Below, in pieces: positions 1 to 64,000 of a stretch of 64,000 bases of DNA; position 1 is the stretch's first letter; every line of letters starts with the position of its first letter. The position numbers and the translations under genes were made by a program. The stretch is from Pseudomonadales bacterium. GTDB lineage: Bacteria > Pseudomonadota > Gammaproteobacteria > Pseudomonadales > UBA7239. The notes under the pieces were generated by a model. It was not told where the DNA came from. It ran no database searches and saw only the letters and a list, made by a program, of their open reading frames with translations. The stretch is from the NCBI GenBank assembly GCA_046347205.1, contig JAXMGN010000001.1, positions 750,035-814,034 on the forward strand. The letters are read 5' to 3'.

Positions 1-1052
1 GGTAAAATTTCTTTTAAGGCGATACTGCGCGGCACATTCCAGTAGGGGCTGAATACCAAACTGCTCAAGGTTTTCGTCATTAGCGGTGTTTGATTTTTGG
101 GTGCCTTTCCCACCACCACAGGCATTTGTAGCACAGGTTTGGTTTGCCCGCTGGCATCGGGTGCGTAAGCCCACAAGGTAAATTGCGGCACGTTGATTAA
201 TAAGTAACGCTTTTGTGGAATGTTATCGTCTAGCCAGCGCAGTCGCTCCATTGATAGCTCAATTTGTTGTACACGTTCAGGTAACGCGACTAACAAATTT
301 TCATACGTTTGTTTGCCGAGTACGCCATCAGGAATTTGACCGTGCTGTTGCTGAAACCGCTTAACACCGTCCACCACAGCGCCGTCATACAGTGACGTAG
401 CCGCCGTGTTCGCGGGAAGATCGCCCAATGTAATGAGCCACGCAGCTAACGCCGTTGTCCCGCTCCAATGTTCTTGCGGATTGAGTTTTTTGCTCGGCAA
501 GGGCGGCAGGGCGGGTGATGAAGGGTGCTGCTCTGCCAAGGTGCGGTACTGCACCAACAAGCGGCGCAAATTAGCGTATGGAGGAAAGGCGGGGCGCACC
601 GCGGCAATGGCGCCGGTTAAATCATTTGCGGTTAGTACGGCGGGCAGTTGTTGAAGGAACATGGCGCGCTTGGCGGATGTGTCTATTGCCATGCCCAAGT
701 TGCGTGGGTCTACGCGGCCGACGTGGAGATCACTGGCAAACCGTGCCACTGCTTTGCTCAGAGCTAGATCAAACTGAGCTTGTTGCACATCGTTGGCGTT
801 CGCAGGCAGTGAGGTCACGCTGTAGTCTCGACTGTTCAGACCATCAAAAGCGGCTTGGCTTAGCAGAGTTAATGCTTGGTTTGCGCGTGCAGAGGGTTGG
901 TGATTTTCCAGCCACAACGGCGCAAATTGGCGTGCTTCATAAATGGCACGCAAAGGCGGCTGCACTTGCTGGGCGATTTCCGTAGCAGGATCCGCAAACA
1001 ATGTTGTTGATGACAGCAGAAGTGAGAAACCAAACAGCAGCGAGCGTGGCAC
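1..1052 (-). CDS. L,D-transpeptidase, YcbB/LdtD-like (3' end runs off the window)
   Basis: Absent from the ORF track because it has no stop in the window. The minus-strand frame is open from 1052 to 1. GTG at 1052 is preceded by AAGGA. The N-terminus MPRSLLFGFSLLLSSTTLFA/DP looks like a signal peptide. RFQQQHGQIPDGVLGKQTYE is a peptidoglycan-binding-domain motif. The last residues VVVGKAPKNQTPLMTKTLSSLVFSPYWNVPRSIALKEIL match the entry into the YkuD catalytic domain of YcbB-type enzymes. Track ORFs 406..654 and 578..985 (+) are antisense shadows. Confidence 0.75.
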   Translation of the reverse strand, partial: MPRSLLFGFSLLLSSTTLFADPATEIAQQVQPPLRAIYEARQFAPLWLENHQPSARANQALTLLSQAAFDGLNSRDYSVTSLPANANDVQQAQFDLALSKAVARFASDLHVGRVDPRNLGMAIDTSAKRAMFLQQLPAVLTANDLTGAIAAVRPAFPPYANLRRLLVQYRTLAEQHPSSPALPPLPSKKLNPQEHWSGTTALAAWLITLGDLPANTAATSLYDGAVVDGVKRFQQQHGQIPDGVLGKQTYENLLVALPERVQQIELSMERLRWLDDNIPQKRYLLINVPQFTLWAYAPDASGQTKPVLQMPVVVGKAPKNQTPLMTKTLSSLVFSPYWNVPRSIALKEIL

Positions 1053-1152
1053 GAAGAGGCATCCTTGTTCTTAAAGTGAATGGTGCGTGACGATCATAGC
1101 GCAAACAGCGGCGTGGCTGGTAAAATTACAAGCGCTAAAGCGAGAGGTCACT

Positions 1153-1908
1153 ATGAGCAAACCCTTCACAACAAGTATTGACAGCCATGGCATTGCTGAG
1201 TTGATTTTTAATAAACCGCCGGTTAATGCGTTTACTTCACAAGGTTGGGCTGATATAGCCGCAGAGATTGAAGCGCTGGGAAAAAATGCTGCCGTGCGTG
1301 TGATTATTATCGCAGCCGAAGGTCGTGGGTTTTGTGCTGGTGTGGATATCAAAGAATTGGCAGCGGACGGCAATTTAATTACCAAAGTGAACAAAGGTAA
1401 TTACGACACCTTCCAAGCGATTCACCGCAATTCTAAACCGGTGATTGTGGCGGTACACGGTTTTGTGTTGGGTGGTGGCATTGGTATTTCTGGTGCGGCA
1501 GATATTATTGTTGCTTCCGAATGTGCCACGTTTGCCGTGCCGGAAGTAGACCGCGGCGCGATGGGCGGCGGTGCGCATTTGCAGCGCATGTTCCCCGTAC
1601 AAAAAGTGCGCTATATGTATTTCACCGGCGAAGCAATCACCGCACAGGAAGCTTATCGTTTAGGTGCGGTAGAAAAAGTAGTGCCCAAAGAACAACTGCG
1701 CGAAACCGCGCGTGAGATTGCGTTAAAAATTGCTGAGAAAAGTCCGGTGATGATCGCGTTGGCAAAAGAAGCGCTGACCGGCATTGAAGATGGCAACTTA
1801 GAAGATAAGTATCGCTGGGAGCAGGGTTTTACTTTGCAGGCGTACAGCGATAAAGACTCACAAGAAGCGCGTGATGCCTTTGTGGAAAAGCGTGACGCAA
1901 AATTCTGA
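1153..1908 (+). CDS. enoyl-CoA hydratase/isomerase (crotonase) family protein
   Basis: Crotonase-fold motifs are present: NKPPVNAF, AAEGRGFCAGVDIKE, VHGFVLGGGIGISGAADI. I chose the ATG at 1153 (MSKPF..., preceded by AGAGG) over the track start at 1087. Confidence 0.85.
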   Translation: MSKPFTTSIDSHGIAELIFNKPPVNAFTSQGWADIAAEIEALGKNAAVRVIIIAAEGRGFCAGVDIKELAADGNLITKVNKGNYDTFQAIHRNSKPVIVAVHGFVLGGGIGISGAADIIVASECATFAVPEVDRGAMGGGAHLQRMFPVQKVRYMYFTGEAITAQEAYRLGAVEKVVPKEQLRETAREIALKIAEKSPVMIALAKEALTGIEDGNLEDKYRWEQGFTLQAYSDKDSQEARDAFVEKRDAKF

Positions 1909-1920
1909 TTGGTATCAGTG

Positions 1921-2577
1921 ATGAACAAACGTGTAGCAGTGGTGTTATCCGGTTGCGGCGTGTACGACGGCGCAGAAGTGTATGAAGCTGTACTGAGCTT
2001 GCTGCATCTTTCACAAGCGGGCGCGCAGGTGCAATGCTTCGCACCCGATATGCCGCAGCTGCATGTAGTCAATCATTTAACAGGCGAAGTGGCCGCAGGC
2101 GAAACGCGCAATGTGTTGGTGGAAGCAGCGCGCGTGGTGCGCGGGCAGATCAAACCCGTCACTGCTGCACGTGCGGAAGATTTTGATGCCTTGATTGTGC
2201 CGGGCGGTTTTGGTGCCGCAAAAAATTTGTGCGATTTTGCTAGCAATGGTGCCGCGTTGACCGTACAAAAAGATTTTCTGGCGTTTGCGCAGGCGATGCA
2301 CGCAGCAAAAAAACCGATAGGCTTGATTTGTATTGCACCCACCATGGCTGCTGCCATTTGCGGCGCTGGTACCAAAACCACCATCGGCAATGATGCAGAA
2401 ACCGCGGCAGCGGTGAATGCCACAGGTGCACTGCATTGTCCTTGCGAAGTGCAAGATATTTGCGTGGATCGTGAGAAGAAATTGGTCACCACACCTGCAT
2501 ACATGTTGGCACACTCCATTGTAGAAGCGAGTGCAGGTATCGGCAAATTAGTGACCGAGGTCTTGGCGCTGGTTTGA
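1921..2577 (+). CDS. elbB: ElbB-type DJ-1/PfpI family glyoxalase-like protein
   Basis: MNKRVAVVLSGCGVYDGAEVYEAVL..., LIVPGGFGAAKNL and KPIGLICIAP are typical of ElbB. The ATG at 1921 lies just after the upstream stop. Confidence 0.8.
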   Translation: MNKRVAVVLSGCGVYDGAEVYEAVLSLLHLSQAGAQVQCFAPDMPQLHVVNHLTGEVAAGETRNVLVEAARVVRGQIKPVTAARAEDFDALIVPGGFGAAKNLCDFASNGAALTVQKDFLAFAQAMHAAKKPIGLICIAPTMAAAICGAGTKTTIGNDAETAAAVNATGALHCPCEVQDICVDREKKLVTTPAYMLAHSIVEASAGIGKLVTEVLALV

Positions 2578-2578
2578 T

Positions 2579-3718
2579 ATGGAAATTCGGCAACAGAGTT
2601 TGCAGCCGTTGCCGGTATGGGATTCTGAACAGGTCTTTTTTTCTGCCACACAATGGTTTGCTGAATTGTTGGCAGGCATCAACTGCGCCACACAAACTGT
2701 TTATCTACAAACCTATATTTTTGCCTTGGATACCGTGGGCGAGCCGCTGTTGCAGGCTCTGTGTGCAGCGGCAGCGCGCGGTGTCCGTGTCTGCGTGATT
2801 GTTGATGGCGTGGGTTCGGCCAGTGCTGTGACGACTTTGCAAGCAAAGCTCACACACAGCGGTGCGCAATTGCATATTTATCACCCACTGCCTTGGGCGT
2901 GGGTATCCAGCCAGTTGGAGCGCAACGAAAATTTCTGGCAGTTTTTTAAGCGTTTGTTGCGTGTCAATAATCGTCAGCACAGCAAATTATGCTTGATCGA
3001 CAACCACTGCGCATGGATAGGAAGCTTTAATATCACAGACGATCACATGGAGAATAACGGGCGCGGCATGGATTGGAAAGACTGCGGCGTGCGCGTCACA
3101 GGTGAACGCAGTGAGTTGTTGCGCGAATTTTTTGAAGCCGTGTGGTTCGATGATGAAAAAAAACTATCTCCGCTTTTTCTTTTTCATTCCGTGACAAATT
3201 TCAGCCGACTTCTGCGTCGGCGACGTTTGCGCGTGATGCTACAAAGTCTATATACCGCTAAAAAACGCGTCTGGATTGTCAGTGCCTATTTTTCCCCGGT
3301 ACCATCTTTAGTGCGCGCGCTAAAGAAAGTCAGCCGCCGTGGTGTTGATGTGCGCGTTCTGGTGCCAGCATATTCTGATGTAAAGTTTTTCCCAGCGTTA
3401 TCCAGCACCTATTACGCCGATTTACTGCGCGCTGGCATCAAAATATACGAATACGAAGCGGGTATTTTGCACACCAAGTTAATGGTGGTGGATGATGATG
3501 TGCTGATAGGCAGCAGCAATATGAATCACCGCAGCATGTTGCATGATGTCGAGCTGGACGTGCAGGTTTTTTCTGAAGCGGTTAAAAAACATATCGTCGA
3601 TGATTTTCTTGCCAGCCTAGGAGATAGCAGGCAAATCACACAAAAAAATATCAGCCGTTTTTATGCTTGGCTGTTGGTGATAGGACAAATCCCGCGCCTG
3701 CTGCGCTACTGGTTGTGA
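2579..3718 (+). CDS. clsB: phospholipase D-family cardiolipin synthase, ClsB-like
   Basis: Two HKD motifs are present: HSKLCLIDNHCAWIGSFNI and HTKLMVVDDDVLIGSSNMN. There is no N-terminal TM segment. An EEP-family gene follows directly, as in E. coli clsB-ybhP. Confidence 0.75.
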   Translation: MEIRQQSLQPLPVWDSEQVFFSATQWFAELLAGINCATQTVYLQTYIFALDTVGEPLLQALCAAAARGVRVCVIVDGVGSASAVTTLQAKLTHSGAQLHIYHPLPWAWVSSQLERNENFWQFFKRLLRVNNRQHSKLCLIDNHCAWIGSFNITDDHMENNGRGMDWKDCGVRVTGERSELLREFFEAVWFDDEKKLSPLFLFHSVTNFSRLLRRRRLRVMLQSLYTAKKRVWIVSAYFSPVPSLVRALKKVSRRGVDVRVLVPAYSDVKFFPALSSTYYADLLRAGIKIYEYEAGILHTKLMVVDDDVLIGSSNMNHRSMLHDVELDVQVFSEAVKKHIVDDFLASLGDSRQITQKNISRFYAWLLVIGQIPRLLRYWL

Positions 3719-3727
3719 GTGGGTGTT

Positions 3728-4444
3728 ATGCGCGTGCTGTCCTATAACATTCATAAAGGTTTTGCGATGGGCAATCGCGCCTTGGTGTTGCAAGATATTC
3801 GCAAAGCGATTCGCACCACGCGAGCGGATATTGTCTGCTTGCAAGAAGTGGTGGGAGCCAATCAGCGTTACGCTGCACGCATGGAGCAGTGGATAGACGC
3901 GCAGTTTGAATTTCTCGCCGATCAAGTGTGGGATTACAAAACCTACGGTAAAAACGCTGTCTACGATCACGGACATCACGGCAATGCTATTTTAAGCAAA
4001 GTGCCTTTTACGCATTACGCGAATCACGACATCAGCGTGCTGCCCTTGTCGCAGCGCGGTGTGTTGCACGCCGTTACCGAAGACGGCGTGCATGTGCTGT
4101 GCGCGCATTTGGGTTTGTTGTCGCTGGAGCGTCGCTATCAAACGGCGCGCTTGCGAAAATTACTGGATGACATTCCAGCAACCGCACCACTGGTGTTAGC
4201 GGGTGATTTCAATGACTGGGATCGGCAAGTGCATCGCGGTTTATGCCGCTGGGGCCTGCGGGAGGCAACGCAGGAAGCCACAGGCTCGCTGCCCAAGACA
4301 TTCCCCGCACATTTTCCGTTGCTGTGCGTGGATCGCATTTACTACCGCCATCTCAGTTTGGTCAGCGCGGGCTGCGCGGCAGGGCAGCACTGGCAGCGGT
4401 TGTCAGATCACCGCCCGCTGTGCGCCGAATTCCGCTTGCGTTGA
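3728..4444 (+). CDS. endonuclease/exonuclease/phosphatase (EEP) family protein, YbhP-like
   Basis: MRVLSYNIHKG..., DIVCLQEV, GDFNDW and SDHRPL are EEP motifs. The start is ambiguous between GTG 3719 and ATG 3728. Confidence 0.75.
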   Translation: MRVLSYNIHKGFAMGNRALVLQDIRKAIRTTRADIVCLQEVVGANQRYAARMEQWIDAQFEFLADQVWDYKTYGKNAVYDHGHHGNAILSKVPFTHYANHDISVLPLSQRGVLHAVTEDGVHVLCAHLGLLSLERRYQTARLRKLLDDIPATAPLVLAGDFNDWDRQVHRGLCRWGLREATQEATGSLPKTFPAHFPLLCVDRIYYRHLSLVSAGCAAGQHWQRLSDHRPLCAEFRLR

Positions 4445-4551
4445 GAGCACTTAGCCTTGTGAGCATTAGGCGCTTTGCGTAAACTGGCAGACCGCGCTGA
4501 AGGCACGAGTTTTTGACTTTCAGCATCGCTCCATCCGTTAGGTGTTAAGCA

Positions 4552-4824
4552 ATGGCTCGAATCACTGTAGAAGATTGTCTCCCCCACGTTGAAAACCGCT
4601 TTGAGCTGGTGATGAAGGGCGCAAAGCGCGCGCGTCAATTGGCTGTGAAAGGGCGCGAACCTTTAGTGCCTTGGGAAAATGACAAACCGACCGTCGTGGC
4701 GCTGCGTGAAATCGAGTTGGGTCTGATTACTCCTGAAGTCTTGGAAGAGCCTTTGGAAGACCGCTTTAAGCACTTGGCCGAGCGTCCTTACGACAACAAC
4801 GCACCCGACGACGACACCGACTGA
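4552..4824 (+). CDS. rpoZ: DNA-directed RNA polymerase subunit omega
   Basis: [30 protein letters not shown] is the canonical RpoZ N-terminus. The gene sits directly upstream of spoT. Confidence 0.95.
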
Positions 4825-4843
4825 GGTTTTTAAGGGGGTCTGA

Positions 4844-6970
4844 TTGCAAACTATTGATACGTTCTGCCACGGGCTGTCCTCTTACTTACCCTCCGCACAG
4901 GTACAGCAGGTTCGCCGTGCCTACTACTACTCTGAACAGGCTCACGACGGTCAAACGCGCCGCAGTGGTGAGCCTTACGTCACCCATCCGCTAGCTGTTG
5001 CCGGCATTCTCGCGGATCAAAAACTCGATCATCACAGCCTGATCGCCGCGCTATTGCACGATGTCATCGAAGACACGGGCATCAGCAAAAACGCTTTGGC
5101 CGAGCAATTTGGCGATACGGTGGCAGACTTGGTGGATGGCGTCAGCAAATTGACGCAAATTGAATTTACCTCCAAGGCCGAAGCGCAGGCTGAGAACTTT
5201 CAAAAAATGGCGATGGCAATGGCGAAAGATATACGCGTCATCCTCGTCAAATTGGCGGATCGCCTGCACAACATGCGCACGCTCGGTGTGCTTAAACCGG
5301 AAAAACGCCGCCGCATTGCGCGCGAAACCCTCGAAATCTACGCACCGATAGCTAACCGGCTCGGCATGAACAGCTTGCGCGTGGAGTTCCAAAATTTGGG
5401 GTTTCAGGCGCTGTACCCGATGCGGGCATCGCGCATTGCTGCTGCGGTGCGCGCCGCGCGCGGGCATCGCAAAGAAGTCGTCAACAAAATTGAAGAAAAT
5501 ATCAAACGCTGTTTGGCGCAGGAAGGGCATGTCGCCGAAGTGATGGGGCGCGAAAAAAATCTGTACAGCATCTACATGAAGATGCGCAGCAAACACAAAT
5601 CATTTGCCGACATCATGGACGTTTACGCTTTCCGTATTGTGGTGGACAGCGTAGACAGCTGTTATCGCGTACTCGGCGTGATGCACAGCTTGTACAAACC
5701 CGTACACAGCGAGTTTCGCGATTACATCGCCATTCCCAAAACCAACGGCTATCAATCGTTGCATACGGTTTTAATTGGCATGCACGGTTTGCCCATAGAA
5801 GTGCAAATTCGTACGCGCGAAATGGACGTAGTGGCAGAGAGTGGCATTGCTTCACACTGGTTGTACAAAAGTGAAGATGAAAATAAACCCCCCGCCGGCG
5901 CTGTGCGTGCGCGTGAGTGGATACGTAATTTATTAGAAATTCAAAAAAGTACTGGCAATTCGTTGGAATTTATCGAGCACGTTAAAATCGACTTGTTTCC
6001 AGATGAAGTGTATATCTTCACGCCAACGGGAGAAATTATTGAGTTGCCTGTTGGTGCAACGGCTGTAGATTTTGCGTATGCCGTGCATACGGATATTGGC
6101 AATGCCTGTGTGGCGTGCCGTATCAATCGTCAGTTGGCGCCGCTGTCCCAACCTTTAGAGAGCGGGCAGGTAGTCGCTATTGTGACGGCGCCTGGCGCAC
6201 AACCCAATCCAGCCTGGCTGAATTTTGTTACCACTGGCAAAGCGCGTAGTGCCATTCGTCATTTTATGAAAACGCAACGGCATACAGAGTCTACAGATTT
6301 GGGACGTCGCCTGCTGGAAAAAGCACTACTGGGTATGGGGCAGCATTTGGAACAAATTGCTCCTGAAAAAATTCAAGAGTTATTACAGCAATCAAATGTT
6401 GAACACTTTGACGATATTTTAGAAGGTATCGGCTTGGGCAATCGCGTTGCTTATGTCGTGGCTAAGCGTTTGGTGGCGGATGAACACCAACAAGCCGTCA
6501 ACAGCAAACAAGCGCGGCGCGCACAAGCGCCCTTGATGATTGATGTGGCTGATGGCGCGGTAATCAGTTTTGCGCGCTGTTGCCGCCCCATTCCTGGTGA
6601 CCCCATCATTGCTCATATCAGTGCCGGACGCGGTTTGGTGGTGCATACAGATGTCTGCAAAAACATTGCAGATATTCGCGACAACACAGAAAAATGTTTG
6701 ATGGTGAATTGGTCGCCCGATGTCAGCGGCGAATTTATTGTGGATGTGCGCGTGGAAGTGAACAATGAGCGCGGCATTATTGCGCAGCTCGCGACGCGTA
6801 TTACCGACATGGAAGCCAATATTGATAAAATTGCATTTGAAGAAAAAGATGCCGGTTTTCGGGTGATTACCTTGTCTATTGCGGTGCGCAACCGTTTGCA
6901 TCTGGCCAATATCATGCGCAAGATTCGCACGCTGCCGCCAGTGGTGCGCACCGTTCGCGTAAAAAATTAA
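4844..6970 (+). CDS. spoT: bifunctional (p)ppGpp synthetase/pyrophosphohydrolase SpoT
   Basis: An HD domain (GEPYVTHPLAVAGILA...LLHDVIEDT), a RelA/SpoT synthetase domain, and TGS and ACT regions are present in 708 aa. The TTG start at 4844 is preceded by AAGGGGG. Confidence 0.95.
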   Translation: MQTIDTFCHGLSSYLPSAQVQQVRRAYYYSEQAHDGQTRRSGEPYVTHPLAVAGILADQKLDHHSLIAALLHDVIEDTGISKNALAEQFGDTVADLVDGVSKLTQIEFTSKAEAQAENFQKMAMAMAKDIRVILVKLADRLHNMRTLGVLKPEKRRRIARETLEIYAPIANRLGMNSLRVEFQNLGFQALYPMRASRIAAAVRAARGHRKEVVNKIEENIKRCLAQEGHVAEVMGREKNLYSIYMKMRSKHKSFADIMDVYAFRIVVDSVDSCYRVLGVMHSLYKPVHSEFRDYIAIPKTNGYQSLHTVLIGMHGLPIEVQIRTREMDVVAESGIASHWLYKSEDENKPPAGAVRAREWIRNLLEIQKSTGNSLEFIEHVKIDLFPDEVYIFTPTGEIIELPVGATAVDFAYAVHTDIGNACVACRINRQLAPLSQPLESGQVVAIVTAPGAQPNPAWLNFVTTGKARSAIRHFMKTQRHTESTDLGRRLLEKALLGMGQHLEQIAPEKIQELLQQSNVEHFDDILEGIGLGNRVAYVVAKRLVADEHQQAVNSKQARRAQAPLMIDVADGAVISFARCCRPIPGDPIIAHISAGRGLVVHTDVCKNIADIRDNTEKCLMVNWSPDVSGEFIVDVRVEVNNERGIIAQLATRITDMEANIDKIAFEEKDAGFRVITLSIAVRNRLHLANIMRKIRTLPPVVRTVRVKN

Positions 6971-7000
6971 ACCGTTTAATGTTCTGTTACTGGAAACACG

Positions 7001-7384
7001 ATGACTAACAAAGCCGTTATTCAAACCGAAAAAGCACCTGCAGCCATTGGCACTTATTCACAGGCAATCAAAGTGAATAACACAGTGTATTTGTCGGGGC
7101 AGATTCCCTTAGATCCTATCAGTATGCAAATGGTCGATGGCGATATGCGCGCGCAAATCACGCAAGTGTTTGAAAATTTATCTGCTGTGTGTGAAGCCGC
7201 TGGCGGCAGCTTAAAAGATATTGTCAAGCTCAATATTTTTCTGGTCGATCTCGCACATTTTGCGCTAGTGAATGAAGTGATGGCGCAATATTTCGCTCAG
7301 CCTTATCCGGCGCGTGCCGCTGTGGGTGTCGCCAGCTTACCGCGCGCAGCACAAGTGGAAATGGACGGTGTGATGGTGATTTAA
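7001..7384 (+). CDS. ridA: RidA family reactive enamine/imine deaminase
   Basis: 127 aa. [28 protein letters not shown] and [12 protein letters not shown] are YjgF/RidA signatures. The position after spoT matches Pseudomonas. Confidence 0.9.
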
Positions 7385-7402
7385 CACCGCCGTTCTTTGC
7401 CG

Positions 7403-8740
7403 TTATTTCTTCAGCAGTTTTAGCGCATCTTGTAATTGATTGTCTTCCGTTGATGTATTGCTGTTCGGCTTGATAGTCGCAGCAGGCGCAGCATTTTCTT
7501 CGCGCTTGGCATCGCTTTGATCGGATGTGGTTTTTTTCTTATTCTGTGCCTTGCTATTCACGATGTGTTTTTCAAGGCTTGCTTCGGAAGTGAGCGCTGA
7601 GGATTGCGCGGCGGAAATATTGTTATCGCTGTCTGCAATATCCGGCTTAATACCTTCAGCCTGTATTGAGCGACCGCTCGGCGTGTAATACAGCGCGGTA
7701 GTGAGTTTGATGGCTTTTTTCTCACTGATAGGAATCACGGTTTGCACCGTGCCTTTGCCAAATGTATTGGTACCGAGAATTTTTGCGCGGTGATTGTCTT
7801 GCAGTGCGCCCGCAACAATTTCCGCCGCTGACGCTGTGCCTTGGTTGACCAACACAATCATCGGTACTTGCGGCAGCATTTCGCCAGCGGTTGCGCTGTA
7901 GCGCGTATTGCTGCTGGGAATGCGGCCTTTGGTGTAAACGATCAAGCCTTTGTTGAGAAACACATCGGCAACGCCAACGGCTTCATCCAATAATCCGCCG
8001 GGGTTGTTGCGTAAATCCAATACCAAGCCGCGTATCTCACCTTGTTTTTGCAGCACAGCCAATGCCTGTTTCAATTCGTCGGTCGTGCTGGCCTGAAATT
8101 GCGCGATGCGTACATAGGCGTAACCAGGCGCTAACATTTTTTCTTTCACACTGCGCGTTTTAATGATTTCGCGCACGAGATTAAATTCCAGTGGCTGCTC
8201 TTGCTGGCTGCGCATAACAGTCAGTTTGATGGCTGTGCCCACGTCGCCGCGCATTAGGTTGACGGCATCATTCATGCTCATGCCTTGCACAGATTGCGTG
8301 TCAATTTTGATGATGATGTCGCCGGCGTGAATACCTGCGCGACTGGCAGGCGTGTCATCAACAGGCGCAATGACTTTAATCAAGCCATCCGCAGCGCCCA
8401 CTTCAATACCTAAGCCGCCAAACTCACCGGTGGTCATATTTTTCAGATCGTTGAAATCCGTTTCATCCAGATAGGCAGAGTGTGGATCCAGTTCGCCGAT
8501 CATGCCGCGTATAGCATTTTCCAGCAGTGTTTTATCGCTCACTGGCTCCACATAAGCTGCACGAATTTGCTCTAGCACCAAGGAGAAAGTGCGTAGGTCA
8601 TCCAGCGGTAACTGCCCTTCGGCGGTCGAGGCCGCCGCAGTGTCTTGGCTCGCTGCGCGTACATTTTCTGCGCTGCAAAAGAACACACCCAAACAAACGC
8701 TTAACGCGATCGCAGACAAACACCGAGAGAGCAGAGGCAT
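7403..8740 (-). CDS. S41 family carboxy-terminal processing peptidase
   Basis: It has a signal peptide, a PDZ region (GGLGIEVG...GDIIIKID), LVLDLRNNPGGLL and the catalytic block TASAAEIVAGALQD...GTNTFGKG. Confidence 0.9.
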   Translation of the reverse strand: MPLLSRCLSAIALSVCLGVFFCSAENVRAASQDTAAASTAEGQLPLDDLRTFSLVLEQIRAAYVEPVSDKTLLENAIRGMIGELDPHSAYLDETDFNDLKNMTTGEFGGLGIEVGAADGLIKVIAPVDDTPASRAGIHAGDIIIKIDTQSVQGMSMNDAVNLMRGDVGTAIKLTVMRSQQEQPLEFNLVREIIKTRSVKEKMLAPGYAYVRIAQFQASTTDELKQALAVLQKQGEIRGLVLDLRNNPGGLLDEAVGVADVFLNKGLIVYTKGRIPSSNTRYSATAGEMLPQVPMIVLVNQGTASAAEIVAGALQDNHRAKILGTNTFGKGTVQTVIPISEKKAIKLTTALYYTPSGRSIQAEGIKPDIADSDNNISAAQSSALTSEASLEKHIVNSKAQNKKKTTSDQSDAKREENAAPAATIKPNSNTSTEDNQLQDALKLLKK

Positions 8741-8812
8741 GCAGAGGGTTCCAAGAATGTCGATAGAATGAGCAGAGATGCTAACGGAAGTCTAGGAGCT
8801 TAACCAGTTGCC

Positions 8813-9250
8813 ATGAAAGCCTTAATTCAGCGCGTTTGCAGCGCGCATGTTGCGGTGCAGGATGAAACAGTGGGGGAAATTGCGCGCGGCGTGCTCGTGC
8901 TATTGGGTGTGGAGCGGCACGATGATCGCGCGCTGGCGCAAAAACTGTGCGACAAAATTTTACGTTACCGCATGTTTGCCGATGCAGAAGGCAAAATGAA
9001 TTTGTCGGTGCGCGATATTGCGGGTGGCGTGTTGGTGGTTTCGCAATTTACTTTGGCTGCCGACACCCGCAGCGGCTTGCGTCCGTCATTTTCTTCTGGC
9101 GCAACACCCGAGCAGGCGCGGGAGCTTTACGAATACAGCATCAATTATTTGCGCCAACAGCACGCGCCTATTGCCACAGGTATTTTTGCAGCCGATATGC
9201 AAGTGCATTTAATCAACGACGGCCCCGTCACATTTTTGCTGTCGGTCTAA
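8813..9250 (+). CDS. dtd: D-aminoacyl-tRNA deacylase
   Basis: 145 aa. MKALIQRV..., SQFTL and the GPVT motif near the C-terminus (NDGPVTFLL) are present. Confidence 0.95.
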
Positions 9251-9260
9251 CAGGAAATGC

Positions 9261-9749
9261 ATGATGAAAAAAGACAGCCACGGCAAACAATTTTCCGCAT
9301 CCATGAGTGATGCTGTGCGCGAGCAATTGTTGCAAGAACAAGACGAGTGTACGTTTATTTGGCAAGGGAAAAATGATGCGCTCGGCACCATCATGAGTTT
9401 TGTGTGGGCGGATGGCTGCGTGTGGTTAACCACCAACGATCAGCGCCCGCGCGTTAATGCAGTGCGCAGAACAGGCCGCGCTTCGGTGGTGATCTCATCT
9501 GCTGGCACAACGCTGGGCGATAGTCGCTGTATCAGCCTCAGCGGCGCGTGTACGGTGTTGGATGATGCGCAGACGCGGCGCTGGTTTTTCCCGCTCTTTT
9601 GTCAAAAATTATTGCCAGACAATAGCAAAGCACAGGCAACCATGCGCGATTTGCTGGATAGAGAAGGGCAAGTGATTCTGCGTGTAAAGCCCGACAAAGT
9701 GACCGCCTATGATGGCGACGCGCTGATGCGCCAGTTAGAGGCGCAGTAA
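9261..9749 (+). CDS. pyridoxamine 5'-phosphate oxidase-like (PPOX split-barrel) family protein, putative
   Basis: 162 aa. The pattern VWLTTNDQRPRVNAVRRTGRASVVISS resembles PPOX-class flavin/F420-binding proteins. This is a weak motif-level call only. Confidence 0.45.
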   Translation: MMKKDSHGKQFSASMSDAVREQLLQEQDECTFIWQGKNDALGTIMSFVWADGCVWLTTNDQRPRVNAVRRTGRASVVISSAGTTLGDSRCISLSGACTVLDDAQTRRWFFPLFCQKLLPDNSKAQATMRDLLDREGQVILRVKPDKVTAYDGDALMRQLEAQ

Positions 9750-9774
9750 ATAAAAACACTATTGTGATAGGCAT

Positions 9775-9805
9775 AAAAAAACCGGGTTGCCCCGGTTTCC
9801 TTTTT
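9775..9805. terminator. bidirectional intrinsic terminator between convergent genes
   Basis: The sequence aaaaaaACCGGGttgcCCCGGTttcctttttc forms a GC stem. It is flanked by an A-run on one side and a T-run on the other. Confidence 0.75.
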
Positions 9806-9821
9806 CATGCTGCACGCGGCG

Positions 9822-11078
9822 TTACGCTTTTTTGCCAAACGCTCCTTTGGCTTCCATCGCAGCGATTTTTGCATCGTCGTAATTCAACACGCGCTTGAGA
9901 ATTTCATCGCGGTGTTGTCCCGGTGTCGGCGCTTTAGTTGGCACTGGCAATTCTTCACCGACAAAATGCACGGGATAGCTCATCATGTCAGCACCGTGCG
10001 TTTCGTGCGGATACCATTTGAAGCGCGCTTTGAAATGCTCGTCTTCCATTACAGTTTCTGAGTTATAGACTGGCGCAATCGGCGTTTTCACTTCTACGCC
10101 CCAATCCATCCACTCTTTGATGGTTTTGGTTTTGAAAATTTGGGTCAACTCGCGCTGCATTTCTTTGTTGCCTGGCGCGTGGTCGGCGAGTTTTTTGCCC
10201 GGCCATTTTTCAAACATATCCATGCGATTGAGTGCTTCGCAGAAGTTTTTCCAGAACGATTGCTCGGATGCCATGAATAACACATAACCGTCTTTACATT
10301 CGTAGGCTTGGTAGCGCACGCCTTCTTTCAAACCAGCAGTGCCGACTGGGCGGCGGCGGAAATCATCGGCCGCGTTGCCGGTCACTTCCGATTGCGGGCG
10401 CTGATAGGCTTTGTAGCTCTCGATGCGATACCAGTCCATGTAGGCCGCGCCGTCGGACTGACCGATCTCTACCAAAGCGCCTTCGCCGGTGTCGCGCGCG
10501 CGCATTACCGCCGCCAGTGCCGCAAACGCGCCCAATAACGGGCCAGCGTGCATGCCGATAGACGCGTGTGCTGGCAAGTACACCATGCCCTCTTCGTCGC
10601 GCGCTGGCTCTACGCAGCCCGCCCAAGTGTCATAGGCCACACCGTGTGAAGGCATGTTTTCGTAAGGGCCGGTCATGCCGTAGCCGGAGACGCAGCAGAA
10701 CACGATTTTAGGGTTCACTTTTTTCAGATCTTCGAAGCCGAGACCCAAGCGATCCAGCGTGCCAGGCTTCATCGCTTCGATGATGATGTCAGCGTCTTTG
10801 ATCAGACCTTGGAAAATTTCTTTGCCTTCTGGTGTTTTCAGATCCAACTCAATGGATTTCTTGCCGCGCGCGATGTGCCAGTGCAGCAGAGAGATGCCTT
10901 CCACGATGGGCCAAGTCATCACGCGCACATAGTCGCCGCCAGGCACTTCAACTTTGATGACATCCGCGCCCAGTTCGGCGAAATGGTGAGCAGTCGCGCC
11001 AGGGCCGAGGATAGAAAAATCGATCACGCGCAGGCCGGCGAGGGGCGCAGGTTTTTGACCAGAGCTAGAAGTGCTCAT
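9822..11078 (-). CDS. CoA-transferase family III (CaiB/BaiF) protein
   Basis: LAGLRVIDFSILGPGA..., the GADVIKVE motif and overall length fit family III CoA transferases. The ATG at 11078 (MSTSSS) is preceded by GGAGA. Confidence 0.85.
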   Translation of the reverse strand: MSTSSSGQKPAPLAGLRVIDFSILGPGATAHHFAELGADVIKVEVPGGDYVRVMTWPIVEGISLLHWHIARGKKSIELDLKTPEGKEIFQGLIKDADIIIEAMKPGTLDRLGLGFEDLKKVNPKIVFCCVSGYGMTGPYENMPSHGVAYDTWAGCVEPARDEEGMVYLPAHASIGMHAGPLLGAFAALAAVMRARDTGEGALVEIGQSDGAAYMDWYRIESYKAYQRPQSEVTGNAADDFRRRPVGTAGLKEGVRYQAYECKDGYVLFMASEQSFWKNFCEALNRMDMFEKWPGKKLADHAPGNKEMQRELTQIFKTKTIKEWMDWGVEVKTPIAPVYNSETVMEDEHFKARFKWYPHETHGADMMSYPVHFVGEELPVPTKAPTPGQHRDEILKRVLNYDDAKIAAMEAKGAFGKKA

Positions 11079-11286
11079 GCAGTTCTCCATTGATTTCATA
11101 GGGATTTATGGGGCGGGGGTGCGCCCGCAAAGGGCTGGGCATTGTACTCGCTAGTTGCGGTTTTTTGCGGTGCGCGCGCGATTTTCACTGTGTCGGGCAT
11201 TCAGGTAAGATAGCCACCCCGCCTGCATGGGCGTTGTTCTACTTCCTTTCTGACATCGGAGATCGGCCACCGCCGACAGGAACACA

Positions 11287-12870
11287 ATGAGCGCAATCGA
11301 AGATACCAAGGTTTACAGCGAACTGACCTCAGCCGCATTGATTGAACAAGCACTGCTGCGCCGTGAAGGCACACTGACTAACACGGGCGCGCTGTTGATT
11401 ACTACAGGCAAACGCTCTGGGCGTTCTCCTAGCGACCGTTTTGTGGTGCAAGAGCCATCAACGGCAGACGCTATCGATTGGGGCAATGTCAATCGCCCGT
11501 TCCCGCAAGATAAATTCAATGCACTGTGGGATCGCGTTGAAGCGTATCTCGCGCAAAAAGATCGTTTCTCGTCACAGTTGCATGTCGGCGCGCACGACGA
11601 ACATTACATTCCCGTTAAAGTGAACACAGAAACCGCGTGGCAGGCATTGTTTGCACGCAACATGTTTATCCGCCCTGAAAAATACAATCCAAAAGGCAAA
11701 GAAGAGTGGACGATTTTGAATGTCGCTTCTTTTCAGTGTGATCCCGCACGCGATGGCACCAATTCTGACGGCATCGTTTGCTTGAATTTCGCCAGCCGCC
11801 GCGTGCTGATTGCTGGTATGCGTTACGCCGGTGAAATGAAAAAAGCGATGTTCTCGGTACAAAACTTTTTGTTGCCAGAAAAAGATGTCATGCCTATGCA
11901 TTGCTCGGCGAATGTCGGTGAAGCGGGCGATGTGGCCTTGTTTTTTGGGTTGTCTGGCACAGGCAAAACGACTTTGTCTGCTGACCCTGCACGCTATTTG
12001 ATCGGCGACGACGAGCACGGTTGGGCAAAAGGCGCTGTGTTCAATATCGAAGGCGGCTGCTACGCAAAAACTGTCGATTTGTCACAAAAAAACGAGCCTG
12101 TGATTTGGGATGCGATTCGTTTTGGCAGCATCGTGGAAAATGTGCATGTCGATAGCAGTCGCCAAGCGCATTACAGCAATTTAGAAATTACTGACACCAT
12201 CGACGGCCAAACGCGCAATGTGGAAAACGGCCGCTGCTCTTATCCCTTAGAGCATGTAGCGAAGCGCACTGTGGCGAATGCTGCCGGCGAACCGAAAGTC
12301 GTGATTTTCTTAACGTGCGATGTGTCTGGCGTATTGCCACCCGTTTCTATTTTGTCGAAAGAAGCAGCGGCGTATCACTTTTTGTCGGGCTACACCGCGC
12401 GCGTCGGCTCTACCGAAGTGGGCGCAGCTCCTGGCATTCAACCGGCATTTTCTACCTGCTTTGGCGCACCGTTTATGCCGCGTCGTCCGATGGAATACGC
12501 GAAGTTGTTGATGAAGCGCGTGGAAGATTTCGGCTCGCAAGTTTATTTGGTGAACACCGGTTGGACTGGCGGTGCCGGTGGTCCTGGCGGCAAAGGTCAT
12601 CGCTTCCCGATTCCGGTTACGCGCGCCATCGTCAACGCCTGCTTGAGCGGTGAATTGCTGAAAGGTGACACCGAACAGTTGGAGCATTTGAATCTGACGG
12701 TGCCTAAAGCCATTAAAGATGTGGATAGCAAATACCTCAACCCGCGCAACGCGTGGGCAGACAAAGCCGAGTACGATGCGCAAGCGAAAAAACTCGCTGG
12801 TCTGTTCCAAGAAAACATCAAAAAGTTTGATGTTAGCGAGGCGGTACTCAACGCGGGACCCAAGGCGTAA
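11287..12870 (+). CDS. pckA: phosphoenolpyruvate carboxykinase (ATP)
   Basis: 527 aa. It has the kinase-1a loop [19 protein letters not shown] and NIEGGCYAK. Confidence 0.95.
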
Positions 12871-12904
12871 CTGCCGCAACCTGCTGTTTAGGTTCTGCAC
12901 ACAA

Positions 12905-12934
12905 AACGCCCCGCATGCGGGGCGTTCTTGTTTC
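12905..12934 (+). terminator. intrinsic terminator after pckA
   Basis: AACGCCCCgcatgcGGGGCGTT is followed by cttgtttc. Confidence 0.8.
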
Positions 12935-12985
12935 TGGATGCCGCTATACTGCGCGTAAACCTATTTGTTGATGGTGCAATCCGTG

Positions 12986-14524
12986 ATGCGCAACTCCCAC
13001 CGTTTTTTTCTCGCTCTCTGCCTGCTATTTTTTGGTATTACTGCTGCGGTGCAAGCTGCACCTGATGACAAAGATGGCGATCGCCTCAGCGATGCATTGG
13101 AACAAACCGTGGGACGTAACCCAGAGCGCCCTGATTATCTCATCAGCACCGGCTATCGCCGCAGTTGTGCGCTGGATGACAGCGGCGTGCAGTGTTGGGG
13201 CGATGAACCGCGCATGGGTATCACGCCCGGATTTAGTCACCCGTTTGTACTCAGTGTTAGCAATACCCACGCCTGCGTGATTGGTGACAACGGCGTGCAA
13301 TGTTGGGGCGACAACACGCACGGCGAAACCACTGTGCCGCCACTCAACAAACCGGAAGCCGTGAGTGCCGGTTGGTATCACAGTTGTGCCGTTGATGCGA
13401 AAGGCGTGAAGTGTTGGGGCGATAACAGTCGCGGCCAATTGGATGTGCCGAAAAAATTAAAAAATGTAAAACAAATTGCCGCGGGTGGATTTCACACCTG
13501 TGCGTTGGATGAAAAAGGTGTGACCTGTTGGGGCGATAACTGGGCGCATCAATTGGATGTGCCGGCGTTGGTGAATCCACATCAAATTACATCAGGCAAT
13601 CATCACAGTTGCGCCTTGGATGATCGCGGTGTCGTGTGTTGGGGTGATATTTATTTTGATGAAACCGAACGCAATCCCGATGTGATGAAAAATTATAAAA
13701 CACGCGTGGTGCCATTGCTGCAAAATCCGCGACAAGTCAGCGCCGGTTTCGATCACACTTGCGCAGTGGATGACAGCGGCGTGGTGTGTTGGGGTGCGCG
13801 CGATCGCGGGCAGTCCGATCCACCGAAAGATTTATTAAAACCACCGGTGGCAGCGATCAGCGCGGGTTGGTACAGCACTTGTGCACTGGATGCGGTCGGC
13901 GTGAAATGTTGGGGCGACAACACCAATAAACAAACCGAAGTGCCGCCTTTGTTTTTTGATGCGGATCGCGATGGCATTCCCGACGACAAAGACAATTGCC
14001 CACATATCGCCAATCCGGATCAGCTGGACACCGACAAAGATGGACAAGGTGACGCCTGCGATCCTGATGACGATAACGACGGCGTAGCCGATGATTTGGA
14101 TAATTGCCCATTAGTGGCCAATCCAGACCAAAAAGATAGCGATGGCGATAAAGTGGGCGACGCTTGCGATGCTTTTCCCAATGATCCGACAGAGTGGTCT
14201 GACAGGGACGGCGACGGTGTCGGTGACAACCGCGACAACTGTCCTGATGTCGCCAATCCCGATCAAAAAGATACGGATGGCGATAAAATTGGCGATGCCT
14301 GTGACACCGATAACGACAATGACGGTGTGCCAGACGACAAAGACAATTGCCCTCTGGTTGCGAATCGCGATCAAAAAGATACTGACAAAGATGGGATGGG
14401 CGATGCTTGTGACGACGACGATGACAACGACGGCATTCCCGATAAGCAAGATAAAGAGCCGTTAAAACCGGCGAAAAAGAAAGCACCGACAAAAACAGCA
14501 GCAAAAATCGGTGTGTCGCAGTAA
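12986..14524 (+). CDS. secreted protein with RCC1-like beta-propeller repeats and C-terminal thrombospondin type-3 (calcium-binding) repeats
   Basis: Signal peptide is [26 protein letters not shown]. There are seven repeats centred on V.CWGDN..GQ..VP with HSCAL/HTCAL strands, an RCC1/ATS1-like pattern. Repeated D.D.DG..D..DNCP...N.DQ.D.D.D..GD.CD units follow. Upstream alternative starts exist at 12965 and 12971. Confidence 0.8.
13958..14452 (+). repeat. intragenic tandem coding repeats (TSP type-3 units)
   Basis: Units recur at DNA level, for example gacaattgccc...gccaatcc.gatcaaaaagata..gatggcgataaa.t.ggcgatgc.tg.ga. They encode the DNCPxxANPDQKDxDGDKxGDACD repeats. Confidence 0.8.
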
Positions 14525-14537
14525 CAAAAAAATAGCA

Positions 14538-16406
14538 TTAAAAAAAACTGCGCAGGGAGATCAGAAACTGGTCGCGTTGCGCAGCATACGTTTCCTGATG
14601 TGCGTATGAAAAATAAACCGACAGATCGCGCGTCAAGCGATAGCCCGCTTCTGTTTGAAAAGTCGTGAGCTTGTCGCTGTCATTGATTAAATAATATTGC
14701 TGACTCATATCGGCAGACCAACTCCAATACGGCGTTTGATACAGCAAGCCCGCGCGTGCGCCGGCGCGCATATCCCAAGCGTGATCGAGCGCGCTACCCG
14801 TGAGTGCGCCGCCGATAATTTCTGCATGACACAACAGGTTGCCACAGTTTTTGGTGATGCCGCGATAACCTTCGGCAATATTGACCAGTGATGTTTTCTC
14901 GTGAATCAACTCGCGTTGCCGCGCTGCTGACAGCCCCCACGAAGCATCTTGAAAAAAAACATCGGAAGGATTGTAAGACTGCACAGCAAACCAGCGTATG
15001 CGATCGAGACTGACGCGATCATCGTGTTGATACGGGTCTAGTCGCAGTTGAAAATCCAGCACTTCCAATTGCACGCCTTTTTGAAAGGCGGGCAGCGGAT
15101 CGTGAAAATCGTGATAGGCAAAACGCCCGCCAAGAACAAGATAATCTTTGCCGCTATCGTGCTGCCAACCCGTTTGTAAACGCAGCATGTCGTGCCCATC
15201 GGTGGTGGGTTCCGCTGCTGTGATAGGCGTTTTTACTGCTGGCACGGAGTTTTTTATTTGATACTGGTGCTGCACAAGTTGGTTCACTTGTAAATTGTGT
15301 GGCGCTTTTTTTGCAGGGTCTACTTGCACTTGAATACTGCGGTAATTTTCTGCCAGTGCCAACACTGTGCTGTCGTTAACATTGTCCAGTGTCGCAGGAG
15401 TTTTTAGCAGTTTTTTGAATGCTACTTGTTGTGAAGGCGTGAGCTGCGCCAGTTGTGCGTAAAAACGCTTTCTGGCGGAGGGAATGTATTGTGTATTAGC
15501 AATCAAGCCCTGTGCTTGCAATGCTTTGACGGTATCAACAGGAATAGTATGAGTGGTAAATTGTGTGCGTAAGTTATGCGTCGGTGTGATGACATCCAAC
15601 AAGGAAATTAAACGGTAAGAGCAATTTTCATCGAGAAAAAAATAATTGAAGCTGCTACCGCGTACCTCCCACACATGATCGACAAACAGGCGAACTTTTT
15701 CTGGCGTGAATGTAAGACGGTATTCGCGTATGTCGCGGTCTTGGTCGTCGCTGTAAGCGCGCAATTTTTCAAAGTAAGGTGCCAAATCAATAATGCCAGG
15801 AAAATGCCCAGTCAAACCTTTGGCGATATAGCGCACGGTACTGTTGTCTGCAGCGCCCACGTCAGCGTAGTAACTGATGGTTTGTGACAGTAATACGGGG
15901 TGAGTATTTTTGTCACGTGCGTCGATGCGCAAAAAGGTATGCCCGAAAATAGAGGCAATTTTTTTTAGATAAGGATCTGGGTACACCAGTGTAATTTCTT
16001 CGGCAGAAAAACGGCTGCGCCAGTAATCCAGAGCAGAGCAGTGCAGATTTTCTGGTTTGTGCAGAGAAAAATATTGTGTCAAAAACTGCGCGCGCGCTGG
16101 AAAACGACACCAAGCGCTGCCATTCCCTTCAATGGGTGAACGCAATGCCTGTAGTGTGGCATTCAGTTCTGCTTCACTGTCGTCTTTCTTGCCAGAAAGA
16201 AAAAAATCTTTAGCATCCACTTCGCTGTGATAAGTGCCGGTGAGCGCATTTTTTTGCATATGCAGCAGAGCCAACCATTGCGGTGCAGTAGCCAAGGACG
16301 CAAGAGCAGTCGGCGGCATCGTGCTTGCCTGTACGCGCGCACAACACAGCAAGCCCGGCGCAGCGCAAGCAAGGTATAGGCAGAATACGGTGAGGCAATG
16401 GCGCAT
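14538..16406 (-). CDS. DUF4105 (Lnb N-terminal periplasmic domain) family protein
   Basis: The block IFGHTFLRID...ISYYADV...YIAKGLTGHFPG...FFLDENCSYRL matches my recollection of DUF4105. I chose the ATG at 16406 (MRHCLTVFCLYLACAAPGLLCCARVQA, signal-like) over the GTG at 16451. Confidence 0.65.
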   Translation of the reverse strand: MRHCLTVFCLYLACAAPGLLCCARVQASTMPPTALASLATAPQWLALLHMQKNALTGTYHSEVDAKDFFLSGKKDDSEAELNATLQALRSPIEGNGSAWCRFPARAQFLTQYFSLHKPENLHCSALDYWRSRFSAEEITLVYPDPYLKKIASIFGHTFLRIDARDKNTHPVLLSQTISYYADVGAADNSTVRYIAKGLTGHFPGIIDLAPYFEKLRAYSDDQDRDIREYRLTFTPEKVRLFVDHVWEVRGSSFNYFFLDENCSYRLISLLDVITPTHNLRTQFTTHTIPVDTVKALQAQGLIANTQYIPSARKRFYAQLAQLTPSQQVAFKKLLKTPATLDNVNDSTVLALAENYRSIQVQVDPAKKAPHNLQVNQLVQHQYQIKNSVPAVKTPITAAEPTTDGHDMLRLQTGWQHDSGKDYLVLGGRFAYHDFHDPLPAFQKGVQLEVLDFQLRLDPYQHDDRVSLDRIRWFAVQSYNPSDVFFQDASWGLSAARQRELIHEKTSLVNIAEGYRGITKNCGNLLCHAEIIGGALTGSALDHAWDMRAGARAGLLYQTPYWSWSADMSQQYYLINDSDKLTTFQTEAGYRLTRDLSVYFSYAHQETYAAQRDQFLISLRSFF

Positions 16407-16469
16407 AAAGAATTGACAGAAAACACGAAGGCAGTATTGTAGCGATAACACAGCTTATGCAGAGATGTT

Positions 16470-16877
16470 ATGCGGCTTCATGGTTTTTTTCGTGCAATAG
16501 GGCTGCTGTGTGCAGGCGTGGCATCTTCTGCCGTAGCAGATAACTGTGTGTTGCGCCCCCTTGCCGAATCCATGCAGCGGCCCGCTGTGCGCGCCGATGA
16601 ACCGCAGCACACAGAATGGGAATACCGCCGCCAACTCCTGCGTTTTGCCAACGGTTTTTACGGTGCAATCTCACAAGATATTTTGCGTGGCAACGGAGAA
16701 TATTTACAAACTTTGCAGCAATTGATGGGTTCAGAAGGTGAGCCGTGTGTGCCTATGTACCGTCAGCTGTTGCTGCAAGAACCCAGCAGCCAAGATTTTG
16801 CTCTAGCGCTGTGGTCGTGGCGCATAAACCACGGTGCTAACACTGCGCCAGCGCAGGATTGGGGCAGCGTGCATTAG
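16470..16877 (+). CDS. hypothetical secreted protein
   Basis: 135 aa with signal peptide MRLHGFFRAIGLLCAGVASSAVA/DN. It is divergent from the DUF4105 gene. The segment RGNGEYLQTLQQLMG faintly recalls DUF3015, which is not enough for a call. Confidence 0.45.
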   Translation: MRLHGFFRAIGLLCAGVASSAVADNCVLRPLAESMQRPAVRADEPQHTEWEYRRQLLRFANGFYGAISQDILRGNGEYLQTLQQLMGSEGEPCVPMYRQLLLQEPSSQDFALALWSWRINHGANTAPAQDWGSVH

Positions 16878-16942
16878 CTCCATAGGCAAGCTATGAATAG
16901 GTGTGATAAGTTTCAAACCAATCATCAGAAAAAGGTTGTTTT

Positions 16943-17425
16943 ATGCCAGTGCAGTACGGAACCAAACGCAGAGTGCCGCCAACGAAAGTGCTGAATGGAA
17001 AGGCGGCGTTAGCTTATGTGGATGATGTCGCCATCATGATTACCACCATCGAAAAATGGACAGACAAAGACATTGTGCAATTAATGGAAGAGAGCGCGCG
17101 TCTGGGCAAGCGCGTTACTGCGCCGGCGGCGATTACGCATTTTATGGGCGAGACTTTGGGCGCAGCGGCTTCACAGCGCAAGTTAGTGGTGGACTGGATG
17201 GCGACCAATAATATCGACCCTACGCCGCGCACCATCACCATGACCGATTCTGCCTTGATACGCGCCGCGTTGACGGCGTATTCGTGGCTCACCAAAACCG
17301 AGATGAAAGCGTTCGCGCAAAAAGATTTGCTGACTGGATGTCAGTGGTTAGTGCGCGATTTAGAGACAAAACCTGAGGATGTTTTACAAGCTGTGCAGGG
17401 CTGTTACAAGTTATTAGGCAAATAA
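16943..17425 (+). CDS. uncharacterised ~160-aa protein, paralog 1 of 3
   Basis: Shares with the next two ORFs the blocks GKA..A.V.DV..I...I.KW, QRKL...W, R.ITM.DS.LIR..LTAYSWLTKTE.KAFA.KD and LLGK. Confidence 0.7.
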   Translation: MPVQYGTKRRVPPTKVLNGKAALAYVDDVAIMITTIEKWTDKDIVQLMEESARLGKRVTAPAAITHFMGETLGAAASQRKLVVDWMATNNIDPTPRTITMTDSALIRAALTAYSWLTKTEMKAFAQKDLLTGCQWLVRDLETKPEDVLQAVQGCYKLLGK

Positions 17426-17439
17426 AGCAGGTAACAATT

Positions 17440-17925
17440 ATGTCCAGTTATGATTATTCCAAGACAGTGGTTAAACCCACCTTGCTACTAAAAGGTAAAG
17501 CTTGTTTTGCACAGGTACATGATGTCACGTTGATCGTTAGTGATATTCCAAAATGGAGCAATGAGTTGGTGCTGGAATATCTCAATGGCATGATAAAAAT
17601 TGGCGGCGGTGTGTCTGTTCCTGCTAGCGCCGCCATTTTTTTGGGCGATAGCTTTGATGCCGGGCAGCGCAAATTGTCTGCAGACTGGATTGCCGAGAAC
17701 GGGTTTGAGCCGGCAAAACGCATCACCATGATTTCGGATTCGCTGTTAATTCGCGGCTCGTTAACAGCGTATTCGTGGTTGACGAAAACCGAAGCCAAAG
17801 CATTCGCCATGAAAGATCACGCGGCTATGTGCGATTGGATAGCTAGGGGAAGAATAGCTAAAGCAGAGGATATTCACGCGGCACTACTGGCATCTTTCCA
17901 GTTGCTAGGAAAGAAGTTGCCGTAA
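17440..17925 (+). CDS. uncharacterised ~160-aa protein, paralog 2 of 3
   Basis: 161 aa. The start lies 14 nt after paralog 1. By eye it is roughly three quarters identical to paralog 3. Confidence 0.7.
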   Translation: MSSYDYSKTVVKPTLLLKGKACFAQVHDVTLIVSDIPKWSNELVLEYLNGMIKIGGGVSVPASAAIFLGDSFDAGQRKLSADWIAENGFEPAKRITMISDSLLIRGSLTAYSWLTKTEAKAFAMKDHAAMCDWIARGRIAKAEDIHAALLASFQLLGKKLP

Positions 17926-17999
17926 CATTGGCCATTGCGTAAAAAAACGTCTCAGACTGATCGAACAACGAAATAAAAAATGCTGGGGATATTCGAGAA

Positions 18000-18488
18000 A
18001 TGCTGAGTGACGCTGAATACAGCAAAATAGCGGTTAAACCCACCGCCCTGCTAAAAGGCAAGGCGTGCTTTGCGCAAATACATGATGTCACCATGATTGT
18101 CAGCACCATTCCCAAATGGAACGATGCGCTGGTGTTGGAGTATCTCAACGAAGTTACCAAAGTGGGCGGAGGCGTGTCTGTGCCAGCCAGTGTGGCGATT
18201 TTTTTGGGCGATGTGTTTGACGCAGGGCAGCGCAAATTGGCGACAGAATGGACAACAGCTCAAGGATTTGAACCCGCAAAACGTATCACCATGATTTCTG
18301 ATTCCCTGCTCATTCGCGGCGCACTCACCGCGTATTCTTGGCTGACAAAAACTGAAGCAAAAGCATTTGCCATGAAAGACCATATGGCTATGTGCGAGTG
18401 GATTACACGCGACCGCATCGCCAAAGCACCTGATGTGCATGAAGCACTGGCAACGTCCTTTCATTTGCTGGGCAAAAAACTGGCATAA
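18000..18488 (+). CDS. uncharacterised ~160-aa protein, paralog 3 of 3
   Basis: 162 aa. Same conserved blocks as the other two copies. A strong terminator follows. Confidence 0.7.
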   Translation: MLSDAEYSKIAVKPTALLKGKACFAQIHDVTMIVSTIPKWNDALVLEYLNEVTKVGGGVSVPASVAIFLGDVFDAGQRKLATEWTTAQGFEPAKRITMISDSLLIRGALTAYSWLTKTEAKAFAMKDHMAMCEWITRDRIAKAPDVHEALATSFHLLGKKLA

Positions 18489-18520
18489 AAAAGCCGACGC
18501 GAAGTCGGCTTTTTTGTTTT
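18487..18520. terminator. bidirectional intrinsic terminator
   Basis: The sequence aaaaaaGCCGACgcgaaGTCGGCttttttgtttt lies between the convergent paralog-3 gene and the pterin-binding methyltransferase gene. Confidence 0.85.
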
Positions 18521-18539
18521 AACGCGGCGGCTAAATAAA

Positions 18540-19472
18540 TCAGCTTTCGCTGTTTTCCGCTTTAGCTGCACGGCGCGCTTCGCGTTCGGCTTTTTTGCGA
18601 GCTTTTTCTTCTTCCTGCGCTTTCTGTTCAGCCAGGCGCGCTTTTTGGTCGTCGCTCATTGGGGTGAGCAGCAAGCCATCGCGGTGCGCTTGGATATACT
18701 TGCCGCATTTCTCGTCTTCACCCATCAGCGCGCGAATGGCGTAAATCATGGCGCGCATTTCTTTCACGCGTGGGTTAATCATGAAGCCTTCCATGCCATT
18801 CGCTGCGAGCATCGCTACATAAGTGCGGTTCATCAGTGCGCGGTGTGGCATGCCGAAGCTGACGTTAGACAAACCGCAGAAGGTGCGCACTTGTGGGAAT
18901 TCGGCTTTCATCATTTGCAATAAATCAAAACTGATGGGGCCCACGTTGTCGTCTGTGCCCAGCGGCAGAATGAGCGGATCAATCCACAAATTGTGATCGG
19001 GCACGCCTGCATCGCGCGATTTCGCCACCAATTCTTTGCAGATAGCAAAACGGCCTTTGGCGGTGTGGTTGATGCCGGTGTCATCCAACAACAGGGCCAC
19101 AATGCCAGTGTTGTATTTGGCAGCCAGCGGCAACAAGTTTTGCGCGCTGCCTTTTTTATTGTTGATGGAGCTGAGTACTGGGTACTGACCTTTCCAATCA
19201 ATCGTTTCCATTGCGTGTTTGAGCGCGGGTGGGTTGGAGCTATCCAACACCATCGGAATATTAGTGACAGCGCGCACGCTTTCAATCATCCACGGCAAGT
19301 CAATCAACTCGTCGCGGCCGGTCACTTGTGCATTGAGATCCAAATAATCGGAATCTGCTTCCACTTGCTCTAAAGCAACTTTTTGGATGTAAGCAGTGTC
19401 ATGCGCTTTTACCGCATCACAAATTGCAGGAATGGTGGCGTTCAATGATTCGCCGATAACAACAACGGCCAT
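18540..19472 (-). CDS. pterin-binding methyltransferase (methyl-corrinoid:tetrahydrofolate methyltransferase, MtgA/AcsE/MetH-pterin-domain-like)
   Basis: MAVVVIGESLNATI...YLDLNA...MVLDSSNP...ICGLSNVSFGMP-type blocks are characteristic of the pterin-binding (DHPS-like) TIM barrel. GGAGAA sits 5 nt before the ATG. It carries an unusual Lys/Glu/Ala-rich C-terminal tail. Confidence 0.8.
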   Translation of the reverse strand: MAVVVIGESLNATIPAICDAVKAHDTAYIQKVALEQVEADSDYLDLNAQVTGRDELIDLPWMIESVRAVTNIPMVLDSSNPPALKHAMETIDWKGQYPVLSSINNKKGSAQNLLPLAAKYNTGIVALLLDDTGINHTAKGRFAICKELVAKSRDAGVPDHNLWIDPLILPLGTDDNVGPISFDLLQMMKAEFPQVRTFCGLSNVSFGMPHRALMNRTYVAMLAANGMEGFMINPRVKEMRAMIYAIRALMGEDEKCGKYIQAHRDGLLLTPMSDDQKARLAEQKAQEEEKARKKAEREARRAAKAENSES

Positions 19473-19510
19473 ACGGTTCTCCGTTTTCTTAACAATAAAA
19501 AGTGATAATG

Positions 19511-19545
19511 AAAATAAAAAAGGCTTCTCTCAATAGAAAGAAGCC
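19511..19545 (-). terminator. intrinsic-terminator-like hairpin inside the operon (possible attenuator/processing site)
   Basis: The minus strand reads GGCTTCTttctattgagAGAAGCC followed by TTTTTTATTTT. It lies in the 89-nt gap between the MtmB-like and pterin-binding genes. Confidence 0.55.
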
Positions 19546-19561
19546 TCGCTGTGGTGTGAAC

Positions 19562-20950
19562 TTATTTCAGCGCTTTCAGACCCATGTCATACAGTTCTTG
19601 TTTGACACGGTTGTAGTCTTCCATCAACGCTGGTTTCGGTTCGCATTTTTCGCAATCGTAAGCATCTTTGAAGTGGCGCGGGCCAGCACCGCTGGCTTTG
19701 TGTTTCTCTGTTTCTTCGTTGCGTTTGGCGAAGATTTTGTTCATCAAAATGTCCGCTTCTTTGGGGTCTTGTACTTCCAAAGTCGCCTGCATCACTTCGC
19801 CAACCAAACGGGTTTCCAAACCGGAGTGACCGCCGATCCACACATAACCCATGCCGTTGATAGTGTTGGACACTGTCATCGCCTGCGCCTGCCAGATACC
19901 GGCGTAAGTGCGCCAGTACGGCTCCATGCCGGCACACACTGAAGCGATCGGTAGTTTGACGTGGCGTTCAAACGCGCGTGTGGCAGCAGCAACAGCCCAC
20001 TGCGTTTCTTGATCGGACCAAGTACCGTCCAAGTGGTTGGCGAACATTTGCGTCATGCCGCCGTGGCCATAAGACAACTGACCGAGGGCGTTGCACACAA
20101 TGCCGATGGCCGTCTCTGCGCCGTCACGACAAATGGCGCCGGTGAGCGATACGCAAGATGTCCACGGCTCAATACCGCGATCTTGGCAATATTTCGCCAT
20201 CATGAACGCGTTCCAGTCGATTTTCATTTCAGGAATGATGTGGATGCCGATTTGTGTGTTCCATGTTTTGCGGCGATCAGGATTGTGATCATCGATGCAC
20301 GCAAAAGAAGCGGCGGCAGACGATGCGGTGCACAACAAACCTTGGTGCATACCAGGGCGACCTTCTTCGCGACAGATGCGTTGAATCTGTGCGCATTCCC
20401 ACTGTGCGGCGTACATTTCAGACAATGTGCCCGCTTTGGCAGAGTGACCGTGGATCACTTCGATACCGCCGGTAATGCCCATCGCTTTATTGGTTTTTTC
20501 TTTTACGAAAGAACGGATGTACGGGTCGTGCCAATCTTCACCGATAACACCGCAAGGACCGCCGGCAAGAATTGGCAATTTTTTCTCGAACGCTTTACGG
20601 TAGGTGTATTCGATACGATCTGCGCCTTCACCAAACTTCGATACGCGCGGATTCGAGTTGTAGAACTCTGCCGTGTCGCGAATTTCCTGTTCGGTCAGCG
20701 CGATAACGCGAAACGTGTTGTTGTGATAAATGCCGCACTCTGCCAACAATTTAACCGCCGCGTTGAAAACGCCGTCAGCAATCTCGTCAGAAATGACAGT
20801 ACTGTCCGGCGTGTATTTCACACCGAACTCTTCAGCGGCTTTGCGCAAGGTGCGTGACCACTTGATGTCAAACTTGCTGGATTTTTCAAATACTTCGCCA
20901 GTTTCAGCGCGGTTTTGAAACTCCATAATATCCATTAATTTACCGGCCAT
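19562..20950 (-). CDS. MtmB (monomethylamine methyltransferase) family protein lacking pyrrolysine; substrate:corrinoid methyltransferase of unknown substrate
   Basis: Several blocks resemble my recollection of Methanosarcina MtmB: KLLAECGIY, EEGRPGMHQG (cf. AGRPGMGV-Pyl-G), GLETRLVGEVMQAT, and the C-terminal ...YNRVKQELYDMGL. The ORF is uninterrupted, with no in-frame TAG. The ATG at 20950 overlaps the corrinoid-protein stop (TAATG) and is preceded by GGAGAG, so the track start at 20992 is rejected. Confidence 0.75.
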   Translation of the reverse strand: MAGKLMDIMEFQNRAETGEVFEKSSKFDIKWSRTLRKAAEEFGVKYTPDSTVISDEIADGVFNAAVKLLAECGIYHNNTFRVIALTEQEIRDTAEFYNSNPRVSKFGEGADRIEYTYRKAFEKKLPILAGGPCGVIGEDWHDPYIRSFVKEKTNKAMGITGGIEVIHGHSAKAGTLSEMYAAQWECAQIQRICREEGRPGMHQGLLCTASSAAASFACIDDHNPDRRKTWNTQIGIHIIPEMKIDWNAFMMAKYCQDRGIEPWTSCVSLTGAICRDGAETAIGIVCNALGQLSYGHGGMTQMFANHLDGTWSDQETQWAVAAATRAFERHVKLPIASVCAGMEPYWRTYAGIWQAQAMTVSNTINGMGYVWIGGHSGLETRLVGEVMQATLEVQDPKEADILMNKIFAKRNEETEKHKASGAGPRHFKDAYDCEKCEPKPALMEDYNRVKQELYDMGLKALK

Positions 20951-21609
20951 TATGCTGCTCTCCCAAAGTGTGCTGCCATAATATTTTTGCAAAGTGTGAC
21001 GGCTTCCATCGCGTTAGGTGCCCAGCCATCAGCGCCCATCATGTTGGATTTTTCTTGATTGGTTTCTGCGCCGCCCATCACCACTTTGAATTGATCTTGC
21101 AGACCCATGTCGTGCACATAGTTCACAACATCGCGGCAGTTGGGGATGGTAGTGACCAAGAACGCCGACAAACCGATGATATTGGCTTTCTTTTCTTTGG
21201 CGGCGTTGATGAATGCCATGGAATCCACATTCACGCCCAGTTGATGCACTTCAAAACCAGCGAGTTCCAATTGCTTGGCGACCAGGCCGTAACCGATGTC
21301 GTGCAAATCGCCAGACACCGCGCCGATCACCACCACGCCTTGGCGCTCGCCATCAGACGATTTAGGCAAATGCGGGTTGATGATTTTGATGCAGTTTTCA
21401 GCGAGTTCACCGCCCACCATCAATTCTGCAAGAAAATATTCTTTGGCTTCAAACAACTGACCAATTTTTTCCAAACCTTTGACGACACCATCTTTTAGTA
21501 CAGACACCGGATCCAAACCTGCGTCCAGACATTCTTGTACCAACTCTGCCGCTTCGTCGTCGAGATCGGCAATCAGTTCGGCAATTTCTGCAATATCGTT
21601 TTGATCCAT
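20950..21609 (-). CDS. cobalamin-binding corrinoid protein (MtmC/MtgC-like)
   Basis: 219 aa. An N-terminal helical cap domain is followed by a Rossmann B12-binding domain. It carries the DxHxxG motif (GAVSGDLHDIGYGLV) and downstream S.L and GG motifs. Confidence 0.85.
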   Translation of the reverse strand: MDQNDIAEIAELIADLDDEAAELVQECLDAGLDPVSVLKDGVVKGLEKIGQLFEAKEYFLAELMVGGELAENCIKIINPHLPKSSDGERQGVVVIGAVSGDLHDIGYGLVAKQLELAGFEVHQLGVNVDSMAFINAAKEKKANIIGLSAFLVTTIPNCRDVVNYVHDMGLQDQFKVVMGGAETNQEKSNMMGADGWAPNAMEAVTLCKNIMAAHFGRAA

Positions 21610-21653
21610 GGTGCTCTCCTCAGTATGTAGTGCGTGGTAATTTTGTTGGTCGA

Positions 21654-23729
21654 TCAGGCTGCTGTGCGTTCGCGGCGGCGGCGGCGTGATTCGGTGTCCG
21701 GTGGCGCGGGCTGAATACCATAGCGCGCCAGCGACGGAAATGCATGTTTTTTGTGGGGCAACAGCGTGGCATCGACAAAGTGCGGGACAAAGCTCGTCTC
21801 GTTGGTCAGTTCCACATAGTGAATGCGGCGTGCGATGTGTTCGGCCTCTTCGCGTTTTGCGCGATTCATCAGTGCCATGCGCGCGCCATCACCGGCGGCA
21901 TTGCCCACCGAGTGTGTGTTTTCAAAGCCAACATCTTGGAACAAGCCAATCATCAGCGAGCGCCGCAGATCAATGTGCGAGCCGAAGGCACCGGCGAGGA
22001 TGACTTTTTCCGGCTTGTCGCGCCCCAGTTTATCGAGCAGCACTTGGATGCCGGAGTACACCGCGGCTTTTGCCAACTGCACATTGCGCACGTCGTCAAT
22101 GGTCATGGTGATGTCGCGACCGAGCGCGGTTTCATTTGCCCATGCAATCACAAATTCGGGATCGCCGTCTTCACCACGCCGCAAACGCGGCGTTTCTATT
22201 TCCATATTGAATTTGCCATTCGTGGCGAGAATACCTGCTTTGTATAACTCACCTACGGCGTCGATGATGCCAGAACCGCATAAACCAATTGCACCAATAT
22301 CAGTCGCTTCTAAACGCGTATTCCACGCTTCTTTACCGATAACCTTAAAACGCACGTCGTAATTTTTTTCCACGCGTACTTTTTCAATCGCACCGCGTGC
22401 GGCGCGCACGCCGTATTTGATATTGGCACCTTCCAATGCGGGCCCTGTGGGGCAAGACGTAGAATAAATTTTGTCGCGGTTGCCCACCAAAATTTCACCG
22501 TTGGTGCCGATGTCCACAATCGCTACCAAGTCATCCGAGTTGTAAGGTTCTAGCGCAATCGCCACAGCGGTATTATCCGCGCCGACAAATCCCGCTTGGT
22601 TGGCCAACAAATGCACATTGATAGATGGCAATACATTCGTTAAATGTAAATCGCGCGCTTTCACGTTTACAGAATGTGCGATGCGTGGATTGAACGGCGA
22701 CTTGCCGAGCGAATCAGGATCCAAGCCGAGAAAAATATGGTGCATACAGGTATTCGCCACCAGCACAATTTCACTGATGTCTTCCGCTGCATAACCAGCG
22801 GATTGCGTCACGCGATCCGCTAATTCGCTCAACGCACCGGTGACTGCTTTTTGCATGCGATCCAGTTTTTCTGGATTATCACTCGCAGCGATGCGGTTCA
22901 TCACGTCGTCGCCGCCAATGCGAATTTGCGGATTCATTAATGATTCTGTTGCCAGTGTTTCACCGGTGTGCATATCACACAAATACGAAGCCATGGTGGT
23001 GGTGCCGAGATCAACCGCCAAGCCCAACCACTGCTGTGTGGTGTCGCCATTTTCAATGCGAATAATTTCACCTGCTTGATTTATTTCAGGTGTCCACACG
23101 GTAGCGGTGAGCTGCATCACTTTTGCGCGCTGTGGTTTGGCGAGATCGCTCAATTGTTTCAACGCAGTGAAATCGATACGCGCATCAATACCGTGTTCAG
23201 CTTTGAGTGCATCGCGCAGGCGTTCGAAATCGCCGCGATGATCTGCCAGTGTTGGTGCTGGTACGGTAACAAAATATTTGCGCGTCACAGGATCGCGCAC
23301 CGCCACCGGTTTACCTGCCGCTTTGCGCACAATCGCTTCGCGCACGCGTGCTTCTTCGGGAACAAAAACCACCGCGTCGCCGAGTACGCGTGTTTGGCAA
23401 CTGAGCCGTTCGCTGGTTTTGTACTGGTGTTTGCGCGCCAGTTTTTGTTCGTGTTCGCTGGCCGGTGTGACGTGTGATTCACGCGAGCGCAGCCCGTGGC
23501 GTGTGGCGGCCGTGACCATATGCCCCATCGACAATTCATGGCCTTCGTCGTCAAAGGTACCGTCCAACACTTGGCATTTGCATTTGGCACAAGCGCCGGT
23601 GCCGCCACAAATGGATTCAATGCCCACGCCCAATTCACGCGCAGCGGTGAGCAGCGGCGTACCAGCGGCAAACTGCCCTTTCTGACCGGAGGGCAGAAAC
23701 AGCACATCGTATTTCTCAACGGCACTCAT
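21654..23729 (-). CDS. RACo-type reductive activator of corrinoid proteins ([2Fe-2S] ferredoxin domain + ASKHA ATPase)
   Basis: The N-terminus is a plant-type ferredoxin (SICGGTGACAKCKCQV). The long C-terminal part has actin/sugar-kinase-like phosphate motifs (LAVDLGTTT, VDIGTNGE). Size (691 aa) and architecture match RACo/COG3894 rather than the RamA 2x[4Fe-4S] type. Confidence 0.8.
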   Translation of the reverse strand: MSAVEKYDVLFLPSGQKGQFAAGTPLLTAARELGVGIESICGGTGACAKCKCQVLDGTFDDEGHELSMGHMVTAATRHGLRSRESHVTPASEHEQKLARKHQYKTSERLSCQTRVLGDAVVFVPEEARVREAIVRKAAGKPVAVRDPVTRKYFVTVPAPTLADHRGDFERLRDALKAEHGIDARIDFTALKQLSDLAKPQRAKVMQLTATVWTPEINQAGEIIRIENGDTTQQWLGLAVDLGTTTMASYLCDMHTGETLATESLMNPQIRIGGDDVMNRIAASDNPEKLDRMQKAVTGALSELADRVTQSAGYAAEDISEIVLVANTCMHHIFLGLDPDSLGKSPFNPRIAHSVNVKARDLHLTNVLPSINVHLLANQAGFVGADNTAVAIALEPYNSDDLVAIVDIGTNGEILVGNRDKIYSTSCPTGPALEGANIKYGVRAARGAIEKVRVEKNYDVRFKVIGKEAWNTRLEATDIGAIGLCGSGIIDAVGELYKAGILATNGKFNMEIETPRLRRGEDGDPEFVIAWANETALGRDITMTIDDVRNVQLAKAAVYSGIQVLLDKLGRDKPEKVILAGAFGSHIDLRRSLMIGLFQDVGFENTHSVGNAAGDGARMALMNRAKREEAEHIARRIHYVELTNETSFVPHFVDATLLPHKKHAFPSLARYGIQPAPPDTESRRRRRERTAA

Positions 23730-24364
23730 GCCATTTCTCCCGTGCCGAGCATATGGCGCGCCACACGCTTCAACTCTTGTTTGTAGGTGTCTAGCCGCGC
23801 CACGGTTTCGCTATTGGCCAGTAGGGGCGCATCCATAATGAAGAACATCGACGCGCCGGCGAGAATCGACCAGAACTGCACGGGGTCGATGGCGCGGAAG
23901 GCGTTACTGCGACGACCTTCATCCAAAGTGCCGATCAAACGGGCAAACATGGGGTCGACAAACTGCTGCACCTCAGGGCGCAAACCGCCCTCGGAGCCAG
24001 CCACTTCGCGCATAAAAAGGCGCATCAGGGTGGGGCGCGCGCCTGCGAAGTCCAACCACGCTTCCACGGCTGCTTCTACACGGGCGGGCAGGTCGAGCGA
24101 GGAATCCAGCGCCGCGCTGATGCGGTCATTGAGCTGGGCAAATAGCCTCTCCAATACTGCGTTGTACAGCGTTTCTTTGTCTTGAAAATGATAGATCACT
24201 GCCGTGCGCGTAATGCCTACGTCTTCGGCGATGTCTTCTAAACGCGTGGGGTAAAAGCCGGTGGCGGCAAAGCGCAGCTCCGCCGCGCCGAGTATCAACT
24301 CGCGTGTTTCGTCCGCCTTAAGGGTAGTGCGGCGGGGGAGTGGGGCTACAGAACTTACTGACAT
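23726..24364 (-). CDS. TetR/AcrR family transcriptional regulator
   Basis: The N-terminal HTH reads ILGAAELRFAATGFYPTRLEDIAEDVGITRTAVIYHFQDKETLY. Its stop overlaps the start of the activase gene by 4 nt. Confidence 0.85.
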   Translation of the reverse strand: MSVSSVAPLPRRTTLKADETRELILGAAELRFAATGFYPTRLEDIAEDVGITRTAVIYHFQDKETLYNAVLERLFAQLNDRISAALDSSLDLPARVEAAVEAWLDFAGARPTLMRLFMREVAGSEGGLRPEVQQFVDPMFARLIGTLDEGRRSNAFRAIDPVQFWSILAGASMFFIMDAPLLANSETVARLDTYKQELKRVARHMLGTGEMA

Positions 24365-24372
24365 GCAAGTAG

Positions 24373-24388
24373 CTTACTCATGAGTAAG
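24373..24388. promoter_or_regulatory. perfect 16-bp palindrome, candidate TetR operator
   Basis: CTTACTCA|TGAGTAAG lies 9 nt upstream of the tetR ATG. On the minus strand it sits between a TTGCAA (-35, 24399-24394) and a TAAGCT (-10, 24376-24371) spaced 17 nt apart. A third half-site, CAGTAAG, lies at 24353-24360 inside the first codons. Confidence 0.5.
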
Positions 24389-24424
24389 TTTTGTTGCAAC
24401 TGGCGGAAGTGGATGAAAACGAGG

Positions 24425-25860
<1,436 letters not shown>

Positions 25861-25876
25861 TGCAGCTCAATCCAAT

Positions 25877-26560
25877 TCAAAGCGTGGACGGGTTGTAGTA
25901 GTGGCGGCCGTTGCGAATGGTCAGCATGTATTCCACCAGCGTGCGGTAATGTTGTGGATTGTTTGCTAAGTCGATTTCTGCTGCATTCACAATTAACAGT
26001 GGCGCATCGTTGTAGTAGTGAAAAAATTGCGTGTAGGCATCATTGAGTTGTTGTAAGTACTCCTGACTGATGCGTTGCTCCATGGAGATACCGCGTTGCC
26101 GAACACGCTTCATCAGAACATCAATCGGCGCTTGCAGATAGACGACTAAATCTGGCTTTGGTATTTCATGAATGAGTTGGTCATACACTTTTCTATAGAG
26201 ATTGTATTCATCGTCATCGAGTGTAACGCGTGCAAATAATGGGTCTTTTTCTAATAAAAAGTCGGCAACACGCAAAGGTGAAAACATATCATCCTGACGC
26301 AGTTCCTTAAATTGTTGGCTGCGTTGAAAAAGAAAATGCAGTTGTGTGGGTAACGCATTGTGCCGTCTATCTTGATAAAAACGCTCCAGAAAAGGATTTT
26401 CATCGGCGGCTTCTAGCAATGTTTGATAGCTAAAAGTGCCTGCGAGTCGTTTAGCCAAAGTGGTTTTTCCGACACCAATATTGCCTTCTACGGCCACAAA
26501 GCGCGGCAGCGTGCGATCTTCAAAATCAAAATGCAGATTAGCAAAAGGATCGTCGGTCAT
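25877..26560 (-). CDS. deoxynucleoside kinase family protein
   Basis: The P-loop is VAVEGNIGVGKTTLAKRLA, followed by dNK-like ERF and DR..Q blocks. The ATG at 26560 gives an ATGA overlap with the folK stop, so the track start at 26587 is rejected. Confidence 0.8.
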   Translation of the reverse strand: MTDDPFANLHFDFEDRTLPRFVAVEGNIGVGKTTLAKRLAGTFSYQTLLEAADENPFLERFYQDRRHNALPTQLHFLFQRSQQFKELRQDDMFSPLRVADFLLEKDPLFARVTLDDDEYNLYRKVYDQLIHEIPKPDLVVYLQAPIDVLMKRVRQRGISMEQRISQEYLQQLNDAYTQFFHYYNDAPLLIVNAAEIDLANNPQHYRTLVEYMLTIRNGRHYYNPSTL

Positions 26561-27063
26561 GTTTTGTTCGAGAGTGACAATGGCCACAACCCCTCAGTGG
26601 ATAGTGCGGGCAATAATGACGCAACACTGCACCCGTTGGGAAGCGTGAATTGCGGCGCAATGTCGGCGAGTGGCACGAGTACAAAGGCGCGTTCGTACAG
26701 GCGTGGATGCGGCAGGGTTAAACGATCATCGTGCATGCACACGCTGTCGTACAGCAGCAAGTCGAGATCCAGCGTGCGCGCACCCCAGCGTTCACGACGC
26801 ACGCGCTGCTGCTGCTGCTCGATAGTTTGCAGCGCATCCAGCAATGCATGCGGTGTTAGCGTTGTTTGGAGTCCGATCACACCGTTGATGTAATCGGGCT
26901 GATCGATTGGGCCGCCCACCGGATGGCTGCCATACCAAGGCGACACAGCCTGCACATGACAGAAAGGTAAGTTTTTCAGCGTGCTCACGGCGCGCTGCAC
27001 TTGCTGCAAAGGTTCGGCTAAATTGCTGCCGATACCCACATAAGCCGTTGCGGTGTGCGGCAT
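26557..27063 (-). CDS. folK: 2-amino-4-hydroxy-6-hydroxymethyldihydropteridine diphosphokinase
   Basis: 168 aa with AYVGIGSNL, RWGARTLDLDLLLY, LTLPHPR and the folK position after pcnB. Confidence 0.9.
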   Translation of the reverse strand: MPHTATAYVGIGSNLAEPLQQVQRAVSTLKNLPFCHVQAVSPWYGSHPVGGPIDQPDYINGVIGLQTTLTPHALLDALQTIEQQQQRVRRERWGARTLDLDLLLYDSVCMHDDRLTLPHPRLYERAFVLVPLADIAPQFTLPNGCSVASLLPALSTEGLWPLSLSNKT

Positions 27064-27067
27064 GCCG

Positions 27068-28444
27068 TTAGTGGGTGGTGGTTTTGCGCGAATTGCGGCG
27101 ACGGCGAGGATTGCGCGGCGCGCTGCTGTCGCGCTGAAGATTTTGACGCAGCTGCTCGCGTTCTTCGGGTGATGCCGTTTGATATTGCGTCCACCAAGAT
27201 CCCAAACCGTTTAACTCCTCGCCGACTTGTTCGCGCAATAGCAAAAAATCATAGGCCGCACGGAAACGCGGATGCTCCAATAATTTGTCTGCGCGACCAC
27301 CCTGTCTGCGCGTCAACTGCCATTGCAGTTCCCAAATTTCTTGCATCGGCAGCGTAAAGCGTCGAGGAATACCGATCAAACGCGTCTGTTCCCCTATCAC
27401 TTTGGGAATAATTTTTTGTAACGCTTGGTGTGGGTGTAAACCGTTGTGCTGTTCGCGTTGTTGCTCTTGTTGCAGCACCGGCCAGAGCAGTGCGGCGTAA
27501 AGAAAAGCTGGCGTAACACGCAAGTCGCCGCGGATGCGTGCATCGGTATTGGTTAGGGCTTGGCGAATCAAGCGATCCGTATAATTTTCCGCTTCAAAGT
27601 AACGCGCAGGCCCCGGAAACAATACATGAAACAAGCGGTACTGCACCATCAACGCAAATGTTTTGACGGCATAACCGGCCAGCAACAATTTGCTCATTTC
27701 ATCGAACAGGCGGGCATTGGAAATATCGCGCAATAGTGGTGCCAGTTGCGCAATGGGTGCGGCAGTATTTTTTTCGATAGAAAAATCGAGCTTGGCGGCG
27801 AGGCGTACAGCGCGCAGCATGCGTACAGGATCTTCACGATAGCGTGTGTCAGGGTCACCAATAATGTGAATGCGACGTTTTTCGATATCGCGTATACCGT
27901 TACAGAAGTCGCGAATGCAATGATCGGTGCCGTAGTACAGTGCGTTGACGGTAAAATCGCGTCGAATCGCATCTTCTTCAATGCTGCCATAGACGTTGTC
28001 GCGCAGTAGCAAGCCGCTGTCGTGCGCGATAGCTTCTTTGCCGTTGGAGGCATTGCTGTGGTGACCACGAAAAGTAGTCACTTCAATCACTTCACGCCCA
28101 AATAGCACATGCACGATGCGAAAGCGGCGGCCGATGATGCGCGAGTGGCGAAACACTTGCCGTACCTGCTCTGGCGTGGCACTGGTGGCTACGTCAAAGT
28201 CTTTGGGGCGCAAGCCTAGGAGTAAATCGCGTACGCCGCCACCGACGATGTGCGCGTCATAGCCAGCCTCTTGCAAGCGACGAATAACCTGCAAGGCGTG
28301 GCTGTTTATTTTTTGTTCAGGAATGCCGTGTTGCTGCGGCGTGATCACGGTAGCAATGGATGATTTGAGACCTTTTTTGCCCGTTTTCCTCGGAGCCTTG
28401 GAGGTTTGTGCGCTAGAAATGCGGCGTTTGATCCAATCGAGCAT
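27068..28444 (-). CDS. pcnB: poly(A) polymerase I
   Basis: 458 aa with IVGGGVRDLLLG, RPKDFDVAT and RRDFTVNALYY, the nucleotidyltransferase head of PcnB, plus a basic C-terminal tail. Confidence 0.9.
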   Translation of the reverse strand: MLDWIKRRISSAQTSKAPRKTGKKGLKSSIATVITPQQHGIPEQKINSHALQVIRRLQEAGYDAHIVGGGVRDLLLGLRPKDFDVATSATPEQVRQVFRHSRIIGRRFRIVHVLFGREVIEVTTFRGHHSNASNGKEAIAHDSGLLLRDNVYGSIEEDAIRRDFTVNALYYGTDHCIRDFCNGIRDIEKRRIHIIGDPDTRYREDPVRMLRAVRLAAKLDFSIEKNTAAPIAQLAPLLRDISNARLFDEMSKLLLAGYAVKTFALMVQYRLFHVLFPGPARYFEAENYTDRLIRQALTNTDARIRGDLRVTPAFLYAALLWPVLQQEQQREQHNGLHPHQALQKIIPKVIGEQTRLIGIPRRFTLPMQEIWELQWQLTRRQGGRADKLLEHPRFRAAYDFLLLREQVGEELNGLGSWWTQYQTASPEEREQLRQNLQRDSSAPRNPRRRRNSRKTTTH

Positions 28445-28659
28445 TGATATGTAGGTCAGAGGTAAGTTGCGACAACGAGGGAGTGTAGCACAGCGCTTCT
28501 GGGGTCATTGCGAGCGTGGTAAGCGAATTTGGAGAAATTATTGCATCAGGGAGTACAAGCGGAAAAAGGTTTGTGCTAGGCTAACGCAGTCCTCATTGGC
28601 AGGGGGGATTAATGAAGATCCTGCCGTAATATCAATTGATAAACCATGGAGTCTCTCTG

Positions 28660-28899
28660 ATGAAAACCACTCTGTTGAAAGCATCTGTTGTTGCTGCAAC
28701 TCTCGTTTTGGCTGCTGGCTGCGCAAGCAACGGCGACTTGGAAAAAGTGCGTGAAGAAGCTGCTGCTGCTCAGCAAACTGCTGACGAAGCAAAAGCTGCT
28801 GCTGCTACTGCTCAGTCTACTGCTGACGAAGCTAAGCAATTGGCTACCGACGCTAACACCAAAATCGACCGCGCCTTCAGAAAATCTATGTACAAATAA
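28660..28899 (+). CDS. lpp: Lpp/OprI-like major outer-membrane lipoprotein
   Basis: The lipobox is LVLAAG/CASN. An Ala/Gln/Glu-rich coiled-coil body follows, and the protein ends in a C-terminal Lys (..SMYK). The ATG at 28660 was chosen (track start is 28636). Confidence 0.8.
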   Translation: MKTTLLKASVVAATLVLAAGCASNGDLEKVREEAAAAQQTADEAKAAAATAQSTADEAKQLATDANTKIDRAFRKSMYK

Positions 28900-28953
28900 G
28901 TTTTGTGCACAGACGGGCTGCTGAGAGGTGACTCTTGGCAGCTTGGCGAGAAG

Positions 28954-28990
28954 CCCGCTACGCGTTGTGAAACGTTTAGCGGGTTTTTTA
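28954..28990 (+). terminator. intrinsic terminator after lpp
   Basis: CCCGCTAcgcgttgtgaaacgtTTAGCGGG is followed by TTTTTTATT. Confidence 0.75.
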
Positions 28991-29016
28991 TTGCAGGTTT
29001 ATTTTGCCGCCAAGCG

Positions 29017-29949
29017 TTATTCCCCAGCGACAACAGCCTTGGGACCAACCGCAACAGCCAACCCCGTGGCTTCAACGCGCGCCTGTTCAACTGCCTGCCA
29101 GTCTATGGGGTAATCCAGAAACTCTTGTGCGTGTTGCTGCACCAGTTGGTTGAGTGTGGTAGGGCTGCTTTTTTGATGGGCAGAAGCCCCTTCTTCCAGA
29201 GAGTGCACTTCAACGTAAAGCACACCTTCGTGCCAACCGACTTTGTAGGGCTGGTTGACGATGCGAACAGGCGTTCCTACCGGTACTTTTTGAAACAGCC
29301 GCTCAATATCCGGCGCGTACAAACGCATGCAGCCGTGAGTCACCTGCATGCCGATGCCATACTCGTTGTTCGTGCCGTGCAACAGATAGCCGGGGATACC
29401 CAAGTACAGCGCATATTTGCCCAGCGGGTTGTCGGGCCCTGGCGGCACAACCGACGGGAGTGGATCCCCTTTTTGCAGGTGCTCTTTGCGGATAGAGGCC
29501 GGTGGATACCAAGCGGGATTGGCCATTTTGCGCGCGATACGCGTCGTCACCAGCGGCGTGTTCCAATCGGTGCGGCCGATGCTCACTGGGTAGGTTTCAA
29601 CGGTGTTTGTGGCTTTGGGGTAGTAGTACAGACGCATTTCGGCGGTGTTGATAACAATGCCTTCGCGTGGCGCGTCAGGCAGGATGTGGACATGGGGCAG
29701 GATCACGGTTGAGCCATCAGCGGGCATCCACGGGTCGATGCCAGGGTTGGCTGCAGAAATCTCATCATAGCCAAAACCGTTTTGACGACCGATATCGATC
29801 AGCGTGTCTTTGCGTCCGGCATTGATGCGCACTTCTTTGCCAATCAAGCCGTCGTTGCCCTGCGGCAGTGAAAAAGTAGTGGCATGCAGAGAGCTTGAGG
29901 CCAGCAGGCTGAGTGCGAAGCTAGCGGCGAGGGGATAGCAAATTTTCAT
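29017..29949 (-). CDS. L,D-transpeptidase (YkuD domain; ErfK/YbiS/YcfS/YnhG-like)
   Basis: It has a signal peptide, a LysM-like N-terminal segment, and the YkuD catalytic motif LHGTNNEYGIGMQVTHGCMRL. Confidence 0.85.
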   Translation of the reverse strand: MKICYPLAASFALSLLASSSLHATTFSLPQGNDGLIGKEVRINAGRKDTLIDIGRQNGFGYDEISAANPGIDPWMPADGSTVILPHVHILPDAPREGIVINTAEMRLYYYPKATNTVETYPVSIGRTDWNTPLVTTRIARKMANPAWYPPASIRKEHLQKGDPLPSVVPPGPDNPLGKYALYLGIPGYLLHGTNNEYGIGMQVTHGCMRLYAPDIERLFQKVPVGTPVRIVNQPYKVGWHEGVLYVEVHSLEEGASAHQKSSPTTLNQLVQQHAQEFLDYPIDWQAVEQARVEATGLAVAVGPKAVVAGE

Positions 29950-30521
29950 GGGCGAATCTCAACAGAAGTGCCAACAGGCATAAGTTTCCACAGGCGATCC
30001 ATTTCCTGATTCGTAACGGCAACGCAGCCGTTGGTCCAATCGACCGAGCTGTGTGTGCGCCCTACCCACTCAAAGCCATTTTCTAGACCGTGAATAGCAA
30101 CGTTGCCACCGGGGCTACAATTTCTCTGTTTGGCAACGGCAATGTCATTGGCATTGGGATAATTTATTAGCAGTGAGCGATAGAAACGGGAGTTGGGATT
30201 TTGTGCCACGATTTTGTAGCGACCTTCTGGCGTTTTGTAGTCGCCCTCACAATTTTTGGCCCCCACTGGCTCACGTCCCAGCGCGATGCGGTAAGAGGCG
30301 ACGACCTGCCCGCCGGAGTAAACCGTCAGCGTGTGTTTACCCTTTTCAATAACGGCGTGGTCTATTTGTTTGATGGGCGGCTGCGGCAACTGGCGCACAA
30401 TTTTCTGTGGTGCGGCTTTTTTGTGGCGATACCAACCAGAGACAGATTCACAACCGGTCAGCGGCAGGAGGGACACAGAGAGCAGGAGCAGGAGCGAGCG
30501 GGAGTAGGAGCGTTCAATCAT
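29946..30521 (-). CDS. YkuD-fold lipoprotein, YafK(DpaA)-like
   Basis: The lipobox is LLPLTG/CES after MIERSYSRS.. (ATG 30521). The YkuD catalytic motif is IHGLENG...SVDWTNGCVAV. Small size and layout resemble YafK. Its start/stop overlaps the next gene (ATGA). Confidence 0.65.
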   Translation of the reverse strand: MIERSYSRSLLLLLSVSLLPLTGCESVSGWYRHKKAAPQKIVRQLPQPPIKQIDHAVIEKGKHTLTVYSGGQVVASYRIALGREPVGAKNCEGDYKTPEGRYKIVAQNPNSRFYRSLLINYPNANDIAVAKQRNCSPGGNVAIHGLENGFEWVGRTHSSVDWTNGCVAVTNQEMDRLWKLMPVGTSVEIRP

Positions 30522-30685
30522 GGATAAGTGTGCGACGCATTTGCGGCTGTAAAACGGGTGGCGGGATACCAAGTGCGTGCAGTTAACGCGCCATTATCCT
30601 CGCGCAAAGGATTGTCGCACAGACTGTCATGGCATTGCTATAAGCGGTATCCTTGCCGCCCCCTGAGATCAGCCCACGGTGTTTT

Positions 30686-31324
30686 ATGTTTGGTCGATTC
30701 ATGCCGCGCGAAGCGAAGTTCTTTGACATGTTCAATGCACATACCAAGGAAATTGTTCGCGGTGCTGATGCCTTGGTTGCTGTGATGGCGGCCTTGAATC
30801 AATCGCAAGCCGCTGCAGCAGCGCATGCCGACACCTTGGACGCCATCGAAGCGCGCGCGGACAAAATTGCCGACGAAACCATGGCGATGTTGCATGCCAC
30901 TTTCATCACGCCGCTGGATCGCGATGAAATTCACTTGCTGATGAAACATCTGGATGACGTGCTCGACACCATGCAGGATGCAGCGGGCACCGTCACCACT
31001 TACGACATCAACCGCGCCACGCCGCAGGCCATCCGCTTTGCCGAAATCATTCGCGCCTCCTGCCAAACCGTGGAGCGCGCCGTCGGCATGTTGCACAACA
31101 TGGACAACGGTCCTGCGATTCTGGAAGCGTGCAAAGAAATCAATCGCCTCGAATCCGAAGCGGATGTCGTGTTGCGCGATGCCATGTCAAAACTGTTCCG
31201 CGAAGAGCCTGATGTGCGCGAGCTCATCAAACTCAAAGCTATTTATGAATTGTTGGAAACAGTAACGGATTGTTGCAAAAACGTAGCGACAATTCTCGAA
31301 GAAATTGTGCTCGAAAACTCTTAA
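30686..31324 (+). CDS. DUF47/PhoU-like phosphate-transport accessory protein (YkaA/TIGR00153-like)
   Basis: MFGRFMPREAKFFDMF... is the typical N-terminus. The protein is all-helical and sits directly upstream of a PiT transporter. Confidence 0.8.
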   Translation: MFGRFMPREAKFFDMFNAHTKEIVRGADALVAVMAALNQSQAAAAAHADTLDAIEARADKIADETMAMLHATFITPLDRDEIHLLMKHLDDVLDTMQDAAGTVTTYDINRATPQAIRFAEIIRASCQTVERAVGMLHNMDNGPAILEACKEINRLESEADVVLRDAMSKLFREEPDVRELIKLKAIYELLETVTDCCKNVATILEEIVLENS

Positions 31325-31359
31325 TTTCTGACAACACTCACCGATAGCAGCCGCTCATT

Positions 31360-32367
31360 ATGGATCACATAACCATATCGTTTGGTGTCTTGGCCTTTCT
31401 GGTGTTGTTGGCGCTAGCTTTCGACTTCATGAACGGCTTTCACGATGCCGCTAACGCCATCGCCACGGTCGTGTCTACGCGCGTACTGAAGCCGCATCAA
31501 GCAGTGATGATGGCCACTTTTTTCAATTTTATTGCGATTTTTGTTTTTCACTTGAAAGTGGCCGCGATGGTGGGCAAGGGCACGATAGACCCATCCATTG
31601 TCGATCACTATGTGGTATTCGGCGCACTCGCCGGCGCCATTGCGTGGAATGTTATCACTTGGTATTACGGTATCCCTTCATCGTCTTCGCATGCACTAAT
31701 TGGTGGTTTGATTGGTGCAGCGCTAATTAAATCTGGCCCCAGTGCGCTCATTGCAGACGGCATTTTGAAAACCGTGGCGTTTATTGTGATTTCGCCGATG
31801 GTAGGTATGTTGCTCGGTGGTTTGTTGATGTTGTTGATTGGCTGGTTGTTTCGCCATCAAACGCCACGCCGCGTGGAAAATTGGTCGCGTCGGTTGCAGT
31901 TAGTCTCCGCGTCCGCTTACGCCTTAGGGCACGGCGGCAATGACGCGCAAAAAACGATCGGTATTATTTGGATGTTGTTGATCGCCGCAGGCGTCACTGG
32001 GCAAAACGATCATGTGCCGTATTGGGTCGTGTTTGCTTGTTACTCGGCGATTGGTTTGGGTACAGCATTTGGTGGCTGGCGCATTATTCGCCTGATGGGA
32101 CAAAAAATTACCAAACTTAGCCCTGTGGGTGGTTTTGCTGCACAAACAGCAGGGGCCAGCATGCTGTTTATTGCCACTACTTTGGGCGTTCCCGTTTCAA
32201 CCACGCACACCATTACTGGTGCGATTGTGGGTGTGGGAGCCAACCGGAAATTATCTGCCGTGCGTTGGGGTATTGCCGGCACTATCGTGTGGGCGTGGAT
32301 TTTTACTATTCCGTGCAGCGCATTGATCGCCGCTATTTTCTGGTTTATTGGCAAACATATTTTTTGA
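31360..32367 (+). CDS. inorganic phosphate transporter, PiT family
   Basis: 335 aa, polytopic, with duplicated PiT signatures GFHDAANAIAT and GGNDAQKTIG. Confidence 0.9.
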   Translation: MDHITISFGVLAFLVLLALAFDFMNGFHDAANAIATVVSTRVLKPHQAVMMATFFNFIAIFVFHLKVAAMVGKGTIDPSIVDHYVVFGALAGAIAWNVITWYYGIPSSSSHALIGGLIGAALIKSGPSALIADGILKTVAFIVISPMVGMLLGGLLMLLIGWLFRHQTPRRVENWSRRLQLVSASAYALGHGGNDAQKTIGIIWMLLIAAGVTGQNDHVPYWVVFACYSAIGLGTAFGGWRIIRLMGQKITKLSPVGGFAAQTAGASMLFIATTLGVPVSTTHTITGAIVGVGANRKLSAVRWGIAGTIVWAWIFTIPCSALIAAIFWFIGKHIF

Positions 32368-32373
32368 TGGTCG

Positions 32374-33363
32374 TCATGCCGTTGCGGTAATAATCGCACG
32401 GCGAGGGGCAGGGTAGCCCTCTATGGTTTTGCTGCTGTCGTTAGGATCGAGAAAATCACTCAGCGATTGAAAACGCATCCAATCGGTACTGCGCTGTTCT
32501 TGTGTGGTGGTTTGGCAAACATCCACCACACGCACATCGTTAAAGCGCATTTTTTTTAACCAATTTACTAACATAGCAGTGCTGGGAATAAACCACACAT
32601 TGCCCATGCGTCCGTAGCGTCCTTCCGGCACCAACACGGTATTTTCATCGCCGTCTATCACCAGTGTTTCCAATACCAATTGTCCGTCCGGTTTGAGCAA
32701 TTGTTTTAATTCCAATAGATGATCCATCGGTGAACGGCGATGGTAGAGCACGCCCATCGAAAAAACTGTATCAAAAGCTTGCAAGTTGGATGGCAAGTCT
32801 TCGCAGGCGGCAGGCACTACAAACACGTCATCATTTTGCAAAAAATGTTGCAGCGCCCAGTACTGCACGACAAACAGTGGAGAAGGTTCAATGCCGATCA
32901 CCAACTCAGCGCCTGCACCACGCATGCGCCATGCGTGGTAGCCACTGCCGCAACCGACATCCAACACCGTTTTGCCTTGCAGTGGCGCAATATGCGGCGC
33001 AAGGCGTTGCCATTTCCAATCTGAACGCCACTCAGTGTCGATAAAAATATCAGCGATACTGAAAGGGCCTTTGCGCCACGGATGCAAACCGCGCAACGCA
33101 GTTTCTACGTGCAATTTTTCTGTATCGCTCAGAGGATTTTTTGCGCGAAAAGAAACGGTGTCCGCATCAAGGCAAATACTTTCTGGCTCCAGAACGGGTA
33201 ACTGTGCAATGCAATTTAACCAGCGCGGCAAATCGCCCCAGCGTTCGCAGTTGAAGTGGCGTTCAATCGTGGCGGGCAGAGTCTCTAGCCACGGTGCCAA
33301 CGCCGTGTTTTGCAGGCGAGAAAACAACGGGGTGTAATCTGGTGCGGGAATGCGTGTTGTCAC
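32374..33363 (-). CDS. cmoB: tRNA U34 carboxymethyltransferase
   Basis: WRKGPFSI..IDTEWRSDWKW, LDVGCGSGYH, FSMGVLYHRRSP and LVLETLVIDGDENTVLVP are near-identical to E. coli CmoB blocks. The GTG at 33363 overlaps the cmoA stop (GTGA). The start is uncertain, and the track start is 33405. Confidence 0.9.
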   Translation of the reverse strand: MTTRIPAPDYTPLFSRLQNTALAPWLETLPATIERHFNCERWGDLPRWLNCIAQLPVLEPESICLDADTVSFRAKNPLSDTEKLHVETALRGLHPWRKGPFSIADIFIDTEWRSDWKWQRLAPHIAPLQGKTVLDVGCGSGYHAWRMRGAGAELVIGIEPSPLFVVQYWALQHFLQNDDVFVVPAACEDLPSNLQAFDTVFSMGVLYHRRSPMDHLLELKQLLKPDGQLVLETLVIDGDENTVLVPEGRYGRMGNVWFIPSTAMLVNWLKKMRFNDVRVVDVCQTTTQEQRSTDWMRFQSLSDFLDPNDSSKTIEGYPAPRRAIITATA

Positions 33364-34076
33364 TTGATCGCCACCAGCGAAATAAAATTGAAGCACTGAA
33401 ACCATACGCCGCTATTCCTGAAGCCTGCCGCGCGCAAACGTGCCTCGTGCGTGGCTGTTGTTTCAGGAATGAGTACGTTTTCTAGTGCAGTGCGTTTTTG
33501 GCTCACTTCCAGCGCTGAATAGCCATTGGTCATTTTGAAATCGTGATACAGATCGGTGGTGAGCTGTTGCATGGCGGGATTATCAAAACAGATTTTTTCT
33601 GACAACACCAACGCTGCGCCGGGCAACATCCCGTCATAAATATTTTTTATCACACGCTCACGATCTTGCTGTGGCACGAATTGCAGGGTGAAATTGAGTA
33701 CCACCATGCTGGCGTTATTGATCGCAATATCTTGCAAATTATTATTGAGCAATTGGTATTGTGCGACTTGCGCAGAAAAGCTGTCTGCACAGCGATTCAG
33801 CATCGCTGTGGAATTATCGACGGCAATAAACTCTATCGGCCGACCTTGCAAATTGTTCATCATGGCCAGTGTGGATGCGCCCAGCGAGCAGCCGAGATCG
33901 TAACAGCGCGTGTGATCTTGCGCGTGACGCGCGGCGAGCAAGCCCGTCATGGTGATGATGTTGCTGTAGCCAGGGATGGACCGTTGCAACATATCGGGAA
34001 ACACGGCGGCCACGGATTCGTCAAAACGAAAACCGGCGATATTGTCTAAATTGTCAGCGTAAATATTGTCGCGCAT
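33360..34076 (-). CDS. cmoA: carboxy-S-adenosyl-L-methionine synthase
   Basis: FRFDESVAAVFPDMLQRSIPGYSN, YDLGCSLGA and VLNFTLQF are CmoA blocks. The gene is paired with cmoB. Confidence 0.9.
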   Translation of the reverse strand: MRDNIYADNLDNIAGFRFDESVAAVFPDMLQRSIPGYSNIITMTGLLAARHAQDHTRCYDLGCSLGASTLAMMNNLQGRPIEFIAVDNSTAMLNRCADSFSAQVAQYQLLNNNLQDIAINNASMVVLNFTLQFVPQQDRERVIKNIYDGMLPGAALVLSEKICFDNPAMQQLTTDLYHDFKMTNGYSALEVSQKRTALENVLIPETTATHEARLRAAGFRNSGVWFQCFNFISLVAIK

Positions 34077-34090
34077 AAAATGTTTGTCTT

Positions 34091-34972
34091 TTATAAATCA
34101 GCGCCAGCGGCATTGATAACTAATTGCTCGATAGATTTGATGCCAGGGATCACACTGCTAATGGCGGGATGCTGCAAACACCAGGAGCAAGCCCAGCTCG
34201 CCGGCTCTACGCCCGCCGGCACTTGCTGCAACACTTGTAGCGCCTGTGCAATTTGCTGCGCATTCACTTCCGGTTTGCGCTCGGCGCGCACATCGTTGGC
34301 AGGAAAAGCCGCATCGGGTTGGTATTTGCCCGACAAAAAACCACTGGCCAGCGGCACGCGCGCCAGCACGCCGAGGTCTTGGCGCAGGCAAGAGGGCAGC
34401 ACGGTGTCAGCAGCTTTGCTGTTAATCGCGTTGTAAACGGTTTGAATCACGGAAACGCCGAGCGCAGTAGCGCGATCCACTTGGTACAACTGGCTCGGCT
34501 GCCCAATCGAGATACCCAGAAAGCGCACTTTGCCGGCCTGCACTTGCTTGCTCAACATCGTCCACAGCGCATCGTTGTCGAGCTGCTCGCGGGTGCCGGA
34601 GTGAAATTGGTACACGTCGATGTAATCCGTTTGCAGCGCGCGCAGCGAGGCCTCCAATTGTTGCAGCACCGATTCCGGCTGCCAGTGCGTTTCTGGCGGC
34701 GCATCGCTGGCGCGGTGGTGGCCAAACTTGGTGGCGATGATCCAGTGCTCACGCGTATTTTTTAGCGCCTCACCAATAAAAGCCTCCGACACATGGTGGC
34801 CGTAGCACTCGGCGGTATCGACCAAATTGATACCCAGCTCAGCACCCTTGGCAAAAATATCGTTGACCTCCGGCTGGCTGAAACTTTTGCCCCAGTGATT
34901 GCCGAGCTGCCAGGTACCGATGCCGACAGCGGATACCTGCAAGTTGGTTTTGCCGAGTCGGCGGTATTTCAT
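34091..34972 (-). CDS. aldo/keto reductase
   Basis: [21 protein letters not shown], the DTAECYG motif and the (beta/alpha)8 AKR pattern are present. Confidence 0.85.
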
Positions 34973-35061
34973 GCGCGCACACCCAAAAGAAGGAAAACAT
35001 TATTGAACCTATGCTGGCTGATGTAAACTTCGGCGCGTATCGCTTTTCTGTTGAGGTTTTT

Positions 35062-35550
35062 ATGCCGTCTTTTGATGTGGTGTCTGAATTAGATAAACAC
35101 CAAGTGACCAATGCCATCGATCAATCCAATCGCGTGGTCGCCAACCGTTTTGATTTCAAAGGCGTGGACGCGCGCTTTGAGTATGCAGACAAAGCGGTGA
35201 CGATGCGCGCCGAAGCGGATATTCAAATCCAGCAAATGTTGGATATTTTGCGCCAGACACTCGTTAAAGCGGGTATTGATCTGGCTTGCATGCAAGAAAA
35301 AGATATAGAACATAGCGGTAAAACCGTGAAGCAAGTGGTGTTGCTGCGCGAAGGTATTGAGCAAGAGCTGGCGAAAAAAATCATCAAAATGATTAAAGAC
35401 AGCAAGTTGAAGGTACAGGCAGCCATTCAAGGTGAACAAGTGCGCGTGACAGGAAAAAAACGTGACGACCTGCAGGAAGTGATAGCCTTCTTGCGCAGCG
35501 AAAAAGAAACCATTGCCATGCCGCTGCAATTTAATAATTTTCGCGATTGA
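35062..35550 (+). CDS. yajQ: YajQ family nucleotide (c-di-GMP)-binding protein
   Basis: [27 protein letters not shown] is the canonical YajQ start. The ATG at 35062 is preceded by TGAGG. Confidence 0.9.
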
Positions 35551-35556
35551 TGCATC

Positions 35557-36984
35557 ATGAATCCATCAATTCCGCTTTGTGTAGACATGGATGGCACGCT
35601 GCTAAAAACAGACACATTGCTGGAGTTGTTGTTTGGTGTATTAAAGCAAAAACCTTGGGTTTTGTTGCTTTTGCCCTTGTGGTGTTTGCGCGGCAAAGTG
35701 TTTCTCAAGCGCACGCTCTCGGCGCGTTACTCCTTAAATGTAGCGCTGCTGCCCATCAATGTCGACTTTGTCGATTTTCTGCATGCAGAAAAAACTAATG
35801 GTCGAGAGCTGTATTTAGCGACCGGCGCGTATTTGGATTTGGCGCAGCAAGTTGCGGCACATTACGGAGTTTTTTCTGGCGTATTGGCGACAAGCGACAA
35901 AAATTTAACCGGTCGTACGAAAGCAGAGGCGATGGTCGCCCAGTTTGGCGAAAAGGGTTTTGATTACGCCGGCAACAGTACGGTTGATAGCCCCTGCTGG
36001 GAGCACGCGAGGCAGTGTTATTTGGTAAACGCCAGCCCTGCTGTTGTTAAAAAAATGGTGGCTCTATTTTCTTTTGAAAAAATGTTTGATTTGCGTAGCA
36101 AGATTACGCTAGCTATTTTGTTGCGTGCATTGCGTATTCACCAATGGGCAAAAAATATTTTGGTATTCATTCCCTTGTTGGCATCACACAAGGCTTTAGA
36201 ATTTTCATTACTACAGAACACACTGCTGGCTTTTCTGGCGTTTGGTTGCAGTGCCTCGCTCTCTTATGTCATCAACGATATTGGCGATTTAGACGCAGAT
36301 CGACAGCATCGCAGCAAACACAAACGCCCCTTTGCTTGCGGTGAGCTTTCCATTCCCAATGGTTTGACCCTGGTGTTATTGCTGGCAGCCTGCGCCATTT
36401 TTCTTGTATCTTTTTTGCCGCTACGTTTTGCTAGCGCACTGCTGGCGTATTTGGTCATTACCAATTTGTACAGCATGCGTTTGAAAAACTTTCCTGTTTT
36501 AGATGTCGCTATTCTTGCCGGCCTGTATACGTTGCGCGTGGTGGCAGGTGGCTTGGCTACTGGCGTAGAAGTTTCATTTTGGTTATTGGCTTTTTCTGGT
36601 TTTATTTTCTTTAGCCTAGCGATAGTAAAGAGAGTGTCCGAATTGCTGACGATTGAGGTATCCGGCAATCAACCTGTCCAATGCCGTGGCTATTGGACCA
36701 GCGATATTCCGGTGCTGACCGGATTAGGCACTGCCAGTGCAATGATGGCGGTGTTGGTATTGGCTCTGTATATCAACAGCCCGAATGTGGTGGCGCTGTA
36801 CAGCAGCCCGCGCTATTTGTGGGTGCTGTGCCCAGTGATGGCGCTGTGGCTGGGGCGCGTGTGGCTGATTACCGGGCGCGGCGACATGCACGATGATCCC
36901 GTGGTGTTTGCCTTGCGTGATCGCATGAGTTGGCTGCTGTTTTTGTTGGCGGGCTCATTCATCGTGGTGGGAGCCAATATCTGA
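35557..36984 (+). CDS. HAD-like hydrolase domain fused to UbiA-family polyprenyl-phosphate phosphoribosyltransferase (Rv3806c-like)
   Basis: The N-terminal ~170 aa carry HAD motif I (CVDMDGTLLKTD). The C-terminal part is polytopic, with the UbiA motif YVINDIGDLDADRQHRSKHKRPFACGE and a second Asp-rich region. Confidence 0.8.
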   Translation: MNPSIPLCVDMDGTLLKTDTLLELLFGVLKQKPWVLLLLPLWCLRGKVFLKRTLSARYSLNVALLPINVDFVDFLHAEKTNGRELYLATGAYLDLAQQVAAHYGVFSGVLATSDKNLTGRTKAEAMVAQFGEKGFDYAGNSTVDSPCWEHARQCYLVNASPAVVKKMVALFSFEKMFDLRSKITLAILLRALRIHQWAKNILVFIPLLASHKALEFSLLQNTLLAFLAFGCSASLSYVINDIGDLDADRQHRSKHKRPFACGELSIPNGLTLVLLLAACAIFLVSFLPLRFASALLAYLVITNLYSMRLKNFPVLDVAILAGLYTLRVVAGGLATGVEVSFWLLAFSGFIFFSLAIVKRVSELLTIEVSGNQPVQCRGYWTSDIPVLTGLGTASAMMAVLVLALYINSPNVVALYSSPRYLWVLCPVMALWLGRVWLITGRGDMHDDPVVFALRDRMSWLLFLLAGSFIVVGANI

Positions 36985-38282
36985 TGGGTGTGCGTCATTC
37001 ATGGGGGCGTTATTTTCATTACACGCATGATGAGCGCACGATTTCTTGGCGCAACGAGGCATTACCAAAAACAGAAAATAAACTATTGCCACACGGATTA
37101 GGGCGCAGTTATGGCGACAGTTGCTTGAATAACGGCGGCACGCTGCTGCACACGTCTGCGCTAAATCATTGGATGGATTTCGATAAATCAACGGGCTTAT
37201 TGTGTTGTGAAGCAGGGGTATCGCTGGCAGATATTTTGGAACTCTGCGTGCCGCACGGTTGGTTTTTACCTGTGACACCCGGCACCAAATTTGTGACGCT
37301 CGGCGGTGCGGTAGCCAATGATGTGCACGGAAAAAATCATGTGGTGGACGGTACATTTGGCCGACACGTCACCGCGCTTGAGTTGTTGCGCAGTGATGGC
37401 GAGCGACTGCTGTGTACCTCAACAAAAAACGCGGATTTATTTTGCGCAACAATCGGTGGTTTGGGTCTGACAGGTTTGATTACCTGGGTCGAGCTGCAAC
37501 TGATCCCCGTCAAAAACGCTTTTGTGAATGACGATTCGTTTCAATGCGACAATCTCGATCACTGCTTGCAACATTTTGCACAGTCGCGCGAGACACACCG
37601 CTATCGCGTGGCGTGGTTGGATTGTTTGGCCACTGGCAGTGCATTGGGGCGCGGCATTTTTTCGCGCGCCAATCACTGCGAGAGCGACACTTTGCCCGCC
37701 GTGCATCAGCAGGGAAAAAAGTTATCTGTGCCGCTGACGTTTCCGCCGCATGTGCTCAATCGCTATAGCGTCAGTGCATTCAATGCCCTGTATTACCGCA
37801 AACTGCGCGCCAGAAAAAAATCGTCGCGCTTAAGCTACGACAAATTTTTTTATCCACTGGACAACATCCATCACTGGAATCGCATTTACGGACCGCACGG
37901 TTTTTTGCAATACCAGTGCGTAGTGACGCGTGATGTGCGCGACGCTTTGCAGGCGCTGTTAAAACGCATCGCCCAATCGGGGCAGGCCTCTTTTCTCAGC
38001 GTATTAAAAGAGTTTGGCGATTTGTCTTCGCCAGGCTTGCTGTCTTTTCCACGCAGCGGTTACACCTTGGCGTTGGACTTCCCTAACCTCGGTGACAGCA
38101 CACTGAATCTGTTAAATGATTTGGATGCCATCGTGCGCGAAGCCGAGGGTGCGATTTATCCGGCGAAAGATGCGCGTATGTCGCCCGCTATGTTTCGCGC
38201 CAGTTTTCCTCAAGTCGAGCAATTTATTCCCTATATGGACCCACAATTTTCTTCCAGTTTTTGGCGCCGCGTTTATTCGTAA
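36984..38282 (+). CDS. FAD-dependent oxidase, DprE1-like (polyprenylphosphoryl-beta-D-ribose 2'-oxidase)
   Basis: GLGRSYGDS, GTKFVTLGGAVANDVHGKNH, LFCATIGGLGLTG, FYPLDNIHHWNRIYGPHGFLQYQCVV and LSFPRSGYTLALDFP parallel DprE1 blocks. The ATG at 36984 overlaps the upstream stop (TGATG). Confidence 0.8.
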   Translation: MGVRHSWGRYFHYTHDERTISWRNEALPKTENKLLPHGLGRSYGDSCLNNGGTLLHTSALNHWMDFDKSTGLLCCEAGVSLADILELCVPHGWFLPVTPGTKFVTLGGAVANDVHGKNHVVDGTFGRHVTALELLRSDGERLLCTSTKNADLFCATIGGLGLTGLITWVELQLIPVKNAFVNDDSFQCDNLDHCLQHFAQSRETHRYRVAWLDCLATGSALGRGIFSRANHCESDTLPAVHQQGKKLSVPLTFPPHVLNRYSVSAFNALYYRKLRARKKSSRLSYDKFFYPLDNIHHWNRIYGPHGFLQYQCVVTRDVRDALQALLKRIAQSGQASFLSVLKEFGDLSSPGLLSFPRSGYTLALDFPNLGDSTLNLLNDLDAIVREAEGAIYPAKDARMSPAMFRASFPQVEQFIPYMDPQFSSSFWRRVYS

Positions 38283-38304
38283 TCACAAGAAAAAGAGGAT
38301 GGCT

Positions 38305-39042
38305 ATGAACATTGTTATTTTTGGTGCGACATCAGCCATTGCTCAGGCTTGGGCGCGTTTGCGCGCAGCCCAGCGGGACAGTTTTTATTTGCTGGGGCGT
38401 GACAACGCAAGACTAGAAGTCGTTAAACAGGATTTATTGGCGCGCGGCGCGCAGCAGGTGTATTGCCATGTAATAGATCTTGCGCAACCACAAGATTACA
38501 ACGCCTTGACCGCGCAAATTTATGCGCAGAGCGCATCGGTAGATATTGCTCTGTTTGCGCAGGGCAGTATGCCGGAGCAGCGTGAATTGGAAAAAAATGT
38601 CGCGGCCCTGCCAGTCATGTTTACCTTGAATGCACTGAGTTATTTGCAACCAGCCAGTGTGATGGCCGAGCGCATGGCGCAAACCAAAGCTGGCAGCGTG
38701 GTGTTGATTTCCTCACCGGCGGGTGATCGCGGCAGACAGAGCAATTATTTTTACGGCGCGAGCAAGGCGGCAGTGACCGTGTTTGCCGCGGGTTTGCGCA
38801 ATCGCATGGCAAAACATGCCGTGCAAGTGCTCACCATCAAACCAGGTTTTGTGGATACGCCGATGACGGCGGGTATGGATAAATCAGGTCCGCTGTGGGC
38901 GCAGCCTGAACAAATTGCCGTGTGTATCGAAAACGGCATTCAGAAAAAGAAGAATGCGATTTATGCGCCGTGGTTTTGGCAGTACATCATGCTGATTATT
39001 CGCCACATCCCTGAATCTATTTTCAAACGCTTGTTGCTGTAG
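38305..39042 (+). CDS. short-chain dehydrogenase/reductase, DprE2-like
   Basis: It has the Rossmann motif IFGATSAIAQA and the YGASKAA catalytic motif (YxxxK). The ATG at 38305 lies 6 nt after AAGAGG. The track start at 38116 would overlap the DprE1-like gene by about 170 nt. Confidence 0.75.
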   Translation: MNIVIFGATSAIAQAWARLRAAQRDSFYLLGRDNARLEVVKQDLLARGAQQVYCHVIDLAQPQDYNALTAQIYAQSASVDIALFAQGSMPEQRELEKNVAALPVMFTLNALSYLQPASVMAERMAQTKAGSVVLISSPAGDRGRQSNYFYGASKAAVTVFAAGLRNRMAKHAVQVLTIKPGFVDTPMTAGMDKSGPLWAQPEQIAVCIENGIQKKKNAIYAPWFWQYIMLIIRHIPESIFKRLLL

Positions 39043-39062
39043 CGTTGTTTAGTTGGGAAAGT

Positions 39063-39473
39063 TTAGTTGGGTAAATCAAATTGCACGGTGGCGCTGGTTT
39101 TTACGGCGGTGTCTGAGCTGAGGGTGATGGTAGCAGTGATGCGCTGCTGATCTTTGGCAGTGATTTCGCCGCGCACAATCATGGCATCACCAGGGCAGAA
39201 AGAATCTTTCATGCGAAAAGACATGTTGCGGATATCTGCTGCCGTACCCGCCCAATCCGTGATGTATTTTGTAATCCAACCGGCTTGTGAAGGCGAGTTG
39301 AGAATAATGCCGCGCAAGCCCGCCTTGGTCGCCGCTTCGTGATCGTGATGGATAGGTTGCCAATCGCGCGTAGCGGCGGCGGCGCTGATAATTTTTTGTG
39401 CCGATAGAGTGATATGCAATTCGGGAAGGGTATCGCCAATTTGTACCGCAGCAGCCGTGAGCGCAGCCATCAT
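39063..39473 (-). CDS. MaoC-like (R)-hydratase hotdog-fold protein
   Basis: 136 aa with a hydratase-2-like motif RDWQPIHHDHEAA. It is coupled to the upstream N-terminal-type subunit. Confidence 0.75.
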   Translation of the reverse strand: MMAALTAAAVQIGDTLPELHITLSAQKIISAAAATRDWQPIHHDHEAATKAGLRGIILNSPSQAGWITKYITDWAGTAADIRNMSFRMKDSFCPGDAMIVRGEITAKDQQRITATITLSSDTAVKTSATVQFDLPN

Positions 39474-39958
39474 CAGCTCCTGTTGTAGCCAAAAAAGTTT
39501 AGCGTTTCTACGCCGGCAATTTCATCGCGCTGATTTTTATAAGTGACATCAATCACCCAATTGCGGCCTGTGCCCAATTTATTGGTTTTGATGTCGCTCA
39601 CTTCGCGCAGTGATTGCTCGGCGCGCAGGCGATCGCCGACGCGCACCGGCACACCAAATTCAAACGACAATTCCACCACCACGCCGCGCGGCAATTGCAA
39701 TAAATCTTTCACGCGAAAATGCAATTCCAGTGGGCGATTGGCGGGTTTATCGCCGCGCGCCGGTGTCCACGGATGCGGGCGGTTGTAAGCACTCAACATG
39801 CCTGGTGGCGAAATGCCTTCCTGCCAATAGCGCGGGTTGCCGTCTTCCACGGCGGAGCAAAAGTTTTCGATCAGCGCTTGCTCGACGGCAACTTCCGCCT
39901 CATCGACAACAACGACTTGGCCTATCCACGCTTGAATTTGCTGCGGCAGATCCGACAC
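39473..39958 (-). CDS. MaoC dehydratase N-terminal-like (FAS1-type) hotdog-fold protein
   Basis: 161 aa with FCSAVEDGNPRYW. Its position between an acyl-CoA dehydrogenase and a MaoC subunit suggests a heteromeric hydratase. Confidence 0.7.
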   Translation of the reverse strand: MSDLPQQIQAWIGQVVVVDEAEVAVEQALIENFCSAVEDGNPRYWQEGISPPGMLSAYNRPHPWTPARGDKPANRPLELHFRVKDLLQLPRGVVVELSFEFGVPVRVGDRLRAEQSLREVSDIKTNKLGTGRNWVIDVTYKNQRDEIAGVETLNFFGYNRS

Positions 39959-39960
39959 GC

Positions 39961-41151
39961 TTACATCACCAGCGGCAATTCAAGACCGCGGCGTGCGATG
40001 ATATTTTTTTGCACTTCTGAAGTGCCGCCGCCGATGGTGTCCAGCGCGGTAGCGCGCAGCGAATGCTCCCATTTGCCGTGGCAGGGCGCGTGCTCCACAC
40101 CTTCGTGCAGCATACTAGAAGGGCCGAGAATATCGAGTGCAGCATTGGCGAGGCGTTGACCGAGTTGTGTGCTGTACAACTTGCACATTGCGGCTTCCAC
40201 CGTAGGTACGCCACCTTTTACGGCGGCAGCGATGACGCGGCGCTGCAACATCACCGCCGTTTCTAAATCGGTGCTGAATTGCGCGACCAGTTTGCGCACT
40301 TGCGGATCATTTTTCAGCGGCTGACCGTCACGCGTTTCCTGTTTAATCATGTCGATAAAGACTTCAAACTTTTTCTGCAAAGGGCCAACGGTGTACAGCG
40401 TGAAGCGTTCGTAATCGAGTGCTTCACAAATATAAATCCAGCCTTTGTTTAACTCGCCGACTAGCGCGTCTTCCGGCACAAACACATCATCAAAAAACAC
40501 TTCATTGGTGCGGTGGTCGCCCATGGTTTTGATTTCACGCACGGTGATGCCAGCGGAATGCATCGGAATCAAAAATAGGGAAATGCCTTTATGCTTTGCT
40601 GCTTCAAAGTCGGTGCGCGCGGCCAGCCAGTACCACTCGGCAAAATGCGCCGAAGTATTGAAGATTTTTTGACCGTTGACTTTCCAACCGCCATCCACTT
40701 TTTCCGCTTTCAGTTTCAGCGAGGCGAGATCGGAACCGGCGCCCGGCTCGGAATAGCCTAGGCAGAACTCGATATCCGCATTCAAAATTTGCGGCAGAAA
40801 TTCTTGTTTCTGTTTTTCGGAGCCGTGGCGAATCAGGGTTTTGCCCACGCAGCCCACGCCTTTGCCAATCAAGGGCGCACCCACTGAAGCCAGTTCTTCG
40901 TTGACGAGGTATTCAAAAATCCCTTCTTTGGCTTGGCCGCCGTATTCCACCGGCCAGCTCATGCCGAGGAAGCGTTTGGCGGCGAGCTGTTTGTTGAAGG
41001 TGCGGCGCTCAGGGCTGTCGGCCAGCATGGAATCGGCCTCGCGATCGGGGCTCATCACTTCTTTGGCGTAGGGCTTTTTCGCTTCGTCAGCGAGGAAGCT
41101 GCGAATATTGCCGATGAATTGTTGCTGTTCGGGGCTGAATTCGAAGTCCAC
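39961..41151 (-). CDS. acyl-CoA dehydrogenase
   Basis: 396 aa with FCLGYSEPGAGSDLASL, the C-terminal GGGTSEVQKNIIAR motif and an ACAD fold pattern. Confidence 0.9.
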   Translation of the reverse strand: MDFEFSPEQQQFIGNIRSFLADEAKKPYAKEVMSPDREADSMLADSPERRTFNKQLAAKRFLGMSWPVEYGGQAKEGIFEYLVNEELASVGAPLIGKGVGCVGKTLIRHGSEKQKQEFLPQILNADIEFCLGYSEPGAGSDLASLKLKAEKVDGGWKVNGQKIFNTSAHFAEWYWLAARTDFEAAKHKGISLFLIPMHSAGITVREIKTMGDHRTNEVFFDDVFVPEDALVGELNKGWIYICEALDYERFTLYTVGPLQKKFEVFIDMIKQETRDGQPLKNDPQVRKLVAQFSTDLETAVMLQRRVIAAAVKGGVPTVEAAMCKLYSTQLGQRLANAALDILGPSSMLHEGVEHAPCHGKWEHSLRATALDTIGGGTSEVQKNIIARRGLELPLVM

Positions 41152-41230
41152 GGTGGCTCCTGAGGCGGTACGGTTGCGGGGGCGCTATTTTCCCCTGATT
41201 GCCGCAGCAGTGCCAGCGGAACGAGCACTA

Positions 41231-41260
41231 AAAGAAAACAGGCTCCGCGAGGGAGCCTGT
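41231..41260 (-). terminator. intrinsic terminator after the TRL-like lipoprotein gene
   Basis: The minus strand reads ACAGGCTCCctcgcGGAGCCTGT followed by TTTCTTTT. Confidence 0.7.
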
Positions 41261-41279
41261 TCGTAGAGCGGCGTGTGGA

Positions 41280-41597
41280 TCAGTCGCCTTTAACGATTAC
41301 GCAAGTTTTACCGAAGAAGGGATAGAAGCCCTGTGTGTGGAAATCAACGGTGGAGACTTTGCTGATGCCGCCATTGGCTTTGGCTGCGGCGATAGAGGCA
41401 TCGCCACTGTTGACCAAGCCGATAATAGTAGAAGCGCAAGCTGTGCCGGTTTTGCTGGTGCCGCTGTATTCGGTCGCTGTAATAGGACCTTTAACGTTGG
41501 TGATTAAGCCCGTGCTGACAGGGGTGTAACCCGCGGCACAGCCACCCAGCAGGGCGACAGAAGACAGGGCTGCGATCGTTGCAATTTTCTTCATCAT
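41280..41597 (-). CDS. TRL-like family lipoprotein
   Basis: 105 aa with lipobox ALLGG/CAA. The pattern G.A........GDASI.AA...GGI.K...VD.......F....T.V.G fits the TRL-like family as I recall it. Confidence 0.6.
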   Translation of the reverse strand: MMKKIATIAALSSVALLGGCAAGYTPVSTGLITNVKGPITATEYSGTSKTGTACASTIIGLVNSGDASIAAAKANGGISKVSTVDFHTQGFYPFFGKTCVIVKGD

Positions 41598-41778
41598 GAG
41601 AGATTTCCTTTTGTCAGGTTGAGATGTCTTATTGCTTGTCTACCGATCTCGGTGACGGTTCCAGTAGACCACGCGAACCCAAGATTGCCAAGCACCATTT
41701 TCTCCATAGTGCTCTTTCAGTAAGATGGCGCAGCACAATCTACGCCCCTCTTGATTCAGATCACCCCAAGGAATTCCT

Positions 41779-43080
41779 ATGCCCGCCAGCAAAAAATCTG
41801 CCGCCTTATCGACGACTAAAAAAAATGCGTTCTATGCGCAATCGGGCGGTGTGACAGCGGTGATTAACGCCTCTGCCGCAGGTGTAATCGAAACCTGTCG
41901 CGCGCACAGCGACAAAATCGGCAAAGTGTATGCCGGAGCCAACGGCATCATCGGTGCGCTGCGCGAGGAGTTGATCGACACCAGCAAAGAGAGTGCGGCA
42001 ACGATTCACGCACTGAAACACACGCCGTCGGGCGCCTTCGGCTCCTGCCGTTACAAATTGAAAGGTTTCGATCAACACCGCGCGGAATACGAGCGTTTGA
42101 TTGAAGTGTTCCGTGCGCACAACATCGGCTATTTTTTCTACAACGGCGGCGGCGATTCTGCGGATACTTGCTTAAAAATTTCGCAGTTGTCCGAGACTAT
42201 GGGCTATCCGCTGCAAGCGATTCATGTGCCGAAAACCGTAGACAACGATTTGCCAATTACCGACAACAGCCCCGGTTTTGGTTCCGTCGCAAAATATGTG
42301 GCGGTATCCACCAAAGAAGCGGCGCTGGATGTGGCTTCCATGTGTGAAACCTCCACCAAAGTTTTTATTTTGGAAGTGATGGGTAGACACGCGGGTTGGA
42401 TAGCTGCTGCCGGCGGTTTGGCGGCAGAGCAAGAGGGCGATGCGCCGCATATTGTTTTGTTTCCAGAAATTGCTTTTGATAAAGCCAAATTTTTGAAGCG
42501 CGTAAAAGACACCGTGCAGAAAAATGGTTACTGCGTAGTGGTAGCCAGCGAAGGCGCGCAGTACAAAGACGGCACTTTTCTCGCCGATGCCGGCTCGGTG
42601 GATGCCTTCGGTCACAAACAATTAGGCGGCGTGGCACCGACACTGGCGCAAATGGTAAAAGAGGAATTGGGTTACAAATACCACTGGGCGCTGGCCGATT
42701 ATTTGCAGCGCGCAGCGCGTCACATCGCCTCAAAAACTGATGTCGAGCAAGCCTACGCCGTAGGCAAAGCGGCAGTGGAAATGGCGCTGAAAGGAAAAAA
42801 TGCGGTGATGCCAGCCATCACGCGCGGCACGGGCAAAAAATACAGTTGGACGATCACCGAAGCGCCACTGGCTAAAGTGGCCAATGTGGAGAAAAAAATG
42901 CCGCGCGCCTTTATCAGCAAAGATGGTTTTTCTATTACACAAGCCTGCCGCGATTATTTGGAGCCGTTAATACAGGGCGAAGATTATCCACCGTATAAAA
43001 ACGGCATACCGCAATACGCACGCTTGAAAAAAGTGATGGTGGCGAAGAAATTGAAAGCGGATTTCAAGGTGAGCAAATAA
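41779..43080 (+). CDS. 6-phosphofructokinase family protein (probably PPi-dependent type)
   Basis: SGGVTAVINAS, NGGGDSA, PKTVDNDL and EVMGRHAGW are PFK-A family blocks. Lys in PKTVDND occupies the position where ATP-dependent enzymes have Gly. Confidence 0.8.
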   Translation: MPASKKSAALSTTKKNAFYAQSGGVTAVINASAAGVIETCRAHSDKIGKVYAGANGIIGALREELIDTSKESAATIHALKHTPSGAFGSCRYKLKGFDQHRAEYERLIEVFRAHNIGYFFYNGGGDSADTCLKISQLSETMGYPLQAIHVPKTVDNDLPITDNSPGFGSVAKYVAVSTKEAALDVASMCETSTKVFILEVMGRHAGWIAAAGGLAAEQEGDAPHIVLFPEIAFDKAKFLKRVKDTVQKNGYCVVVASEGAQYKDGTFLADAGSVDAFGHKQLGGVAPTLAQMVKEELGYKYHWALADYLQRAARHIASKTDVEQAYAVGKAAVEMALKGKNAVMPAITRGTGKKYSWTITEAPLAKVANVEKKMPRAFISKDGFSITQACRDYLEPLIQGEDYPPYKNGIPQYARLKKVMVAKKLKADFKVSK

Positions 43081-43084
43081 ACTG

Positions 43085-43363
43085 ATGGCCGTGATAAAAA
43101 TCAGCCATGCACACGGCTTGCCTGAACGTGAAACGCGGGCAGTGTTGGAAGTGCTGGTGACAAAATTGCAGGATGAATACCAAATCAGCAGCGTGTGGCA
43201 GGGCAGTCATATCGAGTTTCATCGCAGCGGGGCTAGCGGTACCGTGGTCATGCATCCCCACAAGGTAGATATCGAAATCAAACTGGGCATGATGTTGTCA
43301 ATGTTTGAAAAGAAAATTCGCAGCGCGATTGCCGAGTTCTGCACAGAAAATCTGCCGCACTGA
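43085..43363 (+). CDS. polyhydroxyalkanoic acid system family protein (small, putative)
   Basis: 92 aa. The pattern I.I...HGL...E.R......L....Y.....W.G....F.RSGASG.V fits the TIGR02610-type family from memory. Confidence 0.55.
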   Translation: MAVIKISHAHGLPERETRAVLEVLVTKLQDEYQISSVWQGSHIEFHRSGASGTVVMHPHKVDIEIKLGMMLSMFEKKIRSAIAEFCTENLPH

Positions 43364-43452
43364 CATCACTTTGCTGACTTATTGACAATAATTTCACACG
43401 GGCTTTGTTGAAATGCCGCGCCGTCATTTCAACCCTTTCAGGAAAGTTTCCC

Positions 43453-44331
43453 GTGCCAATTCCCGCTGTGCTGCGCCAAAAAAATAGCCGTATTGTTTTA
43501 GGGGTGTTGGCTGCCGCTTTGCTACTGACGTATGGTGTTCTCGCTTGGTTGCGCTTTGCACCGGTGAAAGCAGCAGAAGGTTGGCAGTACAGCGAAGTGC
43601 AGAGCAATTTGGATCGTGTGGTTTCGCTGGCGCGGTTACCTGACAACAGTATTGTCGCCACTCTCTCTGCAAAGCAGCATCCGGGCGATACGGGGCGCGG
43701 GCAGTTAGTCAAATTGGATATAGCTGCCGGCAAATACACCGTGCTGGCAGATGGTCTGTATAAACCGGATGGTTTATTGCCGTATCAGGGCGGCATTATT
43801 TTGACACAAGAGTACTCAGATCAGCCGGTGTTGTGGTGGAAAGATGGCAAGGTGCAACCGCTGATGCTGTTGGCCAAGCCGGAATCTATTGCTGAAACCG
43901 CCGATGGAAAATGGCTGACGATAGAAGACTCGACCAACGGTCGCCTACTGGAAATTGACCCACACAATAACTACAGCGAAAAAGTATTAGCAGGGGGTTT
44001 TGCTGCGGGTGAAGGTGTGTGCGTGGATAAAAATCAACGCATTTTTATTGTAGACAACAAGAATCCTAATTTAATGGAATATCGCGATGGAAACATCGTG
44101 CAAATTCCCGCCAAGATGAGAGGGGCTGGATTTCTGCGCTGTACTGACAAAGGCATTTGGATTACAGAAGATGTGACCAACGATGGTCATTTGTGGTTTT
44201 ATGATTACAAAACTTTTCAGGTTGTTGCTTCACATTTGCATGCGCCACAGTCTGTACTAGAAGATGGGGATAATGCCATTTTTGTGGCTGAACAAGGACG
44301 ATCACGATTGTTGCGTTTTGTGCGACAGTAA
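43453..44331 (+). CDS. membrane-anchored beta-propeller-like protein (SMP-30/NHL-like), hypothetical
   Basis: It has one N-terminal TM helix (IVLGVLAAALLLTYGVLAWL). Repeated short strand motifs follow (..DG.L....GG.I.T., .IFIVDN., IWITED, IFVAEQG). The GTG at 43453 lies 7 nt after AGGAAA, and its stop overlaps the next start (TAATG). Confidence 0.5.
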   Translation: MPIPAVLRQKNSRIVLGVLAAALLLTYGVLAWLRFAPVKAAEGWQYSEVQSNLDRVVSLARLPDNSIVATLSAKQHPGDTGRGQLVKLDIAAGKYTVLADGLYKPDGLLPYQGGIILTQEYSDQPVLWWKDGKVQPLMLLAKPESIAETADGKWLTIEDSTNGRLLEIDPHNNYSEKVLAGGFAAGEGVCVDKNQRIFIVDNKNPNLMEYRDGNIVQIPAKMRGAGFLRCTDKGIWITEDVTNDGHLWFYDYKTFQVVASHLHAPQSVLEDGDNAIFVAEQGRSRLLRFVRQ

Positions 44332-46409
44332 TGACTTTATCAGGACAAACTATGACTACTGAACCCGCTTTGGCGCGCACATATCGACAAACCGTTTTAG
44401 GCCATGCCAGTTTTATGCTGTTGGCAATGCTGTCTCTAATGGTGCTATTTTCTGTGGCGCGTTTGGTTTTGTATTGGCATAACGCGGAGCTTGCCAATAC
44501 ATTATCACGCGACGCTGTATTCGTCAGTTTTGCTATCGGCTTGCGTTTTGACTTGATGGTGGTCTGTGCATTCTGTGTTCCATTATTGCTGGGTTTTTTA
44601 TTTCCTGCGTCAGTGGTTTTGCGAAAAATCTTGATTGTTTGGTTGTCTATTGCGTCATCAGTATCTATTTTCTTTTGTATCACTGAATTGGATTTTTACC
44701 GTGAGTTTCACCAGCGGCTTAACAGTTTAGTCTTTGAATATATTCGCCAAGACCCCAAAACCGTGATTAGCATGCTGTGGAATGGCTTTCCGCTGTTTCG
44801 TTATTTGTTGCTGTGGTTGCTGTGTTCATGGCTGATGTATTGCCTGTATGGAATATTGGATCGTTTGGCTTGTGCGATAGAGCAACGGTTTTTTGTCGCG
44901 CGCAAAGCAACGTCGATGGTGTGGCGTGTGATTAGCTGCGTATTGGTTTTTTTGCTACTGGTGCTGGGCGCGCGCGGCACTTTGCGCCAAGGACCTCCAC
45001 TGCGCTGGGGAGATGCTTTTCACGGGCAAAATTTGTTTGCCAATCATCTCGGACTCAATGGGATTTTTACTCTTTATAAGGCAACACGCACAGGCAATGG
45101 CAAGACCAATAAAAATTTCTGGCTGAATGCGATGCCTTTGGAGAAAGCAACGGCCATTACGCAGAACCTCTTGTTCACATCACAGGATAAGCCATCAACG
45201 GATAAGAACCTATCATTACTGCGCACACACCAAGGCGACACAAGTGTCGCGCAACGCTATGAGAAAAAGCCCAATGTCGTTGTTATTTTGATGGAAAGTT
45301 TCTCGGGTGTGTACACAGGCGCATTAGGCGATCCGTTAGGCATCACGCCATCTTTTGATCACCTTGCGCAACAAGGTCTGTTGTTCACGCGCTTTTTCTC
45401 CAATGGTACGCATACCCACCAAGGTATGTTTGCCACCTTTGCCTGCTTCCCCAATCTCCCTGGCTATGAATATTTAATGCAGGAACCGGAAGGAACGCAC
45501 AAATTCTCCGGTTTGCCTCTGCTGTTGCATCGCGAGGGCTATCAAAACATTTATGTATACAACGGCTCATTTTCTTGGGACAACCAAGAGGGATTTTTTA
45601 GAAACCAGGACGTTACTAAATTTGTTGGGCGCGATGATTTTGTGAATCCGGTGTTTATCAACCCAACGTGGGGCGTGTCGGATCAAGACATGTTTGATCG
45701 CTCGGTTGTTGAGTTAAATAAATTATCTAGTGATAGCGATAAACCGTTTTTTGCCATGCTGCAAACACTGTCTAACCACACGCCGTATGCCATGCCGAGC
45801 CCACTGCCGGTGCAGTCTGTGACAGATCAGGGTTTGTTAAACGAACATCTCACTGCAATGCGTTATGCCGATTGGGCGCTGGGTCAATTTTTTGCAAAAG
45901 TAGAAAAAGAGCCTTGGTACAACAATACGATTTTTGTGTTGGTGGGAGATCACGGTTTCGGCACAAACAATCAAGTTACGGATATCGATCTGCTGCGCTT
46001 TCGTGTACCACTGTTAATTATTGGTCCAAAAGTGCGCGAAATTTACGGCGCAACCACTGATCGTGTAGCTACGCAAAATGATATTGCGCCGACAATCATG
46101 GGTTTGCTGGGCGATTCATTTACGCACCAGTGCTGGGGGCGCGACGTGTTGTCGGTGAAAGATGCGGGCTTTGCGTTAATCAAACCATCGGGCAATGATG
46201 AAATTGTCGGTTTCTTGCGCGATGACCGCATTGTGGTGAAGCGTCCGAATGCGCCAGCGACGTTATACCGTTATGACGCTGCACAAAATGCGCATGCCGA
46301 ACCAATAAATGATCCGGCAGAAACGGCGCAAATGGCGACCACGTTGTCTGCGTTTGTTGAGCGTGCCACGCGCAGCCTGCTTGACAATACCGCAGGCGCG
46401 GGGCAGTAG
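44331..46409 (+). CDS. LTA-synthase/sulfatase-family membrane phosphotransferase
   Basis: The N-terminal region is polytopic. The periplasmic alkaline-phosphatase-superfamily domain has NVVVILMESFSG, FSNGTHTHQG and VLVGDHG. Confidence 0.75.
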   Translation: MTLSGQTMTTEPALARTYRQTVLGHASFMLLAMLSLMVLFSVARLVLYWHNAELANTLSRDAVFVSFAIGLRFDLMVVCAFCVPLLLGFLFPASVVLRKILIVWLSIASSVSIFFCITELDFYREFHQRLNSLVFEYIRQDPKTVISMLWNGFPLFRYLLLWLLCSWLMYCLYGILDRLACAIEQRFFVARKATSMVWRVISCVLVFLLLVLGARGTLRQGPPLRWGDAFHGQNLFANHLGLNGIFTLYKATRTGNGKTNKNFWLNAMPLEKATAITQNLLFTSQDKPSTDKNLSLLRTHQGDTSVAQRYEKKPNVVVILMESFSGVYTGALGDPLGITPSFDHLAQQGLLFTRFFSNGTHTHQGMFATFACFPNLPGYEYLMQEPEGTHKFSGLPLLLHREGYQNIYVYNGSFSWDNQEGFFRNQDVTKFVGRDDFVNPVFINPTWGVSDQDMFDRSVVELNKLSSDSDKPFFAMLQTLSNHTPYAMPSPLPVQSVTDQGLLNEHLTAMRYADWALGQFFAKVEKEPWYNNTIFVLVGDHGFGTNNQVTDIDLLRFRVPLLIIGPKVREIYGATTDRVATQNDIAPTIMGLLGDSFTHQCWGRDVLSVKDAGFALIKPSGNDEIVGFLRDDRIVVKRPNAPATLYRYDAAQNAHAEPINDPAETAQMATTLSAFVERATRSLLDNTAGAGQ

Positions 46410-46422
46410 GTTTTAAGCGAGG

Positions 46423-48348
46423 TTACAGCTCTGGGGTGTACACAATCGTCGCCATATAACCAAAACCTTCGGTGTTGTAGCGATCATTGAGTTGATATTG
46501 TTTATCCAACACATTGGTCAGTTTTAACTGCAATTTCACTTCTTTGCTGATGTTATAGGCGGCGCGCAGATTCACCAACCCATAACCGCCTTCGTCGATG
46601 GTGTTGCTGCGATCGCTGTAGCGTTTGGATTGCGCGATCAACTCGGTGCCAAATTCATAAGCGCCAAAGTTGCGGCTGATGTCGAGGTTCATGTTTTGGC
46701 GCGGGCGATTGATCAACACATTGCTGTGATCGGCGCCCTTGCCATCGTAGCGTGCATCAATGTAGCTGGCGTTGAAGGCGACATTCCACTCTTGAATGGC
46801 GGTGGTCAATTCAAATTCCACGCCTTGTATTTCGGCTTTGTCCACGTTGCTGGGTGTGTAAAACCACGAGCCTGGCGGCACTTCTGCCCACTCAATCAAA
46901 TCATCAATATTGTTTTCAAACACATTCACCGCCCAAGTGCCGAAAGCGGGCGTGCCTTTTAAGCCAATTTCATAGTTGACCGATTTTTCGGGTTTCAAAT
47001 TGGGATTGCCCGCAGACCACGGTGTAACCGGCCAGAACAAATCATTGAATGTTGGTGCTTTGAAAGCGGTACCGTAAGAAGCAACTACGCGTAAATCATC
47101 ACGCAGAGCGTAACCGTAGCTGACATTGCCGGTAGCGTTGTTGTTATATTGTTCGTTGTCATCATTGCGCAAACCGAGTACCAATTGGTGCTTGCCAATA
47201 TCCATTTGCTCTTGCATAAAAGTACCGAGATTGTCGCGTTCTTTTACGCGTTTGCCGTTGGCATCGGTGAGTATCGATGTGCTGGTAATTTCATCGTTGT
47301 AGTAATCTACGCCACCCGTAAACACATGGCTTACTGCGCCGGTTTGGAAAGTGAAATCATTTTGCCAACTGGCAGATTCACGACGCGTGTTGAATTTGCT
47401 GAAAGTGCTTTTGTTAAGATCATCAAAATCTTCCGAATTGTTTTTTGTTTCGCCCAATTGCACCGTGCTTTTCCACAGCTCGCTGATGACAGGCTGCTCC
47501 CATTTGAAACTGGTGGTCTCTAAACCGGAGCGTGTGTAAGGCTGCGTAGAAGGCAGAAAACCATTGTCGTATTCATTTTCGCTGTTGGATTTGTAATGCG
47601 ACAGTGAAAGATCGGTGCCGTTATCAAAACGATACCCGATAGACGCACTCGTGCTCGCATTGCGATAGGCGTCGCGATCAAAATTGGTGCCGCTGTCGTC
47701 AATTAAACTGTCGATGCCGTTGGTGTCGTAGTACGACGCAGAAGCGCTGCCACGAAAACCGTCTTTCGCGCCATTTACGCTCACCGTGGTTTGTTGCGTA
47801 CCGTTTTTACCAAATCCATAAGAAATTCGAGGATGCACACCCGCTTCACTGCCTTGCTTGGTAAAAATTTGAATCACGCCGCCGATGGCATCCGCGCCGT
47901 ACAAGCTAGAGCGCGGACCGCGCACAATTTCAATGCGTTCAATTTGATTAATATCCAAAGATTCCAGCGGATTGCTGCCAGACATCGCGCTGTTGATGCG
48001 TTGCCCATCGATCAAAAATAAAGTGTGGCTGGGATTGGTGCCGCGCAAGTACATGCTGCTGACCGAGCCGGGGCCGCCGGCATTGCTGAAACTGACGCTG
48101 GGGATGCGCTGCAACAATTCCGGCACGCTGTTGGCTTGAAATTGTTCGATATCTTCTTTGGTATACACCGTGGCGGGCGCGAGTGTTTTAGCCGTGGTTT
48201 CTTCAGTGCGCGTGGCTGTGACGAGCACGGTGTCCAGTGTGCTATCGGCGGTGTTGTTTGTGCTGTTGTCACCAGCCAGCGCAACTTGCGCAAGCGCAGC
48301 AGCCAAGGCGACGGGCAGCGTTTTTTTCAGGGAGTAAACAGTTTTCAT
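46423..48348 (-). CDS. btuB: TonB-dependent outer-membrane cobalamin receptor
   Basis: It has a signal peptide (MKTVYSLKKTLPVALAAALAQVALA), a TonB box (DTVLVTATR), plug-domain motifs, a C-terminal beta-barrel ending in ...YTPEL, and a cobalamin riboswitch in the leader. The track ORF extended to 48675 reads through the riboswitch and is rejected. Confidence 0.85.
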   Translation of the reverse strand: MKTVYSLKKTLPVALAAALAQVALAGDNSTNNTADSTLDTVLVTATRTEETTAKTLAPATVYTKEDIEQFQANSVPELLQRIPSVSFSNAGGPGSVSSMYLRGTNPSHTLFLIDGQRINSAMSGSNPLESLDINQIERIEIVRGPRSSLYGADAIGGVIQIFTKQGSEAGVHPRISYGFGKNGTQQTTVSVNGAKDGFRGSASASYYDTNGIDSLIDDSGTNFDRDAYRNASTSASIGYRFDNGTDLSLSHYKSNSENEYDNGFLPSTQPYTRSGLETTSFKWEQPVISELWKSTVQLGETKNNSEDFDDLNKSTFSKFNTRRESASWQNDFTFQTGAVSHVFTGGVDYYNDEITSTSILTDANGKRVKERDNLGTFMQEQMDIGKHQLVLGLRNDDNEQYNNNATGNVSYGYALRDDLRVVASYGTAFKAPTFNDLFWPVTPWSAGNPNLKPEKSVNYEIGLKGTPAFGTWAVNVFENNIDDLIEWAEVPPGSWFYTPSNVDKAEIQGVEFELTTAIQEWNVAFNASYIDARYDGKGADHSNVLINRPRQNMNLDISRNFGAYEFGTELIAQSKRYSDRSNTIDEGGYGLVNLRAAYNISKEVKLQLKLTNVLDKQYQLNDRYNTEGFGYMATIVYTPEL

Positions 48349-48419
48349 GTGAACCTCAATGCATTGAAAAGAGTGAATGCGTTTGAGGAGGGATACGGAA
48401 CAGGTGAGGCATCCTGCAC

Positions 48420-48655
48420 ACCAGCCGGATGAAGCCCTCCGCTCATCGTAGCTAACGGGAATTGGATTCCCTGGTGTTGCAGGTCGGTCTCCGGGCTCAC
48501 AGGTGGTTGAGATCAACCGCGTCAGCGCCTTCCCATGCATGCACAGTGGCGTATTGCTGACGTTTACCTGTTTACCGTTGCGGGGGCAGCGTTGGGATGA
48601 TCGCAAGCGATGGCACCAACTTCCCATTTCACCAGCGACCAGAAAGATCGCCGGA
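48420..48655 (-). promoter_or_regulatory. cobalamin (AdoCbl) riboswitch in the btuB leader
   Basis: The minus strand reads GGTGAAATGGGAAGTTGGTGCCA ... GCTGCCCCCGCAACGGTAA ... CCACTG ... GGGAAGG ... B12 box GAGCCCGGAGACCGACCTGC (48500-48479). Downstream, CCTCAA ... TTGAGG can sequester the SD (TGAGGT) 6 nt before the ATG at 48348. Confidence 0.85.
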
Positions 48656-48693
48656 ACCTGTAACAGCGCGCGCACTGTAGACGGGTTGGGCGC

Positions 48694-49683
48694 TTAGGGC
48701 AACCGCCGTGTAGCAAGAGCTACGGCCAGCCTCTCCCATTCCATTTCCTCAGCAGGCAAGCCAAACCGCAAGCTGGCGGGTTCAGAGTACAAACGAGTGA
48801 GAATGCCCAGTGTCGCCAAATGGTGATGGATAGCGGCAGCGGCGGGCGTTTGTATCCATTGAAACAGGGCGCAGCCACCAGCCGGAGCAAGACCGTTTTC
48901 AGTGAGCAACTGCGCCAAGCGCATGGATTGCTGCGGCAGCATTTCGCGCTGCTGCTGTTGCCATTCGCTGTCGCTCAGGGCGCGCTGAGCGGCGATGCGC
49001 GAAGGATGGCTGATGGGCCACGGTCCCAGTGTTTCGCGCAGTGCTGCCAGTGTTTTTTTTTCGGCAAACACAAAACCTACACGCGCACCGGCTAAGCCAA
49101 AAAATTTGCCCAGCGAACGCAACACTATCAAACCTGTTTGCCGTGCATCAGCAACCAAACTGTGTTGTGGGTCGCAATCGATAAACGCTTCATCGACAAT
49201 CAGCACGCCATTTTTTGCGATGAGTTGTGCATGCCATTGCAGTAACTGCGCGCGTGAAAAAACCGTACCGGTTGGGTTGTTGGGATTAACCAATAACAAA
49301 ACATCAAGTGTGTTGATATTTGCATCAATAGCCGTTTCATCCAGCGTAACAACCGTGTGGCCGGCGCGCTGCCAAGCGTGTGCATGTTCGTTATAGGTGG
49401 TTGCCAAAACACCGACGCGCTGCGGCGCAGTAAATAAAAAAGGCAAGGTTTGTATCGCCGCTTGCGAACCGGCCACCGGCAACAATAACTCAGCGCCGTA
49501 GTAACGCGCTGCAATCACTGGCAGCGCATCATCATCTTCTGGCAAGCGCTGCCACGTGGAGTAATGAATTTTTCCTACTGGGTAGGGCGATGGATTGAGT
49601 GCGGCAGACAAATCCAGCCAGTCTTCCAAGGGGATATGGTATTGCTGTACTGCTGCGCGCAGTTTTCCGCCGTGTTCAAGCAT
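48694..49683 (-). CDS. cobD: threonine-phosphate decarboxylase (Salmonella CobD / Pseudomonas CobC type)
   Basis: [11 protein letters not shown]...WLDLSAALNP, LLVNPNNPTG and SLGKFFGLAGARVG are class I/II aminotransferase-fold CobD blocks. The ATG is at 49683. Confidence 0.8.
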   Translation of the reverse strand: MLEHGGKLRAAVQQYHIPLEDWLDLSAALNPSPYPVGKIHYSTWQRLPEDDDALPVIAARYYGAELLLPVAGSQAAIQTLPFLFTAPQRVGVLATTYNEHAHAWQRAGHTVVTLDETAIDANINTLDVLLLVNPNNPTGTVFSRAQLLQWHAQLIAKNGVLIVDEAFIDCDPQHSLVADARQTGLIVLRSLGKFFGLAGARVGFVFAEKKTLAALRETLGPWPISHPSRIAAQRALSDSEWQQQQREMLPQQSMRLAQLLTENGLAPAGGCALFQWIQTPAAAAIHHHLATLGILTRLYSEPASLRFGLPAEEMEWERLAVALATRRLP

Positions 49684-50599
49684 AAAAAAAATAAAAAATA
49701 GCGTAGAGAAAAACCCACAGCCATGCGCTGTGCCGCACCAAACGCAAAGCACGTTCTATATCGAAAGCTGTCGGCGTTCTTCCTTCACCCATGAGTATTT
49801 TTTCTTTGACAATGCCGTGATAAACCGCTGCGCCGCCGAGCGTAATTTGCAATGCGCCGGCACCAGCTGTCATCACTACGCCGCCGTTAGGGCTTTCACA
49901 CAGTGACGCTTGTGCATGCCAACAATGCCATGCGCGTTGCGCGTTGCCGAGCAGAGAAAAAGTAATGGCGGTGAGGCGTGCGGGCAGCCAATTTAATACA
50001 TCGTCAAACTTGGCGGCAAAATAACCAAAGTGCAAATAGTGTGCGGTTTTATAGCCCCACATGGCATCCAATGTATTGGCAGCGCGCAACAGCACTGCGC
50101 CAGGGGCGCCAAAAACAAAAAACCAAAACAAGGTGGCGAATACCGCGTCATTGCCGTTTTCCAAAACAGATTCGATGGTCGCGCGCGTGATCTGTGTTTC
50201 GTTCATGGTTTGTGTGTCGCGGCTGACGATCATTGCCACCGCTTGTCGCGCTGCGGCGAGATCACCTGCAAATAATGGTGTGGCCACGGCGCGCGCGTGT
50301 TGGTGTAGGCTTTGTAAACCTAGGCAGCCGTACAGAATGATGATAGAAAAAATACTGCCGACCACCGGTAGCGCGCTGAGTACCCATGCCGCCAGCGTTA
50401 CAGGAATCATCAAAACCATCGCCGCCATAAAACCGCGCCATTGGCTTTTAACAAACGAACATTCCGCTGCGCCATAAAAAAAATGTTCTGCGCGCGTGAC
50501 GCACTGACCAAACAGCGCGAGTGGATGCCAGCGTTTAGGCTCGCCAAAAATTTTATCGAGCAGCAAGGCCAGCAGCGGCGCAAAAAAACTTAACGCCAT
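49676..50599 (-). CDS. cbiB: adenosylcobinamide-phosphate synthase
   Basis: [19 protein letters not shown] and the polytopic membrane pattern are typical of CbiB. Confidence 0.9.
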
Positions 50600-51342
50600 T
50601 TCAGTTTGTCGTGCAGTTTGACTACATCGCCGATGATAGTAAGTGTGGGCGCGGTGACATGTTCTGCGTGCACACGCTCGTTGATGGTGGCGAGTGTGGC
50701 AATCACCACGCGCTGCTGCGGCGTGGTGCCTTTTTCAATCAGCGCCACCGGTGTTTGTGGATCGCGCCCGTGTTGTATCAACTGCTCGCAAATTGCTTGC
50801 AAGCCGACCAAGCCCATATAAAAAACCAAAGTCTGCGTGGGGTCCATCAATTCAGGCCAGCGCAAATTCACCTCATCGTTTTTCAAATGACCGGTGATAA
50901 AGCGCACCGATTGCGCGTAATCGCGGTGTGTGAGTGGAATGCCGGCGTAAGCCGAGCAGCCACTGGCAGCGGTAATACCGGGCACCACTTCAAACGGAAT
51001 ATTGGCTGCGGCGAGCTCTTCAATTTCTTCGCCGCCGCGTCCAAAAATAAACGGATCGCCGCCTTTTAAGCGCAATACCTTGTGACCTGCGCGTGCTTCA
51101 TCCACCAACAGTTGATTGATATTGTCTTGCGGCACTGTGTGTTCGCTGCGCGCTTTGCCGACATAAATTTTGCGCAAAGATTCCGGCATCAGTGTCATGA
51201 TCGCCGGCGAAACAAGACGATCGTAAATCACCACATCACAAGTTTGCAGCAAGCGCAGCGCTTTTACCGTCAGCAAATCAGGATCGCCTGGACCTGCACC
51301 GACTAACCAAACTTTGCCGAGAGAGGGGAGTGTTTCGTTCAT
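50590..51342 (-). CDS. cobA: uroporphyrinogen-III C-methyltransferase (SUMT)
   Basis: [50 protein letters not shown] and VPGITAA are present. The ATG at 51342 gives an ATGA overlap with the ferredoxin stop. Confidence 0.9.
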
Positions 51343-51686
51343 GTGTTGCAACCGGAGCGGTGATAAATCAGTTCTTCAACAGGTGTGCCGCCAACAAAAT
51401 GTTCGCGAATAATGCGATCCATATTGGCGTCGGTGACATTGTAGTACCACACACCATCCGGCTGCACCGCCATCAGCGGTCCGCCTTTGCAGGTGGCGAA
51501 ACAGGAGGCGCGTGTGCGTTTCACGCGCAAAGCGCCTTTGTCGATGCCAGCCGCTTTGAATTTTTCGCCGAGGCTGTCGAACAGCATTTGCGATTCACCC
51601 TGCGTGCAGCGCGGGCCTGTGCACACCACCAAATGACGATGGTAGGCGCTCATGGATGGTTTTTCTCTGGCTATCAATTCACTCAT
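51339..51686 (-). CDS. thioredoxin-like [2Fe-2S] ferredoxin (CbiW-like)
   Basis: 115 aa with the Cys pattern VCTGPRC...SCFATC, typical of thioredoxin-like 2Fe-2S ferredoxins. It is embedded in the cbi operon. Confidence 0.7.
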
Positions 51687-51700
51687 AAAAATTGCTCAGT

Positions 51701-53065
51701 TTATTCGCTGTCATTTGCGTCGTCTGTGTCGTCATCTTCCGCAGACACGCTGTCTAATTGCAGTTGTGTTGCCAATTGCTCTGGCGAAAAATCGACGCTG
51801 TCGCAGGCGAGTAGTGAGCACAGCAATTGGCCTTTGTTGTCGATGCAATACAAGCCGTGAATTTTATTGTCTTTGGCAGCCAGCCACAGTTCAGTCACTT
51901 TTCCCCAGTGCAGATGCAAATGGAAAGTGTCGGTAATTAAATTTAACCACTCACCTTTTTGTGAAAAACGCGGTTGGCTAAACAACAATTCTGCAATCGC
52001 GCCGCCTTCCTGTCGCACCACGCCGCGCAATTTTCCCCAACTGGCGGCGAGTTCTAAAACTTTCATATCTTCTGTGCGCGCAATGTGCAGGCTGCGCCAC
52101 AAACATTCAGCTTCATCGTCATAGCGCGTGGCAACCGCCGAGAGCAATTCGCCCATCGGCATATCAAAATGCAGGGCGGCATCGCGCAGATTTTTTTGTG
52201 GGTTGTCGCGCAACCATTGGCGCGCGCAGGCTTTCCAACCCACCAAACCCATTTTTAGCGAGCGACCGGATTGTTCACCTGCATGCACAGCATCGCTGCC
52301 AATGGCCGTGGTGTATTTGTTGGCGTAGCCGCGCGGTGTCACCATCAGCCCTTCGCGCACAAAGGTATTGCTGTTGCCGATCAACACTGTAGTGAGCATG
52401 CCGATATCCGCTTCTGCCATTTTTTCCAGTGTGCTGAATTCAATATTTTGGCGGCGGCGATAAGCTGATTTCACCAAAGCCACCGGCGTTTCCGGTTTAC
52501 GGTACTGCAACAAAATGCGCTGTGCTTCCACAATTTGTTGCGTGCGTCTGCCACTTTTCGGGTTGTACAGTGCGATGACAAAATCTGCGCGCGCGGCTGC
52601 TTCAATGCGGCGCATGATTGTCGGCCACGGTGTTAATAAATCCGACAAAGAAATGGTGCAGGCATCGTGTGTCAGCGGTGCGCCAACCAATGCAGCGCAA
52701 CTGTTGATCGCCGAGCTGCCGGGCACGACCTCCACTTCTACGCCGTCGCCAGGTCTCCAACCGCTTTCTAATAACACTTCATAAGTGGGGCCGGCCATGC
52801 CGTATACACCGCTGTCGCCGGATGACACCAATGCCACATTTTTGCCTTCGCGCGCTCGCGCTAAGGCTTCGTGGCAGCGATCCAATTCTTCCGTCATGCC
52901 TTTGCGGATAACTTCTTTGCCGTCGATTAAATCCGCCACCAATTTAATGTAGGTGGTGTAGCCGATTACCGTGTCGGCTTGCGTGATGGCAGCGCGTGCG
53001 CGTGCCGTCATGTTTTCTTCGTTGCCGGGGCCGAGGCCCACAAGAAAAATTTTTCCAGTTTTCAT
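51701..53065 (-). CDS. cbiH: (cobalt-)precorrin-3B C17-methyltransferase CbiH/CobJ with C-terminal HemS/ChuX-like domain
   Basis: The N-terminal ~250 aa are a class III tetrapyrrole methylase (FLVGLGPGNEENMT, VSSGDSGVYGMAGP, VPGSSAINS, LSDLLTPW). The C-terminal ~190 aa contain KGEWLNLITDTFHLHLHWGKVTELW, which resembles the GWLNIFNPTFTLHL block of HemS/ChuS/ChuX. The protein ends in an acidic tail. Confidence 0.8.
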   Translation of the reverse strand: MKTGKIFLVGLGPGNEENMTARARAAITQADTVIGYTTYIKLVADLIDGKEVIRKGMTEELDRCHEALARAREGKNVALVSSGDSGVYGMAGPTYEVLLESGWRPGDGVEVEVVPGSSAINSCAALVGAPLTHDACTISLSDLLTPWPTIMRRIEAAARADFVIALYNPKSGRRTQQIVEAQRILLQYRKPETPVALVKSAYRRRQNIEFSTLEKMAEADIGMLTTVLIGNSNTFVREGLMVTPRGYANKYTTAIGSDAVHAGEQSGRSLKMGLVGWKACARQWLRDNPQKNLRDAALHFDMPMGELLSAVATRYDDEAECLWRSLHIARTEDMKVLELAASWGKLRGVVRQEGGAIAELLFSQPRFSQKGEWLNLITDTFHLHLHWGKVTELWLAAKDNKIHGLYCIDNKGQLLCSLLACDSVDFSPEQLATQLQLDSVSAEDDDTDDANDSE

Positions 53066-53457
53066 GTTGCTATCCTCGCGATGGATACCGTGACGTTTTT
53101 GCCGTCACTGCCTAAGAGTTTGTGTTTTTCAACCAATAAATGTGGCAGCGTGGTGTCTGCCGCCAACAGCGCCGCCGCTTCAGAAACTGCCGGTGTGCCC
53201 ATGTATTTGCGCACGGTTTCCGATGGGTTGGGCACAGCCACTTGTGCCAATTGTTCTGCGGTAAAAAACACCAGCATTTTGTTTTCTTGTTGCGCCAACT
53301 GTCGCATGCAGTGTTCATCATTTTTTTTATCGATGGTGGCAAACACGCGGATCTGCGCGCGCGTAGCCGCGATACTTTGCAGCGCGGCATCTAAAGCCGT
53401 TTCCAGTGTTTGTAACAGCGCGCCGCGATCACAGCCCAAACCCACCGCCAGATTCAT
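53062..53457 (-). CDS. cbiG: CbiG C-terminal domain protein (CobE-like)
   Basis: 131 aa with VGLGCDRG..., ATIDKK and SEAAALLAA, matching the CbiG_C/CobE pattern. ATGA overlaps occur on both sides. Confidence 0.7.
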   Translation of the reverse strand: MNLAVGLGCDRGALLQTLETALDAALQSIAATRAQIRVFATIDKKNDEHCMRQLAQQENKMLVFFTAEQLAQVAVPNPSETVRKYMGTPAVSEAAALLAADTTLPHLLVEKHKLLGSDGKNVTVSIARIAT

Positions 53458-54206
53458 GCGGCTTCCAGTGGTGGCCTATACACCACCAAACGCTCGTGCA
53501 GTTGTTGCCATAATTCATCGGAAATTGCGGCGTGCGTGACCCACAACACCGATTTGTAGCGCTGCAAATCCACGGCAGAAAAGTTGTCGAACAGATGGAT
53601 GTTGCTCGGCAGTGGCGTGGGGCGTATCCACCAATGCGGCGAACCGGCTTCCTGTACAAAGGCAATCAATTCACCGTTCACCACATCCGCCGACACGCGC
53701 GTGACATTAATTTTTGGCGCTTCCAATTTCCAACCGAGACCGCGCCCTAAAATATCCACGGGAATCGTTTTTCCCACATCGGATGCAGTTGTAAGAACCG
53801 CCGTGGCGCCGATCAAATCCGCCAGTTGTTCGGCGCAGGCATTCGCGCCACCAACGTGGCCGGATAACACCGGAATCACAAACTGTCCCGCGTCATCCAC
53901 CACGATCACGCCCGGATCTTCCTCTTTGGATTTCAGATACGGCGCAATCATGCGCACCACTACGCCCAAGGACACAAAAAAAACAATTTGATCGTAGTTA
54001 GCAAACAGCGGCGCAATTTCGTCTTTCATCGCCCCGCTGTAAATCGTGATTTTGTTCGTGGTCGCGCCTAATTCACTCGACACTTTTTCTGAAACTAAAA
54101 TCTCCGCGCGCGGCAAGGCAGGAGCCAGAGCTGCCACTTGTTTGGCGCCATGTTTGGTGATGGCGACCAAGGCCACGCGCACGGTATGTAAAGTGGGATC
54201 ACTCAT
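53454..54206 (-). CDS. cbiG: CbiG N-terminal/middle domain protein (cobalt-precorrin-5A hydrolase part)
   Basis: 250 aa with VALVAITKHGAKQ and IPVLSGHVGGAN, matching the CbiG_N and mid-domain pattern. Confidence 0.7.
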   Translation of the reverse strand: MSDPTLHTVRVALVAITKHGAKQVAALAPALPRAEILVSEKVSSELGATTNKITIYSGAMKDEIAPLFANYDQIVFFVSLGVVVRMIAPYLKSKEEDPGVIVVDDAGQFVIPVLSGHVGGANACAEQLADLIGATAVLTTASDVGKTIPVDILGRGLGWKLEAPKINVTRVSADVVNGELIAFVQEAGSPHWWIRPTPLPSNIHLFDNFSAVDLQRYKSVLWVTHAAISDELWQQLHERLVVYRPPLEAA

Positions 54207-54961
54207 GCGGATTTTTTCCTACAGCCTTTTTGAATTTCACCGCGCACACGCGCTGGGTTTTTAACTAGCATCAGCGATAGATAATTGACTTTCGTGCCGC
54301 GTAACTGGGTGATGTCATGCACGATACGCTCTTCATTCGCGCCCACTTTTTCAATGAATGTGCTGTGCGCCAGCAAGTGTTTGCGTTCCAGCAAATCGAC
54401 GATGTCGTCGAGGATTGGTTTTACTTTCATTAACACCAGTGTGTCGAAATCGGTCAGCAAATTTTCTACAAACGCCACGCCGTATGCAGCCGGCACGATG
54501 GCGATGGTGTCATCCACATCGGCCAGCGGTTGCCTGAGCGCGGCGCAAGCCGCGTTGTAGGCAGGTACACCTGGAATAGTGTCGATAACGATATGGTCTG
54601 CCAGACCGCGCAGCGTGCGCGCCAAGTGGCTAAAGGTAGAAAAAGTGGAGGCATCGCCTTCCACCAAAAACACCACATCGCGACCTGTGTTCAGCGTGGC
54701 TAAAACGCTGTTCGCTGCCTCCAACCAATAGCGCGCTAATTTTTCTGCGTCATGCGTCATGGGAAAAATAAGTGCCAGCGCATCCGCTGGCGTGGTGAGT
54801 TGCGCGCGTTGTGCAATGCCGAGCGCGTAACTGTCGCTGCCTTTTTTGCGTATCGGATACGCCCACTGCGCGCCACTGTGCAGTGCATCCCAAGCTTTGC
54901 GCGTGATGAGTTGCGGATCGCCAGGTCCGAGTGAAGCACCAATCAATTTGCCCTGTTTCAT
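54203..54961 (-). CDS. cbiL: (cobalt-)precorrin-2/factor II C20-methyltransferase
   Basis: LIGASLGPGDPQLIT, FLVEGDASTFSTF, IPGVPAYNA and VLMKV are present. The ATG at 54961 gives an ATGA overlap with the cbiET stop. Confidence 0.85.
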   Translation of the reverse strand: MKQGKLIGASLGPGDPQLITRKAWDALHSGAQWAYPIRKKGSDSYALGIAQRAQLTTPADALALIFPMTHDAEKLARYWLEAANSVLATLNTGRDVVFLVEGDASTFSTFSHLARTLRGLADHIVIDTIPGVPAYNAACAALRQPLADVDDTIAIVPAAYGVAFVENLLTDFDTLVLMKVKPILDDIVDLLERKHLLAHSTFIEKVGANEERIVHDITQLRGTKVNYLSLMLVKNPARVRGEIQKGCRKKSA

Positions 54962-56250
54962 GCGACCTCCGCTTTTTTCGCGCACACAATCCACACCGGA
55001 TTTTCAGCGGCGAGTCTGTGCATATCCAACACCGGTTTGCTGCGCGAACACTGCATCTGCGTGATGTCCCATTCAGCGCCTGACGCTTTTAACGCTGCAA
55101 TAGCGGCAGCGACATTTTCAAAAGTAACAAAGTTCATCACTAAACAGCCTTGCGGTTTTAAGCGTTGCAAGATAAGTGTGATGAGCGTAGCGAGTTCGCC
55201 GCCGGAGCCGCCGATAAATACCGCGTCTGGATCTGGCCAATTTTGCAAACCCTCCGGCGCTTTGGCGTGCAACAGCGTGTAGTTGTGCAAAGAAAAATAG
55301 TTGCGATTGGCGAGAGCGTTTTCACAATCGCCGGCGTTTTTTTCGACAGCGTACACATGACCTTGTGGGCACAGCCGCGCGGCTTCCACACCCACCGAAC
55401 CGGAACCGGCGCCGATGTCCCACACAACACTGTCACGTCGCAGTTGCATACGCGCCAGAGACACGGCGCGCACTTCGCGTTTGGTAATCAAACCTTTTTC
55501 TGGATAGCGTTGTTGAAACTGATCGTCGGCAATGCCAAAAATCGCTGCAGATTTTTTTATTGTATTGCGCCACAACAGCACCACATTGAGTTCGGCAAAG
55601 CGTCGCTGTGCGATGCTGACAATATCGAGATCGGTAATAATATTTTCGTCATCGCCACACAAGTTTTCAGCAATCGCCATCTGAAACTCGTGCTGCAAAT
55701 TGGCGGTCAGCAACAGACGCGCAATGCGATCTGGCGTATTTTCTGGGCTGGTGAGCACCGCGAGTTTGTCGTACTGCATTAAAGCGCGGCGCAGTGTGTA
55801 CAGACCGTGCTCTGGCGTGGCGCCTTCTTGCCATTCGCCAGCGTCTTTGCTGTGGATAGAAACAATGTGCAGGTCTTGCCAAGGCAGACCAACGCGCGCG
55901 CAAGCGAGTTGGATAGTTGAGGTGTTGGGCAAAATCTCCAGCGCATCAAAACACAGTTGCGCAGCGAGGTAATTGGCAATGCCGTGACACAGTGGGTCAC
56001 CGGTGGCGAGCACGGCGCAGCGCAAACCCTGCTGTTGTGCCGCGCGTATCCACTGTGGCACTTGTGTCATGTTTCCGGTGAGATCGTGCGTGGTGCAGTT
56101 GTCTTTCAGCACATTCGCAAACAAGTGCAAGGTGCGCGTGCCGCCGATAACCACATCCGCACAACGCAGTATTTTGTCGGCCTGCGCCGTTAAACCTTGC
56201 GTGCCGTTGTCCAGCACACCGATGACTGCACAGCGATGCATCGCGTTCAT
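54958..56250 (-). CDS. cbiE: fused precorrin-6Y C5,15-methyltransferase (decarboxylating), CbiE+CbiT (CobL-like)
   Basis: 430 aa. The N-terminal tetrapyrrole methylase (VLATGDPLCHG) is followed by a C-terminal SAM-MTase (WDIGAGSGSV). Confidence 0.85.
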   Translation of the reverse strand: MNAMHRCAVIGVLDNGTQGLTAQADKILRCADVVIGGTRTLHLFANVLKDNCTTHDLTGNMTQVPQWIRAAQQQGLRCAVLATGDPLCHGIANYLAAQLCFDALEILPNTSTIQLACARVGLPWQDLHIVSIHSKDAGEWQEGATPEHGLYTLRRALMQYDKLAVLTSPENTPDRIARLLLTANLQHEFQMAIAENLCGDDENIITDLDIVSIAQRRFAELNVVLLWRNTIKKSAAIFGIADDQFQQRYPEKGLITKREVRAVSLARMQLRRDSVVWDIGAGSGSVGVEAARLCPQGHVYAVEKNAGDCENALANRNYFSLHNYTLLHAKAPEGLQNWPDPDAVFIGGSGGELATLITLILQRLKPQGCLVMNFVTFENVAAAIAALKASGAEWDITQMQCSRSKPVLDMHRLAAENPVWIVCAKKAEVA

Positions 56251-57350
56251 TGAGAAACGGCCTCCGCAATTTTTTTACCGTCGAAATCACACACCAACAC
56301 GCGCAATTGAAATTTATTGGGGTAGCGTGCGAGCAGCGTGGCAATCACTTTTTCCGCCAACGCTAAATGAAATTCATAGGAAAGATGTAAGCTCGCCATT
56401 TGCTCACCGGCAAAGCGCGCGGTTTCGTTGTCGCGGATTGCCGCACACATAGCGTCCGGTGCGCCGAGCGACGCACAAATATCGGCCAGTAAGCCGGTAT
56501 CGACTTCTGCGCGCCCCGCGTGCGTAATGGTTTCGCCTTGCGCAATTTTGGTCAGTTTTCCCACCATGCCGCCGATCACCACTTCGCGTATTTTGCATTT
56601 CACGGCAGCGTCCAAGGCGTAGCGCAAAAAATCCCCCATTTGTACAAAACAGGTGTCGTTCAAATGCGGCAATTCCTGCATGGTGAACTTTTCTGTGCGC
56701 CCGCCCGTGGTGAGCACCACGGTATCATTGCCGGTTTTGGCAGCGACTTGTATGCCCTGCACCACGCTGGCGCGAAACGCGCTGGTGGAATACGGTTTGA
56801 CGATGCCGGTGGTGCCGAGTATAGAAATGCCACCCAAAATACCGAGGCGCGCATTGGTGGTTTTTTTTGCCATCTCTTCGCCGCCCGGCACAGAAATCGT
56901 GACCGAGAGGCCATGATGTTCTAACAATTCGCCAGCGACTTCGCGCAAATTTTCTGCAATATTTTTGCGTGGCACGGGATTGATAGCAGGGCCGCCCACT
57001 TCCAAGCCCAAACCGGGTTTCGTGACAACGCCCACACCGGCGCCGTTGTGAAATTCAATCCGCTCCGCTGCGTCTGGCAGTATTTTTAGTTGCACCGTCA
57101 TGTGCGCACCGTGCGTGGCATCGGGGTCATCGCCCGCGTCTTTGACTACCACTGCGTGCGCTTCAGTGGCTGAACAACTGCTGTCGTGAATTGCAAACAC
57201 CACACGCTGCCCATTCGCCAACAAGCATTCCACTTGCGAAGGCACTGCGCCGTGCAACAAGCCGAGCGCGGCTGCGCGCGCCGCTGCCGCCGAGCAGGCG
57301 CCGGTAGAAAAACCGGTGCGCAAACGCTTTTTGGCGGGGATTTTTTCCAT
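56247..57350 (-). CDS. cbiD: cobalt-precorrin-5B (C1)-methyltransferase
   Basis: LRTGFSTGACSAAAARAA, GILGGISILGTTGIV.P and 367 aa are typical of CbiD. Confidence 0.9.
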   Translation of the reverse strand: MEKIPAKKRLRTGFSTGACSAAAARAAALGLLHGAVPSQVECLLANGQRVVFAIHDSSCSATEAHAVVVKDAGDDPDATHGAHMTVQLKILPDAAERIEFHNGAGVGVVTKPGLGLEVGGPAINPVPRKNIAENLREVAGELLEHHGLSVTISVPGGEEMAKKTTNARLGILGGISILGTTGIVKPYSTSAFRASVVQGIQVAAKTGNDTVVLTTGGRTEKFTMQELPHLNDTCFVQMGDFLRYALDAAVKCKIREVVIGGMVGKLTKIAQGETITHAGRAEVDTGLLADICASLGAPDAMCAAIRDNETARFAGEQMASLHLSYEFHLALAEKVIATLLARYPNKFQLRVLVCDFDGKKIAEAVSQ

Positions 57351-57356
57351 CGCAAT

Positions 57357-58049
57357 TTACGACTGCGCTCGCTGTGCATTTTCTGCCAAGGCCAAGATCG
57401 CGTGTATTGCGGCCACCACCAGTGTTGAACCGCCTTTGCGCCCGTGCGTAATAATCCACGGCACGGTATTGCACTCTGCCAACAACTCTTTCGATTCGGC
57501 GGCAGAAACAAAGCCCACGGGCATGCCGATGATGAGTGCAGGTTTTGCGTTCTCTTCGCGCACCAAACGCAATATTTCTAGCAGTGCGGTGGGCGCGTTG
57601 CCAATACCGATAATTGCACCATCCAGCAATCCCAGTTTATGTGCTTTGCGCATGGCGAATACGGCGCGCGTGGAATCAGCAGCTTTTGCATCGTTAATCA
57701 CATCGTCATCGCTGATAAATTGATGCAGAGTCACGCCGAAGTGCGCCAAGCGCGGTTTGGATACGCCGACACAAATCATTTCCACATCAGCAATCAATGC
57801 CTTGCCCTGCAAAATAGCGTTGACACCGGCCGCAATGGCTTCTGGATGAAATTGCGTCAGGCCATTAAATTCAAAATCAGCCGTGGCATGAATCATGCGC
57901 CGCACCACCGGCCACTGCTCGGCCGTGTACGCGTGTTCCCCCGCTTCTTGATCGACCACCGCAAACGATTCGTGCTCAATTTGCTGACCGAGGCGTGTCA
58001 TTTGTTCGGTGGCGATATTGCTGTGCGATGTAGAGTTAGATGTGTTCAT
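57357..58049 (-). CDS. cbiC: precorrin-8X methylmutase
   Basis: RMIHATADF, GIGNAPTAL, IIGMPVGFV and GGSTLVVAAIHA are present. Confidence 0.9.
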   Translation of the reverse strand: MNTSNSTSHSNIATEQMTRLGQQIEHESFAVVDQEAGEHAYTAEQWPVVRRMIHATADFEFNGLTQFHPEAIAAGVNAILQGKALIADVEMICVGVSKPRLAHFGVTLHQFISDDDVINDAKAADSTRAVFAMRKAHKLGLLDGAIIGIGNAPTALLEILRLVREENAKPALIIGMPVGFVSAAESKELLAECNTVPWIITHGRKGGSTLVVAAIHAILALAENAQRAQS

Positions 58050-58819
58050 GCGATTTCTTCCTCCATAGCCGTTGCACGTTGATTCAACAGGGAAAAAATT
58101 TCCGGTTCAAAACCAAAATAAGTGCCGCAATGGAAACGCACTTGCGGATATTGCTGTTGTAAATGTTCGACTTGGCGCTGGATACGCTCTACCAAAACGC
58201 CGGTAAACAAATAATACGGCAGGATGGCAATTTGCATCATGCCAAGTTGAACGTGTCGCTGCACGACGCGCTCTAAACGCGGGTAAGTGATGCCGGTGAA
58301 AGCAATATCCACCAAGGTGTGTTGTGCATTTCGGTTGAAACAATCTTCCTGTAACCAGCGCGCCATTTTTGCCACTTCGCCGTTAGCGTGCATATCGGAT
58401 GAGCCGCGCCCTAACAAAATCACGCCGGTGGTGGATGGGTCTGGCATGTCTAAGTCTTTCATGCCCGCACTCAAGCGGCGGCGCAAAATTTGCAGAATAT
58501 CTTCACAAGCCCCTAAATGCGGTGCATACACAAATTCACACTGTGGAAATTTCGCGCGTGCATGATCGATATATTCAGGAATTTCTTCTTTTACATGACC
58601 GGCAGCATTGAGGATCAGTGGAATCACGATCACGCGCTGTGCCTGCTTTCCCACTTTTTCCAGCGTGTTGTCTAACAGCGCATCAGAAAACTCGATAAAA
58701 CAGAGTTCGATGTTCCACCGCGGATTACTCTCGCGCCACTGCTGTGTAAATTGTTCAATTTCCTGGTTGCCTGCAATATTGCGCGAACCGTGACCGACTA
58801 ACAGGATGGTGCTGTTCAT
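58046..58819 (-). CDS. cbiX: sirohydrochlorin cobaltochelatase, CbiX (two-domain form)
   Basis: There are two CbiX repeats beginning ILLVGHGSRN and VILLGRGSSD. The ATG at 58819 gives an ATGA overlap with the cbiF stop, so the track start at 58969 is rejected. Confidence 0.8.
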   Translation of the reverse strand: MNSTILLVGHGSRNIAGNQEIEQFTQQWRESNPRWNIELCFIEFSDALLDNTLEKVGKQAQRVIVIPLILNAAGHVKEEIPEYIDHARAKFPQCEFVYAPHLGACEDILQILRRRLSAGMKDLDMPDPSTTGVILLGRGSSDMHANGEVAKMARWLQEDCFNRNAQHTLVDIAFTGITYPRLERVVQRHVQLGMMQIAILPYYLFTGVLVERIQRQVEHLQQQYPQVRFHCGTYFGFEPEIFSLLNQRATAMEEEIA

Positions 58820-59610
58820 GGCGTGGAATCCTCGATGGACGCTTTGCGAAAGCGGTGGGTAAAACTGGCATCGTACAATTTGGATTTTTTGAGTTCTGGC
58901 CAGTGGCGTGCACCGAGTGTGGGGCTGGCAACGATCATCGCCTGTGCGGTAATGCCTTCGGTAATGCAACGCTCGCGAATATCCGCCAGTGTGCCGCGCA
59001 CAATTTTTTCCTCATTAGGCCAACTGGCTTTTTGCACCACCAAAATGGGCGATTGATCGCTCCAACCCGCCATCAACAATTCTTTGCGAATGGTTTTTAA
59101 CAGCGTGATGGAGAGATACATGCAGAGTGTGCTGTGATGCGCGGCGAGCTCGGCTAGCGATTCGCCCTCCGGCATCGGTGTGCGCCCTTCCACGCGCGTA
59201 AAAATGACTGTTTGTGTCACTTCCGGCAAAGTCAAACTTTCGCAGGCCGCCGCCATGGATGCCATGGCCGATGTCACGCCCGGCACTACACACACCGGAA
59301 TGTTTGCCGCATCCAAAGGTTGCACCATTTCGATTAATGCGCCGTACAAACCGGGGTCGCCGGTTTGCAAACGAATAACGGTTTCATGTTGTTGCGCGCG
59401 TGAAATTAACCACTCCACAATTTGCGTCAGCGTCATGTCTTTGGAGTCGGCAATTTCACAAGTGGCGGGCGCCCACTGCGTCGCCGCTTCCGACACCAGC
59501 GAACCGGCATATAAAATGGCACCGGCTTTGGCAATTAAATCGCGCCCTTTCAATGTTAATAACTGTGGATCGCCGGGGCCTGCGCCCACAAAAAATACGG
59601 TGCCGTTCAT
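58816..59610 (-). CDS. cbiF: (cobalt-)precorrin-4 C11-methyltransferase
   Basis: [29 protein letters not shown] and VPGVTSA are present in 264 aa. Confidence 0.9.
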   Translation of the reverse strand: MNGTVFFVGAGPGDPQLLTLKGRDLIAKAGAILYAGSLVSEAATQWAPATCEIADSKDMTLTQIVEWLISRAQQHETVIRLQTGDPGLYGALIEMVQPLDAANIPVCVVPGVTSAMASMAAACESLTLPEVTQTVIFTRVEGRTPMPEGESLAELAAHHSTLCMYLSITLLKTIRKELLMAGWSDQSPILVVQKASWPNEEKIVRGTLADIRERCITEGITAQAMIVASPTLGARHWPELKKSKLYDASFTHRFRKASIEDSTP

Positions 59611-60902
59611 GCGCCAAATAGCCTCGCAATAGCGGTGGGGTTGGATGGAAAATACATATGCAGATACGAAGCGAGTAATTTTTTATCGCGATACACGGGT
59701 TCTGCTTTGCCGCGCTTGCCTTGCGTCATCGTCAATGGCATTAGCGGTGACGTGGTTTGTGAGTGATGGAAAGTGTGACCGCGCACTTCGCCTTCCGGTA
59801 ATGTCACACTGTGCAAGCCAAGATTGGCGAGTTTGTTTTGCATCACGGCATCACCGCGCAGCAAGCCACACATCGCAGCCTGCTGGCCGTTTTTATCCGT
59901 CAATGTATCCAACAAATACAACAAGCCGCCGCATTCTGCGAGCAGTGGTTTGTGCTCTGCGTGATGTTTTTCAATAGACTGTTTTAGCGAGACATTGTTG
60001 GCTAAAACATCAAGATGCAATTCTGGATAGCCGCCAGGGAGATACACCGCATCGCAATCTGGCAGTGCTTTATCGTGCAGCGGTGAAAAATAAATCAGTT
60101 TCGCACCGAGCGCCGTTAAACAATCAGTGTTGGCGCGATACAAAAAGGAAAATGCGGCATCGCGTGCAATAGCAACGCGTTTTCCCGCCAATAATTGTTC
60201 TGGCGCGTGCTGTGGTTCGGCAGGATAAAAAACTACCGGCGGAGGTAATTCAGCAGAAGATGTTTTGGCGATGGCATCTGCCATGCTATCCAAACGCATA
60301 TCGAGATCGGCCAGTTCTTGCGCTTGCACCAAACCCAAGTGGCGCGCAGGCAAAGCGGCATTTTCTTCTTGCCGAAATACTGCGCCGTACCACGTCATGC
60401 TTGCGGGCAAGCTGTTGCGCAGCAGTTCCGCGTGACTGTCGCTGGCAACGCGGTTTGCCAACACGCCAGCAAAGGGCAGCCCCGCACGATACGTCGCCAA
60501 ACCGTGTGCCAGCGCACCGAAAGTTTGCGCCATCGCGGTGGCATTGATCACGGTCAGCACGGGAATGCCAAAACGCTGCGCGAGATCGGCGCTGGAGGGC
60601 TCGCCGTCAAACAAACCCATCACGCCTTCGATCAGAATCAAATCCGCTTCAGCCGCAGCGCGGTACAGCAGCTCGCGGCAGTGCGCCTCACCGCCCATCC
60701 ACAAATCCAGTTGGTACACCGGTTGCCCGCAAGCGCGCTCGTGGATCATCGGGTCGAGAAAGTCGGGGCCACACTTGAACACGCGCACACGCCGACCGGC
60801 ACGTGTATGCAAACGCGCCAGTGCGGCGGTAATGGTCGTCTTTCCCTGACCCGATGCAGGCGCCGTGATGAACAGCGCCGGACAGTGGCGAGGTGCGTTC
60901 AT
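59607..60902 (-). CDS. cbiA: cobyrinic acid a,c-diamide synthase
   Basis: ITAPASGQGKTT, GPDFLDP and the GATase-like C-terminus with ECGGLLYL are present. I chose the ATG at 60902 (MNAPRHCPALFI), 1 nt after the cbtA stop. Confidence 0.9.
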   Translation of the reverse strand: MNAPRHCPALFITAPASGQGKTTITAALARLHTRAGRRVRVFKCGPDFLDPMIHERACGQPVYQLDLWMGGEAHCRELLYRAAAEADLILIEGVMGLFDGEPSSADLAQRFGIPVLTVINATAMAQTFGALAHGLATYRAGLPFAGVLANRVASDSHAELLRNSLPASMTWYGAVFRQEENAALPARHLGLVQAQELADLDMRLDSMADAIAKTSSAELPPPVVFYPAEPQHAPEQLLAGKRVAIARDAAFSFLYRANTDCLTALGAKLIYFSPLHDKALPDCDAVYLPGGYPELHLDVLANNVSLKQSIEKHHAEHKPLLAECGGLLYLLDTLTDKNGQQAAMCGLLRGDAVMQNKLANLGLHSVTLPEGEVRGHTFHHSQTTSPLMPLTMTQGKRGKAEPVYRDKKLLASYLHMYFPSNPTAIARLFGA

Positions 60903-60903
60903 G

Positions 60904-61659
60904 TCAGTTGGCGGCACTCATTGCTGCGGTCGTGCTCGGTTGGTCGCCTTCCACCGCACTGCGGTTAGCGCGAATATAAAACCACGCACTGGCCGCACCC
61001 AGTACTAACCAAAACAGCGCGTTGAGCAGGGCTGAAGTCAGAATGAACTGATGTTGCAAGGCTTCTGGTGCCAGAGCCTCTTTCACGGCAGGCAGCGGCG
61101 CACCAATCAAATGCGGCAGAGCTATGAGTACAAAGCCAATTGCTCTCAGGCTCCATGAGCGTGTTAGTGCACACAAACTCAAGCCGGCTGCCGTGGCCAA
61201 CACCGTGCCTATCCACCACTCTTGTCTGCCCACCAGTTCGGCGGCCGCCGTACCGGGCAGCTCAGGGTGCAGACCCAGAGACGGTGCCACGAACACACTG
61301 AGGTAGCCCGCCGCGCCCCACGCCAATCCCGTCAACACATTTTTGGGTGTGCGAAAGCGGAACAACCCCATCAAAATCAAGGCATAGCCCACGCCCATCA
61401 CCACATTGGCGCTGGCGGTAGATAGCGTGCGCTGCCAGCCATTTTCCGGCTCCCATTCCTCTTCGGCTGCTGCATCGCTGTGATGATGATCGGCTGCGGC
61501 TGCATCGTGACTAGGCGCAGGTACGGGGGCTGATTCAGTGGCTTGCTCATACGTTTCCGCTTCTAAAATCAGCGGCACGGCAGTGAACATCTGCGCCACG
61601 GTCAAAATTACGGCGGCAAGAAACCCCGCCAGCAGTGCAGGCGTTATCCATGTTTTCAT
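60904..61659 (-). CDS. cbtA: cobalt transporter subunit CbtA
   Basis: 251 aa, multi-TM, with a His/Asp/Glu-rich loop (HDAAAADHHHSDAAAEEEWE). It is paired with cbtB behind a cobalamin riboswitch. Confidence 0.8.
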   Translation of the reverse strand: MKTWITPALLAGFLAAVILTVAQMFTAVPLILEAETYEQATESAPVPAPSHDAAAADHHHSDAAAEEEWEPENGWQRTLSTASANVVMGVGYALILMGLFRFRTPKNVLTGLAWGAAGYLSVFVAPSLGLHPELPGTAAAELVGRQEWWIGTVLATAAGLSLCALTRSWSLRAIGFVLIALPHLIGAPLPAVKEALAPEALQHQFILTSALLNALFWLVLGAASAWFYIRANRSAVEGDQPSTTAAMSAAN

Positions 61660-61671
61660 GTGAGCCCCCTG

Positions 61672-61854
61672 TCAGTGGCAGGGAAACGCGGCGGTGTGGC
61701 GCGTATCGTGGGCAGCGTTGTGCGCCACGCTCATGTGCGAGAAGCCGACCGCAAAGATCAGCAAGATACCGGCAGCGATAGACGACAGTGCAGGTAACAC
61801 GTCCGTTCGGGTAGCGGTGTGAATAGATACAGCAGTAGAAGTAACAGCAGTCAT
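61672..61854 (-). CDS. cbtB: cobalt transporter subunit CbtB
   Basis: 60 aa with one TM helix and the C-terminal signature HNAAHDTRHTAAFPCH. The ATG at 61854 is preceded by GGGGAA. Confidence 0.75.
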   Translation of the reverse strand: MTAVTSTAVSIHTATRTDVLPALSSIAAGILLIFAVGFSHMSVAHNAAHDTRHTAAFPCH

Positions 61855-61959
61855 GACAATTCCCCGTGCGATGCAGAGCAGCGGAGGATGGTGACGGAAA
61901 CAATCAAAGAGACCGCTCACTGCTCGCCCGCCGCGAGTCAAGTTATCGGTTGAGGCAGG

Positions 61960-62200
61960 ATGCCAAAACCGTGTGCGGCAGGCCGGTCTCCGGGCTCATG
62001 AGTGCGTAGCATCCTGTACGCTGACGGGCACCTTCCCATGTCGCGCCAGTGGCGCAGTACACAGTGGTTATTGCCGGTCTCTACTCATTTACCGTTGCGG
62101 GGGCAGCGCTGGAATTGTTGCTCGTAGAGCAAACGCACCAGCTTCCCGTTTCACCCTCGGAGCAGAAGCTCGTCGGGCACCTGAAGCAGGGCTGCACTGT
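61960..62200 (-). promoter_or_regulatory. cobalamin (AdoCbl) riboswitch in the leader of the cbtB-cbtA-cbi operon
   Basis: The minus strand reads GGGTGAAACGGGAAGCTGGTGCG ... CAGCGCTGCCCCCGCAACGGTAA ... CCACTG ... GGGAAGG ... B12 box GAGCCCGGAGACCGGCCTGC (62000-61977). It has the same architecture as the btuB element. Confidence 0.85.
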
Positions 62201-62232
62201 AGCGAGGTTGGCGGGAGGAGGCAACCTCGCGA

Positions 62233-62832
62233 CTACATCTCCACACCTTTCTGCGCGCGCACGCCAGCTTTGAACGCGTGTTTCACTTCGTTGATTTCGC
62301 TCACGGTGTCGGCGATATCGATCAGCTCTGGCAACGCGCCGCGCCCAGTGACGACAACATGCTGCATGGCAGGGCGCTGTTTGAGATCGGCGAGTACGGT
62401 GGCAAGGTCTAGGTATTTCAAACGCAGCACGATGTTCAATTCATCCAGCACAACGAGGTTGATGTTCTCATCGCGCAGAAACTTTTTTGCCTGCTCCCAA
62501 GCGGCTTCTGCTTTTTCAATGTCGCGCGTTTTGTCCTGCGTTTCCCAAGTAAAGCCTTCGCCCATCACGTGGTAGTCCACTTCGGGGAAGCGGCGGAAAA
62601 ATGTCTCTTCGCCCGTGCTCTGTGCGCCTTTAATAAATTGCACCACGCCCACGCGCATGCCGTGACCGAGTGCGCGCGCCACCATGCCAAACGCAGCGCT
62701 GGATTTACCTTTGCCGTTGCCGGTGTGCACTAACAGCACGCCGCGCTCTTCTTGCGCAGAAGCAATTTTTTTATCCATCACTTCTTTGCGGTGCTGCATT
62801 TTTTTCTGGTGGCGTGTGTTATCGGTAGACAT
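62233..62832 (-). CDS. cobO: cob(I)yrinic acid a,c-diamide adenosyltransferase
   Basis: LVHTGNGKGKSSAAFG, VVQFIKG and LDELN are CobO/BtuR blocks. Confidence 0.9.
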   Translation of the reverse strand: MSTDNTRHQKKMQHRKEVMDKKIASAQEERGVLLVHTGNGKGKSSAAFGMVARALGHGMRVGVVQFIKGAQSTGEETFFRRFPEVDYHVMGEGFTWETQDKTRDIEKAEAAWEQAKKFLRDENINLVVLDELNIVLRLKYLDLATVLADLKQRPAMQHVVVTGRGALPELIDIADTVSEINEVKHAFKAGVRAQKGVEM

Positions 62833-62834
62833 GA

Positions 62835-63683
62835 TTACTCCTGCTCTTGCATGCGCTCGCGGCGTTGCATTTCTTCTTTGATGGCAGCGTCGATTTCGCG
62901 CAGCACGCCGCGTACATCGGCTTTTTTAGTGGAATCCGCAAAGCGCCCTGTAAGTGCAGTTTCTGGCGTTAATTCGCCTTTAGCGTACAGCGACCAGATT
63001 TCTTTTCCGTAGCGTGTTTCTAATAATTCTGGGGCGAAGCGGCCAAAAAAATCGGCGAGGTTTTGCACATCGCGCTCTAACAAACTCGCGGCATGATTGT
63101 TCTGCGCGGCATCCACGGCTTGTGGAAAATCAATGATGATGGGGCCGTCGGCGGCGAGCAAAATATTAAATTCCGATAAATCGCCGTGTACCAAGCCGGC
63201 ACACAACATGCGCACCACTTCTTGTATCAAGGTGGTGTGATGCTGGCGCGCTTCATCGGCAGAAAACAGCACATCGTTGAGGCGCGGCGCGGGTTGACCG
63301 TCGGCATCCTCAATCACATCCATCAACAACACGCCTTCAAAAAAACCGTAAGTGCGCGGCACGCGCATGCCCACAGCCGATAGCCGATACAGCGCATCGG
63401 CTTCTGCGGTTTGCCATGCGGCTTCCTGCTCTTGCTTGCCGTAGCGCGAACCTTTTTCCATCGCGCGCGCGCGGCGGCTGTTGCGGGATTTGCGGCCTTC
63501 GGTGTATTCAGCCGCTTGGCGAAAACTGCGTCGCTCCACTTCTTTGTACACTTTGGCGCAGCGCACATGTTCACCGCGCTGCACGAGGTAGACGGCTGCT
63601 TCTTTGCCGCTTTTTAATTGGCGTAGCACGTCGTCGATGATGCCGTCTTCAATCAGCGGCTTGAGGCGTTCAGGAATTTTCAT
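62835..63683 (-). CDS. RIO1-like atypical protein kinase (PA4780-type)
   Basis: LKSGKEAAVYLV, the VHGDLSEFNIL catalytic loop and IIDFPQAV match the RIO-kinase layout. It ends 2 nt before the cobO start. Confidence 0.8.
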   Translation of the reverse strand: MKIPERLKPLIEDGIIDDVLRQLKSGKEAAVYLVQRGEHVRCAKVYKEVERRSFRQAAEYTEGRKSRNSRRARAMEKGSRYGKQEQEAAWQTAEADALYRLSAVGMRVPRTYGFFEGVLLMDVIEDADGQPAPRLNDVLFSADEARQHHTTLIQEVVRMLCAGLVHGDLSEFNILLAADGPIIIDFPQAVDAAQNNHAASLLERDVQNLADFFGRFAPELLETRYGKEIWSLYAKGELTPETALTGRFADSTKKADVRGVLREIDAAIKEEMQRRERMQEQE

Positions 63684-63755
63684 GGTGGCAGTGTACCTTA
63701 AGCTGTTTACTTTATACTGAGCCCTTCCTGTGATCTGAATGAAAGAGAGCTCGCT

Positions 63756-63950
63756 ATGTCCCGCATGATTGCCGCCGCTTTATTAACCGTATTGCTCGCC
63801 GCTTGCGGCCAAACCGGTCCGTTATATCTGCCAAAAGATGACCCGAATGCAACAGCAACACCGCAACCGCCAACGGCAGAAGAACAAACAGACGACACCG
63901 AAACGGTAGCGCCTGACGCAGCGGCACCTGCCGAAAACGAGACACCATAA
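63756..63950 (+). CDS. lptM: LptM (YifL) family lipoprotein
   Basis: The lipobox is LLAA/CGQTGPLYLP, followed by a Pro/Asp/Glu-rich tail. The gene sits directly upstream of a lysA-like start. Confidence 0.7.
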   Translation: MSRMIAAALLTVLLAACGQTGPLYLPKDDPNATATPQPPTAEEQTDDTETVAPDAAAPAENETP

Positions 63951-63951
63951 T

Positions 63952-64000
63952 ATGAGCATGCAGTTGCAAACCTTCACACGCCATCAAGGTGAGTTGCGCG
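63952..64000 (+). CDS. lysA: probable diaminopimelate decarboxylase, 5' end only
   Basis: An ATG at 63952 lies 1 nt after the lptM stop. Only 16 codons (MSMQLQTFTRHQGELR) are visible. The call rests mainly on the conserved lptM-lysA linkage. Confidence 0.35.
   Translation, partial: MSMQLQTFTRHQGELR

Follow-up and report, generated by a model that had tools for sequence, protein, structure and literature searches.

Predicted genes for a lipid-linked arabinofuranose donor, without a linked flippase or transferase gene, in an activated-sludge gammaproteobacterium

The 64-kb stretch of DNA analysed here (the window), from an uncultured activated-sludge gammaproteobacterium, contains at positions 35557-39042 of the forward strand three intact, co-directional and tightly packed genes that probably encode a cytoplasmic-face pathway to a lipid-linked pentofuranose donor, most probably undecaprenyl-phosphate-beta-D-arabinofuranose. 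The best characterised relative of each of the three proteins is its Mycobacterium tuberculosis (Mtb) counterpart, far ahead of the rest of the respective superfamily, and catalytic residues are kept for all four predicted activities (a fusion in the first gene accounts for two of them). It is this specific homology to DPPRS, DprE1 and DprE2 that makes polyprenyl-phosphate-linked D-arabinofuranose the most likely product. The three enzymes remain under purifying selection. We also find that this lineage has lost an MprF-type flippase-like gene, which is retained immediately upstream of the synthase in its closest relatives, and this is a new observation.

The gene cluster and its three enzymes

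Table 1. Position and assignment of the features discussed (window coordinates)
Feature	Coordinates	Strand	Basis
yajQ (DUF520, 162 aa)	35062..35550	+	Pfam PF04461, 3e-61
Gene 1, bifunctional PRP-PPPRS (475 aa), predicted	35557..36984	+	Pfam, NCBIfam, PDB, Foldseek
Gene 2, DprE1-like FAD-dependent polyprenyl-phospho-ribose 2'-oxidase (432 aa), predicted	36984..38282	+	NCBIfam, PDB, residue census
Codon for Ala363 (position of Mtb DprE1 Cys387)	38070..38072	+	HMMER alignment and census
Gene 3, DprE2-like short-chain dehydrogenase, 2'-keto reductase (245 aa), predicted	38305..39042	+	NCBIfam, PDB, motifs

The first-pass annotation, made from the letters of the sequence, had reported three linked DPPRS-, DprE1- and DprE2-like genes with yajQ upstream and fatty-acid genes downstream, and open reading frames, HMM and PDB matches and gene annotation all agree with this description. 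The junctions are very short (6 nt between yajQ and gene 1, -1 nt between genes 1 and 2, where the ATG of gene 2 shares one nucleotide with the TGA of gene 1, and 22 nt between genes 2 and 3). The three module genes probably form one translationally coupled transcription unit, in which yajQ is likely included. Scans for promoters and terminators gave counts at shuffle expectation, and Rfam returned no RNA element near the module. The downstream genes, for a MaoC-type dehydratase and an acyl-CoA dehydrogenase, are on the opposite strand and convergent with the module; an aldo-keto reductase gene also belongs to these metabolic flanks. A recent horizontal acquisition of the module as an island is disfavoured both by its GC content (0.50-0.52, where 2-kb bins across the window range over 0.45-0.58) and by a synteny that is kept down to relatives of 62% identity.

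Gene 1 was described in the first-pass annotation as a UbiA-family gene with the motif NDIGDLDADRQH..KRPFACGE. The motif is indeed found, at residues 240-263, but an N-terminal HAD phosphatase domain had been overlooked. In Pfam, UbiA is matched at 1e-21 and the HAD domain at 2.8e-7, exceeding its gathering score, and the NCBIfam model NF006088/PRK08238 covers residues 3-472 with 590 bits (cut-off 351), the runners-up being DPPRS models. By these criteria gene 1 is a PRP-PPPRS-type fusion, as is ORF15 of Citrobacter youngae, with two predicted activities: a phosphoribose-5-phosphatase in the HAD domain (residues ~1-180; D10, D12 and T14 of the DMDGT motif, T89, K122, N140, D144) and a polyprenyl-phosphate phosphoribosyltransferase in the UbiA-fold domain (residues ~186-475; N240, D241, D244, D248, R249, R359, E362). 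The catalytic residues of both domains are invariant or almost so among 13 diverse homologues, with D10, D12, T14, T89, K122 and D144 invariant in all of them, and the NDxxDxxxD motif and R..E loop that are functionally relevant in ORF15 and DPPRS are present. The best PDB match of the membrane domain is Mtb DPPRS (8J8J, 1.2e-23), and in the AlphaFold2 model (pLDDT 90) this domain superposes on 8J8J in Foldseek with a TM-score of 0.82. For the HAD domain the PDB profile search gave no sequence-level match; the fold search alone matched it, to SerB/KdsC-type HAD phosphatases. Gene 1 stays below the NCBI equivalog cut-off for actinobacterial DPPRS (136 versus 207 bits).

The oxidase encoded by gene 2 groups with DprE1 and not with the alditol or GlcD-type oxidases; a grouping with the latter had been specified in advance as speaking against the arabinose proposal. 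It scores 384 bits with the DprE1 model and 41 bits with the next FAD-oxidase model, and a PDB search returns DprE1 chains at 1.6e-77 (residues 34-417), followed by the next FAD oxidase at 1e-8. The same 384 bits fall short of the NCBIfam equivalog cut-off of 500, so that by sequence gene 2 is to be placed in a homologous DprE1 subfamily and is not an equivalog by the NCBI criterion. Identity to Mtb DprE1 is about 37% in a MAFFT alignment. The active-site residues Y60, H132, K134, Q334, Q336 and K418 of the Mtb enzyme are found here as Y43, H115, K117, Q309, Q311 and K395; among 47 homologues, the equivalents of Y60, H132, K134 and K418 are invariant and those of Q334 and Q336 are kept in 46.

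The replacement by Ala of the DprE1 Cys targeted by benzothiazinones, as initially proposed, was correct: in the HMMER alignment GWNICVDFP of Mtb pairs with GYTLALDFP, Cys387 becoming Ala363 and Asn385 becoming Thr. It is, however, not specific to this locus, since Ala occupies the position in 44 of 47 non-actinobacterial homologues (the window's gene 2 counted). Mtb Cys387, to which benzothiazinones bind covalently, matters as a drug target and is not required for catalysis, and the family-wide Ala leads us to predict that covalent DprE1 inhibitors would not act on these enzymes.

For gene 3, the open reading frame extends over 38116-39042, but translation starts within it, at the ATG of position 38305, which is preceded by GAGG; gene calls in metagenomes give 245 or 247 aa. 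PRK07102, an unnamed family, is the best NCBIfam model (279 bits, cut-off 267) and DprE2 the second, at 156 bits, below its equivalog cut-off of 250; at 1e-15 or better, the PDB matches are DprE2 only. The SDR motifs are in place, with the glycine-rich GATSAIA (G7-A13), S136/S137, Y150 and K154.

The predicted pathway and known systems

In the pathway that we propose, the UbiA-fold synthase of gene 1 would first convert PRPP to lipid-phosphate-ribose, and the fused HAD domain would then take off the 5-phosphate, a removal step that the fusion builds into the synthase. The DprE1-like flavoenzyme would oxidise the C2' hydroxyl of the ribose to a ketone, which the DprE2-like reductase would reduce with inversion of configuration to yield the arabinofuranose lipid. 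A protein encoded elsewhere would have to flip this lipid to the periplasmic side, and an unlinked GT-C-type transferase would finally pass the sugar to some surface glycan or protein. Specific homology and the conservation of catalytic residues are our grounds for inferring the first four steps; flipping and transfer we purely infer, because the window encodes nothing for either. A literature search found no biochemically characterised member of this exact DprE1/E2 subfamily.

This type of pathway is already known, with Gram-negative examples on record since 2011 and 2024, and the current picture of it is unchanged by this locus. In Azorhizobium caulinodans, noeC and the genes downstream of it (a DPPRS-type gene and oxidoreductases) are linked to the addition of D-arabinose to Nod factors; the context of nod genes and the known acceptor set that system apart from the window's module. 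The decaprenyl-phospho-arabinose pathway of Mtb consists of the DPPRS Rv3806c, the phosphatase Rv3807c, DprE1, DprE2, Rv3789 and the Emb/Aft GT-Cs. The four predicted chemical steps are identical there, and the Mtb enzymes are the best solved-structure match of all three proteins. The label "mycobacterial-type" given initially is imprecise, however: gene 1 is an ORF15-type fusion and not Rv3806c plus Rv3807c (a separate PAP2-type phosphatase), and the scores of all three proteins lie under the equivalog cut-offs. The membrane domain of gene 1 has 24-26% identity to 8J8K/8J8J in the Foldseek structural alignment, Cys387 is Ala, and linked arabinosyltransferases are absent from the window. The carrier would presumably be C55 and not C50 as in Mtb (a deduction from PMC11127046).

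The Citrobacter youngae O1/O2 system, a three-component one for pentofuranose side chains, comprises the PRP-PPPRS ORF15, the transporter ORF14, the GT-C ORF12 (GT136) and the epimerase ORF13 (Kelly et al., PNAS 2024, PMC11127046). Both the PPPRS and the phosphatase activity of ORF15 have been demonstrated in vitro (PMC11127046), and gene 1 has the same two-domain build, an N-terminal HAD phosphatase joined to a UbiA-fold synthase. When the two are compared by residue numbers, and not by direct alignment, D18, N247, D248, D251, D255, R366 and E369 of ORF15 answer to D10, N240, D241, D244, D248, R359 and E362 of gene 1 with a constant offset of 7-8 residues. Both pathways would lead from PRPP to lipid-phosphate-ribose, with epimerisation preceding export. 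They differ in that C. youngae uses a single SDR, ORF13 (C3', xylose), whereas the window has a DprE1/E2-type pair (C2', arabinose, as predicted), and in that the window's module is outside any O-antigen cluster and has no linked transporter or GT-C. A third Gram-negative case is the pilin D-arabinofuranose of Pseudomonas aeruginosa group IV (Pa5196/PA7), which involves a PPPRS, DprE1/E2 homologues and TfpW (bioRxiv 10.1101/2020.04.19.049825; cited in PMC11127046). Here too gammaproteobacterial homologues of DPPRS, DprE1 and DprE2 make a lipid-linked D-arabinofuranose donor, but the synthase has no fused HAD domain and the phosphatase is separate (PMC11127046), and the genes are beside the pilin gene and tfpW, whereas neither pilin nor transferase is near the module of the window.

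Membrane partners in the window and in related loci

We counted hydrophobic segments in every open reading frame and used 159 membrane proteins encoded at 80 related loci as tblastn queries against the window. The whole 64 kb contains no polytopic GT-C-like protein, small flippase-like reading frame or glycosyltransferase gene, and the module is free of flippase, GT-C and acceptor genes for 35 kb on its upstream side and 25 kb on its downstream side; near it there is no reading frame of at least 70 aa with at least three predicted membrane helices. The first-pass annotation had noted that no GT-C, pilin or polysaccharide gene is adjacent, and this extends to the entire window, the part of the genome within view. 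The tblastn search returned no transporter or GT-C candidate from the window, just acyl-CoA dehydrogenase and weak sulfatase-domain matches. The polytopic proteins of the window are a PHO4 transporter, the synthase, a membrane-anchored sulfatase-domain protein, CobD and a 5-TM protein in the cobalamin cluster. One of these, the 692-aa membrane and sulfatase protein encoded at 44331-46409, was considered for the role of the missing transferase and rejected: it has a strong PF00884 match and an LtaS/OpgB-like architecture, it is missing from this position in the relative of 77% identity, and its linkage to the module does not recur.

Such modules had been presented as known from only a few cases outside the Corynebacteriales, a view that is now outdated, since more than 7,700 database matches are found for the HAD-UbiA fusion family, which occurs in at least 576 species genomes from many phyla. 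A DprE1-like gene adjoins the fusion synthase in 56 of 80 loci, and the order synthase, DprE1-like, DprE2-like recurs across phyla whatever the flanks. The neighbours at related loci include GtrA, EamA-type and PF03706 flippase-like proteins, large polytopic membrane proteins and polysaccharide genes (the transporters named by Kelly et al. are MATE or SMR-type only, PMC11127046), and in Azospirillum a natural GT87(GT-C)+HAD+UbiA fusion joins the synthase with a transferase. Unlinked partners are nevertheless common, since of the 37 related loci flanked on each side by 8 kb or more of sequence, 9 have no large polytopic or flippase-like membrane protein within 8 kb.

The relatives of 62-78% identity are labelled as "Pseudomonadales bacterium" MAGs. 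In the closest syntenic ones (L090, L001 and L091; 62-66% identity) the neighbourhood is that of the window, with the aldo-keto reductase gene, yajQ and then the cassette, except that a PF03706/TIGR00374 MprF-type flippase-like gene separates yajQ from the synthase; this gene is absent from the window and from its 77% relative. No description of the resulting four-gene cassette (PF03706 flippase-like, PRP-PPPRS, DprE1-like, DprE2-like), whose synthase, oxidase and reductase are orthologous to the three of the window, was found in a literature search. Two further candidates from these loci were discarded: yajQ as a conserved partner of the module, which is confined to the window's lineage and its syntenic relatives, and a 963-aa protein adjoining the L090 module as a GT-C, which contains CxxCH haem motifs and just one hydrophobic segment, at its N-terminus.

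Alternative readings and wider significance

It could be argued that generic UbiA, FAD-oxidase and SDR genes were grouped by chance and serve quinone, alditol or, with their acyl-CoA neighbours, fatty-acid metabolism, as the metabolic flanks (MaoC dehydratases, acyl-CoA dehydrogenase, aldo-keto reductase) and the JGI annotation of gene 1 (4-hydroxybenzoate polyprenyltransferase) might suggest. We give this almost no credence: the DPPRS, DprE1 and DprE2 models outscore those of UbiA, GlcD, alditol-oxidase and FabG type by 40 to 300 bits, the fatty-acid genes run towards the module from the opposite strand, and model scores, PDB matches and a gene order kept across phyla irrespective of flanks effectively refute it. 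It is a more serious objection, though in our opinion still an unlikely one, that the product is something else (a retained 2'-keto sugar or a different epimer), or that the ribosylated or arabinosylated lipid is an end-product membrane glycolipid and not a donor. The sub-threshold scores with the DprE1 and DprE2 equivalog models and the replacement of Mtb Asn385 and Cys387 are compatible with this, as is the membership of the close relatives' linked flippase-like protein in a phospholipid-flippase family; moreover, an NAD-dependent epimerase is present in 25 related loci and an amine-oxidase-like flavoprotein in 12, so that the chemistry of the family is not uniform. The window, however, has the minimal pair of oxidase and reductase, which is the 2'-epimerising arrangement of mycobacteria, the DprE1 catalytic residues are conserved as described above, and DprE1/E2 homologues are reported specifically from arabinofuranose-glycan loci (Kelly et al., PMC11127046).

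If arabinofuranose lipid is indeed made, the loss of the flippase-like gene and the 64 kb without flippase or GT-C might mean that the sugar now reaches no acceptor and that the genes are a stranded remnant heading for decay. We consider this quite improbable. All reading frames are intact, with their catalytic residues conserved, and dN/dS against the 77% relative is 0.09-0.12 for each of the three genes, resembling the housekeeping neighbours, although neither of the two lineages compared has the flippase-like gene. In addition, an identical module protein is found on 23 contigs from independent metagenome samples, and the 9 loci mentioned above likewise have no membrane partner nearby. A tentative proposal, to which we attach a low probability, is that this lineage uses the arabinofuranose lipid through an unrecognised export or transfer route or on a new class of acceptor, the cassette of its relatives being an undescribed and usually transferase-unlinked variant of pentofuranose donor systems; housekeeping components of the envelope, such as the LPS core or periplasmic glucans, would then be candidate acceptors, and expression may possibly be tied to yajQ.

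To our knowledge, D-arabinofuranose on Gram-negative surfaces is documented for a mere handful of glycans. The genes of the pathway are very common in environmental bacteria, which suggests that many arabinofuranose-bearing glycans are still to be found. With this locus an activated-sludge gammaproteobacterium joins them, and a glycan of this kind may be part of its floc or surface chemistry. The locus also shows that selection can maintain donor-synthesis genes that have neither a flippase nor a transferase gene linked to them.

Assignment of the three genes

The module at 35557-39042, which the first-pass annotation read as a mycobacterial-type set for polyprenyl-phospho-arabinofuranose synthesis, is genuine and intact; NCBIfam and PDB searches find in it homologues of the DPPRS, DprE1 and DprE2 types. 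The whole of the first protein, a HAD-UbiA fusion (hereafter the synthase), matches NF006088/PRK08238 at 590 bits (cut-off 351), followed by three decaprenyl-phosphate phosphoribosyltransferase models at 108-136 bits, and no ordinary UbiA, heme O synthase or GGGP synthase model reaches 50 bits. The second protein scores 384 bits with the NCBIfam DprE1 model against 41 for the next flavoprotein family, and retrieves the DprE1 chains of the PDB at 1.6e-77 across nearly its full length (next oxidase 1e-8); it does not therefore group with alditol or GlcD-type oxidases, a grouping that the first-pass annotation had named as one that would speak against the module. The third protein passes the cut-off of an unnamed SDR family (PRK07102, 279 bits against 267), DprE2 being the second-best NCBIfam model, and DprE2 is its sole PDB match at 1e-15 or better; the glycine-rich N-terminus and the Ser/Tyr/Lys triad are present.

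In an alignment of the synthase with 12 homologues (47-77% identity), the HAD motifs D10, D12, T14 (DMDGT), T89, K122 and D144, the transferase motifs N240, D241, D244, D248 and R249, as well as K358, R359 and E362, are invariant or nearly so. In ORF15 of Citrobacter youngae, an enzyme whose type is established biochemically, the nucleophile D18 and residues N247, D248, D251, D255, R366 and E369 were probed by mutagenesis (Kelly et al., PNAS 2024, PMC11127046); by residue number, ours lie at a constant offset of 7-8 residues from these, and the two proteins are thus collinear. The AlphaFold2 model (pLDDT 90) superposes best on the DPPRS of M. tuberculosis (8J8J, TM-score 0.82 on target), and its N-terminal domain on SerB and KdsC-type HAD phosphatases. 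When 47 homologues of the oxidase, from the window and the fetched related loci, are aligned with M. tuberculosis DprE1, Y60, H132, K134 and K418 show no variation, and 46 of the 47 keep Q334 and Q336. The proposed replacement of the cysteine targeted by benzothiazinones holds as well: GWNICVDFP aligns with GYTLALDFP, Cys387 corresponding to Ala363, from which resistance to benzothiazinones is predicted. This alanine is not peculiar to our locus, because 44 of 47 non-actinobacterial DprE1-like homologues have it.

Positions of the features discussed (window coordinates unless a related locus is named)
Feature	Position	Strand	Basis or remark
Module, three co-directional ORFs	35557-39042	+	ORF calling
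Gene 1, two-domain synthase, 475 aa	35557-36984	+	Pfam HAD (residues 10-128), UbiA (218-451)
Gene 2, DprE1-like, 432 aa	36984-38282	+	NCBIfam DprE1 model, PDB DprE1 chains
Gene 3, DprE2-like SDR, 245 aa	likely start ATG 38305	+	GAGG six bases upstream of ATG
Flippase-like gene in related loci	L090 9043-9987; L091 9060-10004; L001 about 9048-9986		directly upstream of synthase
GT87-HAD-UbiA protein, 968 aa, then EamA-family transporter	L088 (Azospirillum lipoferum 4B) 7507-10413		plasmid AZO_p3 (NC_016623.1)
Secreted protein, 519 aa	12965-14524	+	RCC1-like and thrombospondin type 3 calcium-binding repeats
Lnb_N/DUF7840 protein, 637 aa	14538-16451	-	adjoins the preceding gene
MtmB-family methyltransferase homologue, B12-binding corrinoid protein, RACo-type reductive activase, pterin-binding methyltransferase, TetR regulator	18540-24364	-
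308-aa and 692-aa proteins	43405-46409	+	308-aa: weak NHL/strictosidine-synthase-like propeller matches
Two cobalamin riboswitches	48465-48676; 61964-62199	-	105 and 94 bits

Surroundings in the window and in related loci

The synthase gene starts 6 nt after the yajQ stop, shares one base with gene 2 (TGATG), and a gap of 22 nt precedes gene 3, 20 nt past which a convergent MaoC-type gene ends; scans for consensus promoters and terminators gave chance-level results. The exact synthase protein occurs on 23 metagenome contigs, up to 0.2-1 Mb in length and with activated sludge among their sources, and its neighbours there are the same. Upstream lie, in order, panB, a deoxynucleoside-kinase-family gene (dNK), folK, pcnB, two YkuD genes, a PhoU-like gene, a PHO4 transporter, cmoB, cmoA, an aldo-keto reductase and yajQ; downstream, two MaoC-type dehydratases, an acyl-CoA dehydrogenase, a TRL lipoprotein, a PPi-type phosphofructokinase and a PHA-granule regulator. 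By Pfam, the rest of the window codes for central metabolism and cobalamin synthesis and holds a corrinoid methyltransferase cluster; no glycosyltransferase or polysaccharide gene is seen anywhere in the 64 kb. Apart from the synthase, the only polytopic membrane proteins there are the PHO4 transporter, CobD, a protein with a sulfatase domain and, inside the cobalamin cluster, a 5-TM protein, and 159 membrane proteins from related loci have no meaningful homologue in the window. The earlier statement that no transferase is adjacent is confirmed, and applies to the whole window.

The first-pass annotation was outdated in describing such modules as known from only a few cases, given their abundance in databases and the survey of Kelly et al. 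(PMC11127046): the pathway type is already described and very common. More than 7,700 entries of a large protein collection match the fusion protein significantly, and relatives occur in at least 576 species-representative genomes, from Pseudomonadota, Acidobacteriota, Verrucomicrobiota, Nitrospirota, KSB1 and other groups. Kelly et al. (PMC11127046) outline a "three-component" scheme, widespread in their account, in which auxiliary epimerases accompany a synthase, a transporter and a GT-C, report DprE1/E2 homologues in arabinofuranose-glycan loci of Stenotrophomonas and Rathayibacter, and list further candidates in Burkholderia, Rhizobium, Xanthomonas, E. coli, Bacillus and a phage. Among our 80 fetched loci, 56 have a DprE1-like gene with the synthase, almost always immediately downstream and followed by the DprE2-like gene; in the remainder the synthase stands by itself and would presumably provide ribofuranose.

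Beside the module, other lineages carry GtrA-family or EamA/SMR-like small transporters, NAD-dependent epimerases, polytopic proteins of 500-1100 residues without Pfam matches, and O-antigen ligase-like, Wzx-like or exosortase/XrtA exopolysaccharide genes. The Azospirillum protein, in which GT87 (GT-C), HAD and UbiA are naturally fused, ties a transferase to the donor synthase, and together with these neighbours it fits a model in which the module makes a donor for periplasmic glycosylation. A crude proxy is given by the neighbours within 8 kb in those 37 loci that contain the oxidase and extend 8 kb or more to either side of the module: a large polytopic protein is present in 25 of them, and neither such a protein nor a flippase-like one in 9, so that unlinked partners are not rare.

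A trio of NAD-dependent epimerase (~320 aa), amine-oxidase-like flavoprotein (~430 aa) and GtrA recurs with the module in several lineages (loci L014, L033, L056, L072, L080, L068), where the lipid-linked pentose may thus be modified further; the trio is absent from the window.

A flippase-like gene, the proposed pathway and its alternatives

The closest relatives sharing the chromosomal neighbourhood, L090 (66% identity), L001 (62%) and L091 (62%), have yajQ and the synthase separated by one extra gene. Its product, of 314 residues and about 8 helices (Pfam PF03706, LPG_synthase_TM; NCBIfam TIGR00374, "flippase-like domain"), is distantly akin to the MprF and glucosaminyl-PG flippases. Of the 54 oxidase-containing loci whose upstream sequence is long enough, 17 (these three and 14 others) have this MprF-type gene less than 300 nt ahead of the synthase, and none of the oxidase-lacking loci has it upstream; our literature search found no paper describing a four-gene cassette of PF03706/TIGR00374, HAD-UbiA synthase and DprE1/E2-like genes. 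Neither the window nor its 77% relative L085 has the gene, their yajQ-synthase gaps being only 6 and 5 nt, respectively, and no homologue lies elsewhere in the window; its absence is a lineage-specific loss.

We consider it probable that the module feeds a five-step arabinofuranose-donor pathway. The UbiA domain would join PRPP to polyprenyl phosphate, giving lipid-P-ribose-5-P, which the HAD domain would dephosphorylate; the DprE1-like protein would then oxidise C2', and the DprE2-like protein would carry out a stereo-inverting reduction to lipid-P-beta-D-arabinofuranose. Specific homology and conserved residues argue for these four steps. Export and transfer to an acceptor, which we infer, would fall to unlinked proteins, and the carrier is presumably undecaprenyl phosphate, as argued for Gram-negatives.

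That the enzymes make some other product, or a glycolipid that is itself the end product, seems to us unlikely. The loss of the flippase-like gene might also suggest a decaying remnant; between the window and L085, both of which lack that gene, dN/dS is 0.10, 0.12 and 0.09 for genes 1, 2 and 3, comparable with the neighbours (0.015-0.09), so that the three enzymes are still under purifying selection despite this loss, and we regard decay as quite improbable. A chance grouping of generic, unrelated enzymes is hardly credible when ordinary UbiA and flavoprotein families score so far below the specific models. We prefer the arabinofuranose-donor pathway.

Other observations

The synthase gene has a dS of 1.6 against its L085 counterpart (10001-11431), values for yajQ and the DprE1- and DprE2-like genes being 0.33-0.37 and the YajQ protein 100% identical; divergence starts exactly past the stop codon of yajQ, a pattern suggestive of a recombination mosaic or of replacement of the synthase allele. 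A second high-dS block lies at about 26-32 kb (pcnB 1.7, PHO4 1.2).

The 308-aa and 692-aa genes are an insertion relative to L085, where the PHA-granule regulator gene directly precedes a TonB-dependent receptor gene; the larger protein has 5 N-terminal membrane helices and an LtaS/OpgB-like sulfatase domain. In the window, one cobalamin riboswitch lies upstream of a TonB-dependent receptor gene, whose product is probably BtuB-like, and the other upstream of the cobalamin biosynthesis cluster (~49-62 kb). Finally, the corrinoid methyltransferase cluster of this gammaproteobacterium looks like a system for the corrinoid-dependent demethylation of methyl-amines or quaternary amines.

Follow-up and report, generated by a model that had tools for sequence, protein, structure and literature searches.

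The gene at positions 51701..53065 of the analysed window (a DNA stretch of 64,000 nucleotides; this and all other features given below lie on the reverse strand) encodes a CbiH/CobJ C17-methyltransferase fused to a C-terminal ChuX/HemS-like domain, as indicated by the list of open reading frames, by matches to TIGR01466 and PF00590 and by comparison with homologues. The open reading frame starts with ATG and comprises 454 amino acids and a stop codon. Residues 6-248 match TIGR01466 with E=2.6e-98 (328.3 bits, cut-off 246.35), and a Foldseek search with the full-length model returned TT0207 (2zvb, E=3.3e-28, 54% identity) and CobJ (3nut) as top structures for the methylase half, which forms a class III tetrapyrrole methylase domain of the CbiH/CobJ type (residues 1-248, 52322..53065). 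Curated-model score, fold and operon context classify the protein as a CbiH/CobJ C17-methyltransferase, with predicted enzymatic activity. Beyond the methylase, the polypeptide continues for ca. 200 amino acids. An earlier note on this DNA, concerned with 51701-52310 (residues 252-454 and the stop codon), placed the end of the methylase at about residue 250, in agreement with the end of the TIGR01466 match at 248 and the location of TPRGYANKY at residues 243-251. The block KGEWLNLITDTFHLHLHWGKVTELWLAAKDNKIHGLYCIDNKGQLL and the acidic tail EDDDTDDANDSE that it quoted are both present in the open reading frame, and the ChuS block that it gave was accurate, the sequence in E. coli O157 ChuS being KGWLNIFNPTFTLHLLEESIAEAWVTRKPTSDGYVTSLELFAHDG.

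The same note proposed that the extension is a HemS/ChuX-like domain, and at the level of the protein family this question is settled in its favour: residues 278-436 (51758..52234) constitute a domain of the ChuX/HutX/HemS superfamily, on the evidence of profile comparison with the PDB, an AF2 model, Foldseek and Pfam searches of homologues. The window sequence by itself remained below the Pfam thresholds, with 19.1 bits for ChuX_HutX (cut-off 25, E=1.2e-3) and 16.3 bits for HemS (cut-off 24). As a single query, the extension retrieved one homologue in a word-indexed search, gave E values of at least 0.22 with phmmer against the PDB and matched nothing in NCBIfam, and a two-sequence profile used in an exhaustive HMMER search gave 32 matches, mostly fragments, none of them stand-alone ChuX/HemS proteins. 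Orthologues with 57-62% overall identity to the window protein exceed the gathering thresholds of both Pfam families, PF06228 and PF05171 (39.8 and 27.2 bits for P0053; 40.0 and 33.9 bits for P0115), as do family members from named genomes. A PDB search with a profile built from 41 family sequences returned members of the HemS/ChuS/ChuX superfamily only, with HemS as the best match (E=2.6e-9) and ChuS at 4.5e-7. Since Foldseek with the full-length model listed only methylases among its best 50 matches, a model of the C-terminal part alone was needed. This AF2 model (pTM 0.82, core pLDDT 94-98) shows three helices, followed by an antiparallel sheet of ca. 9 strands with one interleaved helix, and a C-terminal helix. 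All 27 of its Foldseek matches at E<=1e-3 belong to the superfamily (ChuX, HutX, PhuS, HemS, ChuS); those to ChuX and HutX have E values of 5.5e-8 to 1.3e-7 and TM scores, normalised to the target, of 0.64-0.69. The profile and structural match that the note had left for verification is thus significant. Its statement that the extension differs from the Fe-S domain of CbiH60 also holds, and a CbiH60-like domain was rejected, as no Fe-S family was detected in residues 252-454 and the fold is ChuX-like. None of the invariant or nearly invariant positions of the extension is a cysteine.

The CbiH plus ChuX-like architecture recurs in an identical 454-residue protein (P0002) and in more than 118 homologues with lengths of 438-495 amino acids. 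The survey of the fusion outside the window, suggested earlier, located it in Methylococcales and Pseudomonadales-type Gammaproteobacteria; this spread is not a systematic census, the scan of genome contigs having used over-specific peptide patterns that gave 2 loci only. Named carriers are Methylococcus, Methylomonas, Methylotuvimicrobium and Spongiibacter, all of which are aerobes. Across the loci, leaving out the near-identical L002, identities are 41-63% for the ChuX-like domain, 74-92% for the methylase and 72-78% for the neighbouring ferredoxin; lower conservation is expected of a binding module that accompanies catalytic and redox cores. Contig L001 has one gene call for each of the two parts, as would be seen if separate cbiH and chuX-like genes had been joined in the window by a frameshift or misassembly. 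The break on L001 lies, however, in a run of 10 A at ca. 1x coverage, where one A fewer restores the frame, and the more than 118 independent sequences, complete genomes included, encode a single fused open reading frame, which rules out such an artefact with near certainty.

The fusion gene is part of a cob operon headed by a cobalamin riboswitch (61964..62199, RF00174, 93.8 bits), with the gene order cbtA-cobB-cbiF-cbiX-cbiC-cbiD-cbiET-cbiL-cbiG-cbiH~chuX-fdx-cobA-cbiB-cobD. The presence of CbiX, CbiL, CbiG and CbiD identifies the early cobalt insertion type. Because the gene is located in this riboswitch-controlled operon and not among chu, hut, hem, phu or shu genes for the uptake or use of haem, the extension is a structural member of the HemS/ChuX superfamily rather than a functional ChuX/HutX orthologue. 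CbiG is split: its N-terminal and middle domains form a protein of 250 amino acids (53454..54206, PF11760 and PF11761), and the C-terminal domain, which is CobE-like, is encoded by a separate gene for 131 amino acids (53062..53457, PF01890, E=5.5e-32). The stop codon of the latter gene and the beginning of the fusion gene overlap, and this CbiG_C gene occupies the same position in all sampled loci; in P0147, CbiG_C is itself fused to CbiH~ChuX-like. Directly downstream of the fusion lies a gene for a thioredoxin-like [2Fe-2S] ferredoxin of 115 amino acids (51339..51686), assigned by a PF01257 score of 25.8 bits (cut-off 24.8) and by an alignment of four loci in which C22, C27, C62 and C66 are invariant. 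This ferredoxin, a basic protein with a pI of 8.7, follows the fusion gene in 13/13 contexts, sampled from either the fusion or the ferredoxin side, and is an obligate downstream partner. The same 13 contexts all contain the complete module of CbiG_N, CobE-like CbiG_C, CbiH~ChuX-like and ferredoxin, and the genes beyond the ferredoxin vary.

Methylase and ChuX-like domain are connected by a linker that is variable in length among the aligned homologues and predicted to be disordered (residues 249-262, 52280..52321), with AlphaFold pLDDT values below 50 at residues 247-266; the full-length model (pTM 0.61) docks the two domains without confidence. The linker is followed by an invariant junction motif, GEQSGRSLKMGLVGWKACAR (residues 263-282, 52220..52279), in which G263, E264, G267, S269, G273, L274, G276 and W277 are each found in 118/118 homologues. 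Residues 263-277 are the best-conserved part of the whole extension and precede the start of ChuX, the ChuX alignment beginning at profile position 33. A marginal profile match of the motif to the glutamate mutase GlmE (E=0.39) was dismissed as chance. At the other end, the acidic tail LDSVSAEDDDTDDANDSE (residues 437-454, 51704..51757) is common to the family according to the homologue alignment and usually ends with [ST]-D-E; the last 24 residues have a pI of 4.05.

Alignment with HemS, ChuS and ChuX (HemS pocket residues from PMC11773379) suggests that R347, R351, E359, H382 and H384 line the pocket that relatives use for haem. The first four are invariant in the family, with H382 present in 118/118 and H384 in 116/118 sequences. 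The two histidines, candidate axial ligands for cobalt, belong to the strand FHLHLHW (residues 381-387, 51905..51925), which is homologous to the HemS/ChuS strand that carries the distal arginine (HemS R102, ChuS R100) and the Phe gate. H384 corresponds to His98 of ChuX and His277 of ChuS, and the invariant R351 occupies the column of ChuX His65 and ChuS Arg67; against the N-terminal halves of HemS and ChuS, two alignments differ by two residues, which leaves the register ambiguous. The roles of ChuX His65 and His98 were reportedly described by Suits et al. in 2009. For the axial histidine of the two-domain proteins (HemS H196, ChuS H193) no equivalent could be mapped by alignment; the nearest candidate is H299 (His in 69/118, Tyr in 41/118).

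Similar to ChuX and HutX, the single-domain cytoplasmic haem carriers of PF06228 (PDB 2ovi, 6u9j, 5exv), the domain has a core of ca. 160 residues with the same fold that aligns end to end by profile, retains ChuX His98 as H384, and is joined to a SAM-dependent tetrapyrrole-modifying enzyme that it presumably serves, just as the carriers serve such an enzyme encoded beside them (chuW-chuX). Unlike these carriers, with which it shares just 13-17% sequence identity, it has an invariant arginine in place of His65, begins with an extra junction motif that is invariant and ends in an acidic tail, forms one polypeptide with the enzyme that is its presumed client, and is encoded in a B12-biosynthesis operon instead of a Fur-regulated haem-uptake locus. 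Its ligand is likely to be a cobalt isobacteriochlorin or corrinoid rather than haem. The two-domain haem chaperones and degraders HemS, ChuS, PhuS and ShuS (PF05171) provide the best sequence-profile matches; their C-terminal halves share the block WLN..F.LHL...W with the domain, and their N-terminal halves share the R..E motif (HemS R69...E76). These proteins act in a different pathway and contain a tandem duplication, whereas here a single copy is present, which may pair via the methylase dimer, and an H196/H193-type ligand is not demonstrably present. A further parallel is CbiH60 of Bacillus (Priestia) megaterium, also a CbiH with a C-terminal addition linked to the redox chemistry of ring contraction. 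According to what Moore et al. reportedly found in 2013, CbiH60 carries a [4Fe-4S] domain as its extension, and the reaction requires Fe-S and DTT. In the family described here the extension is cysteine-poor and ChuX-like, and the Fe-S protein is supplied in trans, with a [2Fe-2S] cluster on a separate thioredoxin-like protein of 115 amino acids from the adjacent gene. The concept of a non-catalytic holder of labile B12 intermediates is shared with CobE and the C-terminal domain of CbiG, although their fold is unrelated to that of the ChuX-like domain; Deery et al. are said to have proposed CobE as a carrier of pathway intermediates in 2012.

To the reading of the extension as a fused tetrapyrrole carrier with a ferredoxin partner, replacing the Fe-S domain of Bacillus CbiH60, we give about an even chance. 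It builds on the observed domain identities, the fold, the conservation of pocket positions and the obligate linkage of the genes; we infer which ligand is bound, that it is handed on, that electrons are transferred and that the ChuX-like domains dimerise on the methylase dimer. The earlier note had suggested that the domain could hold or hand over cobalt-precorrins, or act as a sensor; the wide spread of the fusion and its constant ferredoxin neighbour, neither of which it noticed, sharpen these ideas. Related proteins offer a precedent, as ChuX, ChuS and HutX, which bind haem in a 1:1 ratio, pass it to the SAM-dependent tetrapyrrole-modifying enzymes ChuW and HutW, or to HutZ (PMC10404700, PMC12670364). 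CbiH would act as the cobalt-factor III/cobalt-precorrin-3 C17-methyltransferase that performs oxygen-independent ring contraction, with one ChuX/HutX-type domain attached through a flexible linker. In its haem-type pocket, this domain most likely binds the cobalt tetrapyrrole that CbiH uses and/or the one that it produces; it would take the intermediate from CbiL, present it to the methylase and protect it against oxygen and water until it passes to CbiF and CbiG. In the named carriers of the fusion, which are aerobes, labile intermediates would probably need such protection. The adjacent [2Fe-2S] ferredoxin would donate the electrons that determine the redox state of macrocycle or cobalt, a role like that ascribed to the Fe-S domain of B. 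megaterium CbiH60. The carrier model gives no account of the conservation of residues 263-277. A more specific version, which we put forward only tentatively, is that the ChuX-like domain and the ferredoxin form a dedicated redox-carrier module that binds cobalt-factor III through the histidine pair and reduces or redox-poises it for oxygen-independent ring contraction. A haem-trafficking fold would then have been recruited into corrin biosynthesis in place of the non-homologous [4Fe-4S] domain of CbiH60; being more tolerant of oxygen, it would allow obligate aerobes such as methanotrophs to use the 'anaerobic' B12 pathway under air, and the module might also cover the CbiJ reduction.

The junction motif and the acidic [ST]DE terminus, both conserved and lacking a ChuX counterpart, would be explained if the domain had lost tetrapyrrole binding and had become a ligand-free scaffold, a platform for dimerisation or for docking of ferredoxin, CbiG_C/CobE or CbiF, with the conserved residues and acidic tail as interface. 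The charge difference between tail and ferredoxin, the absence of a demonstrably conserved H196-type ligand and the fast divergence of the domain fit this view. However, R347, R351, E359, H382 and H384 fall on the pocket columns and strand face of HemS/ChuS/ChuX rather than on an obvious outer surface, and tetrapyrrole binding is common to all characterised proteins with this fold (PMC11773379, PMC10404700, PMC12670364), which makes a scaffold unlikely. Haem binding by the relatives would also fit a regulatory role, put forward in the earlier note as sensing of haem or corrinoid levels. Haem or the end-product corrinoid would be bound and CbiH tuned allosterically, coordinating the haem, sirohaem and B12 branches; titles cited in PMC12670364 report regulation of ChuS by ChuX and a regulatory role for PhuS. 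We consider a sensor improbable, as the branch-point enzymes are CobA/SUMT and the chelatase and not CbiH, the riboswitch already provides end-product control of the operon, and the constant linkage to the ferredoxin would be left unexplained.

Slightly more improbable still is a catalytic function, in which the ChuX-like domain with ferredoxin or NAD(P)H reduces a bound cobalt-corrinoid, either from cobalt-factor III to cobalt-precorrin-3 or even in the cobalt-precorrin-6A step of CbiJ. In HemS, NADH is placed such that its hydride can pass to the bound haem (PMC11773379), the ferredoxin linkage is obligate, and CbiJ/CobK was not found in a non-exhaustive search of the 64-kb window (operon and flanks) or in the 15-kb Methylococcus and Methylotuvimicrobium loci. 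Against this reductase stand the position of the HemS Phe gate, which is not conserved (N, D, H or P at residue 386), and the lack of a nucleotide-binding signature in domain-profile searches of the protein; CbiJ may moreover be encoded elsewhere in the genome than in the inspected regions.

In oxygen-independent B12 synthesis, ring contraction is the step with the most difficult chemistry, and to our knowledge Bacillus CbiH60 is the only enzyme in which its redox requirement has been studied. The fusion with its fixed ferredoxin would represent a second, widespread solution, used by methanotrophs and marine or soil Gammaproteobacteria, and would add cofactor biosynthesis to haem scavenging as a use of the HemS/ChuX fold. 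As the proteins should express easily, the holding, reduction and handing-on of labile cobalt-precorrins in aerobic cells becomes testable, with possible use in engineering B12 production in aerobic hosts. Our literature search retrieved no paper describing a CbiH with HemS or ChuX; judged mostly by titles and the openings of abstracts, the papers that mention ChuX together with cobalamin do not concern the fusion. The architecture is visible in automated annotation and described in none of the papers searched, and the labelling of the proteins as just 'precorrin-3B C17-methyltransferase' points to a systematic annotation gap. New here is the fixed module that pairs the fusion with a split CbiG and a [2Fe-2S] ferredoxin.

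The ORF at 51701..53065 on the minus strand encodes a polypeptide of 454 amino acids (CbiH~ChuX-like), in which a CbiH/CobJ C17-methyltransferase is followed by a C-terminal extension. The methylase part is recognised by the CbiH/CobJ equivalog-domain model TIGR01466 (residues 6-248; 328 bits, cut-off 246, E=2.6e-98) and by Pfam TP_methylase. The earlier note had assigned a HemS/ChuX-like domain to 51701-52310, which corresponds to residues 252-454. The strings it cited are all found in the ORF (TPRGYANKY, KGEWLNLITDTFHLHLHWGKV... and the tail EDDDTDDANDSE), and the ChuS block it gave is accurate, E. coli O157:H7 ChuS (annotated Sakai genome) reading KGWLNIFNPTFTLHLLEESIAEAWV...SLELFAHDG.

By itself, the window extension remains below the Pfam thresholds, with 19.1 bits for ChuX_HutX (cut-off 25, E=1.2e-3) and 16.3 bits for HemS (cut-off 24); its PDB matches are non-significant, the entries being PhuS, ChuS and a HemS-like DUF. 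A full-length homologue search gave 7403 matches, and the best 120 of these (413-495 amino acids) all possess the extension (120/120), most of them with precomputed matches to PF06228 and PF05171. When the searches were re-run, the homologues P0053 (Methylococcus), P0115 (Methylotuvimicrobium buryatense) and P0055 exceeded both gathering thresholds. A profile built from 41 diverse C-terminal regions of the fusion family and searched against PDB sequences retrieved 13 sequences at E<0.05, 13/13 from the HemS/ChuS/PhuS/ChuX superfamily (HemS 2.6e-9, ChuS 4.5e-7, 3fm2 2e-6, 2hqv 5e-5, 2ph0 1.5e-4). The AlphaFold2 model of the extension, a check that the earlier note had proposed, has a pTM of 0.82, and within the 208-residue construct its pLDDT stays at 94-98 from residue 31 to residue 190. 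Foldseek matched this predicted fold to the same superfamily only (27/27 matches at E<=1e-3), including ChuX 6u9j and 2ovi, HutX 5exv, 2ph0, PhuS, HemS, ChuS, 2hqv, 3fm2 and 3na2. TM-scores against single-domain proteins were 0.64-0.69, and the next match was LolA with 0.23. With the homologue, profile and fold tests, three independent tests at the family level, in agreement, the extension is, as judged from profiles and a modelled structure, a genuine, divergent, single-copy ChuX/HutX-type domain, and the proposed HemS/ChuX likeness is borne out. Profile searches detected no Fe-S family in the extension, and cysteine is absent from its invariant and near-invariant columns across the family. 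This rules out an Fe-S domain of the kind found in CbiH60 of Bacillus megaterium, in keeping with the earlier note. We regard the protein as a bona fide CbiH that belongs to neither the plain nor the CbiH60 type.

More than 118 homologues share the architecture, as does P0002, a protein identical to that of the window; among the carriers are complete genomes of Methylococcus, Methylomonas, Methylotuvimicrobium, Methylomicrobium and Ca. Methylospira. In the nearest genomes, which are uncultured Pseudomonadales MAGs, the extension is 95% and 61% identical. On the metagenome contig L001 (~1x coverage) the fusion is called as two genes, the break lying at a run of ten A residues (L001 1380-1400); removal of one A restores the frame RDNP-KKN-LRDAALHFDMP, and the split is most likely a sequencing error. 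The restored frame and the more than 118 fused homologues refute an assembly artefact. Stand-alone "ChuX-like" calls beside cbiH in other low-coverage assemblies may be artefacts of the type seen in L001. In one relative, P0147, CbiG_C is joined to CbiH and the ChuX-like domain as a triple fusion.

The methylase domain (residues 1-248) is connected by a variable linker (249-262, predicted disordered) to a junction motif, G-E-x-x-G-R-S-L-x-M-G-L-x-G-W (residues 263-277; 52235-52279, minus strand). No other part of the extension is as strongly conserved as this motif, eight positions of which are kept in 118/118 same-architecture homologues; it lies N-terminal to the start of ChuX homology, outside the homologous core, and is modelled at low confidence. 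The ChuX-like core covers about residues 278-436 and is followed by an acidic C-terminal tail (51704-51757, minus strand). The last residue is D or E in 86/118 family members, most often as [ST]-D-E-COOH, and the mean net charge over the final 20 residues is about -4. Within the core F300, A310, R347, R351, E359 and H382 are invariant, and position 384 is His in 116/118.

Pocket columns were identified by aligning the family profile to the ChuX and ChuS sequences and to HemS. R351 occupies the column of ChuX His65, HemS R69 and ChuS R67; E359 that of a conserved Glu (ChuX E72, HemS E76, ChuS E74); and H384 that of ChuX His98 and ChuS His277. Both ChuX His65 and His98 reportedly take part in haem binding (work attributed to Suits et al. 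2009). The homologue of the FHLHLHW strand in the N-terminal half bears the distal haem residue (HemS R102, ChuS R100) and the Phe gate (F104). These residues have been described as lining the haem pocket (PMC11773379). Against the N-terminal halves, two registers that differ by two residues are possible, since HemS pairs H384 with R102 and ChuS pairs H382 with R100; in either register H382 and H384 are on the pocket-facing side. For the axial His of the two-domain proteins (H196/H193) no equivalent could be mapped in the family alignment, the nearest column, H299, being His in 69 and Tyr in 41 of 118 sequences.

The fusion gene lies within a long minus-strand cob operon (48694-61659) headed by a cobalamin riboswitch (61964-62199). 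The gene order is cbtA, cobB/cbiA, cbiF, cbiX, cbiC, cbiD, cbiET, cbiL, cbiG_N, cbiG_C, cbiH~chuX-like, ferredoxin, cobA, cbiB, cobD, and the operon encodes the early-cobalt-insertion, oxygen-independent B12 route. CbiG is split into CbiG_N plus middle domain (53454-54206, minus strand) and the CobE-like CbiG_C (53062-53457, minus strand), as in 13/13 contexts. Downstream of the fusion is a thioredoxin-like [2Fe-2S] ferredoxin of 115 amino acids (51339-51686, minus strand; pI 8.7) with four invariant cysteines and a PF01257 score of 25.8 bits (cut-off 24.8); at least 734 proteins belong to its family at E<=1e-8. The ferredoxin directly follows the fusion gene in the window and every related locus (L001-L005, L007-L016), often with an 8-nt overlap. 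It is directly 3' in 10/10 loci reached from the fusion side, window counted, including L010, where it is uncalled as a gene and was found by tblastn. In the reverse direction, three ferredoxin homologues chosen irrespective of CbiH all (3/3) lie in the order CbiG_N, CbiG_C, CbiH~ChuX-like, ferredoxin. Genes further downstream vary (cobA, cobO, a nitroreductase-family gene, cysG, unrelated genes), so that the linkage is specific to the four-gene module. Across these loci, with the near-identical L002 (96-99% in all three parts) left aside, the methylase is 74-92% and the ferredoxin 72-78% identical; the ChuX-like domain, at 41-63%, is less conserved than either.

By structure, the domain belongs to the HemS/ChuX superfamily. 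Its different operon, its identity of only 13-17%, the Arg in place of ChuX His65 and the extra motifs show that it is no functional ChuX/HutX orthologue. Whereas CbiH60 has its own [4Fe-4S] domain, the present protein has a ChuX-like domain instead and the Fe-S protein is encoded separately. The architecture is visible in precomputed Pfam annotations, and every source names the proteins only "precorrin-3B C17-methyltransferase". Full-text literature searches found no paper joining CbiH with HemS or ChuX, and the fusion is not the subject of any paper found in the ChuX-plus-cobalamin literature. Both parts belong to known families, and the role proposed here for the fusion is a putative one; the recruitment of a haem-carrier fold with a fixed ferredoxin partnership would be noteworthy for the B12 field and is directly testable.

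In the cytoplasm, ChuX, HutX and ChuS bind tetrapyrroles 1:1 and hand them over to enzymes that modify tetrapyrroles, among them the radical-SAM methyltransferases ChuW and HutW (PMC10404700, PMC12670364). By analogy, the fused domain may hold the cobalt-tetrapyrrole substrate or product of CbiH, with H382 and H384 as candidate cobalt ligands; it would supply the methylase and protect the intermediate up to the CbiF and CbiG steps. Because the ferredoxin partner is obligate, a redox step probably belongs to the task of the module. For CbiH60, the conversion of cobalt-factor III to cobalt-precorrin-4 reportedly depends on a reductant and on an intact [4Fe-4S] domain (attributed to Moore et al. 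2013, JBC 288:297). In the fusion system the [2Fe-2S] ferredoxin would provide the cluster in trans, and its expected better tolerance of oxygen would be in line with the aerobic life of the named carriers. Class III methylases are known as dimers, and a ChuX dimer looks like the two-lobed ChuS monomer; within a CbiH dimer, the two ChuX-like domains could thus pair in a HemS-like manner.

Alternatively, the domain could be a ligand-free docking scaffold; this is unlikely, even if it would account for the otherwise unexplained junction motif and for the opposite character of the acidic tail (pI 4.05) and the basic ferredoxin, on which the tail may, speculatively, dock. That it acts as a haem or corrinoid sensor is quite improbable, since CbiH is not a branch-point enzyme and end-product control is already given by the riboswitch. 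A catalytic reductase module, which we regard as very improbable, draws on the ability of HemS to position NADH for hydride transfer to haem (PMC11773379). It would also fit the finding that no cobalt-precorrin-6A reductase (CbiJ/CobK) was found in the operon, its flanks, ten other ORFs of 220-310 amino acids in the window or the 15-kb loci of Methylococcus and Methylotuvimicrobium (L004 and L005); however, that gene may simply reside elsewhere in these genomes.

A second cobalamin riboswitch (48465-48676, minus strand; 104.6 bits) precedes btuB, and the listed ORF of 750 amino acids for the TonB-dependent B12 receptor BtuB (46423-48675, minus strand) begins within it and matches its family from residue 123, so that translation probably starts a good way further downstream. 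Likewise, the CbiX-type chelatase ORF (58046-58969, minus strand), listed with a TTG start, shares 154 nt with the end of cbiF (58816-59610, minus strand); because the chelatase match begins at about residue 46-55 and orthologues have 275-283 amino acids, its real start is probably later. Genes for a CobO/BtuR corrinoid adenosyltransferase (62233-62832, minus strand) and a RIO-domain kinase (62835-63683, minus strand) lie just upstream of the operon riboswitch, outside its control.
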